Origin: Cystobasidiomycetes sp. EMM_F5 | Lineage: Eukaryota | Assembly (NCBI GenBank): GCA_051047955.1 | Contig: JBPGPT010000036.1 | Coordinates: forward strand, 62,001 to 126,000 | Length of the DNA stretch: 64,000 bases | Direction: 5' to 3' | Shown: piece by piece, positions 1 through 64,000 of the stretch | Layout: each line of letters opens with the position of its first letter | Position numbering within the stretch: position 1 is the stretch's first letter | Position numbers and translations under genes: made by a program | Notes under the pieces: generated by a model | The model's input: the letters and a program-made list of their open reading frames with translations, nothing else | What the model was told of the DNA's origin: nothing | The model's database searches: none

Positions 1-86
1 GTGGCCGTCAGTCGATGGTTTGGCGGTAGGCCTTTCTCATCAACACACCTCAATTTCCATTCACTCTGTCTATTCATTCAGGGAGC

Positions 87-449
87 ATGCTCGGCCCTCG
101 CCGATTCGACGACATCAAAGAGGTAACCACTGAGGCTCTATACCGTCTGCGCGACGAGGAAGAGATACAGACGCTACGAGCAAGTCTGGTCGAGCGAGAT
201 GCAGAGATTGACAGGCTACTCACCCAAGTCGCGCGGCTGGAAGGAACGCTATCGACCGTCCTGACGGCCCAAGCCAGTACGCCTACACAAGATTACTCGA
301 GCTTAGATCTCGCCAAAGCAAAGCGGCTGCACCGCGCAAGGGAGCTGAGAGTGGTCAATCTCAAGGAGAAGCTGGCCAAGGTCGAGAAGGAGGCGGCAGA
401 TGACCTCCCAGACTTGCCGGCATCCTCGGCGACGACGTCAGAGGTGTGA
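87..449 (+). CDS. Hypothetical coiled-coil protein, possibly the terminal exon of a gene starting upstream of the window
   Basis: 120-aa ORF with charged heptad-like stretches (EIQTLRASLVERDAEIDRLL). A possible acceptor (attcag) lies just upstream. No family recognised. Confidence 0.35.
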   Translation: MLGPRRFDDIKEVTTEALYRLRDEEEIQTLRASLVERDAEIDRLLTQVARLEGTLSTVLTAQASTPTQDYSSLDLAKAKRLHRARELRVVNLKEKLAKVEKEAADDLPDLPASSATTSEV

Positions 450-791
450 GGAAGTCTTAAGCGGCTCTGGATGGAACAAACGCTTTCGAGCGGCTTCAAG
501 CATACACGCGTACACGCTGAAAGGAAGGAGATGTCTGCTGTGCTGCGCCAATACAATTCTTGAATGTTGATCGATGAGCTTGATTTAGACGTCGTCTTGT
601 TTCTGCTTTTCTCTTCGACAACACCAACAACAACATCAGTATGACCACAACCATGCGTGCATAGTGCACAGTCTATGATATTGAGCTCGTTGAAGCTGCG
701 CGAACAAAAGATACGGAAAAGAAGTAGCCATTCAGTGCAATTGAGCAATAAAGCAGCAGCTCCAGGCCTAGATGCTGGGCAGGATATCACA

Positions 792-3700
792 ATGATAGGC
801 GACACGCTGCTCGACTATGTCCACGTCTCTGCGAGCCCGACAGTCCTCTTTGACGACCGGGGCGATATCCTCTACGTCAATACAAGTCTGAGCAGAAACG
901 ACTGGGGAGCTTCGGCCGTCGAGCAGCTGGCGAGTACAGTCAAGGCGAGTCTGAAGAACCTGCCCCCGAGATGCTCCACGTCGAGAATAAAGAGCGACGT
1001 CGCTCGAACGGGCGAGTTTTATCCAAGTTTGGCGTCAGAGGAAGCATCGAGATATGCGGGCGAAAGCAACAACGACGGCGCTTCGACAGACGATAATAAC
1101 ACTCCCGGTCCATCAGATGTGCTCCAGACGACCCAATGGCGGCTCACGGCGTCTTCGTGCCAGCGAATACTCGCAATCGCACAGGAATCTAAAGAAGAAC
1201 AGTTTCCAGACTACTCGCCGGAAGAAATGCAAACACTAAAGGCGACCGTACCCGTCGTGAATGTCCCTTGGAGAAAGCAGAAGCGCTTCAATGGCCTCGT
1301 GTCGGGCGGAGGAGAGATGGGAGACCTCGTAAGAAACTTTGACTGGTCTAAACATCCCCTCGGCGCTATAGAGACGTGGCCTCAAGCTCGCGTCGAAATG
1401 GTCAGTCTGCTCCTACGTAGTCCAGTACCCATGACTGCATACCAAGAAGCAGATGCGTTTGTCATATACAACGATGCCTATCGTCAAGTCCTCGGTCCAT
1501 CAAAGCACCCGCGCTGTACGTGCAAGTGCGTCTTACGTCTTCTCATAGACCTACTAACGTTGCGTCCCAAAAAGGTTTGGGCCAGCCGGCCCGCTTAGTA
1601 TGGGCCGAGATCTGGGAATTCATAGAAAAGCCACTAGCCGATGCTATGGCGGGTATTCCAACGGAGAGAATCAACGACCAGCTATTCTTTGACCGTTTAC
1701 ATGACGCTCCAAATCCGAATACTATGGAGGAGGTTTACGGCAAGTCAATTCCATGTGGGTTGTCCCGCAAATTGAGCTCATGCAAATCTCCTACATCTCA
1801 GCCACCTGGTTCTATCTGCCATATTGGGGCAACGGGAGATATATCGGTAATATGCATTTACTGTTCGAAGAAGCGGGCAGAATGGCGAGTGCTGCCTTTC
1901 TATCAACTCGAATCATTCACTGACCTCGACACACTTTGCAGAACCCAATCAGCGCCCGCCGAATAGAAACGATAGCCGATCTAAGTGCTCGACTGTCATC
2001 GTCCCGAAGTACAATCGACCTATGCAGGAATGCCCTGGATGTACTAAGTGGTCTCGAAATCGATCTTCCATACTGTCTTGCTTACTCGAAAGTCGCTTAC
2101 GAACCTCCGGAACTTCTAGAGGCAGTCGGCAATACCAACGGCAGTAGCGGTGCCTCTCCAGACGCACGTATAATAAGCATATCCTCTGCCGGGTCGTCAT
2201 GCTCGCGCGAGTTTGAAGAGCAAAAGAATATCCACGTCTTTGCTCTTCAAGAGACAGTCGGCGCAGCCTTCGACAGTCCGCTGGCCCCAAGCCGGCTTAT
2301 GATTGATATCGAAGACGATGCTGGCTCACCTTCAGCTGAAGGTGGCCTGACTCCGCTAGCAACTCCAGGCGGCCATGCGATGCCTCACCCGGCTTGGCAG
2401 GAAGCTCTTGCAGACGTCCTCAGAACGGGAGACATGGTCGTCGTCGATAATGTTCAACAATGGATGAAGGGAGTACCGCACAGAGGTCTCGCATCCATTT
2501 TACCCTATCGAGCCGTCGCCATACCACTCAAGCAGGGCAGCGAGGTCGTAGGCTGCATAATGCTTTTGCTAAACGGAGGTCTACCGTGGTCGACAGATTA
2601 TAAGCGCTTCATAGACATTATTGCTCGCCAGCTCAATCTCTCCTTAAGCATGGTCCGCACTTTCGAACACGAGGTACAACGTGCTGAAGAATTGGCCGCG
2701 CTTGACCGTGCAAAAACCTCCTTTTTCACTTCAGTCAGTCATGAACTGCGAACACCACTCACTCTCATTTTGGGTCCCATCAAAGAATTGCTGGACGACA
2801 CAGGTCTGTCCCGCCGGCAATCGTCGTCTATTAGCATGGTGTATCGCAATGCACGACGTAAGTCCTTCCTTGACCTTACCGCGCGAAGTTTGTCAGATAA
2901 TTACACTGACTATGATGCTTGTGCGCGGCACTCCCACAGGCTTGCTGAGGCTCGTCAACTCTATACTGGACTTTGCTAGAGCTGAAGCCGGCAAGCTGTC
3001 GTCCCAATTTGCTCCAATGGCTCTAGGACCCATTACCATGGAATTGGCGAGCTCTTTCCGTAGCGCTATCGAGTCTGCTGGTTTGACTTTCGTCACGGAA
3101 AACAACGCTCCTGACGATACAATCGTCTGGATCGACATAGACAAGTGGGAAAAGATTGTATTTAATCTCATTAGCAACGCATGTATGTCCTTCCCGCTCT
3201 CTGATTGATCCCTACTGTGCCGTGCTAAGTGTCCTATCCTGCCACCAGTCAAATTCACTACAGAAGGCACTGTTACCGTCAAGACATTCGTGGACAATTT
3301 AAACTTTTACCTCGTCGTCGAAGATACTGGAATTGGCATACCAGCAAACGAAATCTCTTCCGTATTCGAGCGGTTCGTACGCGTGGAGAACTCCGAAGCT
3401 CGGAGCGTAGAAGGCTCTGGTATCGGATTATCTCTCACTTTGGAGCTCGTCCGTTTGCATGGCGGTAAAATCGGCGTTGATTCCATTTTCAAGAAAGGCA
3501 CTGCTTTCAAATTGAAGATTCCGCTCGGTAGTAGGTCTTGACACTGTAACGATGTTACATCTGGGGCCACTTGAATAACAAAAAATACCTCTTTAGATTC
3601 GCACTTACCCAAAGCTTATCTAGCAAACGCCAGCACCATGCACGCTCAGACAGCTTTGCGCCGCGGGAACGCATCTGATGATTTCAAACAACCACTGGTC

Positions 3701-6527
3701 AGTACCTGTGCTTGCTTGCTCCGCGCGGGATCGATACTGAAGTGGCGGCATACATAGTCTGACGAATTCAGCGGAGTCGGCACAAGATCCGAAAGCGTCA
3801 CCGGTACAGAAGACAGCCCAGAGGGCAACGCAAAATTGGACGATTTATGGACTCCATTGTTGTTCGGCGAACGTGACAGAGCGCGCATCTTGTTAGCTGA
3901 CGATAACGCCGACTTGCGAAGCTTCATTAGATCTATACTGGCCAAGTACGCTGATGTCGTTGAAGCAGTCGATGGTCAGGCAGCATGGAATTTGTTGGAA
4001 CGGGAGGAATTCGACCTTGTTCTATCAGACATCACTATGCCGCGACTCTCTGGGTTTCAGCTTTTAGCCAAGATCCGCGCCAGTGAGAAATTGAAGAATA
4101 AGCCAGTAATACTGCTGTCAGCACGCGCAGGTGAAGATGCGGGAGTGGAGAGCCTGAGCTCGGGAGCCGACGACCACCTGAACAAGCCATTCTCGTCCAA
4201 GGAACTCATCTTGCGGGTTCATAGTCATCTCCAACTAGCTGCCATACGGTCTGAACTGGAAGTCCGCGTCAATCAGAGAACGGCTGCACTTGCCGAGGCA
4301 AAAGAAACCTTCCAGCGACTTTCGGAATTGCTGCAAGTTGCCGTACACCGGAGCGACCGAAACGGCAATGTGATATGGGCAAACAAAAAATGGTTCGAAG
4401 CCCTACATTCGCCTATACCCCCCTTGTGTGGCGTGCTAACAGTTGACTACCGACAGGTTCAAGATGCTCGGCTTAGAAGACGGCAATCTTGACAATTGGG
4501 GTGAGCGCATACATCCGGACGATCTTGCATCTGCCATCGGATATTACACGGAAGCCATCGACTCCGGCGAGAGTTATTCGCACCCAATAGAGATGCGTCT
4601 GCTCAGTTGGGGAGACGAGATTGTCGAAACCACTTACGAACTTCGAGCCGAGAGTGGCTCAGCCGGAGAGTGCATTGGCTTCGTAGGGGTCTTCTCTGAT
4701 GTGACGGTGTTGCGTAAGCTGGAAAGGGAGCGAATCAGTACGGAACAAGCTCGCAGACAAGAAGCCGAAGAGAATAGACAACAACAAGAGACATTCATTG
4801 GTAAGGGCAGTCGTTACTGAGGTAATTGGAGCGTTATTGATTCTCTAATGACGGTCAGACGTTATCTGTCACGAACTCCGAAACCCTCTAAACGCAATCT
4901 ACAATTCTGCTGAGCTGCTCGGCGAATCTCTCGGTCGATTCGCTAAACTGAGCGGAGAACGTCCTGATCTCGATGCTGCCCTGGGTCCGCTTCAAGCTGA
5001 CCTTCGCGAAGATCTCGAAGCTGTTGAGACTATTCTTCTATCAAGCAGACATCAGAAGCGAATTGCGGACGGTACGTTCTTTGAATGTCCAGCCTTGGTG
5101 GTAGAGCATGCTGACTTTGCATGCAGACGTCCTACACATATCGAAGATTAGTGGCAATCTAGTCCAGCTTGTTGCCGCCGAATGGGAACCTATAGCCTGC
5201 TTGAAAAACACATTGAAAATGTTCAATTTGGAGGTTTCGGCAAAGTCGATAGACCTGAAGCTAGAGTGCGACCCATCCATGACGATGTTGGGAACGACCG
5301 TAATTGGCGACGAAGGACGTTTCACTCAAGTGGGTCATTCAGGTCCGATTCCTGCGCGAGAAACGCTAACATAGTTGCAGGTATGCGTCAACCTGTTGAG
5401 CAATGCTATCAAGTTCTTGGAGGGCACAGTCCGCAAGAAGATTAGCGTACGTGTGGGGGCAACTCCCTTGCTTGACGAGGCAATTCTGCATCGCTTGCTA
5501 GACGCAGATACATTCTCTCTCAACGATCTTACTCCTTTGTGCGGTCCTTATGCCACCACCTGGCCAGATTCCTCCGCCACGGAAGCTCTTCTACATGTGG
5601 CTATTCACGACACAGGCCCGGGTATGAGCGTCGAAGAGCAGGGCAAAATATTCAAGCGCTATGCGCAAGCTAGTCCAAGAACGTACAGGGCGTTTGGAGG
5701 CGTCGGCCTTGGACTCTGGATATCTCGGCGATTGGTCGAATTGCATGGCGGAGCTGTAGCTTTACAAAGCGAGTCGGGCGTCGGGACCGTTTTCAGAATG
5801 TATATCAAAGTCGGCCGCAAGTCGCAAGCTGTGCCGACTGCTCCCACTGGATCATCGTTGGCGAACGGTAGTATTGCCCCCGATCCCCCGCCTGCTGTCC
5901 CATCAGGCCCAGCCTTGACAGGCTCAACGCCGACCAAGTTACATCTATCTGAAAGACGCCCGCGTATTTTGGTTGTTGAAGGTAGGCTAGGGCCTTAGTA
6001 ATTGACTTCCAGGCGCTGAATGGTCGATCTCACCCCGCAGACAACGATGTCAATTCCAAGGTTCTGGTCCGACTACTCGCCAACCTCAAATGCGATGTCA
6101 CAACTGCATACGACGGGGCTGATTGCCTTGCCAAGCTGACCATTCTGCGTGCCGCTGCGACTTACCCAGACCTGATATTTATGGACCTAGAGTGAGTTCA
6201 ACACAGCTGCTACAGGGCGTAGAGGTTTGCTGACAAGTCGCGATATATCGTAGAATGCCAGTCATGGATGGCTGTAAGCAATGGATTATATTTGGCTCAC
6301 GACTTTACTGACGTGATTGCTATTCAGTGACAGCTACACAACACATCCGCGCCGACGAAACACAACGTGGAGGATCACGCGTCATCATTGTCGCCGTCAG
6401 CGCAAATGCTCGTCAAGTATATCAAACACTTAGCGAGGAGGCTGGAATGGATGGCTTCTTACGTAAACCCTATAATCGGATGCAGCTGACCGAGACTCTG
6501 CATCAATTCATTGAATACTCCGTGTGA
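792..6527 (+). CDS. Dual hybrid histidine kinase (PAS-like/GAF-HisKA-HATPase-REC-PAS-HisKA-HATPase-REC), multi-exon
   Basis: Sensor motif GEMGDLVRNFDWSKHPLG. First module: H-box FFTSVSHELRTPL, N-box KIVFNLISNA, G-boxes DTGIGI/GSGIGLSL, receiver LLADDN..LSDITMP. Second module: H-box DVICHELRNPL (~4860-4890), NLLSNAIKF, DTGPGM/GGVGLGL, receiver LVVEDN..IFMDLEMPVMDG..FLRKP. Confidence 0.93.
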
Positions 6528-6793
6528 CAGTAAGACCGCAAGTTGTGAGTCCAGTCGCTAGATTTACATTAATCATCCCGCTATTCATTGTCGTTATACA
6601 TACGCATACCCGTGTAAATGTCTAGGTAGATTGCGAGGAGATGAACGCATTGTACAGTGACACGCATGAGCAACGGCCGTTCATATCTAGTACTTGTTCC
6701 GCCCATTCGCTGGACAGACAGCAAGTGAGAAGTGCTCATTATAGCGTGTACTTATCTACTCATGTCGTCATACTGATACAACAAGTACACCTA

Positions 6794-9700
6794 CTACTGT
6801 AGCCCCATCTTGAGTAGCGAGCCGGCCAGCTCTAGGTCTGCAAAGCTTTGCGCCAGTGTAGAATTGTCTTCGTGATCATTTGCTGTGTTTGCAGCCGCTC
6901 CGTCTTTACGGGAGTGCAGATACGCAAGAGATGACCGGAAGTGTTGTATGATGGCGTCCGGATTCGACACACCCTGGATCAGCCCTGCCGTGGCGCTGGA
7001 AGACGTGGGATGGACGTCAACAGCATGTATGTTGTCTATGTTTGAGGTGATCAATTCTACCAGACTGTTGATGTGTTTCGGGGTGACAGCCTCTACTTGT
7101 CGCTCAAAGTAGTAAACGTATTGGTCGAGTGCATCGACATACAGCTGTATGGTAGTGAGATCATCAATGCACGATGTCGCGATCCGCAAGGCTTTCTGCA
7201 AACACTCAAGGACTCGTTTGCCATCCTTACACAATGGCTGGGGAATGACCCAAGCAAATGTCAGTCTTCGAAAATCCGCGAGCGTTATAAACAACAAAGA
7301 CGCTCACTTTGCCTGCCTTAGCTGGCCCTCCAGCGGTCTCTACTTGCCACCACATATGGCTCGCTAACATGACGGCAGTTGCCTGATGCCCCTTCTTCAA
7401 GAGCTTAGCGCCATGCAGTGCAGCTTTCGTGATCAAAGTATCGTAATTGTCGGCCGTGTAGACCCGTGACGCTTGCAATGTAGATATGATCAGAGTCACA
7501 GCTTGCAATTGCGCTCTCGATTCTGAAATCGACTCTTCGTAGATCCTGCAAATTAAGCAATTAGTTCATCCACTCACAAATATAAAGGGAGCTCAGGCGT
7601 ACGTGAATGCTTGCACGGCAAATTCGTAGGCTAGTTCCTCAAGTTCCGCCTCGTCAGCGGCTTGAAGAGCTAACAAATACAGCCTGAGGCATATTTCCGA
7701 CGCATCCGATGGCGAGTTATAGAGTGTGGATATCACTGGAGAATGACATCCGTCAATACAAGGAAAACGTGTCAGCATCGAGACGGCATAATCCACCTTG
7801 ATGTATGAACCGGAACAAAGTAGATGCTCGTGCATCAGACTCCATTTCTTTGACGTCCTCCAGCCCGGCAGGCCTTCGCCGGGCCAGCTTTATTGCTGCT
7901 ACGATGAGCGGCGGATATGTCCAGCGAATGCGATCACCACCCTCAGCGAAAGACATGCGAGCAGTTTGTAACAGCTGATGATATTTGTGAATGAGCCGAC
8001 ATTAGCATGCCATATGCAGAAATATGATCCAACTGACCTTGAATTGGATATCGTCATCGTCGTTGCGAAACAAATGCACAAGCCTTGCGACCCAACCCTG
8101 CTCCTCCGCCATTTCTTCGTAATCGTACGGTTGTGCTCCCCTCTGGCTATGATTACGAATCATACCACGACTGCTAGCCAATGCTCCAGGGGGCGGTTGC
8201 TGACCTCTACCCCAATTACTACCATTACTGACTCCATTACTGCCGAGGTGAGTAGGCATGCCGTGACCTGCATCCTTCTGATCTCGCACAAGAGTATGAC
8301 AAAGGTCGAGAATACCCTTGACCTCCTCGGGTGTCGTGATGATAGTTTCTTTCTTCAGCAGAGAAGAAACAATTGCATGGCCGATGCTTCGCCTGGTTGC
8401 GTACGGTTGCATCTGCAAAATGGGGGTATAAGTAGGAAGTTGGAGGAGCAGCAATGGAGTTGGGTAAGCTGTTATTGGTGCGACTAGGAGACCAAGCAGA
8501 TTTTGCACGGTAACCGGGTGATGCAGGTCGGCACTGCATATTTCGCTAATGTTTAGCAACTCTGCATGAACAGTCTAGATTAAGACACACCTGTTTGCGT
8601 ATTCGTCAATCTTTGCTCGCGCGAACGACAAGACGTGGTCGACGTAGTCTATGCGATCAGGATAGCAGGAAAGGGAAAGATGGATGAGGGATACCAAGAG
8701 AGCGGTCACGTCCTGAATGGACAGATCGGGCCTGGCCTGAATATGGATAGAGTAAGACAACGATAAACCCCTTGTACTGCTAACATACCTTGATCAATTC
8801 GACCACTTGATGCCAGAAGACTTCGAATAAGCGGACATCTTGTGGGATGCCGCGGTATTTCTTGACAGCCGGAGCGTCACCGTCCTTCTCTGGCGACTTC
8901 CCTTTGTCTTCTGATTGTTTCGCAGGAGATCCGGCTGAACTGGCTTCTCCAGATGCCGTTCCCGGCGCGTTTTCCTGCTCCCCATTACGACTTTCAGTCG
9001 AAGTAGTGCTAATTTGAGGATCTGAGGCCCCTCCAATCTGCGAGGTTGCTCCCACAGCGCTTGTAGACGGCTCATTCTCTTTCACCGCATCGTTCTCCGC
9101 TTCACGCGCAGCATACGCTGCCAAGCGGTCAATTAATGCGATAACAATCTGCTTGATGTTGACTTTGGGGTGCAATTGTGCGGTAGCTGACAGGAATGGT
9201 CCCAGCGTCCTCAAGTGGAAATCATCGGTGAAGACCTGTACCAATGCACGGCATTCTAATAATCAGCTAGGGGACGCAGGGCACACTAGCTACACGGACA
9301 CGTACCTGAATGACCACCTCCATCAAATACTCCTGAGCTATGACATCCTTACAATTAACGACCTGGTCAAGAACGACTGGTAGAATGATCCTTCGATACA
9401 TGTCCAGATCGACGCCTTCGAGTTGGGACAAGCGGACTAGATTTGTACCGACCAGGATACGAAGCTCTCGCCGTTCAATCTCTCTCTTCTCCCGGTCGCG
9501 CGACAGACCTTGATGTTGCAGCCTGACCCACAACTTGTTCATTTCGATGAAGTTTGTCAGGACGAACCCGATTGAGTCGTTCAAGTTTCCAGACGGGCTG
9601 TAGTGATGTTACTTAGATGATTGTATGACGCATGCGGTGAACACAATTACCCTTGATCATCACCTATTGGCAGATGCTCCCTCGTCATGCCGGAGAGGTA

Positions 9701-10347
9701 GAATCTGAGGAACAATCCTCTTGTTGGATGTTGCACTCCTCTGGCCATGTCTGCTAGGTCGCGCATGATCTATACATACTGTTAGAATTACTTTCGGGTA
9801 TGTCGCGCTGAACAGCCAACCCACCTCTTTACGCGGCGACTCCTCTACCGACATGTAGACTGCTCCGACGGTGATCATGAGGTAGAGACGGGGGACAATG
9901 TTGCCAGCGTACTGGACGAGTTCGTACACGTCGCTCAGGTGGATTGACGTGTTCTTGTGGGCGTCGAAGAGGTACGAAGCGAGATGCCGCAGGGCGTCAA
10001 AGACGGCAATGTCTGCGTTTCCATTGGTCGTTGCATTGGAATAAACCGTCAGCAGTCACCCAGCGCATCCTCGTTGCACTCACACAGCTCGTAGTACTGT
10101 TTCGGGGACAATGACGATGTCCGCAGTTCAGCGAGCAAGGTCGAGGCCGCTTTGAGGCCTTCCATGAGTTGGTCCGCGTCCTTGTAACGAATAGATTAGC
10201 CATACATCAGTCATTAATATCAGCATCAGCGTCAGTATTCGCCGTTCCAATGCAACAACGCCGCCAACGCACAAGGCACTTTCGCATCGTCCCCTGCTGC
10301 AGCTTGACGGTCGCCAGAGCTTCCCCGAGTGCTCTGCCTTCGTCCAT
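6794..10347 (-). CDS. VPS35: Retromer subunit Vps35, multi-exon
   Basis: Starts [15 protein letters not shown]. Contains [50 protein letters not shown], and the C-terminal [14 protein letters not shown]. Confidence 0.97.
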
Positions 10348-10501
10348 GGCGGGCAATATCCTGTTTCAGTGTTTTGATTGTTGGTTGGTTTGGAGGAGAC
10401 CTTTGATTGATTTCAAACGACATTCAGGCTTGTTTCTGCTCCAACTTGTGCAAATCAGCCATGGTTCAGGACTGCGACGACGACGAGGACACTGGCACAC
10501 C

Positions 10502-12367
10502 ATGAACGTGTCGAGCATCCCTGTGAATACCCGCAGCATCCACAGCCAGCAGCCAGTCAAATGGGCAGATATTACAAAAGAACGGCTCGACAACAGCCAT
10601 GTCCCCGCGACGGGAGATATGCTCGAGGACCATCTCGAAGACCTCGTAAAGATTCCCATTGCCCAAGAACTCCAGTCGCGTAGAAATTTGGGTAGAAACT
10701 CGTCGTTTCAGTCGGGACATCATGCAGACGATAATACATCCTCGTACAGCCACGAGACATTCCCTACTGCCGGCGATGAGTCTGTATCCCTACCCGCAAC
10801 GAATCCATTGTCCGAATCAGGCGAAGCATCCACATCACAATCCCAATTAACAACCCTAAATAAGACACCGACTAAAAGTGGCATACCCCGTACCGACAGA
10901 GACCGGAAACGAGCTCAGAGCAGTCCTCTCCATGTCCTGACGACATCTCAGCTTCAGCAACCCACTGCCGAGCTATCTCAGCCGATGAACAGAGACGCGT
11001 CCTCCAGCTCAGGCTCATCCAGTGGTGTATCAGGCGCCAAGCGCGCGCGATTGGGCAAAGGAGCGTCGGGTACTACTTTTACTGCTTCCCAGACACCGGT
11101 CCCAGGCTCTCGGAAGCCCGACAGTCCCGTCGTCCAGATTCAGACGCCTCGCAAGCCGTCGGCAAACTTATCCATTGGCGGGCAGTCTTCTGCTACCAAG
11201 TCGCCTCGGCAGGCTTCGACACCCTTTCGTGGCAAATCCCCAAGTAGCTCGCCATATATTCCCTCTGCTGTCCGCTTACGCGCCAAATCCGCCAGTACTC
11301 CAGCTTCGCCTAACCCAAACGGTTACTATTCCTCACATGCAGACGACGTCAAGCCACCATGGTTGGCAAATCAGGAGGATCTCATGTACAAGAGTGATTT
11401 GCAGGCTATACTTCCCAGTCCAGATTCACTAGCCGGTATTGCCATGTTTGCCCGAAGCAATAGTTCTGCCCATCACGCACTCGGCAGCGGACATCCAGAT
11501 ACCTCTACAGAAGCAGCTGACACTTCTACGCGGTCATGGGATGACGTTATTTTACCCGCTGTTGCGAAACGGATTAGGGAACAGCAGATGCTCGCTTATC
11601 AAGATGCGGTCTTGTCAGGCTCTGCTGCCGCCTCTTCGGCTATGGCAGGCACTTCGTCCACCATGACCAATGGAGCCCTTACAGACGATTCAGATCTGGT
11701 CATTGTGGACTATCATGCCGACGGAACGCCTCGCAAGTTCAAAAGAGTCGGCAAGAAACAGAGGGAGAAGATGATGCAAGAGCAGTGCGAGGAAGGACGA
11801 TCACCGACCACACCTGCAGTCGATAATCTGGGTGTACAAATCGTTGACGAAAATGGTGAATCGCACACCTCGACGAATGCTTCGGAACATGGTCAGACCG
11901 TTCGAAGCAATAGCCCGCCACTGGTCAATGAAAATCATCTCAGCCATCAGGCGGCATCAGACAACCAGGGTATAATCGCTACGGAAACGCACTCCGGCCG
12001 TCATCGCCAAACATCAGAAGGCACCAGTCACACGTCCACAAATGCTGACATTCGCACACAAAGCCCTAAGGCAGCTCAAAGCACAAGCACGCTCAGTACT
12101 CAGCCTGGAGGTCGACCATCAATCGGCACCGGAACAGGCCGCTCTGAGATATGGCAGGAGCCAGGCCTGCACAGTCCGAACGTTGCACGAGCGAACGGCT
12201 TTGCGAGCATGCAGCGGCAGCCAAGCAAAGGTCATTTGCTGCCTCGTATCTCCGAGGTCAAGAATGAAGAGAAGCCTCCAGACTCAAAGGCAGTAGAATC
12301 CGCTGCCAAACGGAAGGTCGTGCCAGATGGCGAACACAAGGGAGGCTGCAGATGCATTATTATGTAA
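10502..12367 (+). CDS. Ser/Pro-rich protein with C-terminal CAAX box; TeaR/Mod5-like cell-end marker candidate
   Basis: Intronless ORF from MNVSSIP, ending GGCRCIIM*. Internal PPWLA..MYKSD and ILPAVAKRIREQQ motifs. Confidence 0.7.
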   Translation: MNVSSIPVNTRSIHSQQPVKWADITKERLDNSHVPATGDMLEDHLEDLVKIPIAQELQSRRNLGRNSSFQSGHHADDNTSSYSHETFPTAGDESVSLPATNPLSESGEASTSQSQLTTLNKTPTKSGIPRTDRDRKRAQSSPLHVLTTSQLQQPTAELSQPMNRDASSSSGSSSGVSGAKRARLGKGASGTTFTASQTPVPGSRKPDSPVVQIQTPRKPSANLSIGGQSSATKSPRQASTPFRGKSPSSSPYIPSAVRLRAKSASTPASPNPNGYYSSHADDVKPPWLANQEDLMYKSDLQAILPSPDSLAGIAMFARSNSSAHHALGSGHPDTSTEAADTSTRSWDDVILPAVAKRIREQQMLAYQDAVLSGSAAASSAMAGTSSTMTNGALTDDSDLVIVDYHADGTPRKFKRVGKKQREKMMQEQCEEGRSPTTPAVDNLGVQIVDENGESHTSTNASEHGQTVRSNSPPLVNENHLSHQAASDNQGIIATETHSGRHRQTSEGTSHTSTNADIRTQSPKAAQSTSTLSTQPGGRPSIGTGTGRSEIWQEPGLHSPNVARANGFASMQRQPSKGHLLPRISEVKNEEKPPDSKAVESAAKRKVVPDGEHKGGCRCIIM

Positions 12368-12719
12368 CTCGCCGTTGCATCTGGAGTAAGTATTATTACG
12401 GGAGATGAGCAGATTCATACTGCCTGCTCGACCTCCCTGCAACGATCGACGAGAGCAGAAGTTCAGGCCAATCGTGGAGATCCGGTAGGGTCCTCACCGA
12501 CAACAACCTGCGCGCGGTGGGCATTTGAGGCGCATGGGGGATCAGTCAGTTCATGCAGTTAATTACGTTGTTCACGACGACCGCCATCGTACAAGGCATC
12601 CTTTGCTTTCATTCTGTATCATAACGATCTATACGGAGAACTAGGTAGAGTTTCGCAAAGCGAAGCAATAATTATGTGCATCTGTACCATATGGATTCGT
12701 TACACAACAAAGCAGTGAT

Positions 12720-15110
12720 CTACATCTTCCAGTCAAGACCCAAGTCGTTTTCAGCGGCCGGTGTGTCTTTCTTTGCGGCCTTGCCTTTCCTCTTGTCGAT
12801 TTCTTTAGTCAGATCTGCGACGGCTGCTCGCTCCGTGCTGTTCATAGCTTGCGGAACTGAAGGGCCAGCTTGAGTCTTGTTTCCTTGATGTGTCGGCATT
12901 TCTGCTCCACCAGGCTGAGCTTGCGATGTCGGTACAGGCTTTCGCCGGAACGCCTGCGCAGCTCTGTTCACCATTGGCTGCGTCGACGGACCAGGTAGTA
13001 CGGTAGGTAGACTCTGAGCTTCTTGTGCAATGGACCCGAGCTGTGTCGTCGGTTCGATGTCGGCTCGCTGACGTCTGGATGGCTCATCGGCACTAGCGGA
13101 TCTCGCAGGTAGCTTTGGCGGGACAAAGGCTGTCTTTGATTTCGAGGGCACTGGTCGCTCTCGCTTGATGCCCAACTTTTCCGCAACTCGACCAGTACCG
13201 GACGGTCCGGACGACTTGCTTGCGCTCGGAGCGGTCTGGCTGCGCTGTGGTATCATCCGTGACAGGCGGAACGCAACTTTGCCTTTACCTTTTCCTTTGG
13301 TTGCTGATGAGCCGGACGCATTGGCCGACACCCCAAGTTGGCCTTTCTTGGTGGCTAGGTTCGCAGCAGCTACCTTCTTTACTGCTTTGCGGAAGCGGAA
13401 TTCAGCCTTCTTGCCGCTTCCTTCTTTTGATGCTTTGTTCGCTACTCTGTTCACTCCGTCGTTTCCAGAAGAATCTGAGTCGCTGGAGGTGTTTGTGTCT
13501 GTAGAATTGCCTTTGTTTCCACTGTCCTTGCTGTTCTGACGACTCATATTCTGTCTTTGCACCACAGAGTCTTGACCATCTAAGGCGAACGTTTGCTTCT
13601 CGGCATCAGTGAAGAAGTCTGATACGGACGCATCATCCTGTGCGGCACCACTTTGAGCAGCTTCCAAAGCAGTCTGACGCCGCTGCCGACGAGCCTCCTT
13701 CTTGGCTTCCTTACTGGTATGCGATTTCTTTTCCTTCTTGGCCGCACGTTTAGCTTCATCTTTCGCTTGTTTCATAAGCTGCTTGGTAAGTTTCTGGAAG
13801 CCATTTTCTCGCTTCTTTCCGGTCCGCATCTCGTAGAGAGCGTCTTCGAGAGCCATGTCCGAAATGACCATCTGACAAGCTGAACTATGAGATTTGTCGA
13901 GTAAGATACGACGCTGCTTGATTGCGTTGCGCTCCTTGATGGGGAAATGTTTATCGCGAAAAGCACGCAGAGCCTTTTCGTCGAGGGTGGCCTTGTCTGG
14001 AGGTTGATCGATACCATCTACCTTGCCGCCAAGTAGACCAGCCTTTTCAGCCTCGTCCAGCTCAGATTCTCCACTCTCCGACGCTATCGCAGCCTCTGCG
14101 CCGGCTTGGAACTTTTTAAGCATGGCTTCCAGCCGGCCAAGCTTTGACAGGACAGACTTTTCTGCCGCACTTTGGTTGCGTGTGATTTCAATTGTCCTCT
14201 TGCCTTTCGGTCGGACTCCTCGCCCCCGCTGAGCTTGCGTAACGAAAGCAAGGAAGAGAATGACGAGTTCCATAATAGCAATAATGGCATCGAAGAGTAC
14301 TGTAAGGAGTACGTGATGTGGTTCATAGTTGGTTTTTGTGATGATGTTGCCTCTGTACCAGAAGAAGAGCCCGAGAGCGAGTCCCAAGAAGCCAATGTCA
14401 GACAAAACAGCTAGGAGAGCGATGAAGACTGTGAATGTGGGAGGACTGCATTGACAGAACGCCTATCGGAAGGGTAAATCAGCGCGAGTCTCCTCAGGTC
14501 ATGTCTTTGTCCGCACAAATGCTGCAGCGAACGTGAATACAAATGCGGCTGTGCGGCTTTTAGATGCGTTCTGCCCGCATCTTTGGTAACTTGCTTACCT
14601 AGGCCGACTAACGGGTAGGTTGCGGTGACCAAAGTTGGCGGCATGACAGCAGTCCAAGCGTCTCCGCCTTGCATGACAGTTTTGTCTGTACACATAACAG
14701 AGGTCAGCTTGATTCTGCCTAGCATGGCTTTAAACACAGGCGCACCTATGGATAAGCCCAGGCCAAAAGGGCCGCAAGATACGGCGTTGGCGCTCTTCCA
14801 GCATATACGGAACATTCCGATGTATACGGAGTCGGGGCCACCGCCACCTTTTGAATTTGCCTGTATAATTGCCCAAGGGGGCCCGAGTTCCGCATTGGCA
14901 TAGCTGGCGAGATTTATTGATAATTGAACGAGTGTGAGTAGTGCAGCTGGGTAACATGACAACGCACTCATCAGCTTCATATCCGACTCTGTAGACTCCT
15001 CGGCAGTAGCCCGAGGACAGGTCCAGCTCACCTGCTACCAGAGCAAAAGCTAGAGTGAGCCGGCCACAGTGCAGAGGCTTGCTCTTCTGTCCAGCTTCTA
15101 TATCGGCCAT
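12720..15110 (-). CDS. Membrane protein with SUR7/PalI/claudin-like N-terminal region and long basic, low-complexity C-terminal tail
   Basis: Several hydrophobic helices and a loop motif YIGMFRICW..SC. The last exon is a 561-codon Lys/Ala/Ser-rich ORF. Confidence 0.6.
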
Positions 15111-15397
15111 ACAATGGCGAACGCATCGAGCGATCTAAGTAAGTTTGGGTTAGGTAGGAATAAGCGTGACTGGGGTGCTCGGGTGTGCGGTGTATATTAA
15201 TGGTCGACACAGCCGAAGTGCACAGCTAGACGTTAGATAGTCAGCTGACACGCGGTCGGGAAGGTGGGAGCTACGTATGTTTAGAAAAGCGGGATGCTGC
15301 AAGTTATATTGGTTCTGCTCGACTTGATATCCCCAAAGACGCTCCGGAAGATGTCACAATTGCCGCGACATGCGTGCCTGACCACTACATCATAACT

Positions 15398-16378
15398 TTA
15401 TACAGCAGCAGGTGCCGTCTCAGTACCTCCAGTAGGACTCGACGCCTGTTGTTGCTGCTCCTCCAATCCGATGCGGAATCCTTCCAGTGTCCTCGCCAAC
15501 TCTCCACCAGCGGCAGATTGAAGCACACCAAACACGCTTCTCGCCGGACTCTCGATGACCGCTAGTAATTCAGCATATATCTGGTCCAGAGGCGGCAAGT
15601 TTGCGATATGAGTCAATTCTACCTGATTGGCTGCTCGGTGGTCGACCAATGCGGAAATGACGCCCATTCGTTGTGTCTTTGCTTCCTGTTGTTGAGTTGC
15701 TTTTCCCTTTCCAGCAGCAGCGGCTGCAGCTTCCTTCATCTTCTTACGCTGATTGGTTGAATTGGATAGCTTGGTGATGGCTGCCATTGCGGCTTTTAGG
15801 GTTGGCGGATGCAGTGTCGGCAAGGAGAGAACACCCAAACTCCCTCCGTGGCTCTTGATGTATTCGACAACTGATCTCGACGATGTCTGTAGTTCAGGAT
15901 GCGACTTGGCCAGTGTTGCAATAGTGGGTCCCAAGAGTCCTGCTCGGAAATAGGTGAATGTCGGTCGTGTTTGCGACGATGTAGACAGTGCTTGCGAGGC
16001 CGAGGCAGCGTTGATGGCATCGGCCGATGGATTAGACGGCAGAGGTATTGTTGCAAGATCTACGCGCAACTTTGTGAGTTCTGCGACGGTAAAGTCTTCT
16101 GGGCGGAGAAATACGACGACAGAGGAGGATGTAAGGAGATTCTTGTATTGCTCTATGAGGTATTGCTTGCGAATCGGCATTACTCGCTTGGAGGGTGACC
16201 GGCCTTTGCCTTTGAGTGATCTGATTGCCGTTTCAGAGTCTGCAGATGGCCTGGAGGAGGTGGAAGCGTGTCGGAGAATGCTCGTCGATGGTGAGGATGA
16301 GGATATCGAGGGTATCGACGCAGGCCTGCAGCAGCTTGGCCGACTCCAGCAGTTTTCGAGGATCCGTTTGGATGCCAT
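15398..16378 (-). CDS. Mitochondrial ribosomal protein uL10m
   Basis: Arg/Ser-rich presequence, RKQYLIEQYKNLL..ELTKLRVDL, and L10-type C-terminus ANLPPLDQIYAELLAVIESPA. Confidence 0.8.
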   Translation of the reverse strand: MASKRILENCWSRPSCCRPASIPSISSSSPSTSILRHASTSSRPSADSETAIRSLKGKGRSPSKRVMPIRKQYLIEQYKNLLTSSSVVVFLRPEDFTVAELTKLRVDLATIPLPSNPSADAINAASASQALSTSSQTRPTFTYFRAGLLGPTIATLAKSHPELQTSSRSVVEYIKSHGGSLGVLSLPTLHPPTLKAAMAAITKLSNSTNQRKKMKEAAAAAAGKGKATQQQEAKTQRMGVISALVDHRAANQVELTHIANLPPLDQIYAELLAVIESPARSVFGVLQSAAGGELARTLEGFRIGLEEQQQQASSPTGGTETAPAAV

Positions 16379-16622
16379 TTGAGCGATAAAACGATGCTTT
16401 TTGGGATATCAATGGGTGTTGCAGATGTCCAGACAGCAGTATGACAATCTAATAAGCAGTCCAGCCTATTTCAGCACTTGCTCATCGTTTGCGACCAGTC
16501 GGAGTCCAGTCAAGCTGCGTCGGAACTTTCTGAACTCTTTTGAATCACTTCCAACTGGACGACGACGACGACGAGCAGCCTTTTCAGCCTCGATAGTCAG
16601 CCAACCATTCAGCCAGCCAGCC

Positions 16623-17443
16623 ATGTCGTTCCTCCGGGCAATCTCGCACGCCGCAAAGAGCTCTGCCGCTGCTCGCCGTCCAGCAATCCAGCAATCCGCA
16701 GCCATATCGGGCAGAGTGGTCGCCAGTCAGTCGCATTATCGTATTATACGCTCTCCTCGCCCTCTGTAGTCAGGCTGACGCTTTTCCGCATTCATTTCCG
16801 ACATCTCCTCGCCGTCTTAGCCCGGGCGTACTCGTCGGGGCACGAGGAAGAGTCCTACGAGGTGGGCTGGTTGGAGTATCGTCAATATTGTGTGATATTG
16901 GCACGCTGACCCTACGCTTCCTCTAGGCCTTCACCGAGCGATATGCGTGAGGCTGTTGGATCCATCTCCAGCTTCTCCGCTTGGAAAGATCAACTAAACC
17001 TCGCTTGATGATGACCAGGAAATTCTTTGAATCCGTAGAAGATACCTTTGAGCTGCAGCGCGGTCTCAACAACTGCTTCGCTTACGACCTCGTGCCCGGA
17101 ATGCCAATCGTGGAAGCTGCAATCAAGGCTTCTAGGCGGCTCAACGACTATTCGACGGGTGGGTGACACTATTCACACTACTATGTCTGACAGATACTGA
17201 CTGACTCCTGCTTCCTATTTCATCGCAGCCGTCCGCGTATTCGAAGGCCTCAAGGAAAAGGTGGAAAACAAGGAACAGTACAAGCAGTACCTCGACGAGA
17301 CGGCGTCGATGAGAAAGGAGTTGGGTGAGCAGAAGATGAGACGCTCAAGTGGACGAGGAGATATGTATATTCATGCTGATGATCCCTTCTATACTTTCTC
17401 AGGCATCCTGACCAAGGAAGAGCTGTATGGCCTTGCTGCGTGA
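16623..17443 (+). CDS. COX6: Cytochrome c oxidase subunit VI (COX5A family), multi-exon
   Basis: Presequence, then HEEESYE, FELQRGLNNCFAYDLVP..AAIKASRRLNDY and GLKEKVENKEQY. Confidence 0.95.
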
Positions 17444-17741
17444 TGATACGACGGCAGCGAGAACAACAGACTATCTGCAATAGACTAGCTTGAGCTTGTA
17501 ATATACCGCACACCACGCAATGAGCGGCAGAAATGCGACAACGGCATCACAGATTCAGACACGCAGCCAGTCAGCTTTCGCACATAGAGACGGCAGCACT
17601 TGCATTTCACCACGACGATCGAACAGCGAGCAATGATACAACGTTTGCAGTGTTGCGCGATCTGTCGATGGTAGAGTAACAGATCCCACCGTTCCCAGTA
17701 TGCAACCAAACACCAACAAGACTTGACCGGTGATGAAGCGG

Positions 17742-18503
17742 TTAGATGTACTGGGGGTACGGATGTTATGAGTGCAGTCCTAATTACATCCAGCCTGACC
17801 TGACTCACAGTATCGTATGGCAGGGCAGTCAGAGTCTCGAGGGCGTTTGACTCTGTCACCTTGATGTGACGGGCTTGACGGGGTGCTTCTGGCAGACGCT
17901 TTAGCTCGACCTGGTAGGATGAACGTGCAAATTCCATGCATTAGAAGTAGTCTATCTCTCCAACGCTGTCACTCGCGCACCTTTTCGCCCTTGTCCTTTG
18001 CCTCTCGCTTCTTTTGCGCATTCTCCTTTACCCTTCTCAAAAAGTCTGTCCTGCACTTGGAGATGCGTACATGCTCCACTCGCAGATTTACTCGCTTCTC
18101 GAGGTATCGGTTTCCGACTGGCTTGTAGATGATTACTCCGACGGCTCTCGGGCTGATGTTGTAGATGACGCCCGTCCGTCCTACGTAGTACTTGTGGGGG
18201 AGAGACTTGTGCTGAGCTGCGTTGGGCACGATATCGACAATGTCGCCAATCTTGAAGACGCGGAGGTACGTCGAGGTGTTGATCTGGCCGCCCTTCTTGA
18301 ACCCCCGCTTGAACATGTCGCGCGTACGCGCTCTGTAACCCTGTCAGTTCGTAATGTCGAGCATAGTTGCGGCAGGTTGTAGTTATATCGATATCATGGT
18401 TTATATTGCATATTTGATTGCGATTTGGAGATTGTCAAGCCAGTCAGCCCAGCCCAGAGTATGCGGCTCTCTGCAGCGCAGTACGCACATATGAGTGCGG
18501 CAT
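17742..18503 (-). CDS. RPL21: 60S ribosomal protein eL21
   Basis: MPHSY|GYRARTRDMF, KIGDIVDI..PHKYYVGRTG..KRVNLRVEHV, ending PYDT|YI*. Confidence 0.97.
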
Positions 18504-18749
18504 CTTGACGTGTATCCGCTATGCAATGTGGTGAGGATTACTCTGTATTGGCCGGGTTTGGAGCCCTTCGAGCTCAGAGAACTTCCGTTTTGAGCCTTCT
18601 CTGGATCTGACGGGAAAATCATGAATTGGGGAGAGAGAAAACTTCTGACCGTACAGGCTGAGGCAGGGAGTGCAACTGCCTCTAATGGAACATAGAAACA
18701 GTAACAATGTCGCTCGTCTTTTCAGCTTCGTCGTATCATTACTGATGGC

Positions 18750-18819
18750 TGAGCTGTGATGATATGGTACTGACGACCATCCAAGCATGCTGATGACTAC
18801 TAATGACGCTGACTGCTCA
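18750..18819 (+). ncRNA. Candidate box C/D snoRNA
   Basis: C box GTGATGA (18756-62), D' CTGA (18770-73), C' TGATGA (18791-96) and D box CTGA (18809-12), flanked by a TGAGC/GCTCA terminal stem. Confidence 0.5.
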
Positions 18820-19482
18820 CAAAGTATCGATTGTGCTCCAGATGATCATGCTGAATGTCCTCCATTGACTGACAACATGTCCGTTCTCCTAAATATGCCC
18901 CGCATTCATACAGATTTAGGTAGAGGCATAGGGCCTGCCAGAAGCTATTAGGCTGCTACTTGTGTGACGCTCCGTCTGCTGCTCCGTCTGCTGCTGAACT
19001 GTGAAGTCATTTCTCGCTTCTTCTAATATCCTAACAATCGTCGCCTGTCTGTAATTAAGGGCAGTGCAAGATTGGTCTTTGCGGCTACCAATTGCAGCCC
19101 ATCGTAACATCGGCAGCGGGAGCTGGACATCACTAAACAATGCGATGGCGCAAGCGAATTAATTCTTACTTCAAGTTGTTCTTTCCCAAATCCCTCTCTA
19201 TCGCCTGTTCTCCGCAAATATAGCGCGCTTTCCCTGCTTCTTTTTCGAGCGAGTCTCTCTCCTCGCACACACAAACGCATTACCCTATGCAACTACTGCG
19301 CTTCTTTGACCTCCTCACCAGCCAGTAGCCCACTCTGCAAATCCTCCGCTCTTCTCGCAAGCCGGGTCTGCCGAGCGAGTGGCCAAAGTGGCGTCACTAA
19401 TTGGCATCGCAGCGAGGGAGAAACGAAAAAGAAGACGAGGTTGCTGGTTGCTTTCAGCACAACGAAGCACTCATACATCACC

Positions 19483-20195
19483 ATGTCGAGCATGGTAGGC
19501 AGTTCCGATACGCAAAACAACTCCAACAGGGTTGGCAGTGTTCTCTATTACTGTGGGTTTATACCTCGTCATGTGGAAGCCAGCTCTGATCTTTCCGTCT
19601 TCTTAGCCATCACTGCCGCCGTGGTCATTGGACTGGCTGCGATAGTTATTCTCGCAAAGTGGTGGTACAACCGAAAGCACAAGCGAGAAATGCAGGCCCG
19701 TATCGATTTGGAGAGGCAAGCTATGGTACGTGTAGACGATGTGGCGAGAGATAAAGATTGGAATCTGACTATGGTTTCCGTTATCAGACCCGCCGAGGTG
19801 AAGCGCCAGACCTGCCCACATACCTGGATCAGAGTGGGACAACCCGCGTTCCGATGCCTACCCTATCGTACCCCGAGATGGCATATCGCGGCAATGGACA
19901 AGAATGGGAGCACGTTGCACCCGACGGAACATCGCATCCTGGTGCACAGCATGATCTGAACCTACCTTCATACGAGAACGAGCCGCCAAAGTACGAATAC
20001 AACAACAATCTGTCCCCATCTGAAAACCTGGCTCTTTCGAGATCGTCAACGAGAAGATCTCTGGAAAGGAGTACGATGCAGCATGTCGGAAGCCGACCGT
20101 CGCTCCTGAGCAGGCCTAGTGCTCCTCGAACGGCGTCTGCCGATATGGTCACTGTTCCTTTGGACAATATCCCTCGAGCGGATCAAAGGCCATGA
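19483..20195 (+). CDS. Single-pass membrane protein with PY motifs (candidate Rsp5/Nedd4 adaptor)
   Basis: TM segment ITAAVVIGLAAIVILAKWWY followed by a basic patch. After an intron at ~19726-19787 the tail carries LPTY, LPSY and PPKY. Confidence 0.65.
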
Positions 20196-20509
20196 CTTTG
20201 GTTTGATCAAGCTGTTTATATCCAATCTCAGCGCTCACGTACGACTTCTTAACCATGAACCCATCAGTGACTTGTCACCCATTACCTCTTCGACAATCTA
20301 ACTTTCTGTAGACCGTCTTCAAGAACCTGTAGATGCAAGCGAAGCCGTCCAATTCGTCCATAGTAGTAACCAAATGTAGCCTACAGCATGAGCAAATGAA
20401 TGAAATGTCCTTCGAAGCTTCAGTGCTTGTTTTGACAACTTGCGACCATTGACCGGTTCTTTCTTTCTGATAGCCGGGATCTTTTACCAACCAACCTGAC
20501 TTTATCACA

Positions 20510-21927
20510 ATGTCGACGTCTTCACCGCCCAGCAGCAGCAACAATGGGAGCATACAGTCTGCCGTTTCATTCCTGCAGGATCCCTCAGTTTCGTCGTCGC
20601 CGTTGACGAAAAGGATTGCATTTCTGGAAGCAAAGGGACTCAGTCCTGGCGATATTGAGACGGCGCTCAGGCTGGCTGGCCAGTCAAACGGTGTCAGTAA
20701 TAGCACCGGGTATGGATACAGCGCCCAGCAATTACCGTATGGCCAGCAATTTGGAGGAGCAAGGTACCCGATACCCCCATATCCAAATGAACGACGACCG
20801 CCAGACTGGAGGGACTGGTTCATAATGGCCGTCGTGGGAGGCAGCGTCGGGGCAGGCTTATACTCGCTGGCGAGGGTTAGTTACATGTTACGGCAAGAAA
20901 GCTGGTTTCATATCATCATACTGACGTTATTCGCTGCAGAAATACCTTGTACCGGCGCTGGCCCCACCTTCCCAGACTGAACTACAAGCAGCTCAGGACG
21001 CGCTGACTGCAAAGTACGACGAAGCAGCTGCGATATTGGAATCGCTGCAGTCGGATACGCAACACATCAAACAGACGTTGGACGAGCAGACGGCAAAGGT
21101 AGAGGAGAGCGTCGAGCGAGTCACACAGGCGCTCGACGGCGTGCAAGAGAAGGAGAGGGTGCGGGATGAGGAGCTCGACAAGATCAAGGACGAAGTGGCT
21201 GCGCTGAGGGGTTTGGTCGAGAGGGTGCGTCTATCCTGACACGAAAGTATGGCAATCTGAGCTGGCTAATGACGACACCATATGACAATTGCAGATGTTT
21301 GATAAGCACAAAGACGCACAAACGTCGTCACTCAACGAAATACAAACAGAACTGAGGTCGCTCAAGTCTCTTCTCGGTAGACGGCAGGATGGGCCCGGAC
21401 AGAGCAAGATTGAGAGTGTTGGGAATGCGTCTTCTTCTCCGAATGGACGAGCGTCTCCTGCAATCAATGGAAGCACTCGCGACAGAGCGAATGGATCGAC
21501 TTCACCGTACGCAACGTCAGTTTCTGGATCTGGCGAACTCCCCCGACCGCAATTTGGTCTATCGGCTTCATCGACCATGCACAACCTGAATGGAGCTGGT
21601 AGCAGCAATAATAGTGGCAGCTCTCTGCCTGCATCACGCTCGTTCGATCACATCATGAAACGTGCGCCTGGCATACCAGCCTGGCAACTGCAAGCGACGA
21701 GGGATAGTAGCGGGAGCGGGGCGACAAGTACTCCCTCGACGGATCCCCAACCTACTATACGCCCCGCAGAGAGTATTGCCAGTGGAGACGGTAGTTCTGC
21801 CCCGCTGATCTCCGACTCGCCGGCTGTCGATGTGAAGAGGGGTGTCTCGCCATCGCAAGGCCAATCGGATACTTCCAAGCTATCCGAGAGCACTGACGCA
21901 GTGCTTGTGGATTCTGCGGGTCCTTGA
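20510..21927 (+). CDS. PEX14: Peroxisomal docking factor Pex14
   Basis: SAVSFLQDPSV..KRIAFLEAKGL, DWRDWFIMAVV, a coiled coil, ELRSLKSLL and IPAWQ. Confidence 0.95.
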
Positions 21928-22277
21928 ATGGAGGTATCGAACGTGGTTCTATCACTCGATGGGGCCATGACGTCTGAGGTTGGTTGAAAGTCGTGCGTGT
22001 ACGTCCAGCCTCGCTCTGCCAATGTTGTCGTAAGCTCTACGAATGCAGTCATCCGCCATGAATGGGACGCTGTTTGTCTGTTTGCATCTCGGATGATGTC
22101 TATTGATTTGTTGGCCCTTTGAGGCTCCTTCGGACTTTGGAATTTGGCTTGACCTCTGGCCAACTTGGAGCAGCTTTTGAGCGGGACATTGCAGGACAGC
22201 GACGACGAGGAGCACAGTATACGGAATACAAATACATTCAAATACATTTAAAACATTCAAAACAAGACCCAGCTCAG

Positions 22278-24236
22278 ATGGCAGACGCAAACTCGCGAAC
22301 TGGACCCGTGGCAGGCCAGAAGACAACGTGGGCGATTGAAATGATTAACAAGAATGTTAATACCTGGCTAATGTTTTAATTATTCAATATCCGCAGCCTC
22401 GTCCTGTCGTCGCTGCCCCCGAAACAGCAGGGATTTGGACAGAACCTGGTACGCCGTCAAAGGGACAATATCGAGCACTTTTCTGACTGGAGATGATTGA
22501 CTTTGACGTGTTCACTATTCCGACTAACCCACTACTATTCAATCCGCTCTCCGATCTTTTGCGCAGTTTCCACGGACTCCGTCGAGGGTGGACCCCAAGT
22601 GAGTGCGTCAAGTTAATGAGATGGGCTTGACTGGCTGACACTATTGTCGCATTCAAGCAACCCGCCATGGCCAGCGTACAGAGGGTACCACGAGTACTCG
22701 TTTGCCCACGCTACAATGGGCGTGCGACTGCCAACCATTCTCGGCAAGGCCATTGACGACACCGTAAAGACGCTCAACGAGCAGTCGGACGAGGATCGCA
22801 TGAAGGATCTCGTTAGATGTATCGAAAAGATGGAGGACTTGATGGACGACTTGCAAAAGAACCGTGAGCAATTCCTGACAGGCTGTATCGCGTAAAGCCT
22901 GGGCCTAACTCTTTGCATCCGCCATCCACTCGATGCGGACACTCCCCGCAGGCAAACTCCGACCCATCATCGACGACAACGAGGCAGATGTGTCGCTCTG
23001 GAACAAGGAGATTGCAAAATACTTTCGAGGCAAGGACTTTATGACGGCACCGTGGCTGTTTGCAGAGGCTTACAAGTATCGAAGGTGAGGATGGCAACGC
23101 TTACTGGAGTATCTTTGCATTCGTATTTGGAACTGACCATGTCTGGATACTGCAGACTCCACGAATGCTTCACTACCTCCAAGTACTGGAAGGACTATGA
23201 CGTATTCTTCAGACAAAAGGTGGAGGACATTTGCTGGTTATTCTGAGTGTCGCTGATTTTGATTCCCCACGCTACGCAGTGCGACACATTCTCTCGCTCT
23301 GCACAAGCTGTCTTTGAGCTGTCCACCCGCTTCGCTGCACCATTCACGCAAAAGGAGGGCGCTACCGATGGCGAAAAGCAGGCCGCCAACAAGCTCATGT
23401 TCCACGAACTTACCCAGGTCTGCCTGTGGGGTAACTCGACTGACCTCTCCCTTCTCATTGACATGAGCGAGGAGGATATCAAGAAGCTTCAGTCTACTGG
23501 CGGAGACCACCTTGCCTCCACTGAAAAGAACATTCTCGGCAACCACCTTCCCGAGCTGTGGAACCTTGTCAGCACCATGAAGGGCGGCAGAATCGACTTT
23601 GTCCTAGATAATGCCGGCTTTGAGCTGTACTGCGATCTGGTCTATGCCGACTGGCTTCTTCAATCTGGTATCGCACGCGAGATTCGCTTCCACGGCAAGC
23701 GCTTCGCTTGGTTCGTGTCGGACGTTACCAAGAAGGACTGGAACTGGCTCCTCAACTCAATGGTCTACGGTCACCTCTTCTCCGGACAGACTGACGACGA
23801 GTTGGCCAGCTTGAAGCGCATGGGACTGAGATGGAAGCAATACGAGCAGGAAGGCAAATTCATCTATGAGCAACACTCTTTTTGGTGCACTGGGTATACC
23901 TTCTGGAGCATTGCAGAGGAGTCCCCAGATCTCTTCCTCCATCTCTCCGAGTCCAACCTGGTCATCTTCAAGGGTGATCTCAACCACCGTAAACTCACCT
24001 ACGACTGCCACGCTCCTCCTACGACTCCCTTTGAAGTGGCTATTGGACCGCTTGCCTCGCTGGCTGGTACTCCTCCAGTGTGTTCCTTGCGTACAATCAA
24101 GTCGGACGTTGTCGTGGCCATCAAGGGCGAGGATGCTCAACGCCTGGACGAGCAGGAGCCAGGCTGGAAGATCAGCGGCAAGTACGCAGTCGTCCTCTTG
24201 TCGGAAGGCCACCCCGGAGAGAAGGTCAAGCTTTAG
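22278..24236 (+). CDS. Damage-control phosphatase ARMT1/DUF89 family
   Basis: RLPTILGKAID, APWLFAEAYKYR, LWGNSTDLS, DFVLDNAGFELYCD, FKGDLNHRKL and LRTIKSD. The 5' exons were assembled manually in frame, so the start is less certain. Confidence 0.9.
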
Positions 24237-24726
24237 ACGGCGCACGCGTCCGAAATCGGTGACTAGAGTCAACTCAGCACCTTGCGATCTTTTCTCTCGG
24301 CAGGATCGCAGTAAATCGTCAATTACAGTCTTTGTAGAACAGTCCGGTACAACTGGGAGGGAGTGGATTTACCCTAGAACTCAGTCTGTACACGCAGCAC
24401 AACATCATTTACAGGCATTCTCAATACCGTTTCTACCTTGTTTCGTACCGTCCTCACTACCTTCTCGTGAGATTTCTAGATGAATAGCAAATCACGTTGT
24501 GTACCGCTGCATCAGAACCACAATGCAATGTATCTGTACGCCTTTCTAACGGCGCATTCGAGATCACAGTCGGCGGGCCAAAGCTGGCTTTCGTAGCGAG
24601 TGCGCCTGGAAGAAGATCATGAAAGTGTACAACGACAGGTAGTACTTCACTGGTACTGTCTAACAACGTGGTTGCTCGACTCTGTTCGACGCTGTAGACA
24701 CCGATGACATGATCAGTGCAGCACTG

Positions 24727-26459
24727 TCACTGAGCGACAGCTACAGGCGGGGCCTCGGTCGCGCCTGGCACAGTGCTGAGCGTAATAGGATTCTCGGTAT
24801 ACCGCTGATTGAACGAGGTCACAACTGCCTCGTCATAGATCTGATTATCGCCCAATTGGTTTCCGAGCGTGATCCATCCCGGTCTGGCGTTGTGTTTCCT
24901 GCCAAACAATTCCAGTTTCCGATGTTTCCGTCCCGGAGCCAGTCTTTCTATGAGATCGTAAATCTCGTCTGGCTTCCTTGACGTCTCGCGAACTTCGGAG
25001 ACAATGACATCCGTGTCGACACCCCGATTTGCCCAAGTGAGAGCTCCGTCGACGCATGTTGATGTGGGAGCGGGCTGTACAGGCCTCTTGAAGGCAACGA
25101 TGCAGTGTTCTGCAGGTGCTAATAATTAGGTCGGGACTTGCTACGGTCGGGACTGGACTTACCTTTGGAATGGTTAAGCCAGTGACCTGTGCGGCCTGTG
25201 CGTATTAAGCGCCCAAGTTGGTTCGTCTTGATCCAGACAATTTCATCAAGCGCTTGATAACTGTCGGTTCAAAATTAGGCGTCGTATACGCTACTGATGA
25301 TGTCTGCCTCGACATACCCCCACACTTTCAGGCATTCCCTTCCAAGTTCAGTCTGTTTGGCTGCAGTCAGCTTCATGGTCTTTCGAAAGGACTGAAAGGA
25401 CAAAGCTCATACCGCTCGCCCGGTGACCCAGAGAAAGAGAAGTCCGCCATCGTCTTGCAGCTGTGCCAGTGGCATTGCTTTCATTTCGTCATCGGTCATG
25501 GTCCCGTACGGAAGAGTCATACTGGACAACCCAATGAGCATGCTACATCTGATGCGTATGAACTCTGTCTCACTGAACTACGAGCAGTCCTTATATCAGC
25601 TTGACCTCCTGCAGTGCGTCTCTGACGCTACTCACTGTCCCAGGGTGGATCTGCCATGATGACTGCAAACTTGCCCAGAACAGTCACGTCGAGCTTGCGC
25701 AAATCACAATGCAGCCATTGAGGCGGTAGCAGCGGATCTTTTCGCGATTTGTCGGCGTCCGCCAACTTGTGTTGCAAGATTGCATTTCTTTCCTCCTTGA
25801 ACCGCTTGGCTTGCTCGGGAGTAGGCGTTTCAATCTCATAATGCAGATACCTGCAGGAGTCTAGTCGGTGACACGTATTGAGGTAGCTGCAGTCTCCCAG
25901 CGATGACTCCGTCTGAGGGAACTGCCGCACAACAAAGTGCGCATGCGTGCAGGTTTCACCATTCGAGGAAGCTGCTGTGCACTTTTGCCGCGTGGTATGC
26001 GGACATACTGCGTAGAATGGGATGGATGGATCTTGAAACTGCGAGGGGTGCGAGATGGACGACGCATCAGTGAGTATGAATGAGCAAAGATCTGACATTG
26101 AGAGCTCACGCTCTCTCCCAATATCGTATCTTTGGCTGTCCGTCTTTCGAGCATCAGAGTGATGGCGTCGAGGGAGGTTGAGGGCTTTGGCGGGTCAGCA
26201 GAAGCATCCAAATCCTCAACGTCGGCAGACGGGTCTTTACTATCTTCTGTCTCGTCTTGTTTGTTTGTAGTCTTCGACACAGCTTGGCTATCTTGCTCTG
26301 GTCGGGGACTGCCACCGAGACTGATTACATCTTCCTCGTCGGACGACGTAGCCTTGCTGTGAGAGCATAGTCCGTCTCAGCTGGCGTCTTTACTGGCTGG
26401 CAGGTCTGGCCATATCGAGTATTCAGAATAGCCCACCCAGCTGCCAACGAGGCCGACAT
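24727..26459 (-). CDS. IME4: mRNA N6-adenosine methyltransferase catalytic subunit (METTL3/Ime4, MT-A70)
   Basis: Two CCCH fingers ([33 protein letters not shown]), the catalytic [32 protein letters not shown] and [13 protein letters not shown]. Confidence 0.93.
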
Positions 26460-26611
26460 GGAGCAATGCGATATCCCAGCGAGTCGCAAAGTATACTGCC
26501 CAGTCAGATGTCGATGAATGTATCCATTGACGGCGGTTGTAGCATTCAACAACGTTGTCAGAACTACAAGCCCTACAAGCGAGGTTCAAAGACCGGCGCA
26601 TCCGTCCATTT

Positions 26612-26660
26612 ATCCATCCATCCATCCATCCATCCATCCATCCATCCATCCATCCATCCA
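26612..26660. repeat. (ATCC)n tetranucleotide microsatellite, about 12 units
   Basis: Directly visible atccatccatcc... tract in the IME4/ALDH divergent intergenic region. Confidence 0.95.
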
Positions 26661-26938
26661 AGACTTCTATTGCCTCTTTCATTCTCTGATTGAGCATTTC
26701 TAATGCATCCATCAAGTCATCCTTTGCAGTCTGTTGCAAACGTTGCAAACATACACGCTCTCGGGAAGCACCATTGAGCCGGTTCCCGACGCCACTCCCG
26801 AATCCCGAATGAGGAGGCGGAGAGTCGCAGTAGCATTCCCCGACGACGACGACGACTGACCATCTGACTGACACTGACGGGGCTTGCACTTGTTGCTTAA
26901 TACTAACGTTCGAGGTCTTATTCCTGACCGCTCAAACT

Positions 26939-28807
26939 ATGGACTACGCTCACTATGCACGCTCGTTCGTCAACGGAGCTTTTGTGGAGAAGACGGCAAA
27001 GACGTTCAGCATCAGCAATCCAGCTACTGGCGAGAAGGTTGTCGATGTACAAGAAGCTGGTGCAGAAGGTCCGTGAAGGGATGGCCGGATCTGCCGCTGA
27101 CAATCTGGTAGTTGTTGCTCGAGCTGAGACATTCCGCCCACAGAGGTAGACAGTGCCGTAGCTGCCGCAGAGAAAGCTTTTCCTGCATGGGCAAGTCGTC
27201 TCACGATTCTAGCTGCACTTCTGGTCGCTGAACTAGCCGTTTTCGACAGTCCGAGCGACCCCCGCACGAACGAGCCGCACACCTACGCAAGCTCGCCAGC
27301 TTGATGGGTAGGTAGCATACTCACGCCGTTCCCCCAACAGCTGCTGATATGCCTGCATGATGCTAGAGGCCAATACCAAGAGACTTGCCGAGCTCGATTC
27401 GGTATGCATGGGAGTCCCTTTGGCAATGCACGGGAGAGCTGTGGGTATAGCCGCAAGCCACCTCACCCACTCTGCCAGTCTAGCCGAGACCTATTTGGGT
27501 GGTACCGCCTCCACAAGCCGTCCGGGCTTCGTCAACATGTCGTTGAAGGTCCCTTACGGCGTCGTCGCAGGTAATAGGCCGCCTGTCCGGGTCACGAAAC
27601 GTCTAAGCTAACGCAAGAATGCAGGCATTACCCCTTGGAATGTTCCCTGCATCGTGAGCAGAACTAAGATTGCCTTATAGGTCGCTAAAAATTCAGCTAT
27701 TCACTTGTACAGATGTTTACAGCAAAAGCTGGACCTGCTCTAGCTGCTGGTAACGTCATCATCATCAAGACATCCGAAAAGAGCCCTCTGAGCGGTTCAC
27801 TTATTGCCGAGCTGGCTGCCGAAGCAGGTTTCCCTCCCGGCGTTCTGCAGGTCATCACTGGTGGCGGCTTGGCCGGCAAATTGATTGCAGAGCATATGAG
27901 GATTAGAGCGATATCGTGAGTCGTTGAAAAGGGAGATTGTTGCAGTGTATACTGACGAGATGCCATGACCCATACAGCTTCACTGGCTCCACTCGAACTG
28001 GCAGAGCGATTCAGGAGGCTAGTGCTCGCTCAAACTTGAAGACTGTTCAGCTCGAGCTCGGCGGTAAGAGCCCTGCTGTGGTCTGCGAAGACGCCGATAT
28101 AGAGCAAGCCGTCAAAGCTTTGTCATTCTCATTGTGGAACAACAGCGGCCAGATCTGCATGGCTTCGACGCGCGTATATGTCCATGAGAAGATTCGTGAA
28201 GAATTCGTCTCGCAGTACAAGTCTGCTCTGCGAAACATTACAGGCGGCGATCCATCCAGTCCAAAGACCTTCATGGGACCGCTTGCTGACAGTATTCAGC
28301 ACAAAGCCGTGTCAAATTACATCGAGACTGGCCGTAAAGAAGGCAAAGTCCTGTTGGAAAGCAAAGCCAGCGAGAAGGGCTACTATGTCAACCCGATGAT
28401 ATTCTCGGACGTGGCGGACGATGCTACCATCAACAGAGAGGAAATCTTCGGCCCCGTCGTGGTAGTCCATACGTTTGCGGACGACGAAGAAGCCATCCGT
28501 CGGTCGAACAACTCTGAATACGGATTGTTCGCTTCAGTCTTTACGAAGAATGTGGATCGTGCGCTGAAGTTTGCCAAGCGTCTGGAAGCAGGGGTAAGTT
28601 TGGGCGCCTATGGCTCTTGAACAAAGTCAGCTGAACCGGGTTATCTCGCGCACGCAGAATGTTGCCGTCAACTGTAGTTCACCTATGGGAGACTCAAACT
28701 TCGAGTTTGGAGGGGTAAAACAGTCTGGTGTGGGACGCGAAGGTGGAGTGAAAGCACTGGAGCCGTGGCTCGAGACCAAGTCCGTGTACATTGCCGTCAG
28801 CAATTAG
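26939..28807 (+). CDS. NAD-dependent aldehyde dehydrogenase (ALDH1/2-like)
   Basis: SFVNGAFV..NPATGE, GITPWN, KTSEKSP, SFTGSTRTG, LELGGKSP, the catalytic GQICMAS, EEIFGPV and FGGVKQSGVGREGG. Confidence 0.95.
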
Positions 28808-28988
28808 GAAAGAGGTTTGGGATGTAGCAGATTGTCACAGTTTGCAATTGGACATTTACCTCAAATTGCTCTCGTGATGTACTGCCCCAGCCGGTTGTTC
28901 GTCGGAATCTGAAATGCTCAACAAGGCAGACTGCACTCACTCTTGCCATCCTTGTCCTAGAGTCCACTCTTCCTCCGCAGCCTGATCC

Positions 28989-31670
28989 ATGAACGATGAT
29001 GACCTGGCGCTGCTCGAGGGTCCTTCAGCGGCTGTCAAGATCCCGAAACTGATAGCCTGTGCTGAATGTCGGAAGCGGAAGGTAGGCGCAAGAAGCGATG
29101 CGACTACTAGCAAGCTTTGACGTCGCAAAGATGCCTACTAATGGAATGTACTGACTTGCTGACCATCAGCGCAAGGTTGGCTTGCATATACATGGCGGCT
29201 ATCGAAACTTGCTGATGTCCGGTCCAGTGCAACAAGCAAAATCCTTGCAGCGAATGCACAAGACGAGGTGTACCGCATCTATGCCAGCCAGACTTTCGGC
29301 GAGCGACGCCCAATTATGCGTCCGTCAATAGGGAACTCGGACGCGTCCGGCAGCGTCTGGCGGGACTGGAGGCCTTCATCGCTGCTCGGTTCCCTGAGTA
29401 CAAGGATAGTGAAGAAGCAGATGGGGAGAATGACGAAGAAATGCTTGCTCTGGATGGCTTGCAGCACCCAAATCCCGACAAACCAGAAACTCCGGGTAGT
29501 GCTCCTACAGCCAGCCCCATAATAGCAATATCGAGACTTCATAGTAATTCGAAAGACAATCCTCCATCAGATCCTGCCAACGATCTCTTTTCCGAGCAGA
29601 GCCTGGCTTTTGCAGAAGTTTTGGCCAGCTTTCAGGTGCGAATGGACCGCGTCTAAATCAGGCTTCGTACATTACTGAATTATCGATGTATGTGTGCAGG
29701 ATTTTGATATATTTCAAGGTGCAAGTACTATCGTCGGGCTTCCTACCCCTAGAAGCGACCGTTTATTTCCGTCTATACGGCAGCCTCATGCCTCAGTCAA
29801 AACTAATCCCTGGTCGCAGCAACTCATCGCACATTTGCTGACCACGCTGCCTCCGCTGAATATGATTAGGAGCATGTCCCAGTTCTTTTTCGATCATGCC
29901 AGCCGGATTGTGCACGGAGTGATGTCGCGCCAATTCTTTGCCGAGATTGGGGAGTTCGAAAGCATGCTGTCAATCGGTCAAGGTGTCGACGTTGATCCTG
30001 CATGGCTGGCTTTACTATTTGTTGTGAATTCAATTGTCTGTCCCCTACGTTGATATGATTGACATTCGACTGCAGGTGATGTCGATGGGCTTGGTCAGCG
30101 AATACGAAGCTCGGGGCAAAATATTTGGAGTCGGGGAACCGAACGAAATACTACATCTGGCAGAAAGGCTTGCAGAATGTTCAAAAGGCTCAATGGCGGC
30201 AGCGCAATGGACAGCTTTGCCGAATTTGCGGATCGTGCAGACCTTGACTGTATCAGCGTGGCTAGCGGGTCACCTCGACCCTTCTGCAAGCACGTTTGAG
30301 TACGAGGGAGATTGGCAAAGGACGCATGTCACGATCGCTTTGGCCCATTGTCGCGCCTTCGGGCTCGATAGACTCGGGACCTCGAAGGAAATAATGCCAA
30401 AACCCGATCCTGCACTCGGATCCAGCATCTCAGGCTTCAGGAGACAGATGGCGCTCCGTATCTGGCAGGATTACAAGTACTTGGAAAATCTCTCCGGTTG
30501 CTACTTAGTGGATCGAAAAGCGGCAGACACAGCGAGGCCAGCTCTTTGTAGGGACGAAGATCTCGCGTGGTCGCTTGACATTGAGGAGAGATCTTTCTTG
30601 CAAGAGCCCTTTTTGGTATACAAAGCGTTAAACTTTGACGTCGGAGACAACGTGTATGCATCACACGAGTTGAGAAAGCGGCAGCGATGCACTTTCGCAG
30701 AGGCCGAGCACCTTGCTAGGCAGCTGGAACATATTTCGCAAGCTCGAATCCAAGATATACAAAATCTGCCGCATTTAGTGGCGCCCGAAAATCTTGGTAG
30801 CACAGCTGGTACGGAGGTTTACAGAGAAATTGGCCTTGTCTAATCGCTTTTGTTCATATCAAGCTTTCTGCGATTTCGTGCGGATGAATCAGTTCGGCGG
30901 CACGCTTCGAATCTATCGCGCTGCGTTGTAGTAAGTCTGCCGCGACGAAACACAACCTTGTGCGTCAGCTGATGCAGCTGAGCAGCCGGTGTCGGGATGT
31001 ACCGAACGACGCAAGAAAATGCGAATCCGAAGCCAAGAAAGCCGCTGTAGACACCGTAGCGTGTCTGACCTCTGCGCATGGACCTCATATTTCCCGTGTC
31101 ATGCCTTTGGCGGTATCCTTTCTGCTGAATGCATGTGTCTTGTTGCTGACCGGTATGTTCATCATCATCATGTCGATGACAAACACTCACGTCTGTTCAG
31201 CTCTTCGCCGGGAAAAGGACCCCTCGACAATCCGAATGTGGCTAGAACTGCTCAAAAGTGCTCATAACCTCTTCGGAGATGTGGCCAGCACGTCGCGTAG
31301 TCGGCCTATTGTTGCAAAATCGCGCAAGGCTGCGCAAGTAGTTGCAAATTTTGCACAGCGGCTGTTCGTGCTGGAAGCCGTCGCTGGCGGTTCCTTGAGC
31401 GCGTATCAAACAGACCTGCTTGTGCTGACCCAGGAACAGCAGCAGGATATCTCGCCTGGCGGGACTAGCAGGCCAAGCTTGGGTGCGGATCCGAGTCTGT
31501 TTCCAACAGCGCCATCATCGCCTCTGCTGCCGCAAGCTTTACTGGATCAGCTCATAACGCATCAAGCGGATGGACCTGTCCTTTTCGATGACTTCGATCC
31601 GTTCACTATGAACGGCGATCCGAATTTCGGTACCTACATCGACTACGGGCTTGACTTCAGCACATTTTGA
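28989..31670 (+). CDS. Zn2Cys6 binuclear cluster transcription factor
   Basis: Spliced CAECRKRK|RK|CNKQNPCSECTRRGVPHLC. Followed by a coiled coil (LGRVRQRLAGLE), a middle-homology-like region (DPAWLALLF; CRAFGLDRLG) and an acidic C-terminus. Confidence 0.9.
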
Positions 31671-31781
31671 CCACGGTTGCTAGGGTTTATGATATGGACA
31701 CCTGTCATAAAACCTTCCACAATAATGGAACATATCCACATCTCTTGTCTACTGTATACGACACAACTCCACTGCAATATT

Positions 31782-33328
31782 TTACAAGTAGTGCTTCTCA
31801 TTTCCATTCAACTGCTCCGGGCTTTGCAATGGCATCAATCCCTCGCTTTGTTTGCCGCCGCCCTTGCTAGGAGCGCCGGTCAATTGCCTTTTCGTGCCCC
31901 GCATGAGCCAGTTGCTGATGCGCCACGCATAGCTGGAGCACACTAAGATGCCTCCAACGATGCCGGCCAGGCGGACCAAGAAATCCAACAGAGACACTGT
32001 CCTTTCGCTTATCGTGATTGACATCGGCTCCAGGTCGTATTTGAAGAAGATACCTGGCACACCGCGCCCGTGCTCCGTCGCCCGTGACATGTCTGTCACG
32101 CTGTACTGATTTGTATTGAGCCGTCTCCGGCCGGCGTCGACATACAACGTGGACACCACTGAGACGAAATATTGAAAGATATGGAAGGCTGCAAGAAAGG
32201 CTATCCAAGTCAGCAAGTCATGATGCTGGACTGACCATTGCTGCACGTACGCGAATCGGCTATCTCAACGCTATTATCGAGCGGTTGAGATATTCCCGGA
32301 AAGAAAGGGCCGAAGCTGAATTCGTGTACGACGTGGCTCAGATTCATCACTGGCAGGGACTTTTGTTTCAGCTAGCACGATAGACTTTTGAGTCTGGCGA
32401 CCTACAGTGGTGTTCGGTGTGCTCCCAGCTCATGTAGCCGTGACCCAACGTAGTCTACCGATGCTTGTTAATTACTATGTTCGTTTAGAAGCCTCGAAAA
32501 ACGGCCTCACCACATGAAGGTTCCCCGTAACTCTCTTTACGGTCATCGAGCCATATATCCGACAAGCTGGACCATCTTGCACGGGATGAACAGTCTTCTG
32601 AAATTGTCGTTTTCCTCTCGCCTCGCGGAGTATCTTTGAAGCAGCGGATCGGTCCAGGTCGGCGATATTCCTGAGCATTATTGTGCATGATGAGACTGTA
32701 AGCGCCTGGCACGTCAAGCCGACGTCGAGCACCTCACGCTATTCTGCGGGCATGGCCAATCTCGAAACTTGTCTGTTGAGGAGAAAATGCAAATTACGTA
32801 GGCTGCATCAGCATGTGCGTGTCATGGTAATGTGTACCGAGCGTGTAAGATAGCAGTCCTCACCCCGTCTTTCTTGAATTCTTCGGAAATATGTAATCTG
32901 TCGCCAACAGCATCGCGGACGTCAACAGAAAGGACTGCGATCCGGAAACGTAAATTACATGGTTAGCCCATCATGTTACATGTACCCCAACAGACAAAGG
33001 CCTCCTGAATTGCGAATTGCATCCAACCCAATCTTTTCGGGTACGGTATAAACTGACAATGACAGGGCATATTGACCGTCATGTCGACGTTGATTTGCAA
33101 GTCGTGTCCGATACCCTTGTCGACGGCAAAGGCGTACGTGGGCTCGCCATACAGGTATTCCTTGAGTTCGTACCAGACGAGTCCTGCAATGAGCAGCCCG
33201 AGCGCGACAGTCACAAATCCTCCGCGCGATGACCGCGTCTTGTAGGTCGGGAGGGTCTTTGGGAAGGCATCGAAGCTTGCGACTGCGCGATTGAGCTCCG
33301 TCGCCTTGAACCATTCCGACGACTCCAT
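31782..33328 (-). CDS. ERV41: ER-Golgi vesicle protein Erv41 (ERGIC2-like)
   Basis: SFDAFPK..SSRGG, LQINVDMTVNMPC, ACRIYGSMTVKRVTGNLH and PGIFFKYDLEPM..FLVRLAGIVGG. Confidence 0.9.
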
Positions 33329-33583
33329 GACCCCGATAATTTGTTGGCGACGTCGGGTCTTTCTTTCTCCTGCCGAAATATCAGAGCTCGCAGGTTTGGA
33401 CGATGTCCGGGCTCGACTATCGCGTAGCCTGCTATTGAATGAGCGTGTCCGAGGCAATGGCGCAGGCTGGCAGTCAGGTTTATGGATTGGTCAAGGTCAA
33501 GCAGGAAGGAGGTGGGCAACGGAGTCGAAATATACCAAGCTGTCGAAGACTTCACTGCAAGATTGACTGACACCGACTAACGT

Positions 33584-35338
33584 CTACACTGCAAATGCCG
33601 GAAACTTTCCATTGTGGCCGTGAAATGCAATGGCTCTTAGGTCGGTAAACTGCAAAACCCACAAGCCCGTCAGAAATGACCTTTCTATCGCGGCCTGGAT
33701 CGAGAGGACCCACCGAGTCGACATTGAATCTGTTGTACCCCGAAGCCCCGCCTAAGCCCGCATTGCCAAAGGTTGGCTCAACGTGAATCGTTGCTCCGTT
33801 GACCTGAACAGATCCTGCCTTGATTTGCGGAGCAAACTTCATTGCTTCATGCAGATTGGACGTCCAAAGACTGGCAATGAGGGAGTATTCAGAATCGTTG
33901 GCTAGTCGGATAGCCTCTTCCATGGTGTCGAATGGGGTGAGCGCTATGACTGGGCCAAAAGTCTCGCGAGGCCAGATAGACATCGATGTGGTCACATCGC
34001 CAAGTACCATAGGCTGAATGACCGTTTTGTAGTCGCCTTCCGGGGCTCCAGATGCAGCTCCGGTCAGAACTTTCGCTCCATCCTTGACTGCATCTGCAAT
34101 CTGCTTGGCGACGTTGGATGCTGCCTGTTGGGTGAACAGAGGTCCCTGGAAAGAGATGTGAGCACATATTGATGGGAGACTACAATGACACTCACGAGAG
34201 CAGCCGTGGCGCTTGGATCTCCAGCCTGAAGTTTTGAGACTCGGTCCGCAACAAGCTTGGAGAACCGCTCGTAGACCTCTCTTTGTACAAGGACACGTTC
34301 AGCTGACATACAAATCTGTAGAAACACTGTTAGCAGAGTGTCACGCCTGCTTCCAGGTGAAAGCTTACCTGCCCGCTGTGCATCATGGCAGAAAATACGC
34401 ATCCCCAAGCTGCAGCCTCGAGATTGTCTTCTGCCTGCTTCGAAATGATGTACGGAGCTTTCCCGCCAAGCTCCAGAACGCATTGCTTGAGATTGCGCCC
34501 ACATTCTGATGCAATGATTCGTCCCACTACATCTGATCCGGTGAAAGTGACGCGAGCCACTTCTCGCCTTCCGATAATATGCTTTGCGAGCTCTGGCGCG
34601 TCTTTTCGACTGAACGTCAGGAAGGCTATCGCTTCCTTTGGTAATCCTGCTTCGAGTAGAAGATCGACAATGAGACGTTGGCTTGCAGGTGAATATTCGG
34701 AGGCTTTCAGAATGACTGTATTGCCGCAGATTAAGGGGATAGCAATGCCGCGTAAGGCGAGATTTGGCGGACTGTTCCAGGGGGCCATCGAGAAAACGAC
34801 CTGTCACGAGTGTCAGCCTTGCCGACGCATTTCAGGAAGGTTGCGGTACTCACTCCGGCTGCCCTTCTCTGAACAATGTACATATCCACATCCGGCTTTT
34901 CGCTGCGATGTACTTCGCCTTTGATTGCGGAAGCTTGACTTGCTGCCTCACGTAAAAGATTGGCGCTGGCAATAATGTTCACATGTATCCATCCAGGAGC
35001 TGCCGCCGTTTCCGACGACATGCAGTTTCGTATCCGATCCGCGTACCGCTTCTCGGTCACAAGGTCTGCAGCTCTGAGGAATATTGCTCGCTTTGCGCTC
35101 GCAGGGACTTTCTCCCATTGTGGTTGAAATGCCGCCAGTCCGTCGACGGCATCGTTACAGTCCTGCAAGCTGGCAGAGGGGCACGTCCAAACGGTCTTGC
35201 CAGTCAATCTGGGTGGATCATCAGCACGTAGTACAGCTTTTATCGTTTTCGAGCTGCTCACGGGTTGACCACGTCAAAACGGCTGCTTCCTTCGAGTCTA
35301 TCGGCACCGGCCACGAACAAGGACGGGGTCGCGGACAT
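33584..35338 (-). CDS. Aromatic aldehyde dehydrogenase, vanillin/salicylaldehyde dehydrogenase type
   Basis: APWNSPPNLALRGIAIPLICGNTVILKASEYSP, FTGSDVVGRIIA, LELGGKAP, GQ|ICMSAER, ETFGPV, ANDSEY and VNGATIH. These match the VDH/SaliADH subfamily pattern. Confidence 0.88.
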
Positions 35339-35446
35339 TGCAGCAGTGGAGTCAAAGACTGATGTGAAGTCTGCGTTGAGGTTCTACTTCTCGCGTTACT
35401 CACTCCTACAAAAGCCAGTTCCACTGATCTCCTGCTTCGAGATCTT

Positions 35447-35512
35447 CGGCATCAGATATCCGAAAACTGGAAATGGGCCGGCTGAGTGTGCCTGGCGGCC
35501 TTTGGGAGTCCG
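35447..35512. promoter_or_regulatory. CGG-N10-CCG (35447-62) and CGG-N11-CCG (35496-512) putative Zn2Cys6 sites in the VDH/LSD divergent promoter
   Basis: CGGCATCAGATATCCG and (GG)CGGCCTTTGGGAGTCCG(CC). Confidence 0.5.
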
Positions 35513-35723
35513 CCAATCCGGCAAACTCGTGTACGCTCACTGGCAGTGCTTAGATTGAGCAAATGACCTGCTCTCCCCTAGAAAATAGCTAACGTATCCT
35601 CTGCACTTCAACCGAAAGCTCTTCTGTCTCATTCCGCTGAGATCCAGCTGACCCGGTTCAACGGGCCGCAAGCCGCCGATACTGACTTTCAGTCCCCTGC
35701 AATACTGCCTTGATTCCATCAAG

Positions 35724-37984
35724 ATGTCCAAGTTCTCCTCCCCCTTCGTAGATGTGCATCCCACCCTCCGAGAGCCAGCTTTCCTGGGTTTCGACGCTCC
35801 TGCCAGATTCGAAGCAGAGGTGTGGGACTGCTTTGTGGGTGACAGTCAACAAGTCTCGAATTGCTTTACACTGAAAGACACTGATGCTTATGCCAGATCG
35901 AGGGACATGTCCCAAAACAAATCGACGGTACATTCTATAGAGTCGCTCCCGACATGCAGGTCATTGCAAAGTACCCCGGCGAGTGAGTCAGGCGATACGC
36001 TCGAATGTATTACGGGGGCTGACGCTACCTCAGAGTAAACTTCAACGGTGGGTTCGGTTCTGAGGGCCTACCCCGCCGAAGGCTAACATTTCTCTCAAGG
36101 GGATGGCATGATCTCGGCTTTCAGGTTTCGCGATGGTCATGTAGATTTCAAAAGTAAGTTTGATGCCCCATGCACTTGTTATGCTATCGCATGCGACTGA
36201 AACTCCTTATCGTCGTTAGACAAATTTGTCCGGACGGAGAAGCTGGTCAGGGAACGAGCAGCACGAAGAGCTTTGATTGGCAAGTACCGCAATGGCTACA
36301 CGGACGACCCTCTCATAGCGGGAGCTGTGCGCACCACCTCAAATACCAACATTGTGCATATGTTTGGCAAATTGGTCAGTTGATAAGAGCAATTTCTGGG
36401 GGGAGTTCAGTTGTTGACAATCGCTTAATAATCAGCTCGCGCTCAAGGAGGACGCGCTCCCGTATGAATTAGACCCACACAGTCTCCGGACCATTGGAAT
36501 CACCAACATCAATGGCGAATACACGGCACCTACCTTCACAGCGGTACGTCTGTACCTTCGTTACTAGAGATTAGAAGAAGCCACTTGTTCATGTGTATCA
36601 CGGATCTGTTCACAGCACCCCAAGCAAGATCCAAAGAACGGCGAGTGGGTCATCTATGGTTACGAAATCGAGGGCGACGGCTCGCGAGGTGTTCGCTACT
36701 CGCTCTTCTCGGAGGATGGCAAGAAGCTAGAGGAGTGTGATTTTGAAGCGCCGTATTGTGGTGTCATGCACGATATCGGCATCACAGACAACTACATCAT
36801 TTTCCAGATATATCCTCTCGAATGTGATGTGGAAAGGGTAAAGAGGGGTGGTAATCATTGGGTTTATAACGAGAAGTTGCCGATGTACCTATGTCGTAAG
36901 TTATGCCATATCTTGGGCATGAAGAGAGGCGGCTGAAGACTGCGCCTGACAGTTTTGCCCCGTCGAGGAGCAAAGTCGAGCGACGCCAAGTGGTTCCACT
37001 GGGACCCTGACCACTTTGAGGGGCACTTCAGCAACGCCTTCGAGAAGGATGGCAAGGTGTATGCCGATTTTCCCGTGATTAAAGGCAATGTGATGAGCTG
37101 GTTTCCCGACAAGAATGGCTATGCCCCCCCCAGGCCAGCGCTCAAGACATTCTTTGCCAGATTTGAGCTAGATCCAAATGCGACAGACCTAAGGATGCCG
37201 AGCCCGACCAAGTTGTGTGATATTTCGGGAGAGTTCTCGAGGATAGACGACCGCTTCGTAGGCCAAGATTACACGTGGACCTACATTGCGGCCATCAACA
37301 TGCAGTTCCCGTACGATCGCGAAAAGAGCGGAGGTCGTCCATTCCCTGGCTTTAATTGCATTGGTCGGATGAATAACAAAACCGGCCATGTAGATTATTG
37401 GTCGCCTGGTCCGTGCGCTTCTGTGGGAGAACCTTCCTTTATTCCGCGATCAGCAGATGCGCCTGAAGGGGATGGATTCGTCATATGCCGTGCGTGACAG
37501 TCTGTGATTCCGCCGCCAAAGGCATATCGACTGAAGCCAACTCCACAGTAATCAACCGTCACGACACTCAATTGTCTGATCTGGTTGTATTGGATGCAGT
37601 GACTTGGGAGCAAGTCGGGATGGTAAAGCTGCCGTTGCGAGTAAGGCCAGGTTTGCACGGCAACTTCGTTCTGAGAAACAGTATGCTGGATCCCGATGCG
37701 CCATTGGCAGATTACGAGTGGGTGCCGGCCAAGGTAAGTCATCTATGCACTATAAGCTTGCACCGGAGACTGACGCAGTATGCGACTGAAACAAGTTTGA
37801 TGGCCATGTTGACAATGCCATTACTGGTGCCAAGATCCCTTACCGTGGAGGCAGGACACCAATGTCGGGCTTCTGCAACGACGGAGGCATCAACGGGCAT
37901 GCAGCACCTCCTAGGGAAGGCGCGAATGGACACGTCAACGGGAGTGAAAAGGCGGTGAATGAGGCTTTGAAGCATGATATCTGA
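35724..37984 (+). CDS. Lignostilbene alpha,beta-dioxygenase / stilbene-cleaving carotenoid oxygenase family (LsdA/CAO-1-like)
   Basis: GFDAPARFEAE, DGTFYRVAPD, FNGDG, GKYRNGYTDDP and LALKED. All four Fe-binding His are present (TFTAHPK, MHD, EGHFSNAFE, GLHGNF), plus EFSRIDDR and GEPSFIPRS..EGDG. The last acceptor is ambiguous (alternative stop at 37958). Confidence 0.9.
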
Positions 37985-38659
37985 GGTATACGGATAGCTT
38001 CTTGAAGATGGTTGTACGGCAGCTTAGCTCTTCACCAATTCGCGCAATGACTAGCAATCAGCTCAATCCGACTGGAAAGAGGTGATTAGCGACAATGACC
38101 CGCTTATATGAGCTGTATTAGCGGTTCACAGCATCCTAACTCTTTCGTTGAATGAACCCTCAGGCTCCGGACGGTCATTCTCGCATTCCCGCTTCTCGTT
38201 GCGACATCGTATGTCCTGTATCAGCGAATGTACGAAAGCAAGGAGCAGCGCAAGGTTCGAGGGCCAGGCGACAACCCGTTCCGCGAGACTATGGGTAACC
38301 GTGGTTGAGGTTCGAAAGAAAGCCGAGTCTGGCTCATATGGACGCCTCAAATATCGCAAGTCTAGAGAGCAGGCCTGCAATGAAGCCATGACCATCATGC
38401 AATTCCCACTACGATGACAAGGACGTTAAGGTCGATATCAAGGGCTCGCAATGGAGGTTTCAGGAGTCGGGGACTCCGAGGCGTTGTCAGAGATCCGCCG
38501 TGGCCTTCCGATACTACGACTACAACAACTCCACGTCTTAGACGGGCATGCTTTGCAACCAATAGCATTGATGGCTTTGCCGACACAACCTGCCAGAAGG
38601 CATATTTCCTAAATATTCACGATGTTGGGTAATTTGCCCCCCTGTCATATACATACCAT

Positions 38660-39733
38660 CTAATGACCGTTTGTCTGCTTCTTTTGAAGCGCGCTGATGA
38701 CTTCCAGCACCGAAACTGCCCGCATGTCCTGAGTCGACGGTCTTTGCTCGCCAGTGACGGGGTGAGCATAGTGGAATGGCACAGTGTGCGCGTCAGCTGA
38801 TAGAACACGCGTGTCAGCCAATTGCGATTCGTGCACAACGCCGCTGCATAGAGAGCCTCACGCCACAGAAATTTCTCCTCCTCGGATTGTAGCTCATCGG
38901 GGCCGGCTGGATCCTGTGGGTACAGAGTTGCAGGGAAGGGCACGTAGTTGCGAGGAACATTCGACCATCCCTCGGAGTAATCGCCGTGCCAGATAGGGTG
39001 GTAGTCTAGAACCTTGATCTTCCAAGGCTCGTTGACCGAATTTCTCGCAAACTCATTCTCGTAGATTCTTTAACGGCCAAAGTCAGATTAACTACACGAA
39101 CAAGCATCATGCTCCTGCTCACCCTCCTTCCCACCACTGCCCTGTCGTAGTCGCGTCTATTTAGCCTGCTGCAACTGTCAGTAAGCAAACACACTCACTA
39201 GGCACTGTTGGCGCATTGGCTGGATCGAAAGGATGGTCGCGGTGTCGTCCGGCTTGCATCAAACTGCGGGCCCTCATTTTCGCCGACAGACGATCCGGCG
39301 CGACGTGAATGATGTCCTGAAGTTGCGGATGATCCAGGAGGAAGCTGTACAAGGGGCATCAGCATTGCTCACAGAGCGAGGTAGCGCCTCAGACTGACCC
39401 GTGAACAGGCCCATTGCGGCCAGCAGTGAACCGTGACTGGAATCTGTCTACATAGAGTCGCTTGACGCCTGCCTTGGTCTTCCACTTGGCGCCATGGAAA
39501 ATGACCATACCGTCGTCCGTGAAGAGATCTACCACCTCGTTGTAGTGGCACTTGTCGATGTAGAAGCCATAAGCGTGTTGCAGGTTGCGAATCTCTGCCG
39601 TATCTGTGTGATTGAGTCGCTCAGCCTGGATTTGTCAATCAAAGTAGAAAGTACACGAACCCTCCAGGACGCCAATGCGATGTGCTTGGTCTTGGATGAG
39701 CTTCTTGAGCTCGGCAATCTCTGATGAAGACAT
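38660..39733 (-). CDS. SnoaL/NTF2-fold protein, LdpA (diarylpropane gamma-formaldehyde lyase)-like; 6 exons, ~260 aa
   Basis: Manual splice gives MSSSEIAELKKLIQDQAHRIGVLE|DTAEIRNLQHAYGFYIDKCHYNEVVDLFTDDG..AGVKRLY..GRNGPVHG|FLLDHPQLQDIIHVAPDRLSAKMRARSLMQAGRH..R|QWWEGG|IYENEF..WKIKVLDY..WHGDYSEGW..YPQDPAGPD..LW|PDAHTVPFHYAHPVTG. All five introns are GT-AG. Confidence 0.8.
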
Positions 39734-39867
39734 GCCTCTTTCTCACGGCAAACTTGTGTTGAGTTGTGTGAGGTCGTATGGAAGCTTGTGAGCGAAAGAA
39801 ATTATCGCGAGGTGAACAAACGAAAGCAGGATACATGGCGTATTTTCGTAGCGGTACAGGTGCATGT

Positions 39868-40048
39868 CGGTCTTGGATATCCGCCCGGCTTCGGCAGGCT
39901 GGGGGAATGCCCGCTTTTGTGCGAATCCGTATTGTAAGCTCATATCCGAGAGCGGGTCCGCAGGTGCATACTTTTAGCGCGTGCAGTGACAGCACTCCAC
40001 TCCTCCGCTCCTCCACATCCGAGTCTTCAAGCGGACGTTCAAAGTCCG
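39868..40048. promoter_or_regulatory. CGG-N10-CCG (39868-83) and CGG-N11-CCG (40032-48) putative Zn2Cys6 sites in the LdpA-like/ADH divergent promoter
   Basis: CGGTCTTGGATATCCG and CGGACGTTCAAAGTCCG. Confidence 0.5.
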
Positions 40049-40278
40049 ACTGGGGCGCAATCCTGGGGCCGCAATGTCCAGTCACGTGCGTACTTTGCTC
40101 GGAACCGCCAGCATGAGTAGACCTAGACATGCTTCAAGATGAGTGCACGTCTGGTGGAGACCACTAGCCCATCTAGACGCTCTCGTGATGAACGGTTCTG
40201 CATCAGGTGAGCATGAACTGGGTGCGAAGCTTGCGCACACTGGAAGGCTAATGGAGCGGAGTCGGGACAGATGTCAGC

Positions 40279-41490
40279 ATGAAGACCACTGTAATGGCAC
40301 TGGAAGAAGCCAAAGGGCACTTCGCTGAGCACCAAGTCTACCTAAACCCACTTGAGGACGAAGAGGTCATCGTAGATATTGTCGCTTCGGGCATCTGCCA
40401 TTCAGACTTCCACATTCTAGACGGCCAGACGCCTGCGCAATTTCCTGTGACGTTGGGGCACGAAGGCGCTGGCGTTGTCCGCAAGGTGGGATCGCGTGTC
40501 AAGCTAGTCAAGGTGCGAAGTACAGTCTGAACATGCAAAGTGGAGTGACTCATCAGAATTTCTCAGCCTGGTGACAAGGTAGTGTTGTGCTACACTCACT
40601 GCCAGACATGCCGCCACTGTCTTGAGGGCGAACACAGCTTGTGTGATGATTGGTTCAAGTGGAATCTGCTTGGAAACCGAACCAACGGCAAGAAGACATG
40701 GTCGGAGCATGAGGGAGCAGGAAAACAGTATGGTAACTTCATCAGTCAAGGGAGCTTCTCTCGTGCGTTGATCATACATGAGACTGGAGCGGTCAAAGTC
40801 AGCGATGATGCCGATCTCGAAACCCTCGCGGGTGGTGAGCAGATTGACCACGACTCTAAAATGCCAGCACTGATTTGCGCCTCATCAGGCATTGGCTGTG
40901 GTCTCTTGACAGGAGCTGGAACTGTCTTTAATGGCTTCCGAGGACACCGGGTGGGATCCTCAATCGCCGTATTTGGGGTCGGAGCAGTCGGAGCAGGTGC
41001 AATCATGGCTGCCAGGAACGGCGCATACAGCAAGATCATCGCTGTGGATTTGCACGAGAACCGACTCGAAGTTGCGAAGAAGTTGGGCGCAACGCACATT
41101 ATCAGTGGTCGTTCCAGCGACGTCGCCGACCAGATCCAGAATCTCGGAGGCGTCGACTACGCCGTCGAGGCTACGGGTGTTCCAGCTGTCTTGCAGACTG
41201 CCTATGACAGTCTACGAAGTGGTGGCAAAGCAGCTGTTGTAGGCATCGCACCTTTCGACAAGACCCTGGCGTTGCCGATATCAAGACACATGAGCACTGG
41301 CAAATCCATTCAGGGTTACGCCTTAGGAGCATCGTTTCCTCGAACCTTCATACCCTTCCTCAGTGATCTATACAAGCAAGGGCGATTTCCGTTCGACATG
41401 CTCACCAAAAAGTATCCGATGGCCGACATTGACAAGGCTATCACGGCCATGAAGGACGGCAGCGTGATCAAACCGATTCTGGTGTGGTAA
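40279..41490 (+). CDS. Zn-dependent medium-chain alcohol dehydrogenase, benzyl/aryl-alcohol dehydrogenase type
   Basis: GICHSD, LGHEGAGVV, structural Zn site CQTCRHCLEGEHSLC, GCGLLTGAGTV, FGVGAVG and LYKQGRFPFD. Confidence 0.9.
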
Positions 41491-41707
41491 TAAGAGCTTC
41501 GATCGATGAGCTTTAGTGTCAGTCTATGCGCAATCAGGCTCGTCATCGTCAGGGCAGCAGCAGACACTGCAATCTACTATGCACGGGAACTTGCCCGAGA
41601 TTGTCCTTTTATTGCAACAGAATAGATCGAATACAATGGTGATGGTACTGCGATGTACGAGCATACGTGACTGAAAGTTGAATGAGTGAGTCTGCCAGCA
41701 GTTGAGA

Positions 41708-43224
41708 CTAATGTGAGAGGACAATGAATGTAACGGCAAGGATCGATGCCAACGATGTGACTGGAAGTAGCGGAACTGCGCCATTAACGACGGGCGAAGA
41801 AGTGTCGCTTTGCTTTGCGGCGACGCCGCTGCCGCCCGTAGCGTTGGCCGCCGCTACCCCTGCGATCCCGGCAGTTGACATGCTGAAAGTAGCGTTCGAA
41901 CCGGGGACAGAGGATGAAGACGTCGAAGCTAGAGGAAGGGCCGATGTAGAAGAGACGACTGCGCCTGTCGGCTTGACGTAGCCAGCTCCGAATGTATTCG
42001 CAGCAGTTAGCGTCGTAGTTGGTACTGTGGGAACCGAAGCAGTAGATTTACCGCGGTTGGCGTTGCTGGAGGACGGAACCTTCAGCAAGGAAATGCGATA
42101 TCAGCAGCTCCGTACTAACCCTGCAGCTTGGGCGCTAGCAATGAAGGCTTGCGCCACTGCTGCGTCTGGTCTCTCTGCGCCTCCACATTGTCCAACATTC
42201 GAGAAATAGAAGTAATGATCTAGTTCGTTGTAAGGAGCGGTAGGCATGCACTGGGCAGATTCTGGTTGCTCATAGCAGACATTCCAGTTCATTCTGAAAA
42301 AAGACAGTCATATAATAAGCATGTGGGATATGCGAAGGAATGAGCGCGTACTTGAAGGTGAAATTGTAGCCGTACCATTGAGTGGCAGTGTTGGTAAAGG
42401 CGTAGTCTGCACTTGCAGGAATGAGTGTGGGGAATATGTCGGAGTTGGCTACGGCTCTCTCTGTCATGTCTCCGCCGTAGCTGAGAAGCACCAATGAAAT
42501 GAGAATCATGATCCGTATGCGAGGATGTGGGCTCTCCTCGTCACACTCACTGATAATTGTACCAGCCTGCTCCAGCCGGGTTGAAAGTTCGTGGCGCGCC
42601 ATAGGAATGGGTGAAGAATGTCCAATTCCGTGCGGCATACTCCGCACTGGCTATAAGGGTGTGCATTCCACCGAGACCGTGACCGGTCAGACTCAGAAAT
42701 AACGTCGAATTTGTCATCTGCTGCCATGGATCTCGTGTACTCTGCCAAAAGGATATTGTTTTGTCGAAGTTATTTGTCGCTGCCTTTGCCTCGAGCCACC
42801 CCTGCATTGCAAAGGTGTTTACTGTACACCCTGCGCAGTCAATGCCGAGTGCTGCGCCCAGCGAAGTCATTGCTAGTCTGCTGCCCATAGATTTCTCGAG
42901 GAGATAATTGCCCTTCTGGACGAGAACTACCTTGCCCATCTCTGGCACAAATGCAGAGTAGCCCTCTGCTCCGCTGGCTGTAGGACCCCATCTCTCGAGC
43001 ACAGTCCAGGCTGGGTACGTGGAAGTCGGGAAGTTCTTGAGCATTGCCGCCTGGGTAAAGGTTTGCTGAGGACACAGCGTATCGTAGTCACCGTAGGCTG
43101 CGAGCGACAACATGGCATGATAACGGTCATGCCATATCACGTCGTCCATCTGCGCATTGACATTTTGCTGAATTGCCGCCAATGCCAGCGCAAAGGCCAG
43201 CACCAATCTTGCGGTCATGGTCAT
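41708..43224 (-). CDS. Secreted, probably GPI-anchored class-3 lipase-fold protein with the nucleophile Ser replaced (GHGLGG)
   Basis: Signal peptide, AMLSLAAY, EGYSAFVPEMGKVVLVQKG, LTGHGLGG, SYGAPR and DHYFYF, then a Ser/Thr-rich stalk and hydrophobic C-terminus. Confidence 0.75.
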
Positions 43225-43470
43225 TATAAAGAGTGTGGTTTATCGTTGTTATCGTCGTTGTCGCCTTGCACTGCCATTCACTGATTCATCCACTTGGTGC
43301 AAAACCAACCCTCGTCGTCGTCGTTTGGATTGTCGTAAAATTCGGCAAAGTCCTCGTTTACCGGCAAAGAGGGTCAAAACATAGACGCGACCGTGGCAAA
43401 GTAAAAGCGGAGACAAGTGAATGGGCTAGCGTATACAGAGTACGGCTACGAGTGTACAGACTCGTGCTCG

Positions 43471-44777
43471 TCAGAATGTAGGCACACCCAGAGCAATCAC
43501 AGCTTGTCCGGCAGCTCTGTGAACAGTGTGAGCCAATACTGTACGCTTCTAACACGCGAGACGTAGCCTCACCTGTTGCGAGCCAGCTTCTTAGTCGGAG
43601 CTTCGGCAGTCCCTCGGACAACGCCGTTGACGATACATTTTGCTGTAAAGGATGGCTGGTGGGAAGGACCAGTCGCGGTATCCTCGCTGTTATCGATATT
43701 TTCAGCGAACCACACTGCCCTGCTATTCCTGATACAAGCACACTCACAATACGTAATCTTGTATGCCATGCCTTCCCTGCTGCTTGGCCGTGTTGAGGAC
43801 GCCGATGTAGTTGAAACCGTCCCCGATATTGATTGACAGTGAGGGGCCTGCTACTGTAGCAGATGGTGTAGCAGTCGCATTCGAAGCTGACACCTCAGCC
43901 CGAGCAGGAGCGGCCTTCGGGGCTGGGGCAGTCATTGGAGGCGGACGAGGCGGACCATACACGGCTGGTTCGCTGGGTGTGGTCGGCTGTACATTCGATA
44001 CAGTATGCACATTCGATACGGAGGAGGATGTCGCGCTAGAGCTTCCTTCTCCTCCTTCATCTATATCCTCGTCATCGATTGCCTTGTCCCACAAGTAGCG
44101 GTCCTTCCAGTACTTGTGCTCGCTCGACAAAATCTGATTGAATATAGTCTCGACAAACAGAGTGCAGTCTGAAGCAGACTGTAGGTTGATTGCCCATACG
44201 TAGGCCTTGAACAGGTCGGCTTGAACGATGTGGTTCGCCTTGAGGCGTGCCTTGTCTTGTTCGTTTGCGTTTACCTTGTCGTTCATGTCGTATAATCGAC
44301 ACAGCTCTGCCAGCGTTTCGACGCTCAGAACGTGGTTTTTGATGTCCTAACGACGTCGAGCGTAATAGTGGACGCAGATCTCAGCTTTTGAGTGTCTTTG
44401 CTCATTGCGGAGACGGCGTCAGCTCACGACAAAGGCTCCACTCGTAAGTCTTGGATACGCGTCGACCATGAGCCGGATGACGGTGGAGACGATGATAGTT
44501 TCTCCCTGGAGCTGTGGGATGCAAATACTGCCATCAGACTGCCTGCAAATCTGGAATTGATATCCAGACTCACCGCTGGAATGACATAGTCGCCGTCGCC
44601 GTCAGCTTCAAAGGTCCTTCCGCTGCCCTTTGGCAGGACGATGGCGGAGGGATGTGTTCGGATACGGCGTCTGATGCGGACGTCGTTGATGAGAGGCTGC
44701 TCCGGGGGCACAAACTGGGCATTCGAGTCCTGGAAGCATTGGGCGAGCCATGGATCATCGATAAAGCTGCCCGCCAT
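43471..44777 (-). CDS. RNase III-like domain plus dsRNA-binding domain protein with degenerate catalytic residues
   Basis: RTHPSA..DYVIPA|LQGETII..YPRLTSG..LAELCRLY..QADLFKAYV. The dsRBD reads NYIGVLN..PSHQPSFTAKCIVNGVVRGTAEAPTKKLARNRAA. Confidence 0.7.
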
Positions 44778-45305
44778 GGCTTCGGTCAATGGATGGAAAT
44801 GGATACCAGCACAGCAGAGACGATGAAGGGCAGATAATCACACGCAGCCTCGCAAGCTCATCGCGTCCGACTGACGGGACTGACAGAACTGACAAAGACT
44901 GTTAAAACCACGAACACTTGCTGAGAAGTCTGCAGATACAGCACGCGAGCACACAAGCACGTCACAATGGCATCTTCTAGACAGGGAAAGGTGAATGCGA
45001 TGCTAATCCTACCTGATGTCAACGCTGTTTGAGCCGAGAGACAGCTACCTCGGTCCGTTCACATGTGCCAGGCGTTTCGCACCAATGCCGCTCTACTGAG
45101 CATGCCCAGCGCAAGACTGCACTGCCAGCGGCTATGCGAAATCACGCGCAAGTCATGCATTGTACTCATCCACGAGGCAGTCCAAAAACATCTTCTTGTT
45201 TGATCCAGTTGCACTTCCTATGCGGCTGACTTTCATAGTCGCTAAGCATGGTATCAGTGATGTTACTGCTACTCCAGCATTTTCGCCTTGATAGTCTATA
45301 AACGC

Positions 45306-46275
45306 CTACCCACAGTTTGAAGTCTCTGGTTCCGTGTCCCCTCTGCTGAACGCTTTGTTCCGAATTCCAAAATGTTTCATGGCGTATAGAACAAGAGGTA
45401 GGGTTCGGGCGGTGGCAGGACCTGCGCTAGTACTGTTGACGTGAGCCTGCAGAGTCTCTTCTCCCCATTGGGCGTTACCGTGTTTGCGTGCTACACAGGC
45501 GGATTGCCATAGTGGATTTCCAGAATTTGTCCTCATAGAGAATGATCTGTCCGAGCAAATTACCCATAAGGGTCTGACATTGCTCAACAGACTGCGCAAG
45601 TCCCGTATGAAAGCTCCGAACCGCCAGGCTCGAAAAGCGTTCTTAGCCAGCGGCTCGCTCGTGTCCACCCTGGCAATTTGACTCGAAGAGAATGGGCTGC
45701 CGTACAGCAATACGATTCCGGAGAGTGTTTGGTCTCCAATTGCATGCGAGATGGTAGTCTTCAAAAGCTCCTTCAATTAGTAGTTGGTGCTGACGCGCAA
45801 CCCTTCCGCCCACGGCATTGGTTAGTATCGAAGCACCGCCTGATTGATAATATCTATCAGCACATTCCTTCACCGTAATCGTGCCATCGTCTACTGACCG
45901 CTGGCTCGTCCCCAGACACTTATTTACTAGTCTTAACGGTCCGGTTGGATCTTGTCGGCTTAGCAAGACTTGCCAATTTTGGCAGTATGCCAATTCGAAG
46001 CCACGTCCTGGAGGTTCGGTATCTGGGGTAAATTGAAGCCAGCTCCGTCCACGAAGATGTGGACCAGTAGTTTGTTGCCGACGGAGTGACTATTACTGCT
46101 TCAAACGTACCTCCCAATGAGGGACGTTCGACGAGGAGCGACCAGTAAGGGACGAGGGCTTGGAAAGAGCACTAGTCAAGAAGAGCACGCAACCAGGAGT
46201 GCCGTCTGACGACTGCGCTTCCGTCTCCGATTCTGTCGAGAATCCAACCGTGCTGAGCACACATGGCTCCCTCAT
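45306..46275 (-). CDS. Hypothetical protein; exon structure unresolved
   Basis: 156-codon ORF at 45306-45776 with upstream ORF fragments and splice-like signals. No family recognised. Confidence 0.3.
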
Positions 46276-46885
46276 CTGCGGGCGCGGTGCCGGAACGAAG
46301 GAGGGGGCCTGCACATCTGCAAACTAGAGCGGAAGCAGTCACTCAGTCGGTACGCAGATTGTGACGGGAATGCTGGACGGAAAATCTATCAGCAATACAG
46401 CGATTGGCTGTTTAGAACACCGTGCCGCGTTAGAATTTTCCTTTTTTCATCAACCATTGGTACGATGACCGTTAGGCGTTAGTCTGTTAGTGTGAAGTAG
46501 TAGGCTGGCTAGCTGGCTGTGCGATGCCGCAAACATTGTGTCGCCCGCTGACAATGTGCGGGGCAGTCAGTCATATCTTCTGCCCAACTTGAAGTGGGTA
46601 TAGCTGCCAGTGCCATACTGCTGGCCAGTGGACAGTAGTAGATTCTGCCTTTCAATCCTGCGCAGACAGACACAGTAGTGGAGGCTGTCGACACTGTGCA
46701 CGAGTCCAGCACGTTAGCGATGCTGTTGGGAGGACCGACCATTTTTCCGGGCTAACATTAATGAGGAGGGCGGACTTGGTTGTCCACCTGCATGACTTAG
46801 TTGCAAGCAACTAGCGAGCGAACCGTCGCTAAGCACAAGAGAGGCTAACGTTCTGGTCTTCCTCTTGACAGCTGATAATTTCACC

Positions 46886-49180
46886 ATGCAGCAGAACTTC
46901 GCCGTGCTCGGCTGGGAACAGTCACTGACATGGCAGGCGATTCTGACCTCCCTCGTTCTGCTACTGATCTTCTACTACGTCATCTACAATGTCCTCCTGC
47001 ACCCTCTCGCAGGCATCCCTGGCCCCATCTTGGGCAAATACACCGACTTGTGGAAATTCATTCATATGTACAAGGCAGACTTTTCATCAAGCCTAAGTGC
47101 TTTACACTCTCAATATGGGTGAGAGATGCGAGCAACACAGTCGACGTGGTTTGCTTGGCTCATCGTTGACTGAACCACCATCCAGGAAATTAGTCAGGAT
47201 TGCTCCAAACGAGGTTTCCGTGCTTGACGCCAACGAAATCCACCGTATTTACGGTCACGGCACTGCCTTCACTAAGTCTCAGACGTGGTACGCCGCCTGG
47301 TCAGCAAACACCGGGCAAGAGTCAGTCTCGCCTTGTGCTGTTCGTAAAGTCTCGCAGCTAAGTCGAAGCAGGAACCACTTTAGCGATCGCGATCCCGCCA
47401 CGCACGCTCTGCGAAGAAGAGCTGTTGCTCACATATACTCGGTTAACTCCCTGCTGCAGCTAGAGCCCTTCGTCGATACTTGCACAGACACGTTGATTAA
47501 GCAACTAGCGATTAGTGCCGATGCCGGGACAACTGTGGATCTCGCGAAGTGGTTGCACTTTTACGCATTCGACGCAAGTTCAGACTGCCTGTTCAATGGC
47601 TTTAGCTGATGACGGCGCAACACCTCCATCTACAGGTCGTAGGAGAATTAGCATTGGGGCGGAGCTTCGGATTGCTCGAGACAGGAGGCGACGCGACTCG
47701 CGTACTAAACGTCCTCAAGGACCTGCTGGTGTTTAACTCTCTAGCAGGCCAGCTAACGTTCTGGCGTCCAATCTTGTATTCCAAGGCATTTTCCGGCTTG
47801 AAGAAATGGGCATCTGGCGATGCCTCGCAGATTTTCCGGGAATGGGTCAGCAAGCAAGTCTTCCATCGATTGAGAGCCGAGGGGACGGAGAGGGAGCGTG
47901 AGGATATGCTTGGAAGCTTCATGAAGGCAAAAGATTCTACGACTCGCGAGAATCTCGATCCTGGGAGAATCTTTAATGAGGTCTACACGGTACTGTCAGC
48001 ATGTCTATTCCGAACTGCTGATGACACCCTGATTGAATTGCTCGGCATGCGACAGAGGCGCTGGAAGCGATACGTAAGCAAGTTTCCATTACCAAGACAG
48101 GCAGATACAGGAGATTGACTCACCTTTCCAGCACGGCCATTTCCTTGCGCGCATTCATGTTCTATATTCTGCAGAATCCCCAATCCTTAGAGAGGGTCGT
48201 TGACGAGATTGACGAGGCTTACGGTGCCGATAGATTATCGTATGTCTCTAAACCGCAACGTCCAACACAATCGACTTGCTTGACGCCTGCAAACAGTCCG
48301 CGAGTCACTTACGCGGAAGCATCAAAACTGACGTACTTTCAGGCATGCTTGAAGGAAAGCATGCGCCTGCAACCTGCAGTCGGAATGCACTTGCCTCGTG
48401 CCGTCCCTAAAGGTGGCTGTAGTATTAGGTAGCTCTATCACTTTCCGCATGGCTCACGAATAGTGAACTGACATGAATTCTATGAAACAAGTGGAAAGTA
48501 CTTCCCTGGTGGATCGGTAGTTGGGATTTCCCCGAAATTGTAGGCTTGTTTGTTTTGTCTGACTGATTTGCAGCCCACTGTAATTCAACCTGGGACCGCA
48601 GGATTCACCGGACGGAGGAAGCTTACGGAAAAACGGCTCACTTGTGGGATCCGGACAGATGGCTCGATGACAGGGCAGCCAAGTCCAATTCATGTAATTT
48701 GGCAGTGAGTACATCACGTCCCTCAAGAGATCTTAATGTCCTGAATAATAACGTGGGCAGTTCGGGTCTGGCTCTCGAGGTATGCAGTGTAGCACCACTG
48801 ATGCATCTTGTCCATGCTGATGTAAAGCACGATCGCACAGTATGCATCGGCGTGAGACTGTGTTACCTCTGGCTCAGCAAGCCAATGCTGATTCGAGACC
48901 CTCGGCAGAAAAATATTAGTTTGATGGAAAGTAGGCTGGGCTCATATAAGGCGCAGCATTGGGGCACGACTGACTGCATCTGCACGACTTGACAGTGTCC
49001 AAGCTGCTCCCCGTACTCTTGCGGCACTTTCGATTCAAGATCGCAAGGCCTGAGCAACCATGGAAGCAGACTGAGATGTGGTTTGAAGGTAACGCAAATG
49101 TCGAGATGCACAGTCTTCAGCGCTGACTCAGTAATTTAGTGCAAACGGACTTCATAGTCTATATTAATAGTAGATTTTGA
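46886..49180 (+). CDS. Cytochrome P450 (CYP53 clan / pisatin-demethylase-like)
   Basis: TM anchor, HPLAGIPGP, LVRIAPNE, YAFD|VVGEL, AGSDT.A, KESMR, WDPDRW and the heme motif FGSGSR|VCIG|KNIS. Confidence 0.92.
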
Positions 49181-49234
49181 AGTGTGCGTTGACTATGCTG
49201 CTTTGAGTACCGTTCGTTGGAATTGTCTTAAATC

Positions 49235-50651
49235 TCACTGATATAGTATGCCATACATTAGAGTTACGAGTACGAGGGATATCAGAGGCAGAATTTGGTT
49301 AATACTGGTGACCCTACGCTGCGCTGTACCAGGCAAAACAGTTGTAGACGGTAATGCAGTATTGCTGGCTGGCCCTGCCGTTCCCGCGATGGATTTTGCC
49401 GATGAAAGAATAGCGCTGCCAGAGTAAGCACTGTCGCAAGGTAACGTAAAAGTCAGCTACCGCATCATTCATTAATAATGCATATGAAAAGGGAATTAAT
49501 GCGTACCTAATTTGATTGATCTGAATCCACGGCCATTCAAACGATTGCCTCTTCTCTCTTGCGCTCCGGGCATTCTCAAATTGGATGACAACTTGTCTCT
49601 GACCGATGCTGAAGCTAGCAGAGTACGTCAAAACGCAAGCTGCGGAATTTGTCGAAGGAAGGTTGTTCCCTTGGTTGTTTGAGGCGATCGTCGCATTGCC
49701 AGTGAGTCTGACTGGAATCTTGCTTGTGTCTCCGACGTAGATACTATAGGTAGCACCTGCAGTCGCTGACATGGCTACGGTGAAGCCAGTAGCAGCTTCT
49801 GTTGAGTGGATGATGTTTGAGTAAGCCTAGCTGGATGGGTGTTCCTGGATACTCACGGTCAAAATTGATAGTAGCACTCCATACATCGCTCGAACCCGTA
49901 TTAAGGATCCGATGAGGCGCAGTATTCCCACATCCTTGATTGACAGTCGTCCAAATCCCGGAATACGATACTTCAGTATCGAGATTGACATTGCGGATTC
50001 CGCTTGTGGAGCCTGCTGTGACCACGACGCCCGAGGCAGTAGAGGTGGTAGTCCTGGAAGCCGTGCTTGAAGTGCGAGTGATGGCAGCTGAAGTCGATCC
50101 AGGGACGACCACGGTCTCAGAGCGGATGCCGCCTGCAAAAGTGAACAGGAGCAGAATGTCAGTCATATGTATCTGGCACATTGGATTGAGATGAAGGGAG
50201 AGGGCTAGGAAAAGGTAAATAGCCTAGACGTGAGTTTGCTCGAACGTACTGCACTGTTGTCCTATTGGGCAGCAAGCAGCTTGCCCCTGAATTGTCACAC
50301 AATTTTCACTATAGAGAACGCCATGGCAACGCGCGTTAGCTTTGTAGCTTGTCGCGATGAGAGAGCGGGCGTAGATACTCACTTTGAGTAGCAGAAGTTG
50401 CCTCGGTTTCCACAGCATTGCGAGTTGCTGGGAGCACAGTAGTTGTTGGGGCAAGCCTTGGAGCCGGCGCTGCACGACGATTGCCGAGCGAGCAAATGCT
50501 TCTCATTGGAGGTATCGAGTGCTCGAGACTGAATCGAAGGGGCTTGCGGTGCTGTTCGAATAATGGCTGCACCATCTCGACTTGCCAGGACGGCGGCGCA
50601 GAGGACTAGCGCAAGGAGGCCAGAGCGGGAAGTCATGGAAGGAGCGTGCAT
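49235..50651 (-). CDS. Secreted Cys-rich, Ser/Thr-rich, putatively GPI-anchored cell-surface protein
   Basis: Signal peptide, CSAGSKACPNNYCAPSNSQCC..CCPIGQQC, a Thr/Ser linker, a beta-rich domain, and the hydrophobic C-terminus ILPLISLVLVTLMYGILYQ*. Confidence 0.65.
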
Positions 50652-51092
50652 GGTGACGAGTGGATGAATGGAACAGATGTGACCCGTTTGGTTTCAGTGG
50701 GCGTCTACGAGTCTTGCAAGGACCAGCTTGTCAGACTGGACATTGCTCGACGTTTAGCCGTCGTTTCGGATCCCGTTGAGCGTGTCGGTGTGTCTGTGCG
50801 GACAGTCTGCTCGTCAGTTCGGTGCGGCATCGTTCAATGTGGTGTGTGTGTTACTGCTTACAGTATCTGCGGAATGGTTGGCGTCTCTGCGGGGCTGGTC
50901 GCTGGCTGGCGTGCATATCTGGCTCCCGTCAGAGTTGTAGATGCAGGTCTGCGAAGCCAGAGAGCGCTCGAATGTTTGATACAGTCCGCATGTCTTGCTC
51001 GTCTTGACCAAGGCTGAATGACCTTTGCTCCATCTTCTGACCGTCTAGGCCATCTCTGAGCGCCTTCGTTGTCATTTAGTCTCTCGACGACA

Positions 51093-51922
51093 ATGAGGCT
51101 GACCCTCGATATTGCCATCCCGTCAGTGGTCAGCAGTAGCAGCAGCCGAGTCAGCTCCATCAGTCAAGTCAGCAATGCCAAAAGCAACACCAGCTTCATC
51201 GTCGACGGCGGTTCCGACTTGGTCCTCATTGAGCTTCAAGGCCAGCTCCTCGTCGACGGGACAGAGACGAGCAACCCAGATATCGTCAGAGGCAGCAGAG
51301 TTGGCAAGCTCGATATGAGCGACATGGTGAGTTTGACTCAAAGAAATACTAGTACTAGTTGGTGAGGAGCTGAGCCGTTTTCCAGTCGCTGACCATAGGC
51401 CACCATCGCGTTAAGGGATCCCTCGTCAAACTCGCAAATCCAATGGCAATCCTCCGTCACACTCTTCCAAAGCGCACTGACCACACTCCATCAAGCGCAT
51501 TCCCTTCCCCATTCCCTTCCTCGTCTCCAGCTCACGACGCGTTATTACAAAACGATGTCGCGTATACTCCGTCCGCAAAGAGGCGGAGAGTGGACCAGGC
51601 AGACAAGATAGGCGACAACGGCCACGACCATCTCCTGGACCTGGACAACGGAGACGACAGCTTGTCGGATGACGGCGAGCTGGCTGTAGACGAGAATAAC
51701 AAACACGAACCGCAGACATTAGCCACACCCGCCCAACCATCCCGCAATCATCTCCTGCCATCTTCAGCAAGTACAGCAAGCACAAAGCCGCCTGCTACCC
51801 CAGTCAACGTAACAGACCTGAAGCACGGAAAGCACGAAATTGTGGCGATCATCCGGCAAAAACTAGTCTTTTCGAAAAGACCGGAGCCCATCGTAAACCT
51901 GGAAGAGAGTGATGAAGAATGA
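51093..51922 (+). CDS. CTF8: Chromosome transmission fidelity protein Ctf8
   Basis: LVLIELQGQL, VGKLD, GSLVKLANPMAIL and C-terminal IVAIIRQKLVFSKRPEPIV. Confidence 0.85.
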
Positions 51923-52125
51923 GCGGCAGTCATCTTCAGAGTCTGTAGACAAATTGCTTGTTCTGCAGAATTTGCGGCAATCGGCACTTTCCTTTTCCCC
52001 ACTTGCAACCGCTCAGAGACATACTGGAGGCCGGACCTCAATCAAGCTACTTCCGACAGCAGTTCAGTTTCGAGCTACTCCTGACAGCAATACAATTCCG
52101 CCTCATTTCGTTCGCATTACACTGC

Positions 52126-54537
52126 TCAAATCCGCTGCGTTGGCAGCATTCCGTGTTCAACCGTACTCTCTTCGGCTTTCTCGAAGGCAGGCGTGCTAAT
52201 AGGCCCCATTGCTGCCTCTTGGTCTCCGATATACTTGTTTGCAGAGTCGATGTAGGGCCGATCGACCTTTGGTGTCACTAGATTGTGCGATTATCGTGGC
52301 GTCAGCCATTTATAAATTTCAAAATTCCGGTTGCTGTCAGCTACTCACTCTTATCTTTGACGCTCTCCAGACATGCGCAGGTCACTGCAGCAAGGGCTAT
52401 TGGGCCCAGTATGCTATACCAAGCGTATGAGAAGGCATAAGCTTGAGATTCGTAGTACGCCGGAATCACGGCTTGTGCAACCTGAGGAGTCAAGCCGGGA
52501 ACGTTGACAATTAACGCTGGGCTGATCTCAATGAGTCCAAATAAAATTGGGAGCGACGAGGGCGGAAGCCCGGCCTGAAGTGCGGCGGGTCCAACTAATT
52601 CGGGTAACTTCGACGCTAGCTTGCTCGTCCGAATCGTCGAAACAACAGCCGTGCCCACAGTGCCTCCAAAGGCTCTTCCACTAGCTACCAGCGCAGTTAC
52701 TGTTGCAATCAATTCAGGAGGGGCCGATAATTGAACGACCTTGAGAGGATTTCATCAGTAAACAACCACCAGCGTACTGATACTTGTAGTTACCATGTTC
52801 AAGAGTATCAAGGGTGCACAGAAACCGACTCCGGCTACCGCTAGAGCTCCCATGAGGAGTGCGTCGCCACCTGTGCCAGGTTTGCACTGCGAAAGCATGG
52901 CGGCGGCAACGAGGAACAGCGTGAATCCGATAACAAGTGGAGTCCTGGGATCCTTGTACCTCGCGACGTACCAAGAAATTGGGAATGCGCACAAAAATGT
53001 GGCGGCGGTAAAGATGAAAGATCGGGCACCGATTTTAATCGGATCTGATGCATATCCTAGGCCAAGAATTTCTTGCGGGACGTATGCTGCGACGTTCTGG
53101 AGCAAAGAGTCACGTCAGCCTGCAGCCTGCTGAAAAAGGCTATTACTGACTGTGAAGTAGACCCATCCCTCTGACGATGCATAGTCAGTCAGTACTTGAT
53201 GGATCTCAAATTCAGTCTTAGCCCTTTCTTACCCACGGCCAGAGCTATCGAAATGCGATTGTCAGAAATTGGTCGTCGCGCGCTGCTGGGGAGCTCACCG
53301 AAAGTAGCAACTGCAAAGTTGCGACCGAGGCCAAAGATTCGATGGTCGACAATACCGTCTGACCTGCCTTTCCACTCCCATATGCCGAAGGCGACCAAGG
53401 AAGCCAAGCCAATCAACAGCGGAGCCAGAACGGTAGCGCTGCTCCATGCATACTTCTCACCACCCCAATTGAGGGCCAACAGGGTCAGGGCGAGGGCTAT
53501 CACAATGAGCAGCGATCCAACGACGTCAAGGTCGTGCAACAGCTGGCTCATCGTCCGCTTGCGATAATCAGGTGGAGTCGGTGGGCTGAACGCAAAGGAC
53601 TCAGCCTCACCAAGCCTGCTGCTGACTCAAACGCGATGTCCACTCACTTATAGACAAAGACGATACCAAGAAACGTGAGGCCATAGGACGCTGCGAGGAG
53701 CCAATAGACGATTCTCCAACCATTAACAGCGTCCCCTTGCACCATCCCACCGGTCCCAAGCGATCCAATGACCGTGGCAGCATTGGCCGCGTACAGAACG
53801 GTTGCTTGTGCATAAGAGCGTTTGCTATGCGGAAGCACCTCTGATGGAATCGATCTGCGAATAAAACTGCTAAGACTCCACTCTGTTTCGAAAGGCTCGC
53901 ATTCGGCTTACGAGGTCACGCCGACACATGAGATTGCAATCCCAATGAGGACTTGACCAGCAATGACCATCTGCATACTCGTCGCCTTGCCACCGACAAT
54001 CGCGCCAGCTACGCCAAAGAGACAGCACACGGCGATAATGTGCTTCTTCTTGCCGGTCAAATCGGATAGACGAGCCAAGACGGGACTGCAAATGCCAATA
54101 GTATAATTATTATTATGAAACCCGCAAGAGATGGATAGCCGTACGCCAATGCAGCTTGACACAGGGTAGGGCCGGAAATGAGCCATACAGCATCTTGGGG
54201 ATCACCCAGAGATTGTATTATGAAGGCAATGACGCCTGCAGCTCCGGTGATGGACAGAAGAGAGCTGAAAGTGTGAAGTGAAGCGCATAGGATAGCGACC
54301 CAGCCTAGGCGATGGATGGAGAGAAAGATCAGAGAGATCAGTAATATCAGCTGTTGTGCGATGATGCACGGACGCACTTTTCCAAGACACCTCGGGTTCA
54401 GCATATTTGGACCCGCTTGTTCTGAGAGACATTGCGTGAGGGTGCGTTCACGCCAAATTTGCCTACGCGTTCAGAACTTACAAGATTCTCTGAGGATTAT
54501 GTCCACCTTCGTCGTATTCGACTGGTTGTGAAGCCAT
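52126..54537 (-). CDS. MFS transporter, 14-TM Tri12/DHA2-like
   Basis: ARLSDLTGKK, SEVLP, GWRIVYW, LDVVGSLL..LNWGGEKYAWSSATVLAPL, GRAFGGTVGTAV and YAFSYAW. Confidence 0.88.
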
Positions 54538-54839
54538 CTGTCAAACGTTCCTTCTGGGTTGGCACGATGTATGGTCTTGAGTTCAGGGGGGTGCAAAATA
54601 GAAAGAGAGTGAGGAGTGTATGAGGCTGGAAACAGATCCGTTTGATGACCTGTTGGACTTTAGTGTCCCGCAGTATGTACGGGATTCCCTGATTTCGGAA
54701 AATGTGTTATGGTGCCCCGGACGGCAACAAGGGGTCAGTCATCGGATGCGACGTACTTGATGGGACGGAGTTGCCTGCATAGTAGCTTTCTGGCCCTTGT
54801 GCCATTCGGCAAGTCAAAGATCTTTAATAAAAGGTTAGG

Positions 54840-54915
54840 CGGGTCCGCCTGTCCGTCTGCATTTTTTGCGGGGAGAAAGGTCCGCAAGGCAGAAATGGCG
54901 GATTGCGATACTCCG
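54840..54915. promoter_or_regulatory. Two CGG-N10-CCG sites (54840-55, 54869-84) and one CGG-N11-CCG site (54899-915) upstream of the MFS gene
   Basis: CGGGTCCGCCTGTCCG, CGGGGAGAAAGGTCCG and (GG)CGGATTGCGATACTCCG(CC). Confidence 0.45.
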
Positions 54916-55302
54916 CCTCGACGAGATACATTCTGGGAGTGCTCTGGACGTCGGGCTGACAGGATGCCGTACAGTGCAGTCCCTCTCCTGGTCAAAGCGC
55001 TGAAAGCGACCGGTGTTGGCGGGCAACCATGTCAAGTCGTTCCGAAGAAGTCCAAAGAACCCGAGTGGACCGAGTCTATACTGAGGCTGAGCTGTGTGAA
55101 ATGAGTCTGCCCGACTATATGCCTTGTCTGTGTATGACTGCGCCGCCGTGTCCCCCGGGCGACCCCACTACCCCGGCTTTCTGCGCCCCGGCCGACCCCA
55201 GATCTGGACAAGGACAACGCCAACTTGGTGTGCGGGGTAAGCAGCAAGAAGGAGTAGCATAGCCCACAGCAGGCAACGCAGTCAAGCGCACATTCAGCGA
55301 CC

Positions 55303-56358
55303 ATGAGCACCCCAATCGCTATCCCAGGCAGCGATAAGCCCGAGAATGGCAATACTGCAGACGGTGGTGGTGCTGGAGCAGGCCTCAGACGTCGCCAGGG
55401 CAGCGTGTCGGGGTCCACAGACTGGTCGGCGTATGCGAGGAGCCCGTTTGCGTCCAGTCTCGGCGCCGCTTCAGCTGGACATGGGTCTGGATCTATTCTG
55501 ACGATGCTCGGGCTGCGAAACCAGCAGACGAGCCCCGTCACGCCAGCCCAGCAGGATCTCTCCTCGTCTGCTGGGAGCGATGCTACGGCTACGTTTACTG
55601 ACCGCCGGGTGGCCTCGTCGTCGTCGGGGACCTCTGCGACTACCCCATTCATGCACTTCTCCCCGTCCACATCCTCGAGCTCAAGCGGCAGCACGGGCGG
55701 GGCAGACTCTGTTCCAGTTACTCCCCCCTCGTACGGTCATGCTGACCTCGCCCAAGACGGCAACCCCAAACTCGACCAACGTTCGTACGCCCGGGGACGG
55801 GATCTAGACCATTCTCAACAGCAGCACGACCACCACGACGAGATGCACGACATCTTTGACGACTTTTCATCCCCCGCCTCGTCAAACCTCTACTCGCAAA
55901 TGTCGCCGTTGAGCAAGTCTCTCAGCGCGTACGCCTCGTCCAACCCATCTGCGTACGCCGCTCGCAGAGCATCCTTCTCCGACTCTGACCCCGGCACCGG
56001 CAAGCAGCGTCAAGGTATGTTTGGATGGCTAAACAACCCACAGCAACCTGGTAAACTAGCTACCCCCGGAGGCAATGTGGCTACATCTCCATCCGATAAC
56101 AATCCTATGGGACTCTTCAGGAGGCTGTCTCGCTCCTCGCAGCGAAAGGTATGGGAATGCCGTTTGTGATAGAGTGTGGATATTTCTTACTATTCGCATC
56201 ATTGTTAGCCTGTCATTCAGTCCCAGCCAGCCATTACCGCATCCACCGACACCGACAACGATCGTGCAGGTCGCGGCTTGACTCGCACAACGAGCAATCA
56301 ACCTCGCAAACTGTCTCCGATGGGCGAGCGAATGCTCCGTGCTCACTACGATGTCTGA
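55303..56358 (+). CDS. Ser-rich disordered hypothetical protein
   Basis: Starts MSTPIAIP, contains RRAS/RRLS kinase-site-like motifs, and the spliced C-terminus reads RKLSPMGERMLRAHYDV*. Confidence 0.65.
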
Positions 56359-57224
56359 GTATGCCGGCAGGAATGTGGTCCTTGAATGTTTTTTCTCGTT
56401 TGGAATCGCTTCAATTGTACCGTCGCATCTATATTCGTACAGTGCCTCTGTCCTCAAGTACTCCGTCCCGCTTTTGTAATCGACATCAAGACAATCAACT
56501 GCCTTCCTCTTATCTGGTCTGATTCCGCCCGGCAATGCACGCATGCAAAGATTGCAGCAGCCCTTGTCCGAATGCGACAACTTATCGCAGATTCCGTCAA
56601 GTACGCAATACAACAATCCGTCTACCGCGCCTTTCCGACAAAGCAAGTATGCAAGACTAGTACTCTTTTATTCTGTAGCTGAACTTGTCCGATTATGATT
56701 TTTATCGTATCGTATTGCTTCTGCAAACGTTGTTTGTATATAGTGTCGTTTCAAGCTGTTTCAGTAGCCTGGTCAATTTGTTGGCTCTTGCGTCAACCTG
56801 ATGAGGAGGAGCAAGATAGGACATCTTGCTCCTCCTCTTTGTTAGTTTAGCTAAACACATGTCCGTGTGCACTCTGACGTTTCCGAATTGACGTGAACAG
56901 TGCAGAGAGTCGAAGCGCATTCCCGCGTTCATCTGACAAGGTCAGCATTGACGTTGCGTAGACACTTGCCGTTCTTTCGACGCTTTGTGCGGCGTTTACG
57001 TCAAGTCTGCGGAATTCACGAAACAGGTTGGCTTTCGACGAGCACTCAGTAGATTCCATATGTTAATATCAGCTCAAGTCAGCGTAACCGTGCCAGTCAG
57101 CGTTAGTCCAGTCAGTTTGGGAAACACCTTTTGGTCAATCAAAAGTCAAGAGCCAGCTTGGCTTCCGGACAACTGAAGACTGAACTGCGACGAGCCAGCC
57201 AGCCAGGCATCAACGAGCACAAAT

Positions 57225-58772
57225 ATGGCCAACATTGACAAGAAGCTCGTCTTTGAGACGGACGAGCAGGTCAAGGTGTGCCCGACATTTGACTCAATGG
57301 GGCTGAAAGAAGACCTGCTGCGCGGAATATACGCATACAGTGAGTGCTAAGCACTGGATTGTCTTGGATACTCGTAATCTGACAAGATGATCCTTGAATC
57401 ACTTCCAGACTTTGAAAAGCCATCCGCAATCCAGCAACGAGCTATACTGCCAATTACCAAAGGCCGAGGTGGGCTGAGCTTGAATTATGCCCCGTGAACA
57501 ACAGATATACTGATAAACCATACGCAATCCACAGACGTTATCGCCCAGGCGCAGTCCGGGACAGGAAAAACGGCAACCTTTTCCATCTCTGTGCTCCAGA
57601 GAATCGACATCAATGTTCGAGAAACCCAAGCACTCATCCTCAGTCCGACACGAGAGTTGGCTACCCAAGCTCAGTCTGTCGTACTCGCCCTCGGAGACTA
57701 CATGAGCGTACAGTGCCATGCCTGTATCGGTGGAACATCGCTCGGAGAGGACATGCGCAAACTCGACTATGGCCAGCACGTCGTGTCTGGGACGCCAGGA
57801 CGGGTTATAGATATGATTAAGCGGAGGAATCTACGCACGCGAAACATTAAACTCTTTGTTCTCGACGAAGCAGACGAACTGCTCAACCAGGGCTTCAAGG
57901 AGCAAATTTACGACATCTACCGAAACTTACCGCCTCAGACCCAAGTCGTTGTCGTGTCGGCTACGCTTCCTTACGATATTCTCGAAATGACTACCAAATT
58001 TATGACCGACCCAATCCGTATCCTCGTCAAGCGTGATGAGCTGACGCTCGAGGGCATCAAACAATTCTTCGTGGCAGTGGAAAAGGAGGATTGGAAGTTT
58101 GATACATTGTGGTGAGCACGGCACGTCTACCACAGCAATTCAACCCCTGTCCTAAAGTCGATGAATTCGCAGCGACCTTTACGATACTTTGACAATTACG
58201 CAAGCCGTCATTTTCTGCAATACGAAGCGAAAGGTATGCATTCACCGTAACATCGCTGGGTATATCTCACATTCATTGTTTGTGCCCTCAGGTCAACTGG
58301 CTCGTCGAGAAGTTACGAGAGTCGAACTTCACCGTGTCGGAAATCCATAGCGACCTCTCCCAAAAAGAACGAGACCATATTCTAGGCGAATTCCGAGCGG
58401 GTTCCAGTCGCGTATTGGTTGCGTCAGACGTCATCGCAAGAGGTATCGACGTGCAAAATGTGTCGCTTGTCATAAAGTGAGTTGCATCTTGCATAGACAG
58501 AGTGCACAGTCTGACGTTGTTTCGATGTCGCAGCTATGATCTGCCGACAAATCGTGAGAATTACATACATCGTATTGGCCGGTCTGGTCGATTTGGGCGG
58601 AAAGTAGGGCAATTGAATCGTTCACATCTACCGTTCCAACACTGACTGGTCTCAACAGGGTGTCGCAATCAATCTTGTGACCGCAGAGGACATGCGTCTG
58701 TTGCGGGATATCGAGCAGTACTACGGTATGGCACAGATTGATGAAATGCCTGTAAACATAGGGGAGCTCTGA
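57225..58772 (+). CDS. FAL1: DEAD-box RNA helicase eIF4A-III / Fal1
   Basis: [61 protein letters not shown] and [15 protein letters not shown]. Confidence 0.93.
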
Positions 58773-59386
58773 GGGCTGCAGTGTGACGTGTTGTGCACAT
58801 ATCGATGGCGATGTCGATGATAACGTGTGTCTGTACTGTCATGTATGATACCCGACCAAAATGATCGTATTCGTGGGTTGCCGTCCAGATAACCTACGTC
58901 GAGCTGACTCGAGCATCAGAACGTAATCTTGCTGAACCCAACTCACTAACATGAAAGCGCAAACACATAACGTGGCCGTGTTTACTGATCTTCAGCTGAC
59001 GCCGCGAGGCTGACGGGCATTTCCCGCTTTGGGCAGCAGGCGGAGATGGCCATGTCCGGAAACGGCAGCGCGTCAAGATTTGGTGGGCGTGGTCGACGAC
59101 GCGCACCCACGCAGTGACCACCGCGGCTGGTTGGTAAAATGCAGAGCCACGACTTGTGCTGCAGATGCCCCTTGGCCTCCCCGGCCAGATCTATGCCGAT
59201 GCACAGAGGAATGTGCCTGGAATGGGTTGTAGTGATTAATTCGGTAAATGAGCTTCGCTGACAAACACAACGAAACGGTGTTATGCTCGCCGTGTCGAGG
59301 CTAAGAAGTACGCCAACTCTTCTGCTCTTTTTCGCTCGTTTACATCTGCCCTGGCTTCGTTCCGCCTCTAGACCTCTGTTGCTAAA

Positions 59387-61055
59387 ATGGATTCGGAGTC
59401 TCATTCCACCGCCTGGCCGTCGGTCACCGTGCGAGCGGTACGTCTTCGCTGTCCGTATACGCCGTGACTCGCGAGCTACGGCTAACATTTGCCTATCCCA
59501 GGTCATGTGCACATACTTTCTCACCATCGTCTCGCTTCTGACCGCCTTGCTCACCCTCCGAATCAGCAAGGTCGGCTCTTGGCGGAATTGGCACAAGATG
59601 GGATTCGCACGCTTCCTCATCATTGCGACTCTTTTCGACTCGTGGCTGTTCGCTTGGGCAGCGGTGGTCGTTTTGTACGGAGTAGATTCCGGTCTCAACT
59701 TCGCTTCCTGTAGCGTAGGAATCTGGCTTTGCGTACTCGTATACGGTGAGGACGATCTTGGCTTTCGATAGGGTGAGAGCTTTATTGATGAACCGAAAAA
59801 TCGAAAAATCGAAAAAGCCTCTAGCAAAGTTATCATCTACAGTACGTACGGCTCGCTGTTGTGGGTATCAGAAGTATCGCTCATTGTTCTCTCATTGTAG
59901 TGTTCCTGCGTGGGTTTCCGATAGCGCCGACTGTCCACGCTCTTTACTGCTTGCTAATGTGCCGACTTCCGCTTTGATCCTCTGCAGTGGAAAGACGTAA
60001 GTCAAGGGACCATAATACCGGCTGCCTTGAAGCTAAGCTACTCTCCTAGTCTTTTGCGTGCATTGTACTCTGTCAACCACTGGCTCATTCGTTCGAGACC
60101 GTTTGAGGTCTTGGTGGTATCGGATAGGCTTGGTGCTCCTGGTGGGATGGATCGTTGTTGCCATTGTTATGATCGTCGGTCGCAATGCCATACTGCATCC
60201 AGATGGCTCATGCACAATCGGCCTCAAAATATGGGCTACTGGCAAGTCTTTCCTCCTTCGGGTATGAAGCATGTTCACTGCAGTAAAAGCTGACTCTCAA
60301 CGTACAGTACCGATGCTCACTGTGGATGTCATCGTCAACCTGTTTTTGACGAGCGGCTTTGTGTATCCCGTATTTAAAGCCGGCTTCACCCAAGCGAAAA
60401 GCCTCGCAAAATCCTCCTGCATAGCTGCTGGAGTCGCTCTGGCCACTAGCTTTGCAAACATCCTAGTCCTTTCGATTCTCCACGGACACGAAGCAGCTTA
60501 CATTTGCCTCGGCTGCTGCCTTGGAGATGGTCAGTCCAGTCCGTCCCTTCTGCCCGGAATAGCAAGCCAACTGACTTCCTCTTCACCACAGTCGCGATCA
60601 ACGCTTGCATATTGTATGCCGTGACTAACGGGCGCCTCGACGGAGGCCGAGACACGGGACCCAGCGGCGGCTACGTGACGGCTGTCTCTGCTCCACCAAA
60701 GACCGGCTTTCAAGAGACGCGACATGGTGACAGCATCTTCTTATCGCTACCAACGCGAGAAGGGGAGCTGCCGACGAGCCTTGGTACATTGCGGTCTGAG
60801 CGTCATCGGAGAGTGTCAATGGCATCGATGTACACTCCGGGTGAAAAGGATAGTACGCTCGACAAGTACTTTTCTAGTCGCCCACAAAGTCAAACAGAGC
60901 GGTCTAGCTTTGCACAGCCTGAGAGATGTCACCTACGGGGCGAGATCAGGGTGGAGCGTACGGAAGAGAGTGTGGTAGAGAGCCCTCTGGATGGAGAAGA
61001 GCTTGCAGATGTAAGTCATCTGTCAGTAGTGCAGACACGGTCATCGGCAGTCTAA
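59387..61055 (+). CDS. Multi-pass (about 7-TM) GPCR-like fungal membrane protein
   Basis: About seven hydrophobic helices, Cys in SCSVGIWLC and DGSCTIGL, DVIVNLFLT, and a Ser-rich cytoplasmic tail. Confidence 0.7.
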
Positions 61056-61309
61056 GCTGGGAAAAACGACGGGAAGAACGGCAAGCAATATCCATTCAAT
61101 GAGTAGTAGGAAGTAAACGCGCTGGGAAATAATGTTGTAGCTGCTAGAAGTGGACTGTATCAATTCCTCCAGCTCAAAAACATCGCTTAAGGTGACTCCG
61201 GCGTGCTCGAGCCCAGCATGCCGACTCAAGCGCGTTGACCATGAGAGATGCCGCACAGATTCCATGAAACTTCTGTACAACGTATCATTGTATATCATCC
61301 TACTCAGCG

Positions 61310-61806
61310 TTACTGCCTGTCGGCGACTTTATAACCTGTCGTAGAGTCAAAACGTCAGCACTAGAATCGCAGGTTTGATGGGCACAGCACTCGAGCCTAC
61401 CTGGAATAGCGGAAGGGTTGAAGATTCGTGTTGCGTCCGAGTAGCCGTTGCCAATGCCAATGCCCGTTCCGAGCCATACAGGCCACATCCGCCCTACAGA
61501 ATGAGCGCGAAATGGTTAAAAAGCGGCTTCAGTAGATATACGGAATGATTAGACTGACTTCTGAATATCAGAGCGGAGAGGACGACTCCGGCTGCCAATC
61601 CAGTTCCGGTTTTGACGATGAGGTTTGAGATGGAGAGGTCGGTCTTTTCGGACAAGACAGCAGCAAAGTCGCCAGAAGATTAGCGTTGGGCATTCCCGGG
61701 CAGCTCCGAGATGGCAATCCCGCGACCTGGGCTGCCAGCTCACCTTGTGACCGAGGATATCTTCGGACGCTCCGACCCTTGGCGTTGCTGCAGAGGACAA
61801 GGACAT
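61310..61806 (-). CDS. MIC10: MICOS complex subunit Mic10
   Basis: SEDILGHK..DLSISNLIVKTGTGLAAGVVLSALIF..RMWPVWLGTGIGIGNGY. Confidence 0.92.
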
Positions 61807-62085
61807 GGTCTTGTAAACGAGCACGCTCAGATTTGCAGCAATTCCAGCAATTTGTGCAGTCTGGCTTGTAATTGAGCAAAGAAAAGCAACCCGAAACCTC
61901 GTCTTTGACGTTTGGAGGCTGATCGGGCAATAACCAGCACCTTGTCGAGCAACTGACTCACTGACTGAATAGAAGGGCTAATATATCGCTAACATAACTA
62001 ATAATCGGAACATTAGAAAATGGATTCGTGAGCAAGTCTCGAGTCTAGGCGCCGGCCGCAGAGTCGCGGAGAGACTGGTGATGCA

Positions 62086-64000
62086 ATGACATCCAAAGCA
62101 GACACTGGCACATATGGCGGTGTCGATGATGCTGCGAGGAATGCCATACAGCAATTAACGCCCAGTGACAGTCCAGCGCCAAACCCGTTACTCACAGACT
62201 ATGCATCGCCTGGTTGTTGCACGTCAAACACACCAAGTGTCACGCACGATGTCGCATGCCGGGAAGCCTTCTCACAGCCCACCGACCGTCTTGGAGGCGA
62301 TATTGTTCGAGACACAGCTCTTCTGCCGGCAAAGATGGCGCGACGGATCTCCACATCCCGTCAAATGACCCAAGACTTTGATCCTAGCGCGCACGACAAG
62401 CTGTACAACAACATTCCACCGTCAGTCAAAAACGGAACATTTATGCAAAAAGTATCGGCCAAGAAAGCACAGCGCCGTCTGGTCAAGCTCAAACCAGAGG
62501 CAGGCCAACTCTGGTGGGAAAGCAAGCATACTGGGATGCGTAAGTGCCCGCGCAGCAGAACATGCAAATGAGAGAACAATCTTTGAATATGATCTTCATC
62601 CCTGTCGCCAGTCAACATCGAATCTATTCGGGAAATGCGCTTTGATGAAGCAGCCTCAGGATTCATCTCGTCGCTGCGTTGCGATATACCCGATGCTCAG
62701 TCAAAATGGATTACCATCATCTACACCTTCGCAGGCAAATACAAGATTCTACACCTCATTGCACCAACACAAGCCGCACACGCGGAATGGAAACAAACCT
62801 TACAATCCTTGTATGATCAGCGGAAGGAACTCATGGGCGGCCTCGATCAGATGAGGAAGCGCAATTCTATCTGGCTGAAACAGCATTGGTCGACTGCCGA
62901 TGCCAATGGCGATCAGAAATTAGATCTGGCCGATGTTTCTGCTCTATGTCGCAATCTGAACATTACGGCCAGCGAAAAGGAGATCAAGGTCAAGTTCCGG
63001 GTACGTATCAGTCCATAACTCGTGTCAATCTGTAACAATGAATCGAGTCACCCTCACAGGCTGCTGATGTGAATCAGCGTGGACACCTGGACTTTCATGA
63101 CTTCCAGGTTTTTGTGAAGCAGCTGCGGCGTAGGCCGGAGATAGAGGCAATTTTACGGTCTTTGAGCACTACGAATGACGAATCGATCTCTTTGGAAGCC
63201 TTCACATATTTCATCCGTAACGTTCAGGGTGTTCCAGCGCAAAGTATAGACGACAATGCTGTCGCAAAGATGTACATCAAATTCTGCGACGCTCTCGGTC
63301 AGACAGCAGCTACGCCCACAACTTCTTCGTCCGCTCGTCAATCTGCGATGACTCTGGAAGGGTTCACCTCTTTCTTATTGAGTTCTGACAATATGGCAAT
63401 AAACGAGCGGGAACTCCGAGTGTGCGACGACATGAGCAAGCCGATATGCGCGTATTATATATCGTCTAGCCATAATGTATGAGTAGAGAACCCATGTTTT
63501 CGAGTACTACTGACGGCGTTGTTTCTCGGGCAGACCTATCTAGTGGGAGGCCAGCTCAAGGGGGAATCCACATCGGAGGGCTATATTCGCGCTCTGCAGC
63601 AAGGGTGTCGCAGCGTTGAATGTATGTGTCGTTCAGCACAGGGGACAGTCCCGTATACTAAAGATCATACATAATGAACACAGTGGACGTGTGGGATGGG
63701 CCAATTGAACCCCTCGTGTTTCACGGAAGAACCCTGACATCAAAACTGCCTGCAAGAGAGGCTCTAGCTGCTATTGCAAAGTATGCATTCGTAGCCTCGC
63801 CATATCCCGTCATCTTGTCCATGGAGGTACATTGTGACCACGCACAGCAGGATAAGTTGGCGGAGATCCTGCGCGAGACCTTGGGATCTGCGTTGGTCGA
63901 TGAGCCCTTATTTGGCGAAGAGCGACGGACAGACCACGCCAATTGCCCGCAGGTGGATAGATTGCCCAGCCCGGAAGATCTGAAATATCGTATACTTGTC
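62086..64000 (+). CDS. PLC1: Phosphoinositide-specific phospholipase C, truncated by the window end
   Basis: PH-like region (KVSAKK..WESK..IREMR), EF-hands ([10 protein letters not shown]) and X-box [31 protein letters not shown]. Confidence 0.95.

Follow-up and report, generated by a model that had tools for sequence, protein, structure and literature searches.

A putative fungal gene cluster for catabolism of two-ring phenylpropanoids through a stilbene in a basidiomycete yeast

Four complete, intron-rich genes of Cystobasidiomycetes sp. EMM_F5 (two to nine introns each) lie at positions 33584-41490 of the window, the whole 64-kb stretch of DNA analysed here, and form two divergent pairs. 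On balance, and with moderate confidence, we favour the view that they form a fungal catabolic cluster converting a C-C-linked two-ring phenylpropanoid to a stilbene and then to single-ring products, the substrate being most likely a beta-5 phenylcoumaran, for example dehydrodiconiferyl alcohol. This compound would be either a lignin fragment or a plant neolignan. If so, a basidiomycete yeast would possess a fungal counterpart of the bacterial route that takes lignin dimers through a stilbene to single-ring aldehydes and acids. To our knowledge, a working version of this route has yet to be demonstrated in a fungus.

Gene models, flanks and promoter regions

The genes span 7.9 kb in the order aldehyde dehydrogenase (ALDH), stilbene-cleaving oxygenase, NTF2/SnoaL_4 protein and zinc-dependent aryl-alcohol dehydrogenase (ADH) (Table 1). 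Complete models were assembled with GT-AG introns and Pfam was run on single exons; the outer stop codons of the cluster fall exactly at 33584 and 41490. The models and the Pfam matches bear out the families, orientations and boundaries given in a first-pass annotation of this DNA. The oxygenase gene contains a 14-nt micro-exon (36034-36047), and an alternative start of the second ADH intron at 40832 would make that protein shorter by one residue. Since the flanking open reading frames (at least 110 aa) carry unrelated, mostly housekeeping, domains, the four genes can be regarded as a bounded island.

Table 1. Positions of the cluster genes, their divergent intergenic regions and the flanking domains in the window.
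Feature	Position	Strand	Size	Exons or basis
ALDH gene, aromatic-type NAD(P)+	33584..35338	-	493 aa	6 exons: 35338-35262, 35208-34854, 34800-34369, 34315-34196, 34145-33714, 33649-33584 (including stop)
ALDH/oxygenase divergent intergenic region	35339..35723		385 bp	gene models
Stilbene-cleaving oxygenase gene (LSD/SCO, RPE65 family)	35724..37984	+	572 aa	10 exons: 35724-35834, 35897-35982, 36034-36047, 36100-36153, 36220-36374, 36436-36543, 36616-36895, 36953-37489, 37549-37733, 37796-37984
NTF2/SnoaL_4 gene (LdpA/PcfL gamma-formaldehyde lyase family)	38660..39733	-	261 aa	6 exons: 39733-39661, 39603-39399, 39344-39199, 39141-39123, 39067-38862, 38796-38660
NTF2/ADH divergent intergenic region	39734..40278		545 bp	gene models
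Zinc-dependent medium-chain aryl-alcohol dehydrogenase gene	40279..41490	+	367 aa	3 exons: 40279-40512, 40567-40834, 40889-41490
Flank: ALDH unrelated to cluster ALDH	about 27.9-28.6 kb			Pfam, ORFs of at least 110 aa
Flank: ERGIC/ERV domain	31.8-33.5 kb			Pfam, ORFs of at least 110 aa
Flank: lipase-3, weak match	42.5-43.2 kb			Pfam
Flank: P450	47.1-48.4 kb			Pfam, ORFs of at least 110 aa

Aldedh matches were found by Pfam on three minus-strand pieces within 33555-35273 (E 3e-36, 1e-38 and 1.2e-11), and the ALDH model is free of internal stops and shows GQICMS with the catalytic Cys and LELGGK with the catalytic Glu. PDB and family searches for this protein used single exons only: the best PDB matches of the 157-aa exon were NahF salicylaldehyde dehydrogenase 4JZ6 (E 1.3e-35), 6QHN and vanillin dehydrogenase 9IHB (E 9.2e-33), and no NCBIfam model was matched by the exons at its cutoff. 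With 31-38% identity to the FerD orthologue, a level that the unrelated flank ALDH (27.7-28.6 kb) roughly equals, the cluster ALDH is no orthologue of FerD. The ADH, with ADH_N and ADH_zinc_N matches on 40252-41487(+), was closest in the PDB to 5TNX (E 1e-53) and to benzyl alcohol dehydrogenase 1F8F (E 1.2e-49), class III/formaldehyde ADHs being far behind (E ~1e-31). Its model contains the zinc-ligand motifs GICHSD, GHEGAG, C-x2-C-x2-C-x7-C and GCG, as well as GxGxxG. The earlier assignments as a vanillin-type ALDH and as an aryl-alcohol dehydrogenase agree with the closest structures, which for the ALDH are those matched by one exon.

The co-regulation that had also been proposed found no backing in the two divergent promoters, as no convincing motif common to them was observed and the 8-12-mers that they have in common were no more than in shuffles. 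In the word search, a single copy of CGGCAAACTCGTGT was found in the ALDH/oxygenase intergenic region (35519-35532), and a single copy of CGGCAAACTTGTGT in the NTF2/ADH region (39746-39759).

The NTF2/SnoaL_4 protein and its kinship with LdpA and PcfL

The spliced NTF2 model agrees in every residue with P0001, which is annotated in Cystobasidiomycetes sp. EMM_F5 as a hypothetical protein. A SnoaL_4 Pfam match covers 39392-39634(-) (E 1e-10), and the only PDB matches of P0001 are LdpA structures (8ABT, 8ABU, 8ABV and 8ABW, comprising three distinct sequences; E 6.6e-54 to 4.7e-52, residues 7-233), which places the protein in the LdpA family, characterised by an NTF2/SnoaL_4 fold that ends in a C-terminal arm. 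The LdpA/PcfL lyase activity consists of cofactor-free formaldehyde release and stilbene formation by a homotrimer. In NaLdpA, motif I holds the acid-base dyad His97-Asp40: substitution of His97 or the change Asp40Ala abolished activity, and Asp40Asn lowered it about fivefold. Glu143 is the acid catalyst, Tyr35 and Tyr147 provide the oxyanion hole and Tyr165 of motif II has a stacking role; Gln170, also of motif II, was reported to be unique to LdpA, and the beta-ring phenol is contacted by His183 (PNAS 2023, PMC9942872).

The yeast protein keeps six of the seven mutated NaLdpA residues (Tyr35, Asp40, Tyr74, His97, Glu143 and Tyr147) and also Tyr165, and in the alignment Gln170 of LdpA is replaced by His and His183 by Asn. 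His97 and Asp40 are invariant in all 15 aligned sequences, including the window protein, and of the 94 family members from bacteria, 93 have the core Y-D-H-E-Y-Y intact. Among fungal sequences, positions 81 and 183 are variable, and Tyr74 is changed to Phe in Phenoliferia and in P0048. Substrate specificity in the LdpA/PcfL family cannot be read from sequence.

PcfL is the second characterised member of the family, a paralogue of LdpA with 44% identity to it that acts as a beta-5 phenylcoumaran gamma-formaldehyde lyase (mBio 2024, PMC11323797). A locus of Novosphingobium subterraneum (L019/L082) has the order SDR, SDR, MFS, SnoaL_4, ALDH, unknown, Amidohydro_2, MFS, RPE65, and is taken as the PcfL locus because this order matches Saro_0793-0802. 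The LSD encoded there is almost identical to NOV1 5J53 (1015 bits), and the SnoaL_4 protein of the locus, the PcfL orthologue, shows 45% identity to the LdpA orthologue L086. As judged by sequence, the yeast protein is nearer to PcfL than to LdpA, with 56% identity to the N. subterraneum PcfL orthologue against 44% to the LdpA orthologue. In a careful ML tree of the family (45 rows), six sequences, namely that of the window, two from Phenoliferia and three others, form a clade (100/99) that has the PcfL clade as its sister group (95/94); LdpA is placed elsewhere. Among the 94 bacterial members, drawn from the surveyed loci, His170 without His183 was found in 80 and Gln170 in 13, with one further, broken copy; 12 of the 13 also have His183, and these are all of a lower-identity second type. 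An ALDH gene lies at most 2.5 kb away from 61 of the 80 His170-type genes, and all eight tabulated fungal or fungal-like sequences, that of the window included, are of the His170 type. However, the AU test did not reject a grouping of the basidiomycete clade with LdpA (delta lnL 20.7, p 0.087), so the preference for PcfL rests on identity, the two signature positions and branch support. The first-pass annotation, which had called this protein an LdpA-like lyase, was right about the family, but the subtype is more probably PcfL-like.

The stilbene-cleaving oxygenase

RPE65 matches were obtained by Pfam on three plus-strand pieces within 36568-37955 (E 1.2e-21, 4.6e-30 and 6.9e-8), and the best NCBIfam matches are lignostilbene dioxygenase models (136.6 bits, against 57 for apo-carotenoid dioxygenase). 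The 186-aa exon gave 13 PDB matches at E<=0.001. Each of these entries bears the title dioxygenase, carotenoid oxygenase or lignostilbene dioxygenase, and those that can be named are stilbene cleavers: LSD4 (6XM6), LsdA (6OJR) and NOV1 (5J53), together with 5V2D, which we take to be the P. brassicacearum LSD, and 5U8X, presumably CAO1 (CAO-1 of Neurospora).

When the model was aligned to the NOV1 orthologue, it was seen to share the active site of the solved stilbene-cleaving oxygenases. It keeps the four iron ligands of LSD4 (His167, 218, 284 and 476), the three second-shell residues (Glu135, 353 and 418) and Phe59, Tyr101 and Lys134 of the 4-hydroxyphenyl pocket, roles that were described for LSD4 (JBC 2021). 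At LSD4 position 283, where Phe lowers specificity about tenfold for both substrates (JBC 2021), the yeast enzyme has the small residue Gly, as opposed to Ser, Ala or Phe in the solved enzymes. It also differs from the bacterial enzymes in having some 60 additional residues at the C-terminus, rich in Gly and Asn. In a tree without a carotenoid-cleaving outgroup, it shares a clade with the LSDs of Atractiella and Phenoliferia (SH-aLRT 100), and this clade is nested in the group containing every named fungal sequence (94), among fungal SCO-annotated proteins and outside the bacterial LsdD/NOV1 clade. Taken together, structures, family models, LSD4 residues and this tree place the oxygenase with stilbene-cleaving and not carotenoid-cleaving enzymes, in line with the earlier annotation as a lignostilbene dioxygenase.

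Comparison with known clusters and the proposed route

The beta-5 route has been rebuilt in vitro with an ADH, PcfL, LsdD, the ALDH FerD and LigW (mBio 2024, PMC11323797), and four of these five enzyme types are adjacent in the window, which counts in favour of our preferred reading. The PcfL-FerD-LigW-LsdD locus of N. aromaticivorans (Saro_0796-0802; mBio 2024, PMC11323797) resembles the yeast cluster in its lyase family, with His170 and a residue other than His at 183, and in the adjoining ALDH and stilbene-cleaving oxygenase; moreover, the N. aromaticivorans reconstitution used an NAD-dependent ADH, and the yeast cluster also has an ADH. In contrast to the bacterial locus, the yeast genes bear introns, form two divergent pairs instead of following the bacterial order, and are not accompanied by a LigW-type decarboxylase, MFS or SDR genes. 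A Zn-ADH is part of the yeast cluster, as is seldom the case in bacteria (a similar one was found in 5 of 80 bacterial loci, and this counts against our reading); the ALDH is no orthologue of FerD, and the oxygenase falls among the fungal SCOs and not in the LsdD/NOV1 clade.

Among ascomycetes, 80 'model 1' clusters were described in Pezizomycotina, containing sco, ALDH, SnoaL (PF13577) and dhbd genes, in which dhbd, a PF04909 amidohydrolase, is the key gene and the SnoaL gene is labelled 'unknown function' (Gluck-Thaler et al. 2018). Three of these four genes (sco, ALDH and SnoaL) are likewise adjacent in the yeast, which however belongs to Pucciniomycotina and has a Zn-ADH in the place of dhbd. 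The yeast NTF2 protein falls outside the clade of the sampled ascomycete homologues (Cadophora, Leptodontidium and Apiospora, which are perhaps not model 1 genes themselves), and a single fungal NTF2 clade was not rejected by the AU test (p 0.35). The first-pass annotation knew of no description of such a cluster in a basidiomycete. This stands, as it does for the reading as a lyase pathway, but a homologous type of cluster was already known from ascomycetes, so the yeast cluster is new as a basidiomycete variant with an ADH and without a decarboxylase. In the 64-kb window, PF04909 was absent from the Pfam results on 127 flank ORFs of at least 110 aa (17 ORFs within the cluster span were left out), and tblastn with the ORFs of L019, including the LigW-type one, gave no decarboxylase, although a copy split into short exons could escape this search.

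The cluster, whose genes are presumably co-expressed, would act in the following manner. The Zn-ADH and the ALDH may take the allylic alcohol side chain from alcohol to aldehyde to acid. The cofactor-free NTF2 lyase, with its His-Asp dyad, Glu acid and Tyr oxyanion hole, would then act through a quinone methide intermediate, the gamma-carbon being lost as formaldehyde to give a 4-hydroxystilbene. The iron oxygenase would split the stilbene double bond into vanillin and a second aromatic aldehyde, and both aldehydes would probably be converted to acids by the ALDH.

We favour this route because the NTF2-LSD-ALDH linkage recurs in bacteria, where 58 of 80 loci have an LSD gene and 68 an ALDH gene at most 10 kb from the NTF2 gene, and in the 80 Pezizomycotina clusters, and also because the catalytic residues of the lyase and the metal and substrate residues of the LSD4-type oxygenase are conserved and the kinship with PcfL is closer. 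The missing decarboxylase counts against it, since the bacterial route needs a LigW-type enzyme for 5-carboxyferulate, as do the AU result, an ALDH that is not FerD-like, the Phenoliferia copies on different contigs and promoters without an excess of common words.

The first-pass annotation had proposed another chemistry, in which the NTF2 protein works as LdpA (LsdE) does in N. aromaticivorans and Sphingobium SYK-6, where it is a gamma-formaldehyde lyase acting on erythro-diguaiacylpropanediol (erythro-DGPD) (PMC9942872), and turns this beta-1 dimer into lignostilbene, which the oxygenase would cleave to two vanillins and the ALDH oxidise to vanillate. We consider this unlikely. The family is shared, the catalytic core is fully conserved, the LdpA grouping survives the AU test and every bacterial LSD tested cleaves lignostilbene (JBC 2021); moreover, PcfL-type and LdpA-type genes stand in tandem before one LSD in nine Steroidobacteraceae or other gammaproteobacterial loci (L001-L008 and L025), which suggests that the two chemistries are interchangeable neighbours. 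Nevertheless, the yeast protein has the lower identity to LdpA, the replacements at positions 170 and 183 concern two states that separate cleanly in the 94 bacterial members, the best tree joins it to PcfL, and the extra enzymes of the bacterial beta-1 route are SDRs (LdpB/C and LigD/L), with no Zn-ADH. The ADH and ALDH adjoining the lyase fit the beta-5 route better.

The oxygenase might instead cut ready-made stilbene phytoalexins (resveratrol, pterostilbene or pinosylvin), with the ALDH and ADH processing the aldehydes and the NTF2 protein performing another job than stilbene formation. Four fungal SCOs showed similar cleavage specificities on resveratrol-type stilbenes and isoeugenol, and the ascomycete sco clusters were interpreted as plant-defence modules (Gluck-Thaler et al. 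2018); in the tree, the yeast enzyme falls with the fungal SCOs and not with bacterial LsdD, and an ADH with an ALDH would suit the interconversion of hydroxybenzaldehydes. This explanation seems improbable to us, because it gives no account of why a protein with every essential LdpA residue is linked to an LSD in bacteria, ascomycetes and the yeast, and both characterised bacterial family members are described as forming a stilbene that the neighbouring LSD cuts. It is very unlikely that the four genes are adjacent by chance or as a remnant, each serving general detoxification of aromatic aldehydes and alcohols. The cluster does lack a specific transcription factor and significant promoter words in common, and the closest LSD of Phenoliferia psychrophenolica (P0017, on a 54-kb contig) does not share a contig with the NTF2 homologue of that species (P0050, on a 1.67-Mb contig). 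On the other hand, the enzymes map to consecutive steps of one known pathway, in two head-to-head pairs within 7.9 kb and between unrelated flanks, and the NTF2-LSD-ALDH linkage is recurrent in three distant lineages.

Layout of the cluster and its surroundings

The DNA of the window is fungal; short GT-AG introns interrupt the reading frames, and the GC content is even, at about 0.48-0.56; Cystobasidiomycetes sp. EMM_F5 itself is a basidiomycete of the Pucciniomycotina. The four genes form a bounded island of 7.9 kb, arranged as two head-to-head pairs. For the gene models, homologues served to anchor the exons, which were then joined at GT-AG junctions that keep the frame. Pfam matches on single exons bear out the four families and strands named in the first-pass annotation, and the limits it gave, 33584 and 41490, are the two outer stop codons of the models. 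The nine introns of the oxygenase gene and the five of the NTF2 gene are 51-72 nt long, and those at the other chosen junctions 50-64 nt. Between introns of 51 and 52 nt, the oxygenase gene has a 14-nt micro-exon (36034-36047) that supplies the missing part of the conserved FNGDGM motif. Such an exon could easily be missed by automatic gene callers, which may explain why an EMM_F5 oxygenase was absent from the protein search. The spliced NTF2 product is the same at every residue as 'hypothetical protein EMMF5_005542 [Cystobasidiomycetes sp. EMM_F5]'.

Genes of the cluster and neighbouring features (window coordinates)
Feature	Position	Strand	Details
GAF, HisKA, HATPase_c, Response_reg exons	about 1900-6000	+	domain matches
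Second aldehyde dehydrogenase	about 27600-28800	+	Pfam Aldedh E 8.6e-76, one exon
ALDH	35338 to 33584	-	493 aa, 6 exons, gene model
RPE65-family oxygenase	35724-37984	+	572 aa, 10 exons, gene model
NTF2/SnoaL_4 protein	39733 to 38660	-	261 aa, 6 exons, gene model
Zn-ADH	40279-41490	+	367 aa, 3 exons, gene model
Cytochrome P450	47097-48429	+	Pfam; downstream of cluster
MFS (TRI12-like) transporter	about 53200-53600	-	Pfam; downstream of cluster

On one flank, ORFs carry ERGIC/ERV, MT-A70, ARMT1, Pex14, L21e and Vps35 domains, and on the other there are a weak lipase-3 match, the P450 about 6 kb off, the MFS transporter and a DEAD helicase. The P450 and MFS genes, 6-12 kb downstream, may have no link with the cluster or may be accessory genes loosely tied to it. 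The second ALDH lies 5 kb from the cluster, with unrelated genes between, and its similarity to FerD is about equal to that of the cluster ALDH. The group of exons with GAF and kinase domains suggests one or two hybrid histidine kinase genes.

A cluster-specific regulator was sought: all frames of the window lack an uninterrupted Zn2Cys6 motif, and Pfam recognised nothing in the ORFs at 29.2-31.7 kb, even with the threshold relaxed to E<=1. The two divergent promoters have ten 8-mers in common, which is not significant, as shuffled sequences share 6.5 on average and up to 21, and they share no word of at least 10 nt. The 14-nt word CGGCAAACTYGTGT, with a single Y position, has only two mismatch-free copies in the 64-kb window, one in each divergent cluster promoter (35519-35532 and 39746-39759), and a further site with two mismatches at 25759. 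Because the word was derived from these same two promoters, its count must be taken as post hoc; three matches at up to two mismatches were reached in 4 of 100 shuffles.

Assignment of the NTF2 protein

In a PDB search the sole solved relatives of the yeast NTF2 protein were 8ABT, 8ABU, 8ABV and 8ABW (E 6.6e-54 to 4.7e-52, residues 7-233), which are reported as structures of the diarylpropane lyase LdpA (PNAS 2023, PMC9942872). In the accessible text of that paper, catalysis by LdpA involves a His97-Asp40 dyad, Glu143 as acid catalyst, an oxyanion hole of Tyr35 and Tyr147, and also Tyr74; a 'motif II' (Glu143-Tyr165-Gln170) is reported as exclusive to LdpA, and His183 touches the beta-ring. 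With numbering on an LdpA orthologue, the alignment shows Tyr35, Asp40, Tyr74, His97, Glu143, Tyr147 and Tyr165 conserved in the yeast protein; positions 170 and 183 are occupied by His and Asn. On sequence grounds the protein is a member of the LdpA/PcfL lyase family, with an intact catalytic core. Many database relatives are proteins of 640-1019 aa (P0010-P0014, P0165, P0168-P0170 and similar, one of them named from Modestobacter) in which the yeast lyase is matched in three stretches at 31-37% identity; we classify them as multi-domain relatives of the family.

The second characterised family member is PcfL (Saro_0796), 44% identical to LdpA. Its reported substrate is the beta-5 dimer acid DC-C, whose phenylcoumaran ring it opens to give a stilbene and formaldehyde; LsdD (Saro_0802 = NOV1) cuts this stilbene, and the products are handled further by FerD (Saro_0797) and LigW (Saro_0799) (mBio 2024, PMC11323797). 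A prokaryotic genome scan with the yeast protein gave 281 relatives, of which the best 80 loci, at 51-59% identity, were kept; as these were picked by similarity to a fungus-led alignment, the PcfL type is favoured in the sample. Novosphingobium subterraneum carries two family members, 45% identical to each other. One (L086) is the same as NaLdpA over the 70 residues displayed in the PDB match. Around the other (L019/L082) the genes run SDR, SDR, MFS, SnoaL_4, ALDH, unknown, Amidohydro_2, MFS, RPE65; the last of these is near-identical to NOV1, and we identify this as the PcfL locus. Identity of the yeast protein is 56% with the PcfL orthologue and 44% with that of LdpA.

A careful ML tree was built from 45 rows and 251 columns; beforehand, a 72% identity cut-off had reduced the bacterial rows from 98 to 13, and the long-branch rows rep_P0293, rep_P0267 and rep_P0301 had been removed. 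The window protein falls in a six-sequence clade with two Phenoliferia and three unnamed sequences (support 100/99), which is sister to the PcfL clade (95/94); LdpA lies elsewhere (100/100), and the ascomycete homologues sampled form their own separate clade (100/99). His170 without His183 occurs in 80 of the 94 bacterial members at the loci sampled, 61 of these 80 having an ALDH within 2.5 kb, and in all eight tabulated fungal or fungal-like sequences, the window's included. Gln170 was found in 13 of the 94, together with His183 in 12 of them, and the remaining member is a broken copy. In an AU test the best tree joining the basidiomycete clade with LdpA stays acceptable (delta lnL 20.7, p 0.087). 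We regard the yeast protein as more probably of the PcfL type than of the LdpA type.

Companion enzymes and the proposed route

The oxygenase held its place among the stilbene cleavers, to which the first-pass annotation had assigned it: its named best matches in PDB and NCBIfam are stilbene or lignostilbene cleavers, and it did not group with carotenoid cleavers in a quick tree of 39 rows built without a carotenoid-cleaving outgroup. In this tree it groups with proteins of Atractiella rhizophila and Phenoliferia psychrophenolica (SH-aLRT 100), inside a group of all named fungal sequences (94) and apart from the LsdD/NOV1 clade. In an alignment with the NOV1 orthologue, all four His ligands of LSD4 are retained, as are its Glu135/353/418, Phe59, Tyr101, Lys134, Asn120 and Thr121. 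Position 283 (LSD4 numbering) is Gly; Phe at this position of LSD4 is reported to cut specificity about tenfold for both substrates (JBC 2021).

For one ALDH exon the nearest proteins are NahF, another salicylaldehyde dehydrogenase and a vanillin dehydrogenase. The cluster ALDH is 31-38% identical to the FerD orthologue and is judged not to be an orthologue of FerD. The nearest relatives of the ADH are 5TNX and the benzyl alcohol dehydrogenase 1F8F, far above class III formaldehyde dehydrogenases. A role for the ADH as formaldehyde dehydrogenase for the lyase by-product is ranked lower, because its matches to aryl-alcohol dehydrogenases surpass those to class III ADHs by about 20 orders of magnitude.

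In the proposed route, the ADH and the ALDH would first oxidise the side chain; the lyase would act through a quinone methide intermediate to give a stilbene and formaldehyde, the oxygenase would cleave the stilbene, and the ALDH would oxidise the resulting aldehydes; the substrate, this order of steps and the co-expression of the genes are what we infer. The data show how the genes are built, to which families they belong, which residues are conserved and that the linkage recurs, and four of the five enzyme types of the reconstituted beta-5 route (ADH, PcfL, LsdD, FerD, LigW) are present in the yeast cluster. Several observations stand against such a reading, however. No LigW/dhbd-type decarboxylase gene was found in the window by Pfam on flank ORFs or by tblastn, a similar Zn-ADH lies beside the lyase in only 5 of the 80 bacterial loci, the ALDH is not that of the bacterial route, and the promoters lack significant common words. 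Moreover, the closest LSD and the NTF2 homologue of Phenoliferia psychrophenolica are on separate contigs. A metagenome scan with the yeast protein (P0001) gave no close fungal relative with flanks among the best 80 of 330 relatives; these loci are read as bacterial-type because all are 50-59% identical to it in a single uninterrupted match. The first-pass annotation had proposed a fungal version of the beta-1 (LdpA) stilbene route or a related phenylpropanoid/stilbene funnel. The families, conserved catalytic residues and linkage agree with a stilbene route, but the beta-5 (PcfL) branch fits better than the beta-1 branch. The cluster is a credible candidate for a fungal version of the stilbene route for lignin/neolignan dimers, and by its predicted proteins it is better matched to the beta-5 branch.

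Ascomycete counterparts and origin

Gluck-Thaler, Vijayakumar and Slot (bioRxiv 2018) searched 550 fungal genomes and report 80 full copies of a model 1 cluster; in the accessible text of the preprint, all sco clusters found, named for their stilbene-cleaving oxygenase, are in Pezizomycotina. As ascomycete sco-ALDH-SnoaL clusters were described there, a fungal cluster of that kind is not new as such. The initial remark that no such cluster had been described in a basidiomycete stands, within that portion of the preprint, for basidiomycetes and for the lyase reading, the type itself being known from ascomycetes. The yeast cluster is a basidiomycete variant of this type. It differs from model 1 in its host lineage, the Pucciniomycotina, and in its composition, with a Zn-ADH and without the decarboxylase, both of which are new. 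Also new is the mechanistic reading of the SnoaL gene as a putative LdpA/PcfL-type lyase, under which model 1 maps gene for gene, with sco, dhbd, ALDH and SnoaL corresponding to LsdD, LigW, FerD and PcfL. A search of the LdpA/PcfL literature returned bacterial papers only and no fungal one, and papers beyond that search may exist. The accessible part of a 2026 review of dimer catabolism (PMC12997858) says of fungal routes for model compounds of this kind that they 'have not yet been reported'.

In the lyase ML tree the basidiomycete clade lies among bacterial sequences, next to sphingomonad PcfL. That the lyase gene was acquired from bacteria long ago and the cluster then assembled in fungi is graded as possible only, because a single fungal clade of basidiomycetes and ascomycetes is acceptable (AU p 0.35), the backbone is a polytomy, the GC content of the cluster (0.51-0.54) does not set it apart from the flanks, and all four genes have introns. 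The cluster is unlikely to have come from bacteria in one piece, since the oxygenase groups with fungal SCOs.

Fungi are the main lignin degraders. We propose tentatively, and would sooner expect to be wrong than right on the whole of it, that the cluster may encode the first eukaryotic intracellular pathway for C-C-linked lignin/neolignan dimers. A cofactor-free formaldehyde lyase of the yeast would turn a phenylcoumaran (or diarylpropane) into a stilbene, which would then be cleaved; the lyase gene would come from sphingomonad-type bacteria and join a native fungal stilbene oxygenase, in a convergent assembly in fungi. If this is true, it would assign a function to the SnoaL gene left as 'unknown' in the 80 model 1 sco clusters of ascomycetes, and these clusters would be lignin-dimer or neolignan modules and not phytoalexin modules alone. 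The proposal joins two literatures that were unlinked in what was searched, on ascomycete sco clusters with SnoaL (2018) and on bacterial LdpA/PcfL lyases (2023-2024). With four small genes, the yeast locus is a compact candidate that is directly testable. Confirmed activity would mean intracellular assimilation of lignin/neolignan dimers by fungi, and would make available enzymes already suited to eukaryotes for valorising lignin in yeast hosts.

Two further arrangements were seen among the bacterial loci. On contigs of Steroidobacteraceae and other gammaproteobacterial MAGs (L001-L008 and L025), at about 10000-15000 in most, a His170 PcfL-type gene and a Gln170/His183 LdpA-type gene lie in tandem, directly followed, where the contig is long enough, by LSD (8/9 loci) and ALDH (6/9); the arrangement resembles a compact operon and could feed both dimer types into one oxygenase. 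In a Neobacillus niacini contig (L061, about 7000-10700), three genes stand in a row, for ALDH, LSD and a homologue of the NTF2 lyase that has 51% identity with the yeast protein; this locus belongs to the Bacillota, outside the Proteobacteria, where the pathway is known.

Follow-up and report, generated by a model that had tools for sequence, protein, structure and literature searches.

The window (the whole stretch of 64,000 nucleotides from the yeast Cystobasidiomycetes sp. EMM_F5 that was analysed; positions are counted from its first letter) contains, among the housekeeping genes present across it, four adjacent genes coding for a predicted NTF2-fold lyase, an RPE65-family oxygenase, an aldehyde dehydrogenase (ALDH) and a zinc alcohol dehydrogenase (ADH). 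Their layout, with the exons of the lyase gene and two candidate promoter sites, is as follows:

33555..35273 (approximate ends), minus strand: ALDH gene, divergent from the oxygenase gene.
35447..35462, plus strand: CGG-N10-CCG site CGGCATCAGATATCCG in the ALDH/oxygenase divergent promoter; the pattern was chosen post hoc.
35724..37958 (approximate ends), plus strand: gene for an RPE65-family stilbene-cleaving oxygenase (LSD/CAO1-like), with several introns.
38660..39733, minus strand: whole gene of the predicted lyase, a six-exon CDS of 786 nt with stop, 261 aa.
39661..39733, minus strand: exon 1, 73 nt; Met1 to Glu24 plus 1 nt, forming the N-terminal helix.
39399..39603, minus strand: exon 2, 205 nt; carries Tyr36, Asp41, Tyr75 and Arg82.
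39199..39344, minus strand: exon 3, 146 nt; begins FLLDHPQ, with the His98 codon at 39331-39329.
39123..39141, minus strand: exon 4, a 19-nt microexon coding for (R)QWWEGG, with the Glu146 codon at 39130-39128.
38862..39067, minus strand: exon 5, 206 nt; begins IYENE and carries Tyr150, Tyr170, His175 and Asn188.
38660..38796, minus strand: exon 6, 137 nt with stop; C-terminal arm PDAHTVPFHYAHPVTGE and the tail that follows it.
39868..39883, plus strand: CGG-N10-CCG site CGGTCTTGGATATCCG in the lyase/ADH divergent promoter; the pattern was chosen post hoc.
40252..41487, plus strand: zinc ADH gene (ADH_N and ADH_zinc_N), divergent from the lyase gene.

The sequence-only reading had proposed at 38660-39733 a hidden gene of six exons for a protein of about 260 residues, visible in the track of open reading frames (ORFs) only as fragments. 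We listed the possible GT/GC...AG junctions in a margin of ±8 nt around each exon block and recovered, on the minus strand of precisely this interval, one junction set only that yields a 261-aa protein letter-for-letter equal to a public entry (P0001; NCBI 'hypothetical protein EMMF5_005542 [Cystobasidiomycetes sp. EMM_F5]'). Its introns measure 57, 54, 57, 55 and 65 nt in gene order and are all of the GT...AG type; an in-frame stop directly adjoins the ATG upstream, and the reading frame contains neither a frameshift nor an internal stop. An earlier CAG acceptor for intron 1, which adds AERLNHT, was tried and rejected: it leaves a 35-nt intron, and the frame runs into a stop. The spliced product is collinear with intron-free bacterial homologues and with the full-length relatives P0002 and P0003, and this collinearity supports the splice model at the level of sequence comparison. 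All the motifs that had been quoted for the protein are present in it, namely YGFYID, EVVDLF, GPVHGFLLDHPQLQDIIHVAPD, QWWEGGIYENE, WKIKVLDYHPIWHGDYSEGW and AGPD. The fragmentation is equally real, as a Pfam scan of the four exon-containing ORF pieces returned SnoaL_4 for one and nothing for the other three. The gene is a clean case of a predicted catalytic glutamate placed on a microexon, here of 19 nt, that escapes ORF-based scans.

The one Pfam match falls on the exon 2 piece (SnoaL_4, E 1e-10). Searches of the PDB sequences with single exons recovered the chains of LdpA as the sole matches up to E 10 for exon 2 (E 7.7e-16) and exon 5 (E 7e-9), while exon 3 recovered them at E 2.5e-6 along with one extra match that is not significant (7vwk, E 1.3); such separate matches of three exons to LdpA lie far beyond chance. 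For the whole protein, the PDB matches at E ≤ 0.01 comprise three distinct sequences, LdpA only: 8ABV (186.5 bits, E 6.6e-54, residues 7-233), 8ABT (E 4.2e-53) and 8ABU (E 4.7e-52). An AF2 model (pLDDT 91.2, pTM 0.87) used as a Foldseek query likewise placed LdpA chains at ranks 1-7 (E about 1e-25, TMq 0.72-0.79, aligned over 233-257 columns), with other NTF2 folds appearing only from rank 8 (E ≥ 3.9e-8, TMq ≤ 0.50). Thus, the claim of an LdpA-like NTF2/SnoaL_4 protein is borne out, LdpA being its only solved relative by PDB sequence search; scytalone dehydratase, LinA and BaiE, which had been named as possible closer kin, stand below all seven LdpA chains, and the catalytic residues of LdpA are kept. 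The sequence of exon 6 further aligns with the extended C-terminal arm, which is conserved and in LdpA mediates trimer contacts (PMC9942872). Membership of the protein in the LdpA/PcfL family of cofactor-less NTF2-fold Cγ-formaldehyde lyases is thereby confirmed on sequence grounds, the activity itself being a prediction.

We compared the active site over the 10 LdpA positions named in PMC9942872 (SpLdpA numbering), of which eight are kept (Tyr31, Asp36, Tyr70, Arg77, His93, Glu139, Tyr143 and Tyr161) and two differ (Gln166 to His and His179 to Asn). His98 and Asp41 of the yeast protein align with the motif I dyad His93/Asp36, essential in SpLdpA by mutagenesis (PMC9942872); His98 is the histidine of the LLDH motif that had been singled out as catalytic, and it aligns with His97 of NaLdpA. 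Glu146 aligns with the acid catalyst Glu139, Tyr36 and Tyr150 with the oxyanion-hole residues Tyr31 and Tyr143, and Tyr170 with the stacking Tyr161, so that the several tyrosines put down as shared with LdpA prove to include its oxyanion-hole and ring-binding ones. Across an alignment of 41 sequences Glu146 and Tyr170 never vary, and Tyr36 and Tyr150 are kept in 90% or more. The motif II triad is Glu146-Tyr170-His175 in the yeast protein versus Glu-Tyr-Gln (139/161/166) in LdpA, where this triad, described as exclusive to LdpA, holds the Cα hydroxyl (PMC9942872). Asn188 occupies the site of His179 (Sp) or His183 (Na), which binds the β-guaiacyl phenol in LdpA (PMC9942872).

By identity the yeast protein is closer to Sphingomonadales sequences that we term PcfL-type (48-54%) than to two LdpA orthologues (42-44%), and closest to other bacterial relatives that form an uncharacterised group (53-59%); the LdpA orthologue L069 was verified at 444 bits to 8ABT. 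In a careful maximum-likelihood tree of 44 rows, the yeast protein falls in a clade of seven (support 98/96) whose sister group, at a moderate 87/83, is a PcfL-syntenic clade of 10 (100/100), and LdpA lies elsewhere; a clade of the yeast group with LdpA was rejected (AU p 0.002, ΔlnL 30.0), the groups compared having been named after the tree was seen. At the 30 columns fixed differently between LdpA and the PcfL-type sequences, the yeast protein has the PcfL state in 20, the LdpA state in eight and another in two. The histidine at position 166 is common to 11 of 11 PcfL-syntenic Sphingomonadales sequences and to 28 of the 30 non-LdpA table rows, and site 179 is Glu in 10 of those 11 and Val in one; of the PcfL-type signature derived here (His at Sp166 plus Glu at Sp179), the yeast protein shares the His only. 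The differences from LdpA that had been read as marking a sister subfamily are widespread (DKC.Y in 152, LLDHPQ in 131, MQAGRH in 99 and QWWEGG in 144 of 280 proteins), and the LdpA orthologues are without them. The idea of a sister subfamily holds up; by the tree and the AU test the protein is not orthologous to LdpA, and the subfamily has a characterised bacterial member, PcfL, which the sequence-only reading had not named.

PcfL (Saro_0796) is the phenylcoumaran γ-formaldehyde lyase of Novosphingobium aromaticivorans and, according to the accessible part of its description (PMC11323797), converts DC-C (and DC-A, DC-L) to a stilbene and formaldehyde; the same part gives the gene order ligO/ligN (Saro_0793/0794), pcfL (0796), ferD (0797), ligW (0799) and lsdD (0802). 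Two bacterial loci with relatives of the yeast protein (L046 and L005) have the order SDR(-SDR)-MFS-SnoaL_4-ALDH-Amidohydro_2-MFS, in L046 with an RPE65 gene further along inside its flank, and by domain assignment this order is the published pcfL order as far as that source gives it. Across loci of at least 9 kb, ALDH and Amidohydro_2 accompany the SnoaL_4 gene in 53/55 and 52/55 Sphingomonadales loci, and RPE65, ALDH and Amidohydro_2 each do so in 23 of 37 metagenome loci. The label 'PcfL-type' denotes this synteny in two loci together with the context counts; neither the 65 genome loci nor the named matches of a further homology search include N. aromaticivorans, and N. arvoryzae is among the genomes analysed in the mBio supplement.

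The other three genes of the yeast locus were assigned in the same way. The oxygenase gene, convergent with the lyase gene, shows the RPE65 domain on three ORF pieces (Pfam), its best PDB matches are PbLSD (5V2D, 138 bits), CAO1 (118), LsdA (91) and NOV1 (86), and the Tyr of its GKYRN and the Lys of its LALKED align with CAO1 Tyr133 and Lys164; the LSD that had been claimed beside the lyase is hence well identified as a stilbene-cleaving oxygenase by domain, PDB matches and these two residues. The ALDH (Pfam Aldedh on four ORF pieces) best matches the salicylaldehyde dehydrogenase NahF (1.3e-35), a further salicylaldehyde dehydrogenase (1.3e-34) and vanillin dehydrogenase (9.2e-33), and the ADH best matches 5tnx (1e-53) and benzyl alcohol dehydrogenase (1f8f, 1.2e-49). 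A scan of window ORFs (140 with 75 aa or more in 26-50 kb and, outside it, 103 with 105 aa or more) found neither Amidohydro_2 (LigW-type), whose short exons could escape such a scan, nor adh_short (the ldpB-type SDR). The two divergent promoters share 12 8-mers against a shuffled mean of 7 and maximum of 19, which is not above the controls; the CGG-N10-CCG pair alone stands out between them and, having been picked post hoc, is tentatively a candidate shared regulatory site.

Five spliceosomal introns, a base composition like that of the neighbours and the housekeeping genes across the window mark the lyase gene as resident in a eukaryotic genome. A compositional sign of recent transfer was looked for in its CDS and none was found (GC 0.55 and GC3 0.64, against 0.50-0.54 and 0.52-0.61 in neighbouring exons). 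Homologues occur in other fungi (Phenoliferia psychrophenolica, Phenoliferia sp., Cadophora, Leptodontidium and Apiospora), and an ancient transfer from bacteria most likely brought the gene into fungi, where it has since acquired its five introns. The tree does not support monophyly of the seven basidiomycete-clade and four ascomycete-clade rows, and the AU test does not reject it (p 0.095); therefore, one transfer is indistinguishable from two. A metagenome scan for fungal clusters yielded 80 loci, all uninterrupted (bacterial-type), and no intron-bearing fungal contig. As the oxygenase, ALDH and ADH pieces of the window are only 32-40% identical to the partners in the bacterial clusters, co-transfer of the whole cluster is rejected and the adjacency of lyase and partners would have arisen independently, which argues for a functional link.

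From these comparisons we consider it likely that the protein is a cytosolic, cofactor-less NTF2-fold Cγ-formaldehyde lyase of the PcfL-like (non-LdpA) branch, whose stilbene product would pass to the oxygenase encoded next to it; the lyase activity, its link with the neighbouring genes and its substrate are what we infer, whereas the gene model, the family membership, the kept catalytic residues, the non-orthology to LdpA and the kinds of neighbour are shown by the comparisons. For the substrate we lean mildly towards a β-5 phenylcoumaran (a dehydrodiconiferyl-type lignin dimer or plant neolignan), as for PcfL; a β-1 diarylpropane seems unlikely, and the rest of the probability falls to another lignan-like compound. 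By analogy with LdpA (PMC9942872), Tyr36 and Tyr150 would hold the phenolate of the 4-hydroxyphenyl ring, Glu146, aided by Tyr170 and His175, would protonate the Cα leaving group to give a quinone methide, and the His98-Asp41 dyad would then deprotonate the Cγ hydroxyl. The PDB contains no PcfL structure, so the role of His175 is one that we infer. The adjacent LSD/CAO1-type oxygenase would cleave the resulting stilbene into two aromatic aldehydes, which the vanillin/salicylaldehyde-type ALDH would oxidise, and the benzyl-alcohol-type ADH could handle alcohol side chains.

The closest competing explanation, and the main thrust of the sequence-only reading, is that the protein is a functional equivalent of LdpA, acting on β-1 diarylpropanes (erythro-DGPD) and giving lignostilbene to the oxygenase. 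LdpA is after all the only solved relative, eight of the 10 named active-site residues, including the arginine at Arg77, are common to both, the neighbouring oxygenase and ALDH would fit a route from lignostilbene through vanillin to vanillate equally well, and in the accessible literature we found no test of PcfL-type enzymes on DGPD. Two of the 10 nevertheless differ: the LdpA-exclusive Glu-Tyr-Gln triad is Glu-Tyr-His, and the His that binds the β-ring phenol is Asn. Together with the rejected LdpA clade, the PcfL-type state at two-thirds of the diagnostic columns and the lack of an adh_short match among the scanned window ORFs, this makes an LdpA equivalent unlikely in our view.

Broader still would be an NTF2-fold enzyme of other chemistry (dehydratase, isomerase or hydrolase-like) working on a fungal or plant metabolite in a coincidental neighbourhood. 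The functional diversity of NTF2/SnoaL proteins, the uncharacterised state of the nearest bacterial group by identity and the finding that the neighbours are not co-transferred partners speak for it; yet the catalytic set of the formaldehyde lyases is present in full, the matches of other NTF2 enzymes are confined to the core of about 150 residues, and the lyase-RPE65-ALDH association of the long bacterial loci is rebuilt here with unrelated paralogues, so that we give this explanation little credence. That the gene is decaying or mis-modelled around its 19-nt exon, unusual as such an exon is, we regard as extremely improbable: a single junction set with GT-AG introns gives an open, undamaged frame, collinear with the bacterial homologues and P0002/P0003 even through the microexon-encoded RQWWEGG with its invariant Glu.

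On the PcfL-like reading, the predicted activities of the four adjacent genes would together take a dimer all the way through a stilbene and aldehydes to acids, in the putative order aryl-alcohol dehydrogenase, PcfL-like formaldehyde lyase, stilbene oxygenase and aromatic aldehyde dehydrogenase. We tentatively propose for this leaf-surface basidiomycete yeast an intracellular pathway in the bacterial style, self-assembled and acting on lignin-type dimers or plant neolignans, with a lyase of bacterial descent and possible co-regulation through the CGG-N10-CCG sites, a proposal in which our doubt slightly outweighs our belief. The accessible text of a 2026 review (PMC12997858) states that for aromatic model dimers specific fungal pathways 'have not yet been reported', and it puts forward bacteria as the main degraders of oligomers; our literature searches found no published fungal homologue of LdpA or PcfL. 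The predicted lyase adds a eukaryotic representative to an enzyme type already known, and the locus is possibly the first fungal example of such a pathway. It allows the bacteria-mainly view to be tested concretely and at low cost, the organism being a cultivable yeast reported from the Magnolia grandiflora phyllosphere in the accessible part of PMC12697161. Were the enzyme active, the formaldehyde-lyase family would extend to eukaryotes, a natural Gln-to-His/His-to-Asn active-site variant would be at hand for work on specificity, and plant neolignans, not lignin fragments alone, would become plausible natural substrates. Were the pathway reading true as well, it would be the first of its kind for dimer catabolism in a eukaryote, and the pairing of lyase and LSD would have arisen independently in fungi and bacteria.

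Set against the known systems, the yeast lyase shares with PcfL the NTF2/SnoaL_4 family and a location near a lignostilbene-type dioxygenase and an ALDH, and with the PcfL-type clade the His that replaces LdpA Gln166. Unlike PcfL, it is eukaryotic with five introns, is without adjoining LigW-type decarboxylase, MFS transporter and SDR partners, and has unrelated paralogues, at 32-40% identity, as its partners. With LdpA it has in common the fold with the extended C-terminal arm (TMq 0.72-0.79), the His-Asp dyad, the Glu acid, the counterparts of Tyr31/Tyr143, Tyr70 and Tyr161, and presumably a stilbene product that goes to an LSD; it differs in the His for Gln of motif II, the Asn for the β-ring His and the absence of an ldpB-type SDR neighbour among the scanned ORFs. 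The scytalone dehydratase-like protein 3EF8, BaiE (4LEH, 4L8P) and LinA (3A76, 3S5C) share with it the cone-shaped α+β NTF2 core and, according to PMC9942872, a His-Asp acid-base dyad; they align over only about 150-177 columns at 13-16% identity (E ≥ 3.9e-8, TMq 0.46-0.50) and have neither the C-terminal arm nor the Glu/Tyr set of the yeast lyase.

The presence of a hidden six-exon lyase-like gene on the minus strand is confirmed. Its stop-to-stop ORFs are fragments only, each identical, letter for letter, to the 261-aa NCBI entry P0001 ('hypothetical protein EMMF5_005542 [Cystobasidiomycetes sp. EMM_F5]'); NCBI already carries this gene model, with no function attached. Upon enumeration of GT/GC...AG junctions within +/-8 nt around each exon block, exactly one combination reproduced this protein:

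Exons of the lyase gene (sole junction set giving P0001)
39733-39661, minus strand: exon 1
39603-39399, minus strand: exon 2
39344-39199, minus strand: exon 3
39141-39123, minus strand: exon 4, a 19-nt microexon encoding (R)QWWEGG
39067-38862, minus strand: exon 5
38796-38660, minus strand: exon 6

All five introns (57, 54, 57, 55 and 65 nt) are of the GT...AG type, the ATG is preceded by an in-frame stop, and the predicted splice model rests on collinearity with intron-free homologues. This unique splice set and the identity to P0001 show that a sequence-only reading of the window had the coordinates, exon count, length and motifs right. The microexon (39123-39141, minus strand), flanked by the 57- and 55-nt introns, carries the codon for the catalytic Glu146, which places it beyond recovery by any ORF-based scan.

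In Pfam searches with four exon-ORF pieces, exon 2 alone gave a match (SnoaL_4, E 1e-10). PDB sequence searches with exons 2, 3 and 5 and the whole protein yielded as significant matches three distinct sequences, 8ABT, 8ABU and 8ABV (8ABW), which are NaLdpA, the NaLdpA H97Q mutant and SpLdpA (PMC9942872); the whole protein reached E 6.6e-54, and the sole non-LdpA row was 7vwk (E 1.3, exon 3). With an AlphaFold2 model built from a 41-sequence alignment (mean pLDDT 91.2, pTM 0.87), Foldseek recovered LdpA chains at ranks 1-7 (E 2.7e-25 to 8.2e-24, TMq 0.72-0.79), ahead of the other NTF2-fold enzymes that, as best hits, would have refuted the sequence-only reading, namely a scytalone-dehydratase-like protein, BaiE and LinA (E from 3.9e-8, TMq <= 0.50), whose likeness is confined to the NTF2 core. 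Many retrieved relatives (P0010-P0014, P0133, P0136-P0138 and others) measure 450-1000 aa and show two to four matched stretches, mostly three, meaning that a single polypeptide carries several SnoaL-like domains in tandem (e.g., Modestobacter, ~650 aa, PF12680+PF13577). Given that LdpA forms a homotrimer, such chains might represent pseudo-trimers joined by covalent fusion. Separately, 'carotenoid cleavage dioxygenase' is the name under which JGI lists numerous SnoaL_4 homologues from bacteria (P0006, P0027, P0038, P0042, P0050, P0065 and others); they carry PF13577 alone, and the name looks like a propagated misannotation, perhaps from the usual LSD neighbours.

The only other characterised family member besides LdpA is PcfL (Saro_0796), which acts on the beta-5 phenylcoumaran DC-C as well as on DC-A and DC-L, yielding a stilbene and formaldehyde (PMC11323797); the stilbene is then handled by LsdD (Saro_0802), FerD (ALDH, Saro_0797) and LigW (Saro_0799) (PMC11323797; locus tags also in PMC12997858). 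The motifs that had seemed odd for LdpA occur in the bacterial proteins most similar to the window protein; among the homologous proteins retrieved, DKC.Y is seen in 152/280, LLDHPQ in 131/280, MQAGRH in 99/280 and QWWEGG in 144/280. Two Novosphingobium loci show the order SDR(-SDR)-MFS-SnoaL_4-ALDH-Amidohydro_2-MFS, and the flank of one of them, L046, also carries RPE65. As this is the published pcfL order, we call the corresponding clade PcfL-type, a label given by synteny. The window protein is 42-44% identical to LdpA orthologues and 48-54% identical to PcfL-type sequences of Sphingomonadales. Identity is higher still, 53-59%, with a further group of bacterial proteins, Steroidobacteraceae MAG proteins among them. 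In a maximum-likelihood tree (44 rows, LG+C20), it falls in a 7-sequence clade (support 98/96) with three named fungal members (itself and two from Phenoliferia). The sister group of this clade, at 87/83, is the PcfL-type clade (10 rows, 100/100), with LdpA in a different clade. Forcing this yeast clade together with LdpA, a grouping named after the tree was seen, was 30.0 lnL units worse (AU p 0.002). LdpA and the PcfL-type clade are fixed for different states at 30 columns; the window protein has the LdpA state in 8 of these, the PcfL state in 20 and another in 2. These comparisons support a PcfL-like assignment, with orthology to LdpA rejected by the AU result and the separate LdpA clade. 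The earlier proposal of a distinct subfamily in the LdpA-related lyase family hence stands, refined in that the protein is PcfL-like rather than an LdpA orthologue.

The LdpA active site (SpLdpA numbering; NaLdpA is +4) comprises a His93-Asp36 dyad, a Glu139-Tyr161-Gln166 triad termed 'exclusive' to LdpA, and Tyr31, Tyr70, Tyr143, Arg77 and His179, with the His, Asp and Glu essential by mutagenesis (PMC9942872). In an alignment with two LdpA orthologues from Novosphingobium genomes (one checked against 8ABT: 444 bits, 238 residues without gaps), the window protein keeps Tyr36, Asp41, Tyr75, Arg82, His98, Glu146, Tyr150 and Tyr170, bearing out the match claimed for the His and several Tyr residues. 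The LdpA Gln166 is replaced by His175, a change found in 11/11 PcfL-type rows, and His179 by Asn188, where those rows have Glu (10/11) or Val (one). By analogy with LdpA, Tyr36 and Tyr150 would stabilise the phenolate, Glu146, assisted by Tyr170 and His175, would protonate the C-alpha leaving group to give a quinone methide, and the His98-Asp41 dyad would deprotonate the C-gamma hydroxyl. A phenylcoumaran substrate, in which the ring phenoxide and not a hydroxyl is the leaving group and the beta-ring lacks a free phenol, would be in keeping with the absence of LdpA's Gln and His179. No PcfL structure was found in the PDB searched.

The family is overwhelmingly bacterial (representative search: 965 matches at E <= 1e-3, 92 at E <= 1e-30), and its fungal members are patchily distributed: some come from Pucciniomycotina yeasts, others, which form a clade of their own, from certain ascomycetes (Cadophora, Leptodontidium, Apiospora). 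In the ascomycete clade (P0007, P0008, P0009, P0134), which does not group with the yeast clade in the tree, the Gln is likewise replaced by His. Because monophyly of all fungal sequences did not reach rejection (AU p 0.095), one or two ancient bacterium-to-fungus transfers appear the likeliest history. Today the lyase gene carries five introns and matches its host in base composition. The window as a whole is an ordinary piece of fungal chromosome, with genes for a hybrid histidine kinase, Vps35, RPL21e, Pex14, ERGIC/ERV, Ctf8, a DEAD helicase and PLC; the position of the lyase gene among eukaryotic genes excludes contamination. A 'Metschnikowia pulcherrima' partial protein (P0335) on a 929-bp contig, 72% identical to a Novosphingobium PcfL-type protein, probably stems from bacterial DNA contaminating a yeast assembly, and cautions against transfer claims based on names alone.

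Four catabolic-looking genes, the lyase included, form the cluster; the other three are:

Cluster partners of the lyase gene
33555-35273, minus strand: ALDH; best PDB matches salicylaldehyde dehydrogenase NahF, another salicylaldehyde dehydrogenase and vanillin dehydrogenase
about 35724-37958, plus strand: RPE65-family oxygenase; best PDB matches PbLSD 5V2D, CAO1, LsdA and NOV1
40252-41487, plus strand: zinc ADH; closest to benzyl alcohol dehydrogenase

The oxygenase matches the LSD neighbour that had been predicted. The Tyr of its GKYRN motif and the Lys of LALKED correspond in alignment to CAO1 Tyr133 and Lys164, residues that bind the stilbene 4-hydroxyl; the PbLSD paper names Lys135 and Tyr103. 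No Amidohydro_2 (LigW-type) or SDR gene was found among the window ORFs scanned. A second ALDH lies at 27348-28617 (plus strand), and between it and the ERGIC gene is a Zn2Cys6 transcription-factor-like gene (~29050-31670, plus strand) with a CAECRKRK... exon, an intron and a C..CNKQNPCSECTRRGVPHLC exon, followed by long ORFs lacking a Pfam match; this gene is a candidate regulator of the cluster. The pattern CGGNNNNNGATATCCG, a CGG-N10-CCG inverted triplet derived post hoc from the two divergent promoters of the cluster (ALDH/oxygenase and lyase/ADH), has exactly two copies in the 64 kb, one per promoter (35447-35462 and 39868-39883), and still only two with one mismatch allowed; it is of the kind bound by Zn2Cys6 factors and is a putative site here. 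Overall, k-mers shared by the two promoters were not above shuffles. Genes for a cytochrome P450 (46796-48989, plus strand) and an MFS/TRI12-type transporter (52344-53626, minus strand) lie 5-13 kb downstream, with unrelated genes between.

The enzyme kind itself is already known (LdpA 2023, PcfL 2024). In the literature searchable, we found no fungal family member or fungal lyase-oxygenase-dehydrogenase cluster, and a 2026 review states that fungal pathways for such dimers are so far unreported (PMC12997858). What is new here is a predicted eukaryotic (fungal) member of the LdpA/PcfL kind, whose locus makes fungal dimer catabolism a directly testable question. Soluble dihydrobenzofuran neolignans occur in Magnolia and other plants and may be a natural substrate of the lyase. 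The named source organism is a phyllosphere yeast of Magnolia grandiflora (PMC12697161).

In bacteria, both LdpA orthologues (L069:2117-3181 and L070:2257-3171, plus strand) sit beside a divergently transcribed ORF, SDR-like by eye, an arrangement that would agree with SYK-6, where ldpA and ldpB are listed as neighbours (PMC12997858). Association of the lyase family with such partners is common in bacteria. Among loci of at least 9 kb, those from Sphingomonadales have ALDH in 53/55, Amidohydro_2 in 52/55 and RPE65 in 7/55 within the 6-kb flank, and those from metagenomes have RPE65, ALDH and Amidohydro_2 in 23/37 each. The fungal partners are just 32-40% identical to their bacterial counterparts, which excludes transfer of the whole cluster as a block; the same lyase-partner pairing thus appears to have been put together independently in the fungus, and we read this as support for a functional link.
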